Origin: an uncultured Lentisphaeria bacterium
GTDB lineage: Bacteria > Verrucomicrobiota > Lentisphaeria > JABSQK01 > JAJFLO01
Length of the DNA: 32,000 bases
Reading direction: 5' to 3'
NCBI GenBank assembly: GCA_951812855.1
Contig: OX638337.1
Coordinates: forward strand, 840,001-872,000
Shown here piece by piece: positions 1 through 32,000 of the stretch. Numbering within the stretch: the stretch's first letter is position 1; each line of letters opens with the position of its first letter. A program made the translations under genes and the position numbers. Below the pieces are notes generated by a model, which saw only the letters and a list, made by a program, of their open reading frames with translations, was not told where the DNA came from and searched no databases.

Positions 1-1076
1 CCACCGATGATCCTGAGCAGAAGGATCTAAACATAAAAGTAAATGAAAAATTAACAGGCCAACTACTATTTGGTGCAGGCTTTTCAAGTACAGATTCAAT
101 ATTGGGTACCATCGAGATTGCTCAGTCAAATTTTGATATCAAAAATTATCCCACATTTAAAGGTGGTGGTCAACGATTCAGACTGCGTGCGAAGCTTGGA
201 TCATCACGAAGGGATTTTGTTTTATCCTTTACAGAACCCTGGTTAAATGACAAACCTCTACGTCTTGATTATGAATTATGGCGCCGAGAAACATCGAGTA
301 ACAGAAATTATGATCAAGACAGTTCAGGAACAAGTGTTAATATTACGCGAAAGTTAAAAAAACGTTTCTGGCGTCAATCATTTGGATACAGACTTGAAGA
401 TATAGATATTAACGACATCGATTTGGATTTCAGCAATGAATTCCTTAGAAAAGAAGAAGGCAGTGAGCTCGTCAGTGCACTGACCCTGGGGTTTATTCGG
501 GACCGCCGTGATAGAGTAATTCTAACATCCAGCGGATCAAGATTATCGATTCGAACAGAATTGCAGAGTGAAGTTATCGGCAGTTATACAAATCTATACA
601 AATTAATTGCCACCGGGGATAAATACATTCCAATTTTCAAGCAAACCGTATTAAAACTTTCGGGTGAAATCGCTCAGGCAGTACGTGTTTCAGGGAATCA
701 AATTAGAATTTTTGATCGTTATTTTGCTGGTGGGGCAAATTCCATCCGCGGTTTTAAGGAACGGGACGCCGGTCCTGTTGATTCGGCCAATGGAGAACCT
801 GTCGGGGGACGCTCTATGATGCTTGCTTCAGCAGAAATGACAGGTCCAATCTACGAAGAAACTATTTTTTGGAGCCTGTTTGTTGATTCGGGAAGTGTAT
901 GGGAAAAATCAGCAGGTTGGAATTTTTCAGAATTAAATGTTGGGTTAGGTGCAGGACTAAGATTATTCCTCCCCATTGGTGCAATTCAATTAGACTATGG
1001 CTGGCCGGTTGTACGTGAATTCGATCACCTCCGAAACGGTGGCAGATTTCATTTTAACCTGGGTTACAATTTCTAG
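1..1076 (+). CDS. bamA: Outer-membrane protein assembly factor BamA (Omp85/D15 family), C-terminal beta-barrel part; the 5' end lies outside the window
   Basis: The frame starting at nt 3 is open from the window edge (TDDPEQKDLNIKVNEKLTGQLLFGAGFSSTDS...) and runs into the listed ORF 102..1076. It contains the Omp85 barrel hallmark FAGGANSIRGF and ends in an aromatic residue (...HFNLGYNF). TAG stop at 1074-1076. Confidence 0.9.
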   Translation, partial: TDDPEQKDLNIKVNEKLTGQLLFGAGFSSTDSILGTIEIAQSNFDIKNYPTFKGGGQRFRLRAKLGSSRRDFVLSFTEPWLNDKPLRLDYELWRRETSSNRNYDQDSSGTSVNITRKLKKRFWRQSFGYRLEDIDINDIDLDFSNEFLRKEEGSELVSALTLGFIRDRRDRVILTSSGSRLSIRTELQSEVIGSYTNLYKLIATGDKYIPIFKQTVLKLSGEIAQAVRVSGNQIRIFDRYFAGGANSIRGFKERDAGPVDSANGEPVGGRSMMLASAEMTGPIYEETIFWSLFVDSGSVWEKSAGWNFSELNVGLGAGLRLFLPIGAIQLDYGWPVVREFDHLRNGGRFHFNLGYNF

Positions 1077-1124
1077 ATGTTTATTAAAATTAGAAATAAC
1101 CCGTATCAATTAAAAAATCCTGGA

Positions 1125-1832
1125 CTAATAAAGAGTATTCTTTAACGTCGTCTCACTGCCAGCCGTAGAATTTTCAGTTTCTTCCCGATATTTTGCATAA
1201 AAATCTTCCGGGAGATAAATCAATCGAAAACCTGTGTATAAAACACGTTTATCAGATGGGTTTTCATAACATCTTGCATTGCAGTTACAATGTTTCTCTT
1301 CATTAATACAAGATCCACCTCGAATAATATGAGCTTCTCCAATATCATCGAGACACCATTCCCGGACATTACCAATTAAATCAGCACATCCATAAAGACT
1401 GACATTTAATGGATGTGTGCCAACAAAGCCTGCTTATGAACGCCTGGCAGTAAATGACCTCTTATCTCCATCTGCTTTTGGCAAGTTATTACCCCGGGGA
1501 TAAATTCTGCCGGCCGGTCCACGGGCTGCTATTTCCCACTCTTTTTCCGACGGAAAGCTGTAATATTCTCCTGTGACAGAGCGTGACCAACGAGCATAAG
1601 CTTTCGCATTTTGCCAGCTAATTGGTGTTGCCGGACAATCCGGTTTTGGCGGCAGTTGTTCCATAATATCAAATAGATCATAGTCGTAACTGGAATCAGC
1701 TGCAAACTGTTTGAATTGCTTAACGGTAATTGGATCGTTGACCATATAAAACAAAGCTGGAATTTTACTCGGTACTCGATCTTTTCCATAAAGGAAAGTA
1801 CTATCGGGTATGTAACAATATTCATGACTCAT
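1125..1832 (-). pseudogene. Formylglycine-generating-enzyme (FGE/SUMF1) domain protein interrupted by a single in-frame TAA
   Basis: Listed ORF 1434..1832 (MSHEYCYIPDSTFLYGKD...PISWQNAKAYARWS...EKEWEIAARG) stops at TAA (1434-1436). The same frame then continues open for 102 more codons to TAG at 1125-1127: AGFVGTHPLNVSLYGCADLIGNVREWCLDDIGEAHIIRGGSC...VLYTGFRLIY. These carry the C-terminal FGE-domain motifs (GNVxEW, RGGS, GFR), so the domain spans the stop. Confidence 0.75.
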
Positions 1833-1857
1833 TCAAATAAATTTTTTAATTAATTAA

Positions 1858-2133
1858 GGTTCAAGACAACTTAAGTTGTATAATTATTAACACAATCTAC
1901 TGTTTTTTGATGAGTAACAAGTATACAATTCACTCCCGAATTTCGAATAAGAAATTTAGGCAGATTGTTAAGTACTATTCGTTGGATATTGAAGCGGATA
2001 AAATTGCTGAAAGAAACAGTATAAATAAGATACTTAAAGCCATTAGACATCGTATCGCTGAAGTTGGTGAAACTGAGATTGACGAAAGCTGTTAAAAATT
2101 ATTGGAAAATCACCAATTGAGTTGTCTTGAACC
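1858..2133 (+). mobile_element. Miniature, internally deleted IS1595-family element bounded by inverted repeats
   Basis: GGTTCAAGACAACT at 1858-1871 is the exact reverse complement of AGTTGTCTTGAACC at 2120-2133 (14/14). These repeats enclose only a 62-codon transposase N-terminal fragment. The flanks are very AT-rich, and ATTTTTTAAT occurs at 1841-1850 and 2134-2143, though the left copy is not directly abutting the repeat. Confidence 0.55.
1907..2095 (+). pseudogene. Truncated IS1595-family transposase (N-terminal ~60 aa only)
   Basis: MMSNKYTIHSRISNKKFRQIVKYYSLDIEADKIAE..INKILKAIRHRIAEVGETEIDESC matches, from memory, the N-terminal HTH region of IS1595-type transposases, up to the conserved GE(I/V)E(V/I)DE(S/T)Y motif. 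The ORF stops right there, so the DDE catalytic domain is absent. Confidence 0.55.
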
Positions 2134-2271
2134 ATTTTTTAATATTTCAACAGGAAATTTTGTAGATTTTAGACCAGACGCATATTTGAGACTATGTAGT
2201 ATAGATTAATATTCTTGAGCAACTAAACATTAGAAAAATAAGAAAAACCATTAAAAATTTAGAGATAAACA

Positions 2272-3498
2272 ATGCGGAAATCTCATAGCATATTTGACCG
2301 TTTAATAAATCGGTTAGACTTATTAGATGCTAAAACCATTCAAAACTGGATGCAAAAACTTGCGAGGGAAAAAGGATTGTTAGATACAATCCTGCAGACA
2401 ATCCATGAAGGTGTTTTAATTATTGACAAAAATTTTAAGATTCAGTATGTCAACAATGCAGCAATAAACCTGGTGGGACTGCCGGACGATGTAAATGAAA
2501 ACGACAATCACAGCATTAATCGTTATATCCGCGATGTCGACTGGGACAGCTTAATATCCCCTGATCTCAAAGAATGGCATGGTGCTTCAAGACTTGAAAT
2601 CGAAGTATTTTACCCAATTCACAGATATCTTCAATTTTATTTAATCCCGTATAAAAACGAAAATGAAGATTCCAAATCAGCAGGATTAGCGACAATTATT
2701 TTAAATGATATCACGGAGTTTCGAAATAATGCAGAGTCAAAAATTGAATCCGAAAAGTTAAAAACAATGACAATGCTGGCTGCAGGTGTTGCTCATGAAA
2801 TTGGCAATCCTTTGAACAGCTTGACAATTCACCTGCAATTACTTCAGCGTATCTTAAATAAAAAGCAGAAAATGTATGAAAACAGCGAAGCTGATGAACT
2901 TCTGAAAATTTCATTACAAGAGGTTAATCGATTAGATTCAATCATTAATCGATTTTTAAAAGCACTGCGTCCGACTAAACTTGAATTAAAACCATTATCG
3001 TTAAAAGATACTATCAGCGATTCAATTACGTTCATGAAAAAAGAAATCGAAGATCGCGGAATTTTTGTTGAAGGGACGTGGCCAAAAGATACACCCACAA
3101 TTTTTGGTGATGATGTACAATTAAAACAAGTGTTTTATAATATCATAAAAAATGCCTTGCAGTCTATGCCTGAAGGTGGATTGCTGCAAGTGTCTCTTTC
3201 TGTTACTTCGGATTTTATTCAAATAACATTTACAGATAACGGCACAGGTATTGCCCCTGAAGAATTAAGTAATATCTTTAACCCTTATTATACAACTAAG
3301 GAAGACGGGTCAGGATTGGGTTTAATGATTGTTGAACGAATCATTCGAGAACACAACGGTGAACTTGGGGTTGAAAGTGATTTAGCAAAGGGAACAACCA
3401 TAAATATAAAACTGCCCCGATGGGATAAAACAACGAATTTATTGGAGCGGCCTGCACAACCTGTAAGTGTCAATAAAACCATTGATATTGATAAATAA
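2272..3498 (+). CDS. Cytoplasmic PAS-domain sensor histidine kinase (NtrB/AtoS-like)
   Basis: H-box AAGVAHEIGNPLNS, N-box YNIIKNALQSM, G1 DNGTGI, G2 GSGLGLMIVERII. The N-terminal region is PAS-like (ILQTIHEGVLIIDKNFKIQYVN). No hydrophobic TM segment. It lies directly upstream of a response regulator. Confidence 0.9.
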   Translation: MRKSHSIFDRLINRLDLLDAKTIQNWMQKLAREKGLLDTILQTIHEGVLIIDKNFKIQYVNNAAINLVGLPDDVNENDNHSINRYIRDVDWDSLISPDLKEWHGASRLEIEVFYPIHRYLQFYLIPYKNENEDSKSAGLATIILNDITEFRNNAESKIESEKLKTMTMLAAGVAHEIGNPLNSLTIHLQLLQRILNKKQKMYENSEADELLKISLQEVNRLDSIINRFLKALRPTKLELKPLSLKDTISDSITFMKKEIEDRGIFVEGTWPKDTPTIFGDDVQLKQVFYNIIKNALQSMPEGGLLQVSLSVTSDFIQITFTDNGTGIAPEELSNIFNPYYTTKEDGSGLGLMIVERIIREHNGELGVESDLAKGTTINIKLPRWDKTTNLLERPAQPVSVNKTIDIDK

Positions 3499-3602
3499 AA
3501 ATTACCGTTATTTTGAACATGAATATCAAGTAACTGCAATTCTTTATATATGAATCCAATGGCGAAGCAGTCCATTGCTGATCAGGAAATATTTAGTTTA
3601 TT

Positions 3603-4964
3603 ATGAAAAAAATAGAACTCTTAATAATTGATGATGAACGCAATACCCGGGAAGGATTAAAACGGGCACTTTCAAATAAATACGAAGTCAGTGTTGCCAG
3701 TAACGCTAAATTGGCAATTAATTATATTTTAGAGAAAAATTTTGACATTGTGTTAACCGATTTACGGATGCCTGAACTTGACGGAATGAATTTCCTGAAA
3801 CGGGTAAATTCCATGGAATCCAGGCCGATATGCATCATGCTCACAGCGTATGGTTCAATAGAAAATGCCGTTGAAGCGATGAAATATGGTGCCTATGACT
3901 TTCTTACCAAACCTGTAAATCTTGATAATCTTGAGATTGTCATTGGACGTGCTCTGGAATCAGTAAAAATCAAAAAAGAGAATATCAATCTTAAACGAGA
4001 ACTCGCCTCAAAATATGCCTTTGAAAATATTATCGGAAAGTCAACTGCAATGCAGCAGGTTTTTGATGCCTTAAAACAAATAGCACCGGCAAAATCTACC
4101 GTACTGTTAACTGGAGAAAGTGGAACGGGTAAAGAATTAGCTGCACGTGCACTGCATCAACTCAGCAATCGCTCAGATAAACCCTTCATAACCGTACACT
4201 GTGCTGCACTGTCACGAAATTTACTTGAAAGTGAATTATTCGGGCATGAAAAAGGTGCATTCACAGGTGCAGCTGAACAGAGAAAAGGACGCTTCGAATC
4301 CGCTGACGGTGGAACTGTTTTCCTGGATGAAATTGCTGAAATTGATCCCTCTATTCAGATTATTTTACTTCGAATTCTGGAAAATAAAATTTTCGAGCGG
4401 GTCGGTGGCTCAACTCCTGTCGAGGTTGATGTTCGTTTAATAGCAGCAACAAACAAGGATTTAAAAAAAATGGCCAATAAAGGAGAATTTAGAGAAGACC
4501 TTTATTATCGGTTGGATGTCTTGCAAATTCATATGCCTGCCTTATGTGAGCGAAAAGATGATATCCCCTTACTGCTAAAGTATTATTTAGATGTATCTAA
4601 TAAAGAAAATGAACGAAATATTATAAGTTTTTCTCCCCATGCTTTAGAATTGTTGATCGATTATGACTGGCCCGGGAATGTTCGCGAGTTACGCAACGCT
4701 GTTGAAAGAATGATCGTCATGGCACGAAATGAAATTATTGATATAGATGACATTCCTGTTCATATACGGTATAAAGACTCAGATAATCCACTATCACAAA
4801 TTATACCTGACAATAAAGTACTTAATATCAATGAAAACGAAAAGTTGATGATCATCAAGGCGTTGCAAAAATGTAACGGGAATAGAACTGAAGCCGCAAA
4901 GCAGCTTGGAATAAGCAGAAGAACCATCATCCGTAAAATAAAAAAATCAGGATTGGATCTTTGA
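3603..4964 (+). CDS. Sigma54-dependent response regulator (NtrC/AtoC/ZraR family)
   Basis: Receiver domain (IVLTDLRMPELDG). AAA+ sigma54-interaction domain with Walker A GESGTGKE, ESELFGHEKGAFTGA (GAFTGA motif) and Walker B VFLDEI. C-terminal Fis-type HTH (NRTEAAKQLGISRRTIIRKIKK). Confidence 0.92.
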   Translation: MKKIELLIIDDERNTREGLKRALSNKYEVSVASNAKLAINYILEKNFDIVLTDLRMPELDGMNFLKRVNSMESRPICIMLTAYGSIENAVEAMKYGAYDFLTKPVNLDNLEIVIGRALESVKIKKENINLKRELASKYAFENIIGKSTAMQQVFDALKQIAPAKSTVLLTGESGTGKELAARALHQLSNRSDKPFITVHCAALSRNLLESELFGHEKGAFTGAAEQRKGRFESADGGTVFLDEIAEIDPSIQIILLRILENKIFERVGGSTPVEVDVRLIAATNKDLKKMANKGEFREDLYYRLDVLQIHMPALCERKDDIPLLLKYYLDVSNKENERNIISFSPHALELLIDYDWPGNVRELRNAVERMIVMARNEIIDIDDIPVHIRYKDSDNPLSQIIPDNKVLNINENEKLMIIKALQKCNGNRTEAAKQLGISRRTIIRKIKKSGLDL

Positions 4965-4983
4965 TAATTATTTTCAACTTCAA

Positions 4984-4997
4984 TTGACACCTGTCAA
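4984..4997. promoter_or_regulatory. Perfect palindrome TTGACA-CC-TGTCAA, with a third TGTCA half-site at 5006-5010
   Basis: Read directly: TTGACA at 4984-4989 and TGTCAA at 4992-4997, 20 nt after the regulator stop and ~85 nt before the next gene. The 2-nt loop is too short for a hairpin terminator, so a protein-binding site is more plausible. Confidence 0.25.
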
Positions 4998-5078
4998 ACT
5001 AATTTTGTCATATAAATTCCATGCATAAAATAAGTCGATCATATATTTATACGTGGATTAGATAAACACCGGCAGTAT

Positions 5079-6611
5079 ATGAATATCAAATACTCACTAA
5101 TTAATATTTGCAACAAAATCATTGAATCCGGGTTAATTTTTTTAATCATATTCACCCCGTCAGCATTCGGTTCTGTCCACCCCTGGGCATATTCCATTAT
5201 GGGATGCATAAGCTTTTCATTGGTGATAGTATGGCTGATAAAATTAATTATTAAAAACGAAAACCAAAAATCTACGTTGAGCAGCTTCAATCTGCTACTT
5301 ATTCCTCTAGCCCTTTTTCTCGGACTCATTCTATTTCAACTAACCCCTCTTTCTCCAGGCATGTTACATATGCTGTCACCTAACACTTTTGACTTATATA
5401 AGCTTACCTTAGCTGACTATAGTTTTAGTGAAAAATCATTAGGAAATTATAGAACACTATCAATTTATCCTTACCTGACGAAGACAATGTTCTTACAACT
5501 CTTATCCTGTATTAGTATATACATAGTGATAACAAATAATTTCAGATTTAAAAAGTTTAGAAAAGGAACGCTAAGATCAGAGAGGGAAAACCAGGATCAA
5601 GATTTTTATATTGATGGCGAACGATTTATAAAAGCTATAATTTTTACTGGATTCACTGCATCATTATTAGGGTTACTACAGTATTTTTCTGGTACAGAAA
5701 AGATATACTTTTTACGAGATGCATCCTATGCGAGTCCATTTGGTCCCTATATAAATCGTAATCATTTTGCAGGTTACATAAACCTGACGATTCCTTTACT
5801 CTTAGCCTTGTTAATCTCAAATCAAAAAAACAACAGCATTTTGTATAATCAAAAAAATAACTCTCGATTTTTTATCAAAAATATGATCGTTTCTGTTGAT
5901 CCCTGGATACGGAATAATGGATTTAACTCTTTTTCGCTGGTCCTGATGATTTCATGTCTCTTCTTATCAGCTTCGAAGGGCGGGTTTCTTAGTTTTTGGA
6001 TATCGATGGCAATATTTTCAGTAATTATATTTGCAGGAAAGCGACATACAAAAATTCATATCTCTATAAAAACTATTTTAATTATATTCATATCAACTTT
6101 ATTTATGACACTGCTATGGAGTGATTTAAGGCCTGTGTTGACGCGATTTTCACAATTAAATGAATATTTAGAGACAATCGATTTAAATTACAGAACTCTT
6201 GCTTATATAGATGCCTGGAAAATGTCCAGGGATTTTCCTTTATTTGGAATTGGATTAGGCGGGTTTGAAATTCTTTTCTTCAAATATAGAAGTATGAAAG
6301 CCGCAGAAATAGCTTCAACTTCCTACAGTTCAACGCATAGTGACTATTTACAGCTGCTTACAGACACAGGGTCGCTGGGATGTATTATGATATCTATTTT
6401 TATTTTGGTATTTTTTAGCCTTGTGATAGTAAAACATCATAAGGAAAGAGATCCTTTCACTAAGTTGCTGACTGCTGGAGGATTTAGCGGAGTTATCTCA
6501 ATGTGTTGTCACAGTTTTGTTGATTTTAATATGCAAATACCTGCAAATGTTTTGCATCTATTTATAATAGTGGGTATAACTCAGATATCCTTCGCTCAAA
6601 AGATAAAATAA
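5079..6611 (+). CDS. O-antigen ligase / Wzy_C-family polytopic membrane protein
   Basis: 510 aa with ten or more hydrophobic segments. It has a late periplasmic-loop motif typical of O-antigen ligase/polymerase-like proteins (...STHSDYLQLLTDTGSLG...). An internal NQKNNS duplication is present. Confidence 0.75.
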   Translation: MNIKYSLINICNKIIESGLIFLIIFTPSAFGSVHPWAYSIMGCISFSLVIVWLIKLIIKNENQKSTLSSFNLLLIPLALFLGLILFQLTPLSPGMLHMLSPNTFDLYKLTLADYSFSEKSLGNYRTLSIYPYLTKTMFLQLLSCISIYIVITNNFRFKKFRKGTLRSERENQDQDFYIDGERFIKAIIFTGFTASLLGLLQYFSGTEKIYFLRDASYASPFGPYINRNHFAGYINLTIPLLLALLISNQKNNSILYNQKNNSRFFIKNMIVSVDPWIRNNGFNSFSLVLMISCLFLSASKGGFLSFWISMAIFSVIIFAGKRHTKIHISIKTILIIFISTLFMTLLWSDLRPVLTRFSQLNEYLETIDLNYRTLAYIDAWKMSRDFPLFGIGLGGFEILFFKYRSMKAAEIASTSYSSTHSDYLQLLTDTGSLGCIMISIFILVFFSLVIVKHHKERDPFTKLLTAGGFSGVISMCCHSFVDFNMQIPANVLHLFIIVGITQISFAQKIK

Positions 6612-6735
6612 AACCCGTGTAATAATAGGTACCTTTCTCAAACTCCAATTTAAAAATCTTTCTCTTAAAAGAGGAATAAACAGAATTTTTTCAATCAATC
6701 AAGGCTGAATTTGTGAATACATCTTCTCAAGTTGA

Positions 6736-7185
6736 CCTTTTAACAGAGAAGCAAAAATCACAGATGACGAATTATCTATCTTGCTGACACTATCTGAGGA
6801 ATTAAACGCGAAAAAGGACAAGATTGATATTCTTAAAAATTTGGGTAACAACGAGTTGATTTTGATTGAATGTAAAACGGTAAAATAAAGTGGATACAAC
6901 AAATTCAGTTCGGTTTCGACACAAATGAAATCATATCCCGGACTTGCCAAAGAAAAAGACTGCTAAATCATTAAATTCTTATTAATTGCCCCGGATTTCA
7001 GTGATGACTTTATCAATGATACTGAACTTGAATATGATCTGAATCTGTCCCTAATTACAGCTTCTTCTCTAATCAAGATACTTGAAGGATTAAAAAATTC
7101 TAAGAAGCGTAAACAGTTTTACAAACTATTAATAAGGGATGCGTTGATCAAAGAGGATAGAATTATTAAGGCAATCCGAAGATAG
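6736..7185 (+). pseudogene. PD-(D/E)XK (restriction-endonuclease-like) nuclease remnant with two in-frame TAA stops
   Basis: A single frame reads ...ITDDELSILLTLSEELNAKKDKIDILKNLGNNELILIECKTVK*SGYNKFSSVSTQMKSYPGLAKEKDC*IIKFLLIAPDFSDDFINDTELEYDLNLSLITASSLIKILEGLKNSKK...AIRR*. Stops are at 6886-6888 and 6964-6966, and the frame ends at TAG 7183-7185. The D-x14-ExK arrangement (IDIL...IECK) is the PD-(D/E)XK signature. An upstream frame (about 6670-6735) may hold more of the gene after a frameshift. Confidence 0.55.
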
Positions 7186-7519
7186 AAACCGAGTCCTTAG
7201 AAATGACTAAGAATCAATATCGCCCTGCCGGACTGCAAAGCATCTTAGTCTTACCTTTAAAAAATACATAACCATGAGTCTAGTTAAATTAACCTATAAT
7301 TGATTTTTGATTATCAATCTCGAAAAATTATTAATAAATTAGAATTACCTTCTTCAGTTCAAATAAATGGGCCAAGATGTACCATAGGCCTTTTAACATT
7401 GTCGATGAAATATTCTATGGTATTTGGATGATTGTCACATATATCGTTGCCATAACCCGTCCTTTAAGAAATGGTAATAATACGGATATTTGTAAAAATT
7501 AAAATTTTAAAATATTGCT

Positions 7520-7541
7520 ATATGGTTTAATATAACCATAT
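7520..7541. promoter_or_regulatory. 8-6-8 perfect inverted repeat overlapping the antitoxin start codon (candidate autoregulatory operator or RBS-sequestering hairpin)
   Basis: ATATGGTT (7520-7527), spacer TAATAT, AACCATAT (7534-7541). The ATG of the 7540 ORF lies inside the right arm. Confidence 0.4.
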
Positions 7542-7803
7542 GAAAACAACAATAGATATTTCTGACAATATTTTACTTCGTGCTAAAGATTTGGCTAAAA
7601 AAGAAAATATTACCTTCAAAGAACTCACAGAAGAGGGATTGGAACACATCTTAAAGGACCGAATTACCAGAAAAAAAGTAAAAGTAAAACCAATCTTATT
7701 TTCTGGAAAAGGTCTATCTCCTGAGTATCAGGATAAATCATGGAATGATATCCGCAAAACTGTATATGACGGCAATTCCGCTGAGCTCCATTGCCGCCGG
7801 TGA
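7540..7803 (+). CDS. VapB-family type II antitoxin, orphan (no PIN/VapC gene follows)
   Basis: MKTTIDISDNILLRAKDLAKKENITFKELTEEGLEHILK...GKGLSPEYQDKSWNDIRKTVYDG follows the MxTT(I/L)DIDDxLLxxAK...ALVExALRxxL...IRxxIYEG pattern of VapB-type antitoxins. The last 9 codons (SAELHCRR) are GC-rich and atypical. No ORF with an (I/L)xDTN PIN start follows. Confidence 0.75.
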   Translation: MKTTIDISDNILLRAKDLAKKENITFKELTEEGLEHILKDRITRKKVKVKPILFSGKGLSPEYQDKSWNDIRKTVYDGNSAELHCRR

Positions 7804-7839
7804 GCTTGGTCGTTATGTTTCAATGAGGACAACCAATAA

Positions 7840-8148
7840 ATGGAAAATAAACAAGAAAAATTTATTAGAGTTGCAGAGAAAAGAACTTCAGAACTTATTA
7901 ACAAAATAAGAGTACTATCAAAATGCTCTGACAATCATTCCTATGGTTATACAGCAGTTCAAATTGATGAGATATTTAATGCTATAGAGAAAGAGTTGCA
8001 ACAATGTAGAATAATGTTTGACTCTGGGGAAAGTGCTCGAACAGCATTATTTTTCTTTAGTTCTAAAGCAAAATTACCAAGCGATGATTCTGGGGCTAGA
8101 GCATTTGACGAAGAGGAAGCATCAAATAATGAAAGTTCAACAACATAA
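7840..8148 (+). CDS. Hypothetical small helical protein with an acidic/Ser-rich tail
   Basis: 102-codon ORF starting 36 nt after the antitoxin. The N-terminal half (EKFIRVAEKRTSELINKIRVLSKCSD...IDEIFNAIEKELQQC) resembles small uncharacterised proteins I recall from mobile regions. I recognise no functional motif. Confidence 0.45.
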   Translation: MENKQEKFIRVAEKRTSELINKIRVLSKCSDNHSYGYTAVQIDEIFNAIEKELQQCRIMFDSGESARTALFFFSSKAKLPSDDSGARAFDEEEASNNESSTT

Positions 8149-8308
8149 CAAATCATTTCTGCCGACCGCGATTTTTCCCGATACAGTAAGCTGAAAGTAG
8201 TCAATCCGCTGCTGACATAATTTCAGTATCGGATCAAGAATTTTAATCGTATCGAATTATTTCAAAGAGTTTGGTTTTGAATTTCGTCCTGCTTCAATTG
8301 GAAAATTG

Positions 8309-8329
8309 TATCCCCTATCCCCTATCCCC
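8309..8329. repeat. Heptamer microsatellite (TATCCCC)x3
   Basis: Read directly: tatcccc tatcccc tatcccc, followed by a partial tat (to 8332). It is intergenic. Confidence 0.9.
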
Positions 8330-8650
8330 TATAAGCTATTCACCGATCCGTTTTAATTCGCGGCAATGATTGGGTGTTATTTAAATATTCTGTCAGGGTC
8401 CTATCTATTATTATCAGCAAATAATTAATAATTTTTTTTACTGAATGTGGATAGACCGCCAGCTTCCACGCCGCCGGATCACAGCGTCACCTGCAAACCC
8501 AACTCCTGCCAATGCTAAAAATAACGTTAATTCCAAATTTCCAGTACTAAAGTACTAATATTAATGATTACAGCTTCAGTTATAAGCATTGCAGCAATCA
8601 AAATTTTAATGCGATAACACCTGAACCTGCTCCTTAAAACCAGCCCGTTT

Positions 8651-8967
8651 TGAAAGAGAGTCCTGAATACTAAATTATAGTAATACAGGAGGATATATAC
8701 TGAAACGGAAACGGGTTACAGATGAGCAGATAATCGGGATATTAAAAGAAGGTGAATCAGGCGTTTCGGTTCAGAGACATACTTCGTAAACATGGAATAG
8801 CTGAAGGTACCTGTTATCGATGGAAGTCGAAATTTGGGGGCATGGAACCTGGTGATGTAAAAAGGCTGCGTAATTTGGAACAGGCGAATAATCGTTTGGA
8901 AACGATGGTTGCGGATTTGATGCTTGAAAATCAGGTATTAAAGGACGTCAACTCAAAAGAGTGGTGA
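8651..8967 (+). mobile_element. IS3-family remnant: frameshifted orfA only, with no orfB/DDE part
   Basis: AGGAGG (8687-8692) precedes a CTG at 8700. Frame 1 reads LKRKRVTDEQIIGILKEGESGVSV and runs to a stop at 8787-8789. Listed ORF 8752..8967, in the next frame, continues the homology: RDILRKHGIAEGTCYRWKSKFGGMEPGDVKRLRNLEQANNRLETMVADLMLENQVLKDVNSKEW. Together this is the standard IS3 OrfA (HTH plus leucine zipper) with a 1-nt frameshift near 8772. Nothing resembling OrfB follows. TGAAAGAGAG at 8651 could be the left terminus (IS3 ends start with TG), but that is a guess. Confidence 0.7.
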
Positions 8968-9523
8968 TGCCTGCAGTGATATTTTGTTCCGAATTATCCC
9001 TTTTTAAAAAACATAGATTATCTTGAGCAATGCATAGCCCGGACGCTTAGTCAAACTTAATTTCTTTGATTTTACAAGCCATATTTTCTTGCTAAAAAAC
9101 AAGTCAGTTTTTTAAAAGTCTATACGGATCGGATTGATTATATAATCACTGTTATTTTCAGCAGACATTTGATCCTCATCAAATCCTGAATTCATTAATG
9201 AATCATCGTTCCCGTTAACGATTGGTTGTTGTTTTTCGCCGTCATAAACAAAACTCACTGATTAAGAAAAAATAGTATAAGAAGTCGGTCTGAAGATTGT
9301 TCACCTAACGGGCTATACTGGCGTTCTAATAAAATCACTAATAATTATTTAAAGTGTATTTAAAATTGTAACGATCATGTTATACTAATTTTGGTTAATT
9401 CAGATTCAGTTAAGTTAACAGCCTGTATGTTATTCTGCCAATATCCTGCAGGCTATACTCAAAACTGAATTTCACACACATTCACTACTTGGAATTATAT
9501 CCAGAGAACATAAGGAGTTTAAC

Positions 9524-10915
9524 ATGGCGTTCAATTATAAATCCAAAGCCATGGAGATGGAGAGTGATACATCTAAACGGAGCCGTTGGAAATATCATTC
9601 TATTGTTACCCTTTTATTAAGTACTGTTACCTGTTTTTGTTTTACTCTTAACGGTGCACCCTCTGAAGCACCATGGATTGCAAATGCACACAGGAAAATC
9701 GAATTGAAAGAGAACAATGCAAACGAATTAGGTGCAAAGCTTGAGTATCTACGAAAACAATATACCCGGAAGATAAAGGAAAAGAAAAAACTTTTCTTCA
9801 TGACGGTCGAGAATGAAGATGATTATTCCAGAGATGAAATTAAGGCCATGGAAAAAAAGATCGAGCGTATGGATAAGGAAATCAAAGAGCTGGAAGTAAA
9901 ACTTATTAACATAGAAAACCAGGCTAGGAACAGTAAAAAAATTGTTAAGAAACTAAAAAGAGTCATTAAGAATGCTGAAAGTGGATATCGCAGGATTAAA
10001 TCCGCATCAGAAAATGATTTAGAAGATTTAAAACTGAAAACAATGAAAGAGTTTATTACCGTTGAAGATGGGAAAGTTAAGGAAGTAAAAAAGAAGAAAA
10101 GGTTTTCATTTTTTAGCAAATTCCGACTACCCAGAAAAGAAAAAAGTGAATTGCACACAATCATGAAACATAAGTCAAAGAAATCCAGTGAAACAGTGAA
10201 GAAAAAGAAAGAAACGAAGAAAGCAGTACAACACAAACAATTGACAAAAGAGAAAGAGAAAATAAAAAAAGAGGCAAAAAAACCTAAAAAAATGCCGCGT
10301 AAAAAGAAGATCAAAGCTGCATCTCCTGAGCCGGTTCCAGATAAAATTTTACTCAATGCTGACAGCATTCTGATTGATGATTTTAATGCAGCAGAACCTA
10401 CAAATAAACTTGGCAACCGTACTAATGCCTACCAAATGACTCCTTCAACATCAATGATTGACTTTCAAACAGATACAATTGAGGGTGCAGAGTCAGGAGT
10501 TTTAAGATTAGAATTTGACAAGAAAAACAAAGGTGGTCCACATTGGAGGGGAGGCTGGTGTGGGTATTATTCAATGCTAAGAGATGGAAATACCGGTGCC
10601 TATTTGAATGCCTCAGAATTTAAATATATTTCATTTTGGGTTAAGGGAGAGACTGGCAAGGAAAATTTTGCAATCGGCCTGGCGGATAAGCGTTGGGATC
10701 AACTCGGAGATTCTGTTAAATCAAATCAGGTAAACTTTTACGTTAAAAATTCTAAACTCAATACTAAATGGCAGAAAGTGAAAATTCCACTTGAGGAATT
10801 TGAAATTGACAAACATCAGCTTGCTTCAGTATCGATTTGTTTTGAATCATTTTGTTTCCGGAACGGTGCCGGAAGCGGAAGCGTATATATAGATAACCTG
10901 GCGTTGGAAAAATAG
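9524..10915 (+). CDS. N-terminally anchored, lysine-rich coiled-coil protein with a C-terminal beta-sandwich (CBM/CIA30-like) domain
   Basis: AAGGAG RBS sits 8 nt upstream of the ATG. There is a hydrophobic anchor (HSIVTLLLSTVTCFCFTL), then ~250 aa of K/E-rich heptad-like sequence. The ~170-aa C-terminal domain is (...LRLEFDKKNKGG..WCGYYS...FKYISFWVKGETGKENFAIGL...WQKVKIPLEEF...SVYIDNLALEK), and its pattern resembles carbohydrate-binding-module folds. That domain assignment is tentative. Confidence 0.8.
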   Translation: MAFNYKSKAMEMESDTSKRSRWKYHSIVTLLLSTVTCFCFTLNGAPSEAPWIANAHRKIELKENNANELGAKLEYLRKQYTRKIKEKKKLFFMTVENEDDYSRDEIKAMEKKIERMDKEIKELEVKLINIENQARNSKKIVKKLKRVIKNAESGYRRIKSASENDLEDLKLKTMKEFITVEDGKVKEVKKKKRFSFFSKFRLPRKEKSELHTIMKHKSKKSSETVKKKKETKKAVQHKQLTKEKEKIKKEAKKPKKMPRKKKIKAASPEPVPDKILLNADSILIDDFNAAEPTNKLGNRTNAYQMTPSTSMIDFQTDTIEGAESGVLRLEFDKKNKGGPHWRGGWCGYYSMLRDGNTGAYLNASEFKYISFWVKGETGKENFAIGLADKRWDQLGDSVKSNQVNFYVKNSKLNTKWQKVKIPLEEFEIDKHQLASVSICFESFCFRNGAGSGSVYIDNLALEK

Positions 10916-10960
10916 AATCTAAATCCGTTTCAAAATTTAAAAATCAGTTAATTCGTATTT

Positions 10961-11989
10961 ATGAAAAAAAATAAAGTCGTTTTAATTCCCGGTGACGGTA
11001 TTGGACCGGAAATTACAGATGCCGCAAAAATGGTCATTGCCGCTGCAGGAGCTGATATTGAATGGATAGAAAAGAAAGCGGGTATACCGGCGATAGAAGA
11101 AGGTAAAAATGTTTTACCCGAAGATACCCTCGATGCTATAAAGCAATATAAAATTGCCTTGAAAGGGCCCTGCACCACTCCAGTTGGTAAAGGATTCAGG
11201 TCAATCAACGTACAGTTACGGAAAAAGCTGGACCTATATGCTGCAGTTCGACCCGTACGAAATTTTCCAGGAATAAAAAGTCGATTTGATGATGTCGATT
11301 TAGTTATCGTTAGAGAAAACACCGAAGGACTGTATAGTGATGTTGAAAATGAAATTACCCCCGGTGTCGTGATGAGCATGAAGGTTGCAACACGAGTTGC
11401 CTGTACCCGAATCGCGCGCTGGACATTTCGATATGCAACGCTGCGTAAAAGAAAAAAGATCACAGTTTTTCACAAAGCGAATATCATGAAACTTACCGAT
11501 GGGTTGTTTATTGAATGTGCCCAAAAGATACATGAAACTGAATATCCCAACATTAAGTATGAAGAAGTCATTATTGACGCTGGCTGCATGAAACTCGTCC
11601 AGGATCCCTCACAATTCGACATATTACTTCTTGAAAATCTATATGGTGATGTCGTTAGTGATCTATGTGCTGGATTGGTTGGTGGTCTGGGTGTTGTGCC
11701 GGGAGCAAATATTGGAGAAAATCAATCTGTATTTGAGGCTGTTCATGGATCAGCACCCGATATTGCGGGTAAAAATGCGGCAAATCCACTGGCTCTTATT
11801 ATGTCTGCCGTCATGATGTTAAATCATCTGTCAACATCAAAAACAGATGTCTACAAAACAGCGGCAAATAAAATCAAACACGGCTATAATCAAGCATTAT
11901 CAGATGGAATGAAAACCAGAGATTTAGGTGGTAAGCTGGGTACCAAAGAATTTGCACAGGCTATCATTGAGCGATTGGATGGAGGATAG
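10961..11989 (+). CDS. NAD-dependent (IDH3-type) isocitrate dehydrogenase, isocitrate/isopropylmalate dehydrogenase family
   Basis: LIPGDGIGPE near the N-terminus, ALKGPCTTPVGKGFRSINVQLRKKLDLYAAVRP, IVRENTEGLYS, HKANIMKLTDGLF, NLYGDVVSDLCAGLVGGLGVVPGANIG. At 342 aa it is collinear with the short NAD-IDH type. I cannot exclude homoisocitrate dehydrogenase specificity. Confidence 0.9.
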   Translation: MKKNKVVLIPGDGIGPEITDAAKMVIAAAGADIEWIEKKAGIPAIEEGKNVLPEDTLDAIKQYKIALKGPCTTPVGKGFRSINVQLRKKLDLYAAVRPVRNFPGIKSRFDDVDLVIVRENTEGLYSDVENEITPGVVMSMKVATRVACTRIARWTFRYATLRKRKKITVFHKANIMKLTDGLFIECAQKIHETEYPNIKYEEVIIDAGCMKLVQDPSQFDILLLENLYGDVVSDLCAGLVGGLGVVPGANIGENQSVFEAVHGSAPDIAGKNAANPLALIMSAVMMLNHLSTSKTDVYKTAANKIKHGYNQALSDGMKTRDLGGKLGTKEFAQAIIERLDGG

Positions 11990-12133
11990 CTGCCCAACGA
12001 ATTTGAACAATTCCGGTTAGACGGAAATTACAATTTTGTGACATAATCGTCATAAGTTTACCAATTAAATATATCAAATTTTCAAAATCTAATTTTATAT
12101 CGTCATTAACCCAAAAATAATGGAGAAGTAAAA

Positions 12134-12571
12134 ATGTTAATAAAAAAAATAATTATCCTGCTAACTTCAATTACGTTTACATGTGGATTTGCGATCGCAC
12201 AAGAAAGCTCACACAAACATAAACACGAAGGATCACATAAAGTTAAGAAAGCAGATTCCCACTCAGATAAACATGAAGGATCACACAAAGCTGCGTCTAC
12301 ACGTATCACAGGTGAAGCCATTGATATTGGATGCTACGTAGGAAAAAGCGAAAAAGAATATAGAAATGCAGCCTGTATCAAAGCATGCTTAGCAAGTGGT
12401 GCACCGGCGGGTATTAAAACTGATGATGGCACAATATATCTGGTCGTTGGTGCCGATGAGAATTTGAAAAAATCACTCTCAGATAACTCGGGGGAAAAGG
12501 CAACTTATAAGGGAACCGTATTAAAACAAGATGGTATGTCCATCATAAAAAATGCTGTCCTTGAAAAATAA
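12134..12571 (+). CDS. Secreted His-rich protein (putative periplasmic metal-binding protein)
   Basis: GGAG RBS and a signal peptide (MLIKKIIILLTSITFTCGFAIAQ). A duplicated His-rich block follows (SSHKHKHEGSHK...SHSDKHEGSHK), then a Cys-containing globular domain (IDIGCYV...AACIKACLASGAPAGI..DGTIYLVVG). Confidence 0.75.
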   Translation: MLIKKIIILLTSITFTCGFAIAQESSHKHKHEGSHKVKKADSHSDKHEGSHKAASTRITGEAIDIGCYVGKSEKEYRNAACIKACLASGAPAGIKTDDGTIYLVVGADENLKKSLSDNSGEKATYKGTVLKQDGMSIIKNAVLEK

Positions 12572-12603
12572 AATTTTAAACGTTGTTTCCTTATGAAATC
12601 CTG

Positions 12604-12651
12604 ATAGTCCAGGTTACCCTGATTGGTTTATATGCGGTTTACCCGGACTAT
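12604..12651. terminator. Long imperfect hairpin between convergent genes (candidate bidirectional terminator)
   Basis: ATAGTCCAGGTTACCC (12604-12619) pairs with GGTTTACCCGGACTAT (12636-12651) at about 13 of 16 positions. It lies between the 12134 ORF stop (12571) and the pckA stop (12739). No clean U-tract is present, hence the low confidence. Confidence 0.35.
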
Positions 12652-12738
12652 AGACTAAATCAAATTATTTAATCTCACTCGTGGGCTTAGCCGCCGTGGC
12701 TGGTTTAATCTCCCGACAGTTGCGGCGGGGCGGTTGGT

Positions 12739-14334
12739 TTATAGATTGGGTCCCGCGTCAATAACCTCATTACTGGCACCGTCTTTATATTTTTCAAAGT
12801 TGTTTTGAAATAACTCAGCAAGATGCCGGGCAGTGTCATCATATTCGTTTTTGTCTTTCCAACAATTTCGCGGTACCAGCAGTTCGTCAGGAACATTTTC
12901 ACAACCTTGAGGAATCTGAAAATCGAAAATCGGATCGGCGTCCATTTCCATTCCTGCCAACGATCCATCATGGATTGCATCGATTATTGACCGGGTATGA
13001 GCTATCGACATTCTTGAACCAACACCAAAGCCACCGCCCGTCCAGCCCGTATTAACTAACCAGACGTCTGTTTGATGCCGATTAATTTTTTGTGCTAACA
13101 ACTCTGCGTATTTTTGTGGGTGCCAAACCATAAATGCCTCACCAAAACAAGCTGAAAATGTTGCCTGCGGTTCCGTCACACCCATTTCGGTTCCTGCAAC
13201 TTTTGCAGTATAGCCACTTATAAAGTGATACATTGCCTGTGCAGCACTCAATTTACTGACAGGGGGCAAAATACCAAAGGCATCGCAGGTAAGAAAAATA
13301 ATATTCTTCGGGTGCCCGCCTAGACACGGTATTTTTGCATTGGGGATAAATTCAATTGGATAGGAAGCCCGGGTATTTTCAGTAAGAGAACAATCATCAT
13401 AGTCTACGATCCTGCTGCCGGATTCAAGAACAACATTTTCTAATACTGTACCAAACTTGATTGCATTAAATATTTCAGGTTCATTTTCAGGAGACAAATG
13501 AATGCATTTCGCATAACATCCGCCTTCAATATTATATACTCCTTCATCGTCCCAACAATGTTCATCATCCCCAATAAGCCGGCGGCGGGAATCTGCTGAC
13601 AGTGTTGTTTTCCCTGTTCCGGAAAGACCAAAAAACAATGAAACATCGCCGTTGTCTCCTTCATTAGCAGAACAATGCATTGATAAGATCCCTTTTTTGG
13701 GCATCATGTAATTCATTACCGTGAATACACCTTTTTTCATTTCTCCGGCATATTCAGTACCGAGTATAACCATTTGTTTGCGTTCGAAACTAACATCAAT
13801 ACTTGTCGTTGAGGTCATTTGGGATGTATATCTATTAGCAGGAAAACGACCGGCATTGTAAATTGTAAAATCGGGTTCGCCAAAACTCTCTAATTCCTTT
13901 TCAGTGGGTCGAATAAGCATATTAAACATGAACAGTGCATGATAGGCACGGGAACAGATTATTCTTACCTTCATCTGATGTTTCCTGTTCCAACCGGCAA
14001 ATCCATCGATAACATAAAGTTGTTCATAGGTATTAAGGTAATCAACAGCCCGCTCATGATTGATTAAAAAAGTAAGATCATCCAGCGAAATATTAATCGG
14101 CCCCCAATTGATATCCTCCCGGCTGTCTTCATGATCAACAATATGTTTATCTTTTGGGCTGCGTCCGGTTTTATTTCCCGATGAAACAAGAAGAGAGCCC
14201 ATACTTGAAATAAATGATTCTTTCTCATTCTTCAGTGCTTCTTCATACAGTTTAGCCGGAGCAACGTTTCGCAGAATACGTTTGACGTTTATATTGTGTT
14301 TCGATAAATCAAATGAATAGGGCATAAAATTCAT
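12739..14334 (-). CDS. pckA: Phosphoenolpyruvate carboxykinase (ATP)
   Basis: 531 aa. Carries [14 protein letters not shown], the kinase-1a loop [13 protein letters not shown], and [23 protein letters not shown], which is the full-length ATP-PEPCK pattern. Confidence 0.95.
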
Positions 14335-14352
14335 TCTCTCTTTTTTTATTAA

Positions 14353-14670
14353 TTATTGCCTCGTTTCCGAATCAATCCAATTCAGAAATTCAGGATTCCC
14401 ACCCCGGACTGGAATCGCGATTATACATGGGCAATCATAGCTATGAACTGACGTCACTCTGTCAATAATCAAATCAACCAATCTTGATTTAGTTTTACAA
14501 ATCATTACAGTTTCACTATTTTCACATATTTTACCTTGCCACCGATAAATAGATGACATATTATTTATAATATTCGCACACGCAACTAAGTTTTCTTTCA
14601 CCAAGACTTCACCTATCATTGCTGCTTCATCCGTATCAGAAGCTGTTATATAGACAAGACTGATATCCAT
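14353..14670 (-). CDS. cutA: Divalent-cation tolerance protein CutA
   Basis: 105 aa. ...LVACANIINNMSSIYRWQGKICENSETVMICKT...HSYDCPCIIAIPV.GGNPEFLNWI matches the CutA1 pattern. It lies 18 nt upstream of pckA on the same strand. Confidence 0.85.
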   Translation of the reverse strand: MDISLVYITASDTDEAAMIGEVLVKENLVACANIINNMSSIYRWQGKICENSETVMICKTKSRLVDLIIDRVTSVHSYDCPCIIAIPVRGGNPEFLNWIDSETRQ

Positions 14671-14781
14671 CGGTCAACCTTACACAGAAGTTAAAAATTT
14701 CTTATAAAATTTTGTCAGATCAGGAATAGTGCAAAAATTATTTCACTAAATGTTAAATCAATAGTAAAAATAAGACTGAAA

Positions 14782-15471
14782 GTGTCAATAGATAAATCGA
14801 AAATAATGAAAAATACGACAATAAAATTTTGGGATATGGACCATACATTAATCGCAATCGACAGTGACGTGTCATGGAAACGATATTTAATCGATATCGG
14901 TTTAGCCCCAAACAATGCAGTTGAACAATCAGACTACTACTGGAATCAGTATATTTCCGGAAACCTGGATATCAATGACTTTAATTCGTTCCAACTCAAA
15001 GAGTTCAAGAATAAGTCAATAGAAGACCTGGAAGTTCTTTCACAAAACCATTTTGAACAATGCGTGAAATCCCAGATTTACGACCAGGCATTTACCATGG
15101 TCAATCATGCCCTTTCTCAGAGAGAAACATTATGTATGATAACGGCAACCAACAGCGTAATTGCAAAACCGATTGCCAATCATCTTGGCTTTGAACATAT
15201 GATTGCTGCCATGCCTGAAAAAAAGGATGGAATTTATACAGGGACCATTACAGGAGAATATTGTGGCGGTAAAGGAAAAATTCCTTATATGAAGGTGTTC
15301 TGTGAACGTTATCATTCAGATTTAAATCAATGCTATTATTATGGCGACAGTGTCGCTGATATTGTTATAATGGACGCGGTTGGTTTCCCGATTGCCGTTA
15401 ATCCAATGCCTGAGCTAAGGATGCATGCTAAAAAAAAAGGCTGGGATATTCTAACTTTTGAGAACCTGTAA
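14782..15471 (+). CDS. HAD-superfamily hydrolase, subfamily IB (SerB/phosphatase-like)
   Basis: Motif I DMDHTL (DxDxT) and motif IV GDSVADIVIMDAVG. The listed start is GTG 14782. ATG at 14806 (MKNTTIKFWDMDHTL) is an equally plausible start. Confidence 0.8.
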   Translation: MSIDKSKIMKNTTIKFWDMDHTLIAIDSDVSWKRYLIDIGLAPNNAVEQSDYYWNQYISGNLDINDFNSFQLKEFKNKSIEDLEVLSQNHFEQCVKSQIYDQAFTMVNHALSQRETLCMITATNSVIAKPIANHLGFEHMIAAMPEKKDGIYTGTITGEYCGGKGKIPYMKVFCERYHSDLNQCYYYGDSVADIVIMDAVGFPIAVNPMPELRMHAKKKGWDILTFENL

Positions 15472-15535
15472 TTGACGTTACCCTTGACATCCCAAACGTT
15501 TCAAATCCGAATACAATGCTGAGGTATTTCACAAA

Positions 15536-16606
15536 TTAAGACGGTGAGACTTCGTTACCTGCCTTCAGACTCTCAATCTCTTTTTCAAGTGATTTCACTC
15601 TCTTAAGCAGTTCAGGAAGCTTCTGGACTGCTGCTGCTTGTTTCCAAAACGTTTGACGCGGAACTGAAGGGTACCCGCAATAGGCAACTCCAGGCTCTGC
15701 ATCACGGGACCATACAGACTTTGCCATGAGAATTGCCCCGTCCCCGATCTTCAAATGCCCGACAACACCGGATTGCCCGGCAATAATCACATTTTTTCCA
15801 ATATCGACGCTGCCGGATACACCGGATTGTGATACTATGATGGTGTTTTCTCCAAGAATAACATTATGACCAATTTGTACAAGGTTATCAATTTTTGTGC
15901 CTCGTTTGATCCAGGTTTTATCAAATCTTGCACGGTCGACAGTCACATTTGCTCCAATTTCAACATCATCATCGATTTGAACGATACCTGATTGGGGAAT
16001 TTTTTTGTGCCCGTCCGGACCGGTGATATAACCGAACCCATCACTGCCTATAACCGTTCCGCTGTGAATCGTAACCCCATCACCAATAATTGCTCGTTCA
16101 CGAACCGTCACATTTGGGTGAATCCGACAATTTTTCCCAATCCGGGAATTCGGACCGATATAACTGCCTGCTTCTACAATAGAATGACCAGCGATAATGA
16201 CACCTTCCTCTATGACGACTCCGGCGCCTATATGCAGGTTACCGGCTAATTCGGCTGACGGATGAATTGAGGTCGAACTGTGAATCCCTATTGCAGGAAT
16301 ATATTGATAAGATACAAAATGTTGAGTTATATCAACAAACGCTTCGGACGGGTTATCACACTTAATCCAGGCACGGTTTTCGGGTGGCGGACTGTCAAAG
16401 TCATGTGGGACAAGAACAATAGCAGACTTTGAGGATAAGACTGACTTTCTATATTTATCATTTCCCAAAAATGAAATGTCATATTCTGATGCATCAACAA
16501 GATTTGCAATTCCTTTGACTGATATTGATTCTGATCCAACCAAAACAGCACCCAACATCTTAGATATCTGTTTCGCACTTAATTCAGATTTGCGATCATT
16601 TTTCAT
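15536..16606 (-). CDS. lpxD: UDP-3-O-acylglucosamine N-acyltransferase
   Basis: 356 aa. It has the LpxD N-terminal domain (ISFLGNDKYRKSVLSSKSAIVLV), a long left-handed beta-helix of hexapeptide repeats, and a C-terminal helix. It lies directly downstream of skp, the classic arrangement. Confidence 0.93.
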   Translation of the reverse strand: MKNDRKSELSAKQISKMLGAVLVGSESISVKGIANLVDASEYDISFLGNDKYRKSVLSSKSAIVLVPHDFDSPPPENRAWIKCDNPSEAFVDITQHFVSYQYIPAIGIHSSTSIHPSAELAGNLHIGAGVVIEEGVIIAGHSIVEAGSYIGPNSRIGKNCRIHPNVTVRERAIIGDGVTIHSGTVIGSDGFGYITGPDGHKKIPQSGIVQIDDDVEIGANVTVDRARFDKTWIKRGTKIDNLVQIGHNVILGENTIIVSQSGVSGSVDIGKNVIIAGQSGVVGHLKIGDGAILMAKSVWSRDAEPGVAYCGYPSVPRQTFWKQAAAVQKLPELLKRVKSLEKEIESLKAGNEVSPS

Positions 16607-16703
16607 AAATTTAATCGTATTGTGCGGAAGAAATCATAATAAATCAATTAGATGTCTGTAACAACAGAAATTGGAAATCAAATAATCCAGGTGCGGCAAC
16701 GAG

Positions 16704-17327
16704 TTATTCTTCTTTATTTTCTTCTACCTTTTTCTTTACAGACTCTAACTTTTCTTCATGTCCTTTATTTATCATGGAGAGGATTATATCAGTTATATCA
16801 TTTTCTGGTTTCAGGTAAATAAATGTCGGAAGCCGGTTTAGTGTGATACCTGAACTGTCTATGACTAAATCGTATCCCTGCTGTTCTGAATAAACTCTTA
16901 CAATATCCGATATTTCTTTTACGATTTTGTTCGTTAATTCCTCAAGACGGTTACGCATATCCATTTGTTTCTCTTTATTATATTCCTGGATTTGCTTTTT
17001 CTTTTCCTGGAGAAGCATAAATTTTGTCTGGGCTTCATCCCTCTTACCTTCGCGAACTTCCTCATTTAATGCAATATTTTGAGATTCATCCCGCAACCTG
17101 TTAAACGCATCTTCTAATAACTCTCGTTCTTTATCAAGATTATTTGCAAATTCTGAAAAAATCTCACCTTGTTTCTGAATCACTCTATTTTCTTTTATGG
17201 TTTTATAATACCCCTGAAAAATGGTGTCCATATCGATATATACCCAATTTAACGCTTGAGAACACACATTTGCGACTGCGAATAAAAATATTAAAGTGCT
17301 TAAAATCCCGCTTTTTGCCTTCGACAT
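16704..17327 (-). CDS. skp: Periplasmic chaperone Skp (OmpH family)
   Basis: I placed the start at the internal ATG (17325-17327), which gives a signal peptide MSKAKSGILSTLIFLFAVANVCSQA. The rest is coiled-coil and K/E-rich, and the length and the position upstream of lpxD fit Skp. The 40-codon upstream extension in the listed ORF (to 17447) looks non-coding. Confidence 0.8.
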   Translation of the reverse strand: MSKAKSGILSTLIFLFAVANVCSQALNWVYIDMDTIFQGYYKTIKENRVIQKQGEIFSEFANNLDKERELLEDAFNRLRDESQNIALNEEVREGKRDEAQTKFMLLQEKKKQIQEYNKEKQMDMRNRLEELTNKIVKEISDIVRVYSEQQGYDLVIDSSGITLNRLPTFIYLKPENDITDIILSMINKGHEEKLESVKKKVEENKEE

Positions 17328-17505
17328 TGTTGATGATCCTTTATATGATTTTTTAACCGTTGAACAGGTTAAATGCAACGTGATAAGTTCAAAACCCAAT
17401 ACTAGGTAGTATTCCTGATAATATGAACCGCATAAATAGTATATCAATTAATGCTATAAGCAAAATGAATCTTTGCTGAATATCAGAGTGTAAATTGAGG
17501 ATGAC

Positions 17506-17967
17506 TCATTTTGAAACTTGTTTTTTATAGAAACGAATAACTCTCTGGTCTGGCGATGCCGACTCAAAGTTAATAACAATGCAATCAGAATCCAGTAAAT
17601 TTGGAATACGATCCCCCCATTCAATAACGGTAATTGCGTTTTTGTTATTAATGAATTCGTCAATACCAAAGGCCAACGCACTATCTTCGGTCTCGATTCG
17701 ATACAGATCTAAGTGATAGAGAGTTTTGCCGGCACATTCATATTCCTGAATAATTGTAAAACTGGGACTGGTTATTGGTAATTCTACTCCGAAGCCACGT
17801 GCTATACCTCGGGTAAATACTGTTTTTCCAACTCCAAATTCACCACACAGGGCCAATGTTGTTCCACAAGTCAGAGTTTTAGCAAAACATGCCCCTTTTT
17901 TTTCTGTCTCATACTCTTGATTTGATATAAATTTCTCGATTAAATTTTCAGATTTAATAATGGTCAT
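17506..17967 (-). CDS. tsaE: tRNA t6A37 biosynthesis ATPase TsaE (YjeE)
   Basis: P-loop GEFGVGKTVFTRGIARG, SPSFTIIQEY and HLDLYR motifs; 153 aa. Confidence 0.88.
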   Translation of the reverse strand: MTIIKSENLIEKFISNQEYETEKKGACFAKTLTCGTTLALCGEFGVGKTVFTRGIARGFGVELPITSPSFTIIQEYECAGKTLYHLDLYRIETEDSALAFGIDEFINNKNAITVIEWGDRIPNLLDSDCIVINFESASPDQRVIRFYKKQVSK

Positions 17968-18095
17968 AACAGTTTTCCAATGTAAAAAAATATAACAAAT
18001 ATTTCATAACACGATTTAATCATGCACGTTGACATGTGATGTAGCAGTATTAGACTTCGGCAGTAATTATCGCTGACCTGAAAACTTATATTTAA

Positions 18096-18368
18096 ATGGT
18101 TATAATCTATAGTCACTTTTTAAAACAGAACATTGTCGTTGATACAGAAACATATCTTTTTTATGTCGGTCAACTGGTTCAATTTGAAGAACGTTCATTC
18201 CTGTTAAGTGATGTATTAATCATTGACACGACAATCATAAAAATTCCCGTTGAAAAATATTTAATTGAATGTTCAGAACAGGGTTTTTCACCGAGTCGGA
18301 AATCGATTTGGATAAATGCAAATAAAGTCATATCTATCTCGTTACTTTCCGATATCATCATCTTGTAA
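18096..18368 (+). CDS. Hypothetical protein (doubtful ORF)
   Basis: This 90-codon ORF is the only one in a 770-nt gap. No RBS, no recognisable motif. Confidence 0.25.
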   Translation: MVIIYSHFLKQNIVVDTETYLFYVGQLVQFEERSFLLSDVLIIDTTIIKIPVEKYLIECSEQGFSPSRKSIWINANKVISISLLSDIIIL

Positions 18369-18662
18369 CGCATTGAAATATCCTATGTCAGGAATACTTA
18401 TTTAAGTCATAACACTATACTTTTATTCTACAAATAAAACATCTAACACACTGAACACAATATCGTCGGTGAACCGTTAACAGACAGTTGGTGTATCACA
18501 CATAGTTTTGATTCTATTTTTTGCTGTGAAGTTGCCGAGCATCTCCCCGGACAGTCGATTATTCAGTAAAATTGCAAGAATATTGCACCAGGGGGGATAC
18601 GATTTCGAAGAGAAACGGAAAAACATAGAGTGTTCTTTTTGCAATTTTTTTGCATTTAGTCC

Positions 18663-18718
18663 TTGACAGTCCTAAAATAATGATTACTTTGAATTGAAAA
18701 TTAAGTAAGACTTATATT
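18663..18718 (+). promoter_or_regulatory. Candidate promoter plus Fur-box-like half site upstream of the MerC-like gene
   Basis: TTGACA at 18663-18668. ATAATGAT (18677-18684) equals positions 2-9 of the 19-bp Fur box consensus GATAATGATAATCATTATC and sits inside the palindrome TAATGATTA (18678-18686). An alternative promoter is TTGAAT (18689-18694), 18 nt spacer, TATATT (18713-18718). Such matches are weak evidence in AT-rich DNA. Confidence 0.3.
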
Positions 18719-18748
18719 CATCATAAAACACGTGCATTGATAAACACT

Positions 18749-19240
18749 ATGAAATCAACAGTATTTACGGATAAATTCCATGGAAGAATTGATAAATTTG
18801 GGGCTGTCGTCTCCTTCGCCTGTGCAGTCCATTGTATTGCAATTCCAATGTTAATTACTCTGCTTCCTTTATTAGGATTAAGTTTTTTATTAGATCAAAC
18901 GATCGAAAAGATTTTTTTAGTTTCCACCATTTGCCTTGCAGCCTTTAGTCTTTGCTGGGGATTTGTAATCCATAAAAAAATTCAGGCACTCTTAGTTTAT
19001 ACCGCCGCCGCATCAATGATCATTTGTGCAGTATTTATTCTTCCCCATCATCATGGTCATGATAACCACCAGAATTTAACAATGACTTCAGCGTCAGAAA
19101 CAGTGGTGTCACATCCGCAAAGTGATCCATTCGGGCTGCTTTTACTCCTTGCCGGCAGCAGTGCAATTGCTTTAAGCCATATCTTGAATCGTCATTTTTG
19201 CAAATCCTGCATCAAATGTAAAGAGCATCATCATTCATAA
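18749..19240 (+). CDS. MerC-like His/Cys-rich integral membrane protein (putative metal transporter)
   Basis: I placed the start at ATG 18749 (the listed ORF uses TTG 18737). DKFGAVVSFACAVHCIAIPMLITLLPLLG resembles the conserved first TM (CAxHC) of MerC-domain proteins, from memory. There are four hydrophobic segments, a loop LPHHHGHDNHQ and a C-terminus CKSCIKCKEHHHS. Confidence 0.7.
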   Translation: MKSTVFTDKFHGRIDKFGAVVSFACAVHCIAIPMLITLLPLLGLSFLLDQTIEKIFLVSTICLAAFSLCWGFVIHKKIQALLVYTAAASMIICAVFILPHHHGHDNHQNLTMTSASETVVSHPQSDPFGLLLLLAGSSAIALSHILNRHFCKSCIKCKEHHHS

Positions 19241-19422
19241 TAAATCGCCAGGGATTTCATACAGAATCCAATTTCATTTTAATTAATTGGGTATTGCAGG
19301 GCTGGTATCTTTAATGGAATTCATGCCTTCGCATACTAAAAAGAGTTTCAAACTGAGAAATACCTCACTGAATCATGAACCCAATGACGATCACAAACTA
19401 ATCCTTAATTCCTGATTATATT

Positions 19423-19440
19423 GTTTCACAAATATGAAAC
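19423..19440. promoter_or_regulatory. Inverted repeat GTTTCA-N6-TGAAAC upstream of the Fur-family gene
   Basis: Read directly: GTTTCA 19423-19428, spacer caaata, TGAAAC 19435-19440. It lies about 95 nt upstream of the ATG. Confidence 0.25.
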
Positions 19441-19479
19441 GGGTGATATAGAACCTCCTTTAGTTTTAATTATTATTTG

Positions 19480-19509
19480 ATTGTTACTGGAAAACAATTT
19501 GGATATAAA
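19480..19509 (+). promoter_or_regulatory. Candidate sigma70 promoter of the Fur-led cluster with an overlapping palindromic operator
   Basis: -35 TTGTTA (19481-19486), 17-nt spacer, -10 TATAAA (19504-19509), 24 nt before ATG 19533. The inverted repeat ATTGTT (19480-19485)-N7-AACAAT (19493-19498) covers the -35 and the spacer, which is the geometry expected for an autoregulated repressor. Confidence 0.4.
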
Positions 19510-19532
19510 TTGTGATTTTACTTTCATAAACT

Positions 19533-20030
19533 ATGGATACAGTCAAATCTAAAACGAGCTGCACCGATTATTACAGCCAAAAATGTGAACAGATTCTTAG
19601 AGATTCCGGTGCAAAAGTAACAAAGCCCAGACTTGCCGTAATAAAGCTGTTGTCTACGGCAACTGATTGCCTGTCTCCTCGAGAAATCCTTGAGGAGATT
19701 AATTTAACATCTCGCAAAAAATCAACCCAGGTCATTGATCAGGTCTCTGTATATCGAATTCTGGATGCATTTTTGAAACTCGGATTAGTTCATCAGGTAT
19801 TCCCGACAGGTGGCTATATTGCATGTACTCACCTAAACTGCAAAGCCGGATTACATATTCTAATTCATTGTACAGAATGTCACAATACCGAAGAAATTGA
19901 TATTCCGGGGGATATTTTTTCACCATTAAAATGGTATATAGAGCAACACAAAAGTTTTGTGCCAAAAAATCATTTATTCCAAATCGACGGTACTTGTATG
20001 CATTGTCGAAAACACGATGAAATTAATTAA
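19533..20030 (+). CDS. Fur-family metalloregulator (Zur/Fur/Nur-like; metal specificity unknown)
   Basis: Winged-helix part (KVTKPRLAVIKLLSTA...LSPREILEEI...VSVYRILDAFLKLGLVHQV) and two CxxC pairs (HCTECHN and GTCMHCRKH). The usual HHDH regulatory-site cluster is reduced to LHILIH. Confidence 0.85.
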   Translation: MDTVKSKTSCTDYYSQKCEQILRDSGAKVTKPRLAVIKLLSTATDCLSPREILEEINLTSRKKSTQVIDQVSVYRILDAFLKLGLVHQVFPTGGYIACTHLNCKAGLHILIHCTECHNTEEIDIPGDIFSPLKWYIEQHKSFVPKNHLFQIDGTCMHCRKHDEIN

Positions 20031-20056
20031 ATTTTTAATCTTAACCTTTACATATA

Positions 20057-21004
20057 ATGTGGCTGAGACAATACCGGGCAATCGTCCATAATTCATTTAT
20101 TGTCACGACAGGTGATCCTTTTTATTTGATTTTACATCTGACAGCATTATTTCTGATTGCCTTGTTAGGCTGTATACCGGGATTTACCTACGGTGAACAT
20201 ATGCAGTTATACCGGGATCAATGCCAGGTATTGATCTTTATGATTGGATGTCTTGGTATTACCTTTGGATTTACCCGGGTAATTACGGATGACATTCGAC
20301 GTGGTGCCGGAGCAATACTTCTAAGCCGCCCTATTAGCCCCACATGTCTGATTTTGGGTAAATGGAGTGGTGTATTTATCAGTATACTGCTTCTGCATCT
20401 ATCAGAATTATCAGGGTACTTATGGATATCCGAAGTTGCTTCGGATCCGGAATATTTAAATCTGCCGAGTTTTATGGTCTATCTAATTATTATTATTATG
20501 GCGTTACTCATCAGTGCAGGTCGTCATTATTTATTCGGCGGTTCATATGTATTGTATGCGAATATCATTTTAATTACTCTGATTGTTTTAGGAATCATTA
20601 CGAAAACGGTTATTCAGGGCAATCAGCACTTTGACTGGCCGGGGCTGCAAAGTGGTGCAGTTCTTTTGTTTGCTATCATCGTATTTTCTGCCCTGATATT
20701 ACCCGTTGCTGTTAAAACAGATTCTGTCATTGTCCTAAGTATTGGTGTCATTGCATTTTTCTTTGGCTTGATTTCAGAATATTTGATTAATATAATTTTA
20801 CTCAATAATCCCCTGGCAATTCTGGTAAAAGCAATTGTGCCAAACTGGCAAATCTTTTGGATTTCAGACAGGCTGGGCGAGGGATTAAGCATACCAATCA
20901 GCTTTTATGGATTATGTGCAGTTCAAGCAGCGGCATTTTTATGTGTCTGTGTTATAATTTCAACAATCCTGTATGAACGCATGGAGATTCAAGGAGAATC
21001 ATGA
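20057..21004 (+). CDS. ABC-2-type permease-like polytopic membrane protein (NosY/COG1277-like)
   Basis: Six or more hydrophobic segments. RRGAGAILLSRPISPTCLILGKWSG matches the E/R-G-T-x-E-x-LLS-x-P-(I/V)-S-R-x4-GK motif of ABC-2 permeases. The stop overlaps the next start (ATGA at 21001-21004). Confidence 0.7.
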   Translation: MWLRQYRAIVHNSFIVTTGDPFYLILHLTALFLIALLGCIPGFTYGEHMQLYRDQCQVLIFMIGCLGITFGFTRVITDDIRRGAGAILLSRPISPTCLILGKWSGVFISILLLHLSELSGYLWISEVASDPEYLNLPSFMVYLIIIIMALLISAGRHYLFGGSYVLYANIILITLIVLGIITKTVIQGNQHFDWPGLQSGAVLLFAIIVFSALILPVAVKTDSVIVLSIGVIAFFFGLISEYLINIILLNNPLAILVKAIVPNWQIFWISDRLGEGLSIPISFYGLCAVQAAAFLCVCVIISTILYERMEIQGES

Positions 21005-22884
21005 ATCAAAAACGCTATAACGGGAAATTATCGATTATTGCTGCAGGCATTCAATTGATTTTCTGTGTCGTCCTTTACGTCATCAGTTATCATATTGAAC
21101 CAGCGATTTCAGCTCACTTTATGGTTCAGGCAGCCAATCTCCTTTTTATATCAGCACTGATATCATTCACCTCATTTATTCATTCATATATGCAGAGCCT
21201 GGCTGATGAGGAAGTTGAAGAACTTAAAAAGTCAGACAAATCCGGCACACTTTTTGAAAATGAAGCAGATGGTTTATCAGGACGTTATAAAAATTCGAAT
21301 GCACAATTTAATAAGGTCATTCTTCCAGTCATAGTCATTTTAATAAGTATCATTGAATTTGCACTGACTTATAGTGTTATATCATTAGAATTAAACCATT
21401 CCCATACGATACTGCCCGAGAATCTCAATCCTCTACTGATCAGTGCCTCTGTTTTTATTTCATTTTCATGCTGCTTGTTTATCTTTGGTAAATACTGTAT
21501 GGGAATCGCTGAAGAGAGTAATAATATTTATATTATTCCTATAGGAAGTTACATGATTTTCTGCTCCTTCCTTTGCCTTGTTTCCGGAATCGCATCACTA
21601 TTGCATTTCTGGCAATTTGATAGTTTTACACGATCAGCTATGTGGTTGATGTGCGGACTTTCAATTATAATCGCTGTTGAACGACTCATCATTTTTATCA
21701 TAGAGAAATACCGCCCACAAACTCCTGATACGATCACATTATCTCTATATAACAGCCGGCTGCTGAGACTGATAAGCCAACCTCGCCGGATTGTTGCGAA
21801 CCTGGCAGAAGTCATTGAATATCAGTTCGGCGTTAATATTTCTGAACAGTGGCTGCAAAACTTTTGTTCAAGAATCTTTATTCCCTGCCTGTTTATACAA
21901 ATTATTTCCTTTTCTTTACTAACCTGCTTTACCTATGTAAATCCGGGAGAAACTGCACTTAAAGAATATATTGGTTCGACACAGATTAAAGAACTTTCGG
22001 CAGGACTTTATATCAATTATCCCTGGCCAATCAATCGTATTCACAGAATACCCACAAAGAAAATCTTTAACACATCAACGGGAACTGCACAAACAGAAAA
22101 ATTTCAAACCAACTCTGATGAAATATCCACTCCTGTTTTGTGGAATAACGATGCGTTTAATAATAATGTATTCCTGGTCGGGAGTAATAAATCTCAAATT
22201 CAACGTGCAAACCAAACATTCCGGATTCTGGATGTAAACCTGGTATCCGCAAGTATCAACGTACACTATAAAATCAATAACCCACTCACCTATTTTACGA
22301 TCCACAACGACAATGATGAATTACTCAAATTACTCAGCAGACAAGTCCTGAATCGCCATATCATTAATCATGATTTTTATGAATTGATTCGAAACACCTT
22401 TACTGATTTTTCGAAGCACTTAAAAAAAGATATTCAATCCATATCCAACACACATCAACTTGGCTGCGATATTATACATGTTGATGTAAGTTACATTCAA
22501 CCGCCACCGGCAGTCGCTAAATCATTTCAACAATTAATTTCGGCTCAACAATCAAAAATAAGCAATCAAATTCAGGCGCAAAAATACGCGATTCAAACAA
22601 TGGCCGAAGCAGATTCCGCAGTAAACCAAATCGTAAAACAGGCTGAAAGCGACACGGTTCTAACCACAAGTTTAGCAGAAGTTGAAAAGAACAATTACCT
22701 AAAACAACAGAAAATTTATAACAAATACCCCGAATTATATAAAACTCGTTTAACGATGGACACACTTGAATACTGGCTGCAAGACGTAAGAAAAATTGTA
22801 ATAAATTTCAAAAGTACGAAAGAAGTCATTAATCTTGAACTGAAGAAATCAACCCCGGATATCCTCGATATATCTGCAGACTGA
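21001..22884 (+). CDS. SPFH/Band-7 (HflK-like) protein fused to a ~310-aa polytopic N-terminal membrane domain
   Basis: Residues 1 to about 310 contain multiple hydrophobic segments. From about residue 315 an SPFH-like region follows (GETALKEYIGSTQIKELSAGLYINYPWPINRIHRIPTKK ... VDVSYIQPPPAVAKSFQQLISAQQSKISNQIQAQKYAIQTMAEADSAV), collinear with HflK (PGLH..PWPI..V; D(V/I)xPPxxVxxAFxxVxxAxQ). Confidence 0.8.
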   Translation: MNQKRYNGKLSIIAAGIQLIFCVVLYVISYHIEPAISAHFMVQAANLLFISALISFTSFIHSYMQSLADEEVEELKKSDKSGTLFENEADGLSGRYKNSNAQFNKVILPVIVILISIIEFALTYSVISLELNHSHTILPENLNPLLISASVFISFSCCLFIFGKYCMGIAEESNNIYIIPIGSYMIFCSFLCLVSGIASLLHFWQFDSFTRSAMWLMCGLSIIIAVERLIIFIIEKYRPQTPDTITLSLYNSRLLRLISQPRRIVANLAEVIEYQFGVNISEQWLQNFCSRIFIPCLFIQIISFSLLTCFTYVNPGETALKEYIGSTQIKELSAGLYINYPWPINRIHRIPTKKIFNTSTGTAQTEKFQTNSDEISTPVLWNNDAFNNNVFLVGSNKSQIQRANQTFRILDVNLVSASINVHYKINNPLTYFTIHNDNDELLKLLSRQVLNRHIINHDFYELIRNTFTDFSKHLKKDIQSISNTHQLGCDIIHVDVSYIQPPPAVAKSFQQLISAQQSKISNQIQAQKYAIQTMAEADSAVNQIVKQAESDTVLTTSLAEVEKNNYLKQQKIYNKYPELYKTRLTMDTLEYWLQDVRKIVINFKSTKEVINLELKKSTPDILDISAD

Positions 22885-22980
22885 CTGGATTTAGATATCA
22901 AGAAAATTTCACCCCTTATGACAAAAATTAACGATTAATAGACAGTAAAGCAACAGGGATCTAAAACCTGCGACCCGCTA

Positions 22981-23000
22981 TACCGTCAATTGATAACAAT
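22981..23000 (+). repeat. 20-nt repeat copy A (TACCGTCAATTGATAACAAT), 19/20 identical to 28011-28030
   Basis: Read directly. It is intergenic and ends 15 nt before the GTG start at 23016. Confidence 0.8.
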
Positions 23001-23015
23001 CTGGAGAATTTTGAC

Positions 23016-23900
23016 GTGAAATCAAAAATGCCAACACTAATTGCTTTTTTAGTCGCCGTTTTATTCATTTTTATACTATGTGCATACCAATTAAGAATTT
23101 CTGAATCGGTAATCGCAACAACATTTGGAAAACCAAAATTAGTTGACCAGCCAGGACTTCATTGGAGATTTCCCTGGCCTATTCAAAAAATAACCCGCTA
23201 CGACAATCGTAAACAGCTGCTCAAACTAAACCCGGGAGAAACTGTAACAAACGATAATATTAACCTTATCGTTGAATTATTCTGTACCTGGAATATTGAG
23301 GATCCGATACTTTTTTTTAACAGTGTCGGCAATTTTTTTGAGGCAGAATCAATTCTAAAAAGCCTGATTACCAGTGAAAGAGAATCTGTATTTAGAAAAC
23401 ACAGCATGCTGGACATCGTTAAATTGGGAAAAGCAGATGAAACATTGTCAGTCATTGAATCCGAGCTGCAAACTGGTATCAGTCAAAAGAGTCGGAACAA
23501 TTATGGCATTAATATTGATTTCGTCGGTATTGCTCAAATCAATCTGCATGAATCGAATACTACGAGCATTTTCAATAAAATGATCCGGGAACAGGAGAAA
23601 TTGGCTGCGGAGATCCGTTCTGAAGGGGAAAAAAATGCTAAAATCATTAGAGATAATGCGAATAATATGAAAGCACAGAAATTGGCAAGAGCCGAGGCAG
23701 AAGCCAAACGTATTCGTGGAGAAGCATTAATCAAAGCAGCAGAACAATACGAAAAATTTAATGAAAATCTGGACTTTGCAATTTTCCTGAGAAAACTCGA
23801 CGCACTGGAAGAAACGATGAAAACAAAAACAACCATTATCCTTGACCCTGAAACACCTCCATACGATTTACTTAAATATAAATATAACAGGAATAAGTAA
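23016..23900 (+). CDS. HflC-like SPFH/Band-7 membrane protein
   Basis: GGAGA RBS sits 8 nt before GTG 23016. There is an N-terminal TM (TLIAFLVAVLFIFILCAY), then GKPKLVDQPGLHWRFPWPIQKITRYD, and a C-terminal coiled-coil (AAEIRSEGEKNAKIIRDNANNMKAQKLARAEAEAKRIRGEALIKAAEQY...FAIFLRKLDALEETMK), collinear with HflC. Confidence 0.85.
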   Translation: MKSKMPTLIAFLVAVLFIFILCAYQLRISESVIATTFGKPKLVDQPGLHWRFPWPIQKITRYDNRKQLLKLNPGETVTNDNINLIVELFCTWNIEDPILFFNSVGNFFEAESILKSLITSERESVFRKHSMLDIVKLGKADETLSVIESELQTGISQKSRNNYGINIDFVGIAQINLHESNTTSIFNKMIREQEKLAAEIRSEGEKNAKIIRDNANNMKAQKLARAEAEAKRIRGEALIKAAEQYEKFNENLDFAIFLRKLDALEETMKTKTTIILDPETPPYDLLKYKYNRNK

Positions 23901-23931
23901 TAGTAATCAAAAGAAACAGGTTCAGATCCAA

Positions 23932-24981
23932 ATGACAAAAAAAGAGACAATTCAATCACCACCAAACAATGACGTGAATCCAGGTCGCGGTATTGCCGCA
24001 ATTCAGGATTCGTTAACAGTTGTGTTTACAGCGGTTCGTATTTTGATTGTGATATTAATCATCGCTTTTTTTGTAAGCGGCGTTAGAAATATTGAACAGT
24101 TTGAACAGGCAATTGTGATACGGTTTGGAGCACTTCATGGATCTGTCAAAGATGAAGCAGGAATGGTTTTTGCCCTGCCCTATCCAATTGATGAAATTAT
24201 AAAAGTACCTGCAAAACGAACTCAAATTATTAAATCCGATACGTATTGGTACAAACAAACTGATGAAGAGTCGAAAACGGGTAATTCTTCCGATATCCCA
24301 ATGTTCCTAAAACCCGGAGCAGACGGCTATTTAATTACCTCAGATCTAACTATATTACATGCAAAGTGTAATTTGAAATACAGAATCAATCACCCCCTGG
24401 ATTATGTATTCGAGTTTAACGATATCAACCAGTTTATACGGTATAGTCTTGATAACGCACTATTAAAATCTGTTTCCAAATTTAACAGTGAAAAAATCAT
24501 GAAAAACAGAAAGATTTTGAATGATTCTGTTTTTAGATTATTACAGCAGACAATTAGTAAATCAGAACTGGGAATTGAAATTGACCCCTTAGACATGCAA
24601 TTGAGCTGGCCCCGTCAGGTAACCAATGCAATTAACACAGTCACCCGGGCAAGTCAAGAGTATCAGGAAGAAATGGCCAGTGCAAACGTTTTTGATGATG
24701 ATCAAAAAAATAAAGCTGAGAGTCAATCATCCCAGATTGAATTGGCAGCACATACATGGGCAACAAAAAAAATAAGCAAAGCCAAAGCTGATGCTGCTAC
24801 GTTTAGAAAACTGTATCCGCTGTACAAAACCAATCCAAACATAATTAGTCAAATATTATACCAGGATAGAATTAAAAAGATCATGGCAAATGTTGATGAA
24901 ATATTTATCATTGATCCCTCTGAAAACAGGGAAATCCGAATCAATTTGCCAAGAAGTACAAATCGTTCAAAAAATAACTGA
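23932..24981 (+). CDS. Divergent HflK-like SPFH/Band-7 membrane protein
   Basis: I placed the start at ATG 23932 (MTKKETIQSPP...), because the listed 23842 start would overlap the preceding gene by 59 nt. There is a TM (VFTAVRILIVILIIAFFV), followed by NIEQFEQAIVIRFGALHGSVKDEAGMVFALPYPIDEIIKVPAKRTQ and a C-terminal helical region. Confidence 0.75.
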   Translation: MTKKETIQSPPNNDVNPGRGIAAIQDSLTVVFTAVRILIVILIIAFFVSGVRNIEQFEQAIVIRFGALHGSVKDEAGMVFALPYPIDEIIKVPAKRTQIIKSDTYWYKQTDEESKTGNSSDIPMFLKPGADGYLITSDLTILHAKCNLKYRINHPLDYVFEFNDINQFIRYSLDNALLKSVSKFNSEKIMKNRKILNDSVFRLLQQTISKSELGIEIDPLDMQLSWPRQVTNAINTVTRASQEYQEEMASANVFDDDQKNKAESQSSQIELAAHTWATKKISKAKADAATFRKLYPLYKTNPNIISQILYQDRIKKIMANVDEIFIIDPSENREIRINLPRSTNRSKNN

Positions 24982-24986
24982 TTTTT

Positions 24987-26852
24987 ATGAAACAAAAAAT
25001 CATATGTTTAATCGTTGGTTTAGTATTTATAATTAATTCATTCTTAGCAGCCCGACTTATAAATGATCATAATTTTGTATCGTCAATAAGTGCATTTATT
25101 GCTATCATCGTTCTGATTATACCGATCTTGAAAATTGTTATCAATGATATACGATCCGGTTCAATGAAAATGCATGAATTAGCCATTTTGGCTATTTTAG
25201 GAAGTTGTGTTCAAGGAGATTTAAAAACATCAGCCTGCATTGCACTATTTATTTTGTTTTCAATAATTATTGAAACCAGCTCAGCAAGCGGAGCTGAAAT
25301 CAGGCTGGAATCACTGGCCAAAATTACTCCTGGAAAAGCGTGCAGACTGTTAGATGACGGTTCAGAAGAGGAAGTCAGTGGACATTTACTTAAACCAAAT
25401 GATGTAATTCGGGTAAAACCCGGGGAAAATATTCTGGCTGACGGCATAATATTAAAGGGAATTACATCAATAAATGAGGCAAATATTACGGGTGAATCGT
25501 TGCCGGTAGACAAATTAGTTGATGAACAGGTGTTTGCCGGAACATCCAATTTGAGCGGCGTTATTGAGGTCAAAGTAGAGAAAGCCGGTGACGATACTGC
25601 CATCGGCAGAGTAAAGGAACTGATATTAAAAGCACAGGAAAGCAAACTTCCCTTTGTACGAATGATAGATGAATACGCACGCTTCTATATGCCAGTTGTA
25701 TTAATGTTAGCAGGCATTGTCTTATACTTTAACCGCCATGAACCTGATGGACTTGATCGGGTCATCGCCCTTTTGGTCGCGACCTGCCCTGTTGCACTCA
25801 TACTGGCAACTCCTGCGGCAGTTGTCGCATCCTTATCTGCAGCAGCCAGATTAGGAATCCTGTTCAAAGATGTAAATGATATTGAAGCGATGGCACGCAC
25901 CGATGCTGTTATTTTCGATAAAACCGGAACGCTGACAACGGGTATCCTTGAGGTAACTCGTCTAACACCCAATGACGGTATTGAACCTTCAGAACTGCTT
26001 GCAACCGCCGCAGCCGCAGAATCTGGCAGTAATCACCCCGCAGCAAAAGCCGTTATCAAACTGGCTGAATCAGTTCATGTTTCCATTGAAAATTCTCATT
26101 TGCTGCATGAAGAACCCGGACGCGGCGTCAAAGCAACGTGTGACAATAACGATGAGATACTTGTTGGAAACTTAAATTGGATGAATGAAAATAAAATATT
26201 ACGTAATGATTTTTTAGATATTGATGACGCTGAAACATCCGGAATGAGTCTTCTGTTTGTAACAAAAAACGGGAAATCGCTTGGATGGATTGGATTAAGC
26301 GATAAAGAACGGGAACAGGCTGCTGAATGTCTGACCGACTTATCACAATCTGGCGTCTCCCACATTGCAATGATATCCGGCGATCGAAATACGGTCGTAA
26401 AAAACGTTTCAGAAAAATTAGATATAGCAAATTCGCTGGGAGAATGTTCGCCGCTTGATAAAGTTCATTACGTGGACCGAATCAAAGAACAAGGGTATCA
26501 GGTCGCATTTATCGGCGACGGAGTAAATGACGGTCCGGCACTGGCAAAGAGTCACATAGGAATTGCTATGGGTGCCACAGGTATTGATGTTGCAGTTGAA
26601 AGTGCTGCGATCGCTCTAATGAACAACGAATTGAATCGAATACCTTTTTTACTCAGACTTGCTAAAAAAATGAAAATTACCATAATTCAAAACTTTTTAA
26701 CAGGAGGTATCATTATCATTGGTGGCATATCATTGAGTGCAATGGGATATTTATCTCCGATCATCGCAGCATTATCCCAATTAATCGGTGCAATTTTTGT
26801 TGCAATGAACAGTGCAAAACTCATAAAATCAGGTGAAGAATTGTATGTATGA
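24987..26852 (+). CDS. P1B-type (heavy-metal) P-type ATPase without an N-terminal metal-binding domain; TM6 motif CPV
   Basis: TGES (ANITGESLPVDK), DKTGTLT (D codon 25917-25919), HP motif (SNHPAAKAV) and GDGVNDGPAL. About eight hydrophobic segments. No GMxCxxC/HMA domain. The TM6 sequence is LLVATCPVALILATPAAV (CPV at 25785-25793) where CPC is usual. Confidence 0.9.
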   Translation: MKQKIICLIVGLVFIINSFLAARLINDHNFVSSISAFIAIIVLIIPILKIVINDIRSGSMKMHELAILAILGSCVQGDLKTSACIALFILFSIIIETSSASGAEIRLESLAKITPGKACRLLDDGSEEEVSGHLLKPNDVIRVKPGENILADGIILKGITSINEANITGESLPVDKLVDEQVFAGTSNLSGVIEVKVEKAGDDTAIGRVKELILKAQESKLPFVRMIDEYARFYMPVVLMLAGIVLYFNRHEPDGLDRVIALLVATCPVALILATPAAVVASLSAAARLGILFKDVNDIEAMARTDAVIFDKTGTLTTGILEVTRLTPNDGIEPSELLATAAAAESGSNHPAAKAVIKLAESVHVSIENSHLLHEEPGRGVKATCDNNDEILVGNLNWMNENKILRNDFLDIDDAETSGMSLLFVTKNGKSLGWIGLSDKEREQAAECLTDLSQSGVSHIAMISGDRNTVVKNVSEKLDIANSLGECSPLDKVHYVDRIKEQGYQVAFIGDGVNDGPALAKSHIGIAMGATGIDVAVESAAIALMNNELNRIPFLLRLAKKMKITIIQNFLTGGIIIIGGISLSAMGYLSPIIAALSQLIGAIFVAMNSAKLIKSGEELYV

Positions 26853-26889
26853 ATCCGTATTAGCAGATCTGACACGATCCATGTTATTC

Positions 26890-26917
26890 ATTAACTCGTG
26901 CAGTTAATTTATATTTT
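26890..26917 (+). terminator. Weak AT-rich hairpin plus T-tract between the ATPase and the ABC ATPase gene (possible attenuator or partial terminator)
   Basis: ATTAACT (26890-26896), loop cgtgc, AGTTAAT (26902-26908), followed by ttatatttt. The stem is only 7 bp and almost all A/T. Confidence 0.3.
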
Positions 26918-26944
26918 ACCAAAATAATAAACGAAATCCCAATC

Positions 26945-28132
26945 ATGACAGAACGGAATGACGACATTGTCGTCAAAGCACAGGGAATAAGCAAAATTTT
27001 CAAGGACTTTTGGGGGCGGAAAAAAATAGCAGCCCTAACCGATGTTGACATTGTTATACAAAAAAATTCTATCTTTGGATTATTAGGACCAAACGGTGCA
27101 GGAAAGTCAACTTTAATCAAAATTATTCTTGGTCATCTATATCCCTCTAAAGGACTGATTAACGTTCTGGGAAAAAGCCCGGGAAATATCGAAATCAAAT
27201 ATCAAATTGGTTATCTTCCTGAACGATCTTATATGTACAAAAATCTGACTGCACTTGAAACGTTGACTTATTTTGGTGCACTGCTGAACCTGAGTAAAGA
27301 TGTCATTAAAACTCGGAGTCAACAACTCCTGGAAATGGTAGGACTTGATTCTGCAAAAAAACGAATGATCGGTGAATTTTCGCATGGGATGACCCGTCGA
27401 ACGGGCTTAGCTCAGGCGTTATTGAATGATCCCGATTTTTTAATCCTTGATGAACCGACTGCAGGGTTAGATCCCGTCGGTTGCAGGGAAGTAAAAGATT
27501 TAATTCTGACTCTTGGGAAACGAGGGAAAACAATTCTCTTAACAAGCCACCTGCTGGCGGATGTTGAGGATGTTTGCGATGAATTATTAATGTTATACGG
27601 AGGAAAAATACAGTCATCGGGAACTGTTTCCGAACTTTTAACAAACGCAGAAATAACACGCCTGGAATTTCCAAATATCTCTGAGGACAAACTGAATCAA
27701 ATCAAGACTTCATTGAATCAGGAAATTCCCAATGAGCACATTAATATTTCATCCCCGAAAGAATCATTAGAGAGTTATTTCCTGAAGACAATCTCAGCAG
27801 GCAGTCGCAGTTCAGTTGAAAATTATGGTGCGGGAATCGGTAAAGGAGTCGCGGAATATCTTCAGGATGAGAACTATGAATTTAACGATGTAACAGTAAC
27901 AACGCCATCTGTGCCGGATAACAGTTTATCTGAATCAATTGACACATCGACACTGGATAATTTAACAGAGAAGAAACACTCCTCCGGCGAAACACCGCAG
28001 CAGGACTATTTACCATCAATTGATAACAATGCCCTTGCAGATCTTTCCCGGGATCAAACAAAAAGTGCAGAGTCAGAAGCAGATAACAGCAAAAAGATCG
28101 ACCAATCTAAACTCGACGGTCTTACTAAATAG
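26945..28132 (+). CDS. ABC transporter ATP-binding protein with a ~130-aa acidic/Ser-rich repeat-containing C-terminal extension
   Basis: Walker A GLLGPNGAGKST, Q-loop GYLPER, degenerate signature FSHGMTRR, Walker B FLILDEPTAGLD, H-loop LLTSHLL. The tail from about residue 265 is low-complexity and carries three ID-x3-L-x2-L-(T/S) repeats. Confidence 0.92.
   Translation: MTERNDDIVVKAQGISKIFKDFWGRKKIAALTDVDIVIQKNSIFGLLGPNGAGKSTLIKIILGHLYPSKGLINVLGKSPGNIEIKYQIGYLPERSYMYKNLTALETLTYFGALLNLSKDVIKTRSQQLLEMVGLDSAKKRMIGEFSHGMTRRTGLAQALLNDPDFLILDEPTAGLDPVGCREVKDLILTLGKRGKTILLTSHLLADVEDVCDELLMLYGGKIQSSGTVSELLTNAEITRLEFPNISEDKLNQIKTSLNQEIPNEHINISSPKESLESYFLKTISAGSRSSVENYGAGIGKGVAEYLQDENYEFNDVTVTTPSVPDNSLSESIDTSTLDNLTEKKHSSGETPQQDYLPSIDNNALADLSRDQTKSAESEADNSKKIDQSKLDGLTK
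28011..28030 (+). repeat. 20-nt repeat copy B (TACCATCAATTGATAACAAT), 19/20 identical to 22981-23000
   Basis: Read directly. It lies inside the ABC ATPase tail and encodes (Y)LPSIDNN. Confidence 0.8.
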
Positions 28133-28133
28133 A

Positions 28134-29468
28134 ATGCGGAATATTTTAACGACGGCAAAAATCACTATTTTGGTTTGTATCAGAAATGGTACATTTTTTG
28201 GCATTTTGACTTTAATTGCTGGAATATCATCGTTTATATTTGCCATATCCACAAGCGATAACACAATATTGAATGAACTTCAACTCCGCATTCAATACAG
28301 TTATACGCTTACCTACAGTCTGCTGACATTAATAATTATTTCCCTATCCTGTTTTACAATACGAAGCCAAATTGACGGGAGACAAATTCACATGCTCACC
28401 TCATTTCCAATTCGACGGCGTGATATATGGTTGGGGAAATGGTTGGGCTTGGCAGTCATCGCACTGGTAAGTGAACTCATATTGGTTTTATCCATTGCAA
28501 CTTGTGCTCATTTTTATACGCGTACATTCAAGGCTGAAGATGTGAGTTCAGCACAAGAATTCTATAAAAAAATAAACTGTGAAGTCAGGCCTGATATACC
28601 TGATTTTAATGCATTGACCAGTGAACGCATTAGTACATTGATTAATGAACAAAAACTCGATCCCGAAATGATTGACAAGGAAGTTTGGAAGAAAAACTAT
28701 GAGATATTGCGCCGTTCCGAACAGCTCATAAAACCCAATGGTGAAAAGACCTGGTCATTTGATCTGAAGAATAAACCGAAAAAAGGTGAGTTTGTAGATT
28801 TCAGGTTCAGGATGTACGCAGAAAAACGCCGTAACCTGATTCGAGGCACATGGTTACTTTCAGCCGAAGGAAAAGTTGAGAGTTTTAAACAAAATTTTGA
28901 GTGTTATCCTTATAGCTTCACCACAATTCGTATTCCCGTAAGTCAAATTCCCGATTCAGGCAAATTTCAGTTAACCCTGAACGGGCAGAATGACTCAGAC
29001 ATAATTATAAACTTCAACAATGACCTGGCTTTATTTTATGAAGATGGATCAATCATATTTAACTTGATTAAAATAATATCTGCTCATTTTATTCATATGA
29101 GTGTAACGGTTGCTGTCGGACTCACTGCGGGTGTTGCATTTTCTTTCCCGGCAGCATCCTTTCTCTCTATAACACTCTATTTTTTATCCGCATCTTCCGG
29201 CTATTTTTCAAGTATTATCACAGATTTATTAGAAGGATATCATATCTCGATTAGTGATAAAATCTCAGCTGGCTTAATCAGCAGTGCGTTGTGGCTTGCA
29301 AAAGGGTTGCAGGCACCGGATGCAATATCAAAATTAAGCAGTGGAATTTCAATTCCAATTTCCGACTTACTCATTCATTGGCTGCCTGCGATCTCAGTAT
29401 ACGGTTTTGTCACCTGTTTATTAGGTATATGTATCTTAACGAGGAAAGAATTAGACCGGTTTGTTTAA
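28134..29468 (+). CDS. ABC-2-type permease-like membrane protein with a ~190-aa extracytoplasmic insertion
   Basis: I placed the start at ATG 28134, 1 nt after the ATPase stop. The listed TTG 28020 start would overlap the ATPase gene by 113 nt. HMLTSFPIRRRDIWLGKWLG is paralogous to the motif in the 20057 protein. A beta-rich soluble insert between TM3 and TM4 runs from about ...FKAEDVSS to LALFYEDGS. Confidence 0.7.
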   Translation: MRNILTTAKITILVCIRNGTFFGILTLIAGISSFIFAISTSDNTILNELQLRIQYSYTLTYSLLTLIIISLSCFTIRSQIDGRQIHMLTSFPIRRRDIWLGKWLGLAVIALVSELILVLSIATCAHFYTRTFKAEDVSSAQEFYKKINCEVRPDIPDFNALTSERISTLINEQKLDPEMIDKEVWKKNYEILRRSEQLIKPNGEKTWSFDLKNKPKKGEFVDFRFRMYAEKRRNLIRGTWLLSAEGKVESFKQNFECYPYSFTTIRIPVSQIPDSGKFQLTLNGQNDSDIIINFNNDLALFYEDGSIIFNLIKIISAHFIHMSVTVAVGLTAGVAFSFPAASFLSITLYFLSASSGYFSSIITDLLEGYHISISDKISAGLISSALWLAKGLQAPDAISKLSSGISIPISDLLIHWLPAISVYGFVTCLLGICILTRKELDRFV

Positions 29469-29489
29469 CCCTGTCAGGACAATCTATTC

Positions 29490-31070
29490 ATGCGACGAAT
29501 TATACAATTAATCATTGTTTCATTTGCATTTGTAATCCTGGTTTATAACGCGAAACGAATATACACCTTTCAAGATCAGAATCAGTACAATCGAATGGTC
29601 AATAATACAGATATTCCTCCCTCTTTAGCATTGACAACTTTTGCGTTAGGTCCGCTAAAGGCAATTATCGTAGATTCACTGTGGCGGCGGGCAATTCAAC
29701 AACAGGATAAAGGAGAATATTTTGATGCATTGCAACTTGCTGACTGGATTACGAAACTGCAACCGACGTTTTCATCAGTATGGGCATTCCATGGTTGGAA
29801 CATGTCATATAATATCGCTCATGATTTCGCCGATGCACACGATCGTTGGAACTGGATCAATCATGGAATTGAACTACTTCGCGATGAAGGATTAAAGTAT
29901 AATCCGGGGGATAAGATCATCCGGCATGAACTCGCCAGAATTTTCTATAACCGCATTGGCGGAAAAATCGATGAGGGATCAGAATATTTTAAAAATCAGT
30001 GGGCATTTAAAATGATGGAATATTTCGATTACAGCTCGCAGCAGGAAATTATAAATCTAAGCAATGCTGCAAAAAATTTAGATGAACTTAAAGAACGATA
30101 TGGCGTTGAAGGATATCTTCGGGAAACGCTTAAATCAGGAGTCGATATATTAAACTTTAAAGCAAATCCACCCTCATTTACACCGATCAAGGTGAAACTG
30201 CCGCTGGAAGAGCAAAATCAGGCTGTTCACGAAATCTACTATTATTTTAAACGAAATAAAATTGAACGTGAATTAAAATTAGACGTTCAACGAATATTGT
30301 TCATAAATAAACAATACGGACCGTTAGACTGGCGACTGCATCAGGCTCATACGATTTATTGGGCAGCAGAAGACAATTTTGAAGATTTTATGAAAGGAGG
30401 CGTTAATTACTCAAAAATTGTCAGGCAGAGTATGATTGAATCATTTTATGAAGGAAAATTATTTCATGACCCGGTAAAAAATATCATTTCAAGGACAAAT
30501 AATCTGGAAATTATTGGTCGAATTCACGATTATATCGACTATCTGATCGAACATGATTTCAATTCAGATATTGATTCAATACATAAAAAATTTTTAGAAA
30601 ATGCCGTTACTGTATTATATAACTATAATCGAAATGAAGAAGCCGGCGAACTGTTCAAACACTATAAGGAGCATTATTTACAGAAAAATCCTATAGATTA
30701 TGAAGCATTTATTGTTAAGAGTATTGAGACATCGTTATATTCTGGAACGACGGAGAAAATAAAATACTATATTGAATCGGTACTCTATCAAAGCTTTCAA
30801 TGGCTTGATCATGGTGATTATGATAGATCAAACGGAAATCTAAATTTAGCGAAATTATTGTGGAAGCGTTATCAATTGAAGTTCGAAGAGAATCCAGCAA
30901 AAAAATTGGGCCCGTTTAGTGAAATCGTTGAGATCGTTAAAACAAAATATATTTCTGAAAAAAATATTCAAAGTGACAAATTTTCTATAAAAATAGATCA
31001 ATCTAAAACACGTAAACCTAAAAAGGTAAAAATTGGTTCGTATCATGAGGATGATCATCACGATCATTAA
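29490..31070 (+). CDS. N-terminally anchored, Trp-rich helical protein of unknown function with a His-rich C-terminus
   Basis: TM (IIQLIIVSFAFVILVY), then LGPLKAIIVDSLWRRAIQQQDKGEYFDALQLADWITKLQPTFSSVWAFHGWNMSYNIAHDF. I recall this block from conserved hypothetical proteins but cannot name a family. The protein ends ...GSYHEDDHHDH. Confidence 0.8.
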   Translation: MRRIIQLIIVSFAFVILVYNAKRIYTFQDQNQYNRMVNNTDIPPSLALTTFALGPLKAIIVDSLWRRAIQQQDKGEYFDALQLADWITKLQPTFSSVWAFHGWNMSYNIAHDFADAHDRWNWINHGIELLRDEGLKYNPGDKIIRHELARIFYNRIGGKIDEGSEYFKNQWAFKMMEYFDYSSQQEIINLSNAAKNLDELKERYGVEGYLRETLKSGVDILNFKANPPSFTPIKVKLPLEEQNQAVHEIYYYFKRNKIERELKLDVQRILFINKQYGPLDWRLHQAHTIYWAAEDNFEDFMKGGVNYSKIVRQSMIESFYEGKLFHDPVKNIISRTNNLEIIGRIHDYIDYLIEHDFNSDIDSIHKKFLENAVTVLYNYNRNEEAGELFKHYKEHYLQKNPIDYEAFIVKSIETSLYSGTTEKIKYYIESVLYQSFQWLDHGDYDRSNGNLNLAKLLWKRYQLKFEENPAKKLGPFSEIVEIVKTKYISEKNIQSDKFSIKIDQSKTRKPKKVKIGSYHEDDHHDH

Positions 31071-31110
31071 GTATAAAAAGAAGTTTGTTAATTATAGCGT
31101 TATTCCGATG

Positions 31111-31128
31111 GATAACAGAACAGTTATC
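31111..31128. other. Palindrome GATAAC-N6-GTTATC, 40 nt after the last gene of the cluster
   Basis: GATAAC 31111-31116, spacer agaaca, GTTATC 31123-31128. The ends resemble the outer arms of a Fur box (GATAAT...ATTATC). It could also be a short hairpin, but no T-tract follows. Confidence 0.3.
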
Positions 31129-31439
31129 TGAATCATCAGACGGAAATAGTCCGGAAGGGAAAAATCATCAAAACTTGCTCCAATGACTATTGAGACGTGC
31201 TGTATTCTGATCTGCAGCGAAGCAGGCACCACAGGCGGGATAAAATACAGGACAGAAATCAAATCATTTCAAATTCACTTAAATTTGACAAAACAGAGAT
31301 CGTAAAAGGTGTTGAAGACCGAATCAGCTGTTAAAAAATTTGAGTTAATCTACATCCCCTCCAATATTGAAAAAATTATGGAGCCGGTTCGGACCGGAAA
31401 GTATGATTACCAGCCTATTTGAAAACTCTAAGGATTTAA

Positions 31440-31657
31440 TCCAGGATAATTGATGATGATGAACTTCAACGTAATACCTTAAAGAAAATTCTTGAGGGAG
31501 AGCGGCATTTAGCGTTGATATCTCCTGTGATAAAATGGATGCACCGGAGCATCTGAAAGAGAATGAAGTCCAACTGATTCTCACAGACATTTACATGCCC
31601 GAAATGGATTAAAAATTGATCCTCCCACAAAGGCTTAAAAAAGTCAAAATCATTTGA
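31440..31657 (+). pseudogene. Response-regulator receiver-domain remnant (no start codon, one frameshift, in-frame stop, truncated)
   Basis: Frame A reads (S)RIIDDDELQRNTLKKILEGERHLALIS and continues to a stop at 31554-31556. Frame B from about 31523 reads SCDKMDAPEHLKENEVQLILTDIYMPEMD*, with TAA at 31610-31612 where the conserved G is expected. It then continues KLILPQRLKKVKII* to 31657. Joined, these give the canonical receiver N-half (IIDDDE...DLILTDIxMPxMDG). Confidence 0.55.
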
Positions 31658-31733
31658 TTTTACATAAAACAAACATCATCGATCACCCGCCGAATAAAGC
31701 AGATCCACCCCAAAAAACCAACGTCTCCCATTT

Positions 31734-31807
31734 TGGCTGCCCGACCAGGGCTCGAACCTGGACTTACGGAATCAGAATCCGACGTGCTACCATTACACCA
31801 TCAGGCA
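31734..31807 (-). tRNA. tRNA-Gln (anticodon CUG), 74 nt with encoded CCA
   Basis: The reverse complement is TGCCTGA TG GTGT AATGGTA GCAC G TCGGA TTCTGAT TCCGT AAGT CCAGG TTCGAGC CCTGG TCGGGCA G CCA. It folds with a 7-bp acceptor stem (one G-U pair), a 4-bp D stem, a 5-bp T stem with a TTCGAGC loop, and an anticodon loop TTCTGAT, giving CTG. The U1-A72 pair and G73 discriminator are as in bacterial tRNA-Gln. The outermost anticodon-stem pair is a T-T mismatch. Confidence 0.93.
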
Positions 31808-32000
31808 ATACTCCAGCCTCATCATATAAATTATTACTACATAAACCCGTAAAAAATAGTATGAATTCTTCTTTTTGCTAACTGCCCAATGTTACTTTTT
31901 TTATTACATCACAGAGAAGAATAAAATTAAATTGAAACATCATAATATGATTCGATGTGACTAATTTATACCTGCCTGCCCTTCCTTCACATGATTTAAA

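Follow-up and report, generated by a model that had tools for sequence, protein, structure and literature searches.

A conserved operon-like gene cluster of Verrucomicrobiota combining three SPFH proteins, a P1B-type ATPase and a putative ABC-2 transporter

The described systems closest to the gene cluster analyzed here are the HflK/HflC-FtsH assembly of E. coli, the mycobacterial metal effluxosomes, the NosDFY-type ABC-2 machinery (PF12679) and the SPFH-NfeD operons of the stomatin/flotillin type. In E. coli, hflK and hflC lie within the hfq-hflX operon and ftsH is located elsewhere. The multicopper-enzyme maturation permease family ABC2_membrane_2 presumably includes NosY, an ABC-2 system involved in copper handling. 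For HflK/HflC-FtsH, cages resolved by cryo-EM are described (PMC12048511). In mycobacterial effluxosomes, where the scaffolds PacL1-3 work with the pumps CtpC, CtpG and CtpV, P1B pumps depend on the PacL proteins to be stable and to cluster, and the C terminus of PacL1 bears the metal-binding motif DLHDHDH (PMC13460109).

The present cluster occupies positions 19533-31070 of a 32,000-nt stretch of DNA, hereafter the window, and comprises nine consecutive open reading frames on the forward strand (Table 1). An earlier note on this DNA had claimed such a tight same-strand arrangement, and both its coordinates and each of its junctions were recovered. The Fur-family gene and permease 1 are separated by 26 nt, the permease 1 stop overlaps the start of the 627-aa gene as ATGA at 21001-21004, and successive spacings downstream are 131 nt to the HflC-like gene (143 nt with the alternative start at 23028 of an independent gene call), 31 nt to the HflK-like gene (for which a longer ORF with a TTG start at 23842 is possible), 5 nt to the P1B ATPase gene, 92 nt to the ABC ATPase gene, 1 nt to permease 2 and 21 nt to the 526-aa gene. 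The 131-nt and 92-nt gaps could leave room for internal promoters; a scan of the window for consensus promoters and terminators returned a count equal to the shuffled expectation. Between the window and its closest relative (locus L001), dN/dS was 0.04-0.12 for all nine genes and the upstream MerC gene, so purifying selection still acts on all ten.

Table 1. Coordinates of the cluster and its upstream neighbor within the window
Feature	Position	Strand	Basis or remark
MerC-family membrane protein, 167 aa	18737..19240	+	PF03203 MerC 67.3 bits; upstream of Fur-family gene
Fur-family regulator, 165 aa	19533..20030	+	PF01475 35.5 bits, cutoff 23.1
ABC-2 family permease 1, 315 aa	20057..21004	+	orthologue Pfam matches; first gene of conserved core
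627-aa protein	21001-22884	+	Band_7 at residues 313-529
N-terminal membrane domain of 627-aa protein	21001..21936	+	hydropathy, alignment; no described family
HflK-type SPFH module of 627-aa protein (K')	21937..22884	+	Band_7 52.9 bits
HflC-like SPFH protein, 294 aa, GTG start	23016..23900	+	Band_7 82.6 bits
HflK-like SPFH protein, 349 aa	23932..24981	+	Band_7 57.9 bits
P1B-type ATPase, 621 aa	24987..26852	+	TIGR01525 486 bits, cutoff 346
ABC ATPase, 395 aa	26945..28132	+	ABC_tran 99.5 bits; DrrA/GldA/NodI-like ABC-2 type
ABC-2 family permease 2, 444 aa	28134..29468	+	ABC2_membrane_2 23.2 bits, below cutoff
Membrane-anchored all-alpha helical-repeat (TPR-like) protein, 526 aa	29490..31070	+	AF2 model; unannotated family

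Judged by synteny, eight of the nine genes are a conserved operon-like unit inherited across the phylum Verrucomicrobiota. Gene order and strand were identical in 80 of 80 related loci, at protein identities down to about 20-50%. These loci were picked by similarity to the 627-aa protein; the synteny figures presuppose that it is there, and its own recovery (79/79 assessable loci) holds by construction. Permease 1 was present in 67/67 assessable loci, the HflC-like protein in 73/73, the HflK-like protein in 70/70 and the P1B ATPase in 65/65, and the ABC ATPase (52/61), permease 2 (50/59) and the 526-aa protein (44/54) followed these first five genes in about 85%. Median junctions measured 2-36 nt, 7-36% of junctions overlapped, and the genes flanking the cluster differed from locus to locus. 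Two look-ups seeded with the 526-aa family and relying on independent gene calls led to the same cluster. The same order and tight packing across the phylum argue that the eight genes work together, as the earlier note had proposed in speaking of one conserved system, and the core reads as a probable co-transcribed membrane module whose arrangement lies far beyond chance, given that order and strand are kept in all loci. The combination was unfamiliar to the earlier note, and our literature search likewise found no paper describing an SPFH-pump-ABC-2 cluster.

Of the three SPFH proteins, one is HflC-type and one HflK-type by profile, as in E. coli. Each has a single N-terminal transmembrane (TM) segment (residues 8-25 and 32-49, respectively), an SPFH domain predicted to lie in the periplasm and a C-terminal part that is long and helical, and they would be expected to assemble into a hetero-oligomeric ring. 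Unlike in E. coli, there is a third subunit (K'), an HflK paralogue to which a conserved membrane domain of six helices is fused, and the genes are locked together with those encoding the P1B pump, the ABC-2 transporter and the helical-repeat protein. Against TIGR01933 (hflK), K' scores 82 bits in the window and its L007 orthologue scores 145; K' aligns end to end with its HflK-like paralogue (22% identity, E 2e-9). Hydropathy places about seven TM segments ahead of its SPFH domain, which family-mean hydropathy and K/R distribution break down into six TM helices, two K/R-rich cytoplasmic segments and TM7; all three SPFH domains are predicted on the same, periplasmic side. The N-terminal domain, conserved in the family alignment around YRP...Y-SR...QP...YQFG-x-x-S-x-x-W, has 697 representative clusters at E<=1e-3, and nearly all of the 150 matches listed are about 590-800 aa long with the domain N-terminal. 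It matched no family in Pfam or the PDB, which suggests an undescribed domain of a large unannotated family. SPFH-NfeD operons likewise co-encode an SPFH gene with a polytopic membrane partner, but in this cluster the SPFH protein itself carries the membrane domain, for which no family has been described, and Pfam found no NfeD domain in any of the nine proteins.

The pump, called an HMA-less P1B ATPase in the earlier note, is just that: it exceeds the cutoff of its family profile and no HMA domain was found in it. It also passes TIGR01512 (391 bits), falls below cutoff for the Cu family, and has LpCopA (3rfu, 1.9e-81) and ZntA (4umv) as PDB matches. In a motif survey of 69 sequences, comprising the window copy and 68 locus orthologues, typical members displayed CPC in TM4 and HNxGS, with its His, in TM6; the N-terminal tails of orthologues are typically His/Asp-rich, with CxxCGHDHEH. 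These are the marks of a divalent transition-metal exporter, and they bear out the metal theme put forward for the cluster. The window pump has no His-rich tail and reads CPV instead of CPC in TM4 and QL instead of HN in TM6, with intact catalytic motifs and a dN/dS of 0.057 against L001; its lineage appears to have lost the N-terminal tail and remodeled the metal ligands. In the window copy, the ligands from which a metal is suggested for the orthologues are missing, which counts against a metal reading there.

Both permeases belong to the ABC-2 type. The window copy of permease 1 had no Pfam match, 18 of 21 orthologues matched ABC2_membrane_4/2, and ABC2_membrane_2 was matched by 21 of 23 permease 2 orthologues. 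The two align with each other at 96% probability (hhalign, E 3e-9) and are paralogous. Since they are mutually related and the cluster encodes a single ABC ATPase, the most economical reading of the sequences is one heteromeric ABC-2 transporter with one ATPase and two different permeases, rather than two separate transporters. Details of the earlier note did hold: permease 2 carries a large insert, by hydropathy a loop of about 190 aa that separates TM3 from TM4, and the ATPase ends in a repeat tail of short D/N-x-x-L-x-x-L motifs. The ATPase also conserves PTQNLESYFL...TSGATSG...YLRG and a C-terminal KANEKLSSLL-type motif, and scores below cutoff against the DrrA (198 bits) and GldA (181 bits) subfamilies. 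The NosDFY-type machinery is similar in that the permeases match ABC2_membrane_2. It differs in that the cluster encodes no NosD or NosL equivalent, has two different permeases, one with a large loop, and has an ABC ATPase that reaches no specific equivalog cutoff.

The 526-aa protein matched nothing in Pfam or NCBIfam and ends in HEDDHHDH, in agreement with its initial description as an anchored protein with a His-rich tail and no recognized family. Its family spans at least 1319 database clusters; among the 120 clusters listed, none has a Pfam domain and named members are called "hypothetical protein". We take the family to be large and undescribed. The AF2 model (pLDDT 83.2, pTM 0.80) shows helices at residues 2-30 and 44-73 and then a solenoid, the second hydrophobic helix being weak by hydropathy, and a Foldseek search of the PDB returned only weak TPR matches (E>=3e-3, TM<0.3). 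Orthologue comparison indicates that the His/Asp-rich tail is specific to the window lineage and was probably gained there. This tail resembles the DLHDHDH motif of PacL1 (PMC13460109), and the cluster further recalls mycobacterial effluxosomes in co-encoding a P1B metal pump with membrane scaffold proteins and in the idea of metal efflux from a membrane platform that depends on a scaffold. The PacL proteins of Actinobacteria, in contrast, are small, belong to DUF1490 and have a single TM and no SPFH domain; DUF1490 had no Pfam match among the nine proteins, and an ABC-2 transporter is added here. The resemblance is, as we read it, a functional analogy and not homology.

Our main reading, which we hold tentatively and at a probability of roughly 0.45, is that the cluster encodes an SPFH-ring-organized metal-transport assembly functionally similar to mycobacterial effluxosomes. 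K' would join the HflC-type and HflK-type proteins in a mixed HflK/C-like ring that would corral and stabilize both pump and ABC-2 transporter within a single patch of membrane, the helical-repeat protein would act as an adaptor bridging the components, and the whole would serve as a dedicated platform for metal export or handling, placed in the window lineage behind a Zur-like regulator. We infer that such a ring might scaffold or gate the transporters.

An unlikely but serious alternative is that the HflC-like and HflK-like proteins are canonical FtsH modulators, and that the cluster connects the genes around them with FtsH-dependent quality control or turnover of membrane proteins. They may be the plain HflK/C of the phylum, with FtsH encoded elsewhere, because the window copies fall just below the equivalog cutoffs (118.9 of 134.4 bits for TIGR01932 hflC; 132 of 159.4 for TIGR01933 hflK) and some orthologues exceed them (HflC in L009, 136, and L041, 147; HflK in L041, 169). 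The earlier note stressed that neither usual SPFH partner is present; this stands insofar as NfeD is missing and no ftsH lies within 10 kb in the window or any of the 80 loci, but the argument is weak, since ftsH lies away from hflKC in E. coli too and such a distance is thus to be expected. The pump and the ABC-2 transporter would be clients, or K' and the helical-repeat protein adaptors, and there would be no FtsH-independent scaffold. Other bacterial metal-ion transporters are indeed shielded from degradation by small partner proteins (effluxosome review, PMC13460109). Taken alone, however, FtsH modulation does not account for the phylum-wide linkage of hflKC with the pump, the ABC-2 transporter and the two undescribed families.

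Rather improbable is the view that these are co-regulated neighbors without a joint complex, an ancestral operon kept for shared conditions in which a general membrane-organizing SPFH set lies together with a metal pump and with an ABC-2 system exporting something unrelated, such as a lipid, glycan or peptide. In one clade and two single loci the last three genes lie apart from the first five, and the two blocks are therefore separable; some Limisphaerales loci carry 1.8-2.6 kb insertions between the SPFH genes, in one locus a beta-galactosidase gene has been inserted 3' of the pump gene, and DrrA, GldA and NodI-type ABC-2 systems, to go by their family names, usually export non-metal substrates. 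Yet permease 1 lies far from its presumed ATPase and is translationally coupled to K' (median gap 7 nt across loci, overlapping in the window), which is hard to explain without an interaction, and genes of unrelated functions do not usually keep their order at 20-30% identity amid unconserved flanks. A coincidental juxtaposition restricted to this genome, or a mobile or defense island, has nothing but the absent annotation in its favor and is refuted by synteny in 80/80 loci from diverse Verrucomicrobiota, besides sitting poorly with purifying selection on all genes, a PADLOC result of only generic ABC ATPase similarity and a GC content that, at 0.32-0.41 in 1-kb windows, does not leave the range of the remaining window.

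The description of the cluster as Fur-family-led applies to the window, where such a gene stands at its head, but is wrong for the system overall: among 60 assessable related loci only L001 has it, and elsewhere the upstream neighbors are unrelated (ankyrin-repeat protein, AhpC, PrmA, SurA-like and PdxA), so that metal-responsive control is at most a feature of the window lineage. The regulator appears closest to Zur, with Zur PRK11639 as its best NCBIfam match (E 3e-11, below cutoff) and Zur-type structures (7dh7, 4mtd and 2o03) as its best PDB matches. MerC had no match in ten upstream ORFs scanned from eight loci, and both genes are probably later, lineage-specific additions outside the conserved core. 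In L001, a 166-aa ORF occupies the position matching the MerC gene, and the two proteins share 86% amino acid identity with a dN/dS of 0.06.

Comparison of related loci resolves the last eight genes of the cluster into a conserved unit of two occasionally separable sub-modules, since a colinear core is retained and the last three genes are detached in some loci. With each species represented by one genome, a scan yielded 448 stretches with a relative of the 627-aa SPFH protein, and the best 80 of these, nearly all labelled Verrucomicrobiota (Limisphaerales, Pedosphaera, Verrucomicrobiales), were compared. Because similarity to the 627-aa protein was the basis for picking the 80 loci, the synteny figures in the table are conditional on the presence of that protein. 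All 80 loci carry the genes on one strand and in colinear order, with median ORF-level junctions of 2-36 nt (67-94% of them at most 50 nt) and with variable flanking genes, upstream examples of which are an ankyrin-repeat protein, AhpC, PrmA, a SurA-like protein and PdxA. Outside the closest relative of the window (L001), the SPFH and permease genes share only ~20-30% protein identity with the window, the pump 41-50% and the ABC ATPase 42-58%. The same eight genes were recovered when the 526-aa family served as the seed, in two look-ups with independent gene calls, and neighbourhood searches from either protein, put forward as a check in the earlier note, thus return the same neighbours. Every gene is under purifying selection, and chance juxtaposition is ruled out by the recurrence of the cluster in related loci.

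The last three genes are not beside the pump in one seven-locus clade and in two further loci, and a beta-galactosidase gene is inserted in one further locus; the inserts of the variant loci L006 and L032, comprising unknown ORFs and the beta-galactosidase, offer no functional clue. In L006, three extra ORFs of 575, 327 and 166 aa without a Pfam match lie between the three SPFH genes, and the spacing between SPFH genes in L025 and L067 resembles that of L006; on these three Limisphaerales chromosomes, the extra ORFs may represent additional lineage-specific components. L041, from an unclassified bacterium, is a compact variant with many overlapping genes, a shorter ABC ATPase (332 aa) devoid of the C-terminal tail and a shorter helical-repeat protein (427 aa). 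In L083, a sigma-54 activator stands directly 3' of the cluster. An anti-phage defence reading was ruled out, PADLOC reporting only generic ABC ATPase similarity for one protein.

An ORF scan of the window reproduced the nine plus-strand ORFs of the earlier note with their coordinates and junctions: 26 nt after the Fur-family gene, an ATGA at 21001-21004 that reads as a stop/start overlap, and then gaps of 131, 31, 5, 92, 1 and 21 nt. The HflC-like gene has two candidate starts, 23016 (GTG) and 23028 (from an independent gene call). A TTG at 23842 would lengthen the HflK-like ORF, whose ATG at 23932 fits the length of its orthologues. Profile-HMM searches of all nine proteins confirmed the proposed family assignments, the 315-aa and 526-aa window proteins giving no match. 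A promoter and terminator scan of 18000-32000 returned counts equal to the shuffled expectation. The window is part of a circular-looking metagenome contig of 1.94 Mb.

Features of the window and of related loci, with profile matches and conservation among the 80 compared loci
Feature	Coordinates (strand)	Profile result	Assessable loci with the gene
Omp85/BamA-type protein, C-terminal part	102-1076 (+)
PAS histidine kinase and sigma-54-dependent response regulator	2272-4964 (+)
Region with no ORF >102 aa on either strand	6612-9523	no Rfam or tRNA match
CutA1 divalent-ion tolerance gene	14353-14670 (-)
Skp (OmpH)-LpxD pair	15536-17447 (-)
MerC-family membrane protein	18737-19240 (+)
Palindrome GTTTCA-N6-TGAAAC	19423-19440
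Fur-family regulator		PF01475 35.5 bits (gathering score 23.1)	1/60 (L001)
ABC-2 permease 1 (315 aa)			67/67
627-aa protein			79/79 (seed protein, present by construction)
N-domain stretch of the 627-aa protein (residues 64-131)	21190-21393	8eat_B, E 4.8e-4, 68 residues
HflC-like protein			73/73
HflK-like protein			70/70
Three SPFH proteins together		Band_7 (PF01145) 52.9, 82.6, 57.9 bits (gathering score 23.6)
P1B ATPase	24987-26852 (+)	TIGR01525 486 bits (subfamily cutoff 346); no HMA domain match	65/65
ABC ATPase		ABC_tran 99.5 bits	52/61
ABC-2 permease 2 (444 aa)		ABC2_membrane_2, weak match	50/59
526-aa protein	29490-31070 (+)		44/54
tRNA-Gln (CTG)	31734-31807 (-)
L001, MerC-sized ORF	4917-5417
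L001, P1B ATPase	11559-13424
L001, 526-aa protein orthologue	16025-17605
L006, extra ORF of 575 aa	11783-13510	no Pfam match
L006, extra ORF of 327 aa	15208-16191	no Pfam match
L006, extra ORF of 166 aa	16211-16711	no Pfam match
L041, compact cluster variant	8943-19038
L083, sigma-54 activator	11781-13157

The enzymatic parts of the cluster all come from known superfamilies; what is new is two protein families, the N-terminal six-helix membrane part of the 627-aa protein (N-domain) and the 526-aa protein, together with phylum-wide conservation of the cluster. We infer a membrane assembly organised by SPFH proteins, or a scaffolded platform for metal efflux, in which the three SPFH proteins would form a mixed ring, this ring would hold or stabilise the pump and the ABC-2 transporter, and the helical-repeat protein would bridge components, possibly via the tail of the ABC ATPase. 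In its most far-reaching form, to which we assign a probability of about 0.3, this reading posits a dedicated, FtsH-independent, three-paralogue HflK/C-type cage in Verrucomicrobiota, with one subunit bearing a new six-helix membrane domain. Its obligate clients would be the P1B pump, for a divalent metal, and the heteromeric ABC-2 transporter, joined by a new helical-repeat adaptor. If true, it would be the first case of an SPFH cage whose transporter clients are genetically defined.

By profile type, the 294-aa SPFH protein is HflC-like and the 349-aa protein HflK-like. Against the HflC model TIGR01932 (NCBIfam equivalog cutoff 134.4 bits), the window protein scores 118.9 bits, and its orthologues score 147 (L041) and 136 (L009), above the cutoff, and 126 and 119, below it. 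Against the HflK model TIGR01933 (cutoff 159.4 bits), the HflK-like protein scores 132.1 bits and the HflK-type module of the 627-aa protein (K') 82.1 bits; HflK-like orthologues score 169 (L041, above the cutoff, as is its HflC), 148, 128 and 97 bits, and an orthologue of the 627-aa protein (L007) reaches 145 bits. An end-to-end alignment with the HflK-like paralogue is obtained for the last 290 residues of the 627-aa protein (22% identity, E 2e-9). Family-mean hydropathy predicts one N-terminal transmembrane helix in the HflC-like (residues 8-25) and HflK-like (residues 32-49) proteins and, together with K/R counts, an N-in 627-aa protein with six helices and a seventh (296-312) right before the SPFH domain, its K/R-rich segments 61-107 and 233-292 being predicted cytoplasmic. 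On these predictions, all three SPFH domains would be periplasmic, as in HflK/C.

The N-domain matched no family among Pfam and PDB profiles, and its alignment contains a strictly conserved YRP...Y-x-SR...QP...YQFG-x-x-S-x-x-W segment. It is found in at least 697 representative clusters, and the N-domain-SPFH fusion appears to be its stable form, because nearly all of the 150 matches listed are ~590-800 aa long with the domain N-terminal. A structure model of the 627-aa protein, built on a four-sequence alignment, was unusable (pLDDT 43.6). Part of the N-domain profile gave a marginal match to Vph2, which is probably compositional; Vph2 is a yeast membrane V-ATPase assembly factor, a curious match beside a P-type ATPase.

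An important rival to a ring with transporter clients sees in the HflC/HflK pair no more than the FtsH modulator of this phylum, and the scores of both proteins, just under the equivalog cutoffs and exceeded by some orthologues, speak for it. The earlier note had drawn on the missing ftsH. Within 10 kb, an FtsH-like ORF is found neither in the window nor in any of the 80 loci, but hflKC and ftsH are not adjacent in E. coli, so that adjacency is not to be expected and the argument is weak. The absence of an NfeD partner was borne out, no NfeD domain being matched in any of the nine proteins, and the cluster differs in this from the SPFH-NfeD pair. The ring and FtsH-modulator readings are compatible, as the ring could govern FtsH access to the pump. 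HflK/C in E. coli also influences the stability of other proteins (PMC12005517).

Pfam ABC-2 permease models are matched by 18 of 21 orthologues of the 315-aa protein and by 21 of 23 orthologues of the 444-aa protein, the window copies scoring below the gathering score, and the two permease families are related (hhalign probability 96%, E 3e-9). With the ABC_tran ATPase and, via orthologues, permeases of the ABC2_membrane families, the set for an ABC-2 type transporter is present. NCBIfam places the ATPase in the DrrA/GldA/NodI type, although the GldA, DrrA and NodI equivalogs are not reached (181, 198 and 142 bits versus cutoffs of 402.6, 312.45 and 424), and its C-terminal extension is conserved (NLESYFL, TSGATSG, YLRG, a variable linker and a KANEKLSSLL-type end). 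The two permeases had been listed as separate parts; with related families and one ATPase, the simplest reading would be one transporter with a single ATPase and two different permease subunits. The permease 1 gene lies at the opposite end of the cluster from the ABC ATPase and overlaps the K' gene, an arrangement that connects the transporter with the SPFH proteins. This coupling disfavours a third reading, co-regulation of the genes without a joint complex, which is favoured in turn by the two sub-modules being separate in some loci.

The catalytic motifs of the pump are intact (DKTGTLT, TGES, GDGVNDGPAL), and it scores above the cadmium-family and below the copper-family cutoff of NCBIfam. 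The TM4 motif is CPC in 66 of the 69 pump sequences surveyed; it is CPV in the window and CPI in L001. At the place of the CopA MxxSS in TM6, orthologues carry HNxGS and the window SQLIG, with QL for HN. The CopA ligands (YN, MxxSS) are absent from the pump, and the TM4-TM6 ligands of the window pump are not known to fit the signature of any described P1B subgroup. Most orthologues inspected begin with MQVTSLLSR followed by a His/Asp-rich HDHDH...CxxCGHDHEH stretch; the window pump begins right at the first transmembrane helix, and this N-tail is absent in the window and L001. The CPC and HNxGS motifs and the His/Asp-rich N-tails, together with the NCBIfam placement, point to a divalent transition metal as the putative substrate of typical orthologues. 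The pump gene is maintained, as its dN/dS versus L001 is 0.057.

The 526-aa family comprises at least 1319 database clusters, with no Pfam domain among the 120 clusters listed, the named ones being hypothetical proteins. In a confident AF2 model (pLDDT 83, pTM 0.80), an N-terminal transmembrane helix is followed by another long helix and then by an all-alpha solenoid; for this model, Foldseek found only weak generic TPR/solenoid matches in the PDB (E>=3e-3, TM<0.3). The gene is under purifying selection (dN/dS 0.067 versus L001). Tails of its relatives are mostly Pro/Ala-rich and are His/Asp-rich only in the window (HEDDHHDH) and L001 (GDHHDH), and only in this lineage has the pump lost the His/Asp-rich N-tail, CPC and HN. 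Judged from the sequences, the His-rich element is gone from the pump and present on the 526-aa protein, as could be understood with a cytoplasmic solenoid. The window lineage thereby offers a natural experiment, with a ligand-less pump still under purifying selection and a partner with a His-rich tail.

A literature search found no account of this gene cluster, in agreement with the earlier note, which had not recognised it as a described system, and the result is surprising for SPFH and metal-transport specialists. To our knowledge, the role and contents of bacterial SPFH rings have long been an open question, with clients beyond FtsH (for HflK/C) mostly unknown; genome context gives candidate clients across a whole phylum, a metal pump and an ABC-2 transporter, and thus makes the client question directly testable. 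Two large unannotated families, those of the N-domain and the helical-repeat protein, come along with it. As far as we know, the idea of scaffolded efflux platforms has until now covered only the PacL proteins of actinobacteria, and it would be extended beyond these. The mycobacterial effluxosome may be taken as the nearest functional precedent for the SPFH/pump unit, the likeness being one of function only. In the effluxosome, small PacL scaffolds are required for P1B pump stability and clustering, and PacL1 carries a C-terminal DLHDHDH metal-binding motif (PMC13460109). The PacL/effluxosome scaffold DUF1490 has no match in the nine cluster proteins.

The description of the cluster as Fur-family-led did not hold, the Fur-family gene lying outside the conserved unit and no Fur-like protein being found among the upstream ORFs tested in loci other than L001. 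The protein sequence contains two CxxC pairs (CTEC and CMHC). Its best NCBIfam match is Zur (43 bits versus a cutoff of 167), none of the Zur, Fur and PerR equivalog cutoffs (146-220 bits) being reached, and its best PDB matches are Zur-type (7dh7, 4mtd, 2o03), so that it may be called Zur-like by rank only. An inverted-repeat search of intergenic regions returned nothing upstream of the Fur-family gene. The palindrome, found by eye ~93 nt 5' of its start codon, is not claimed as an operator, because the region upstream of the gene is not conserved in L001. Directly upstream of the Fur/Zur-like gene lies a MerC-family gene, and in L001 a MerC-sized ORF again precedes the Fur-family gene; a possible role of the MerC-family protein in this lineage is that of a regulated partner of the cluster for metal uptake.

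The downstream boundary in the window is a tRNA-Gln gene ~660 nt 3' of the last cluster gene, its place being held by an HDOD/HD-domain gene in L001. The CutA1 gene, ~5 kb upstream of the cluster, is possibly a coincidental metal-related neighbour. A region of ~2.9 kb without long ORFs could represent decayed genes in a small (1.94 Mb), AT-rich genome. Near the window start, the histidine kinase and response regulator form an NtrB/NtrC-like pair. The Skp-LpxD pair lies 15 kb from the Omp85/BamA-type gene; bamA-skp-lpxD is a usual neighbourhood, which appears to be split in the window.
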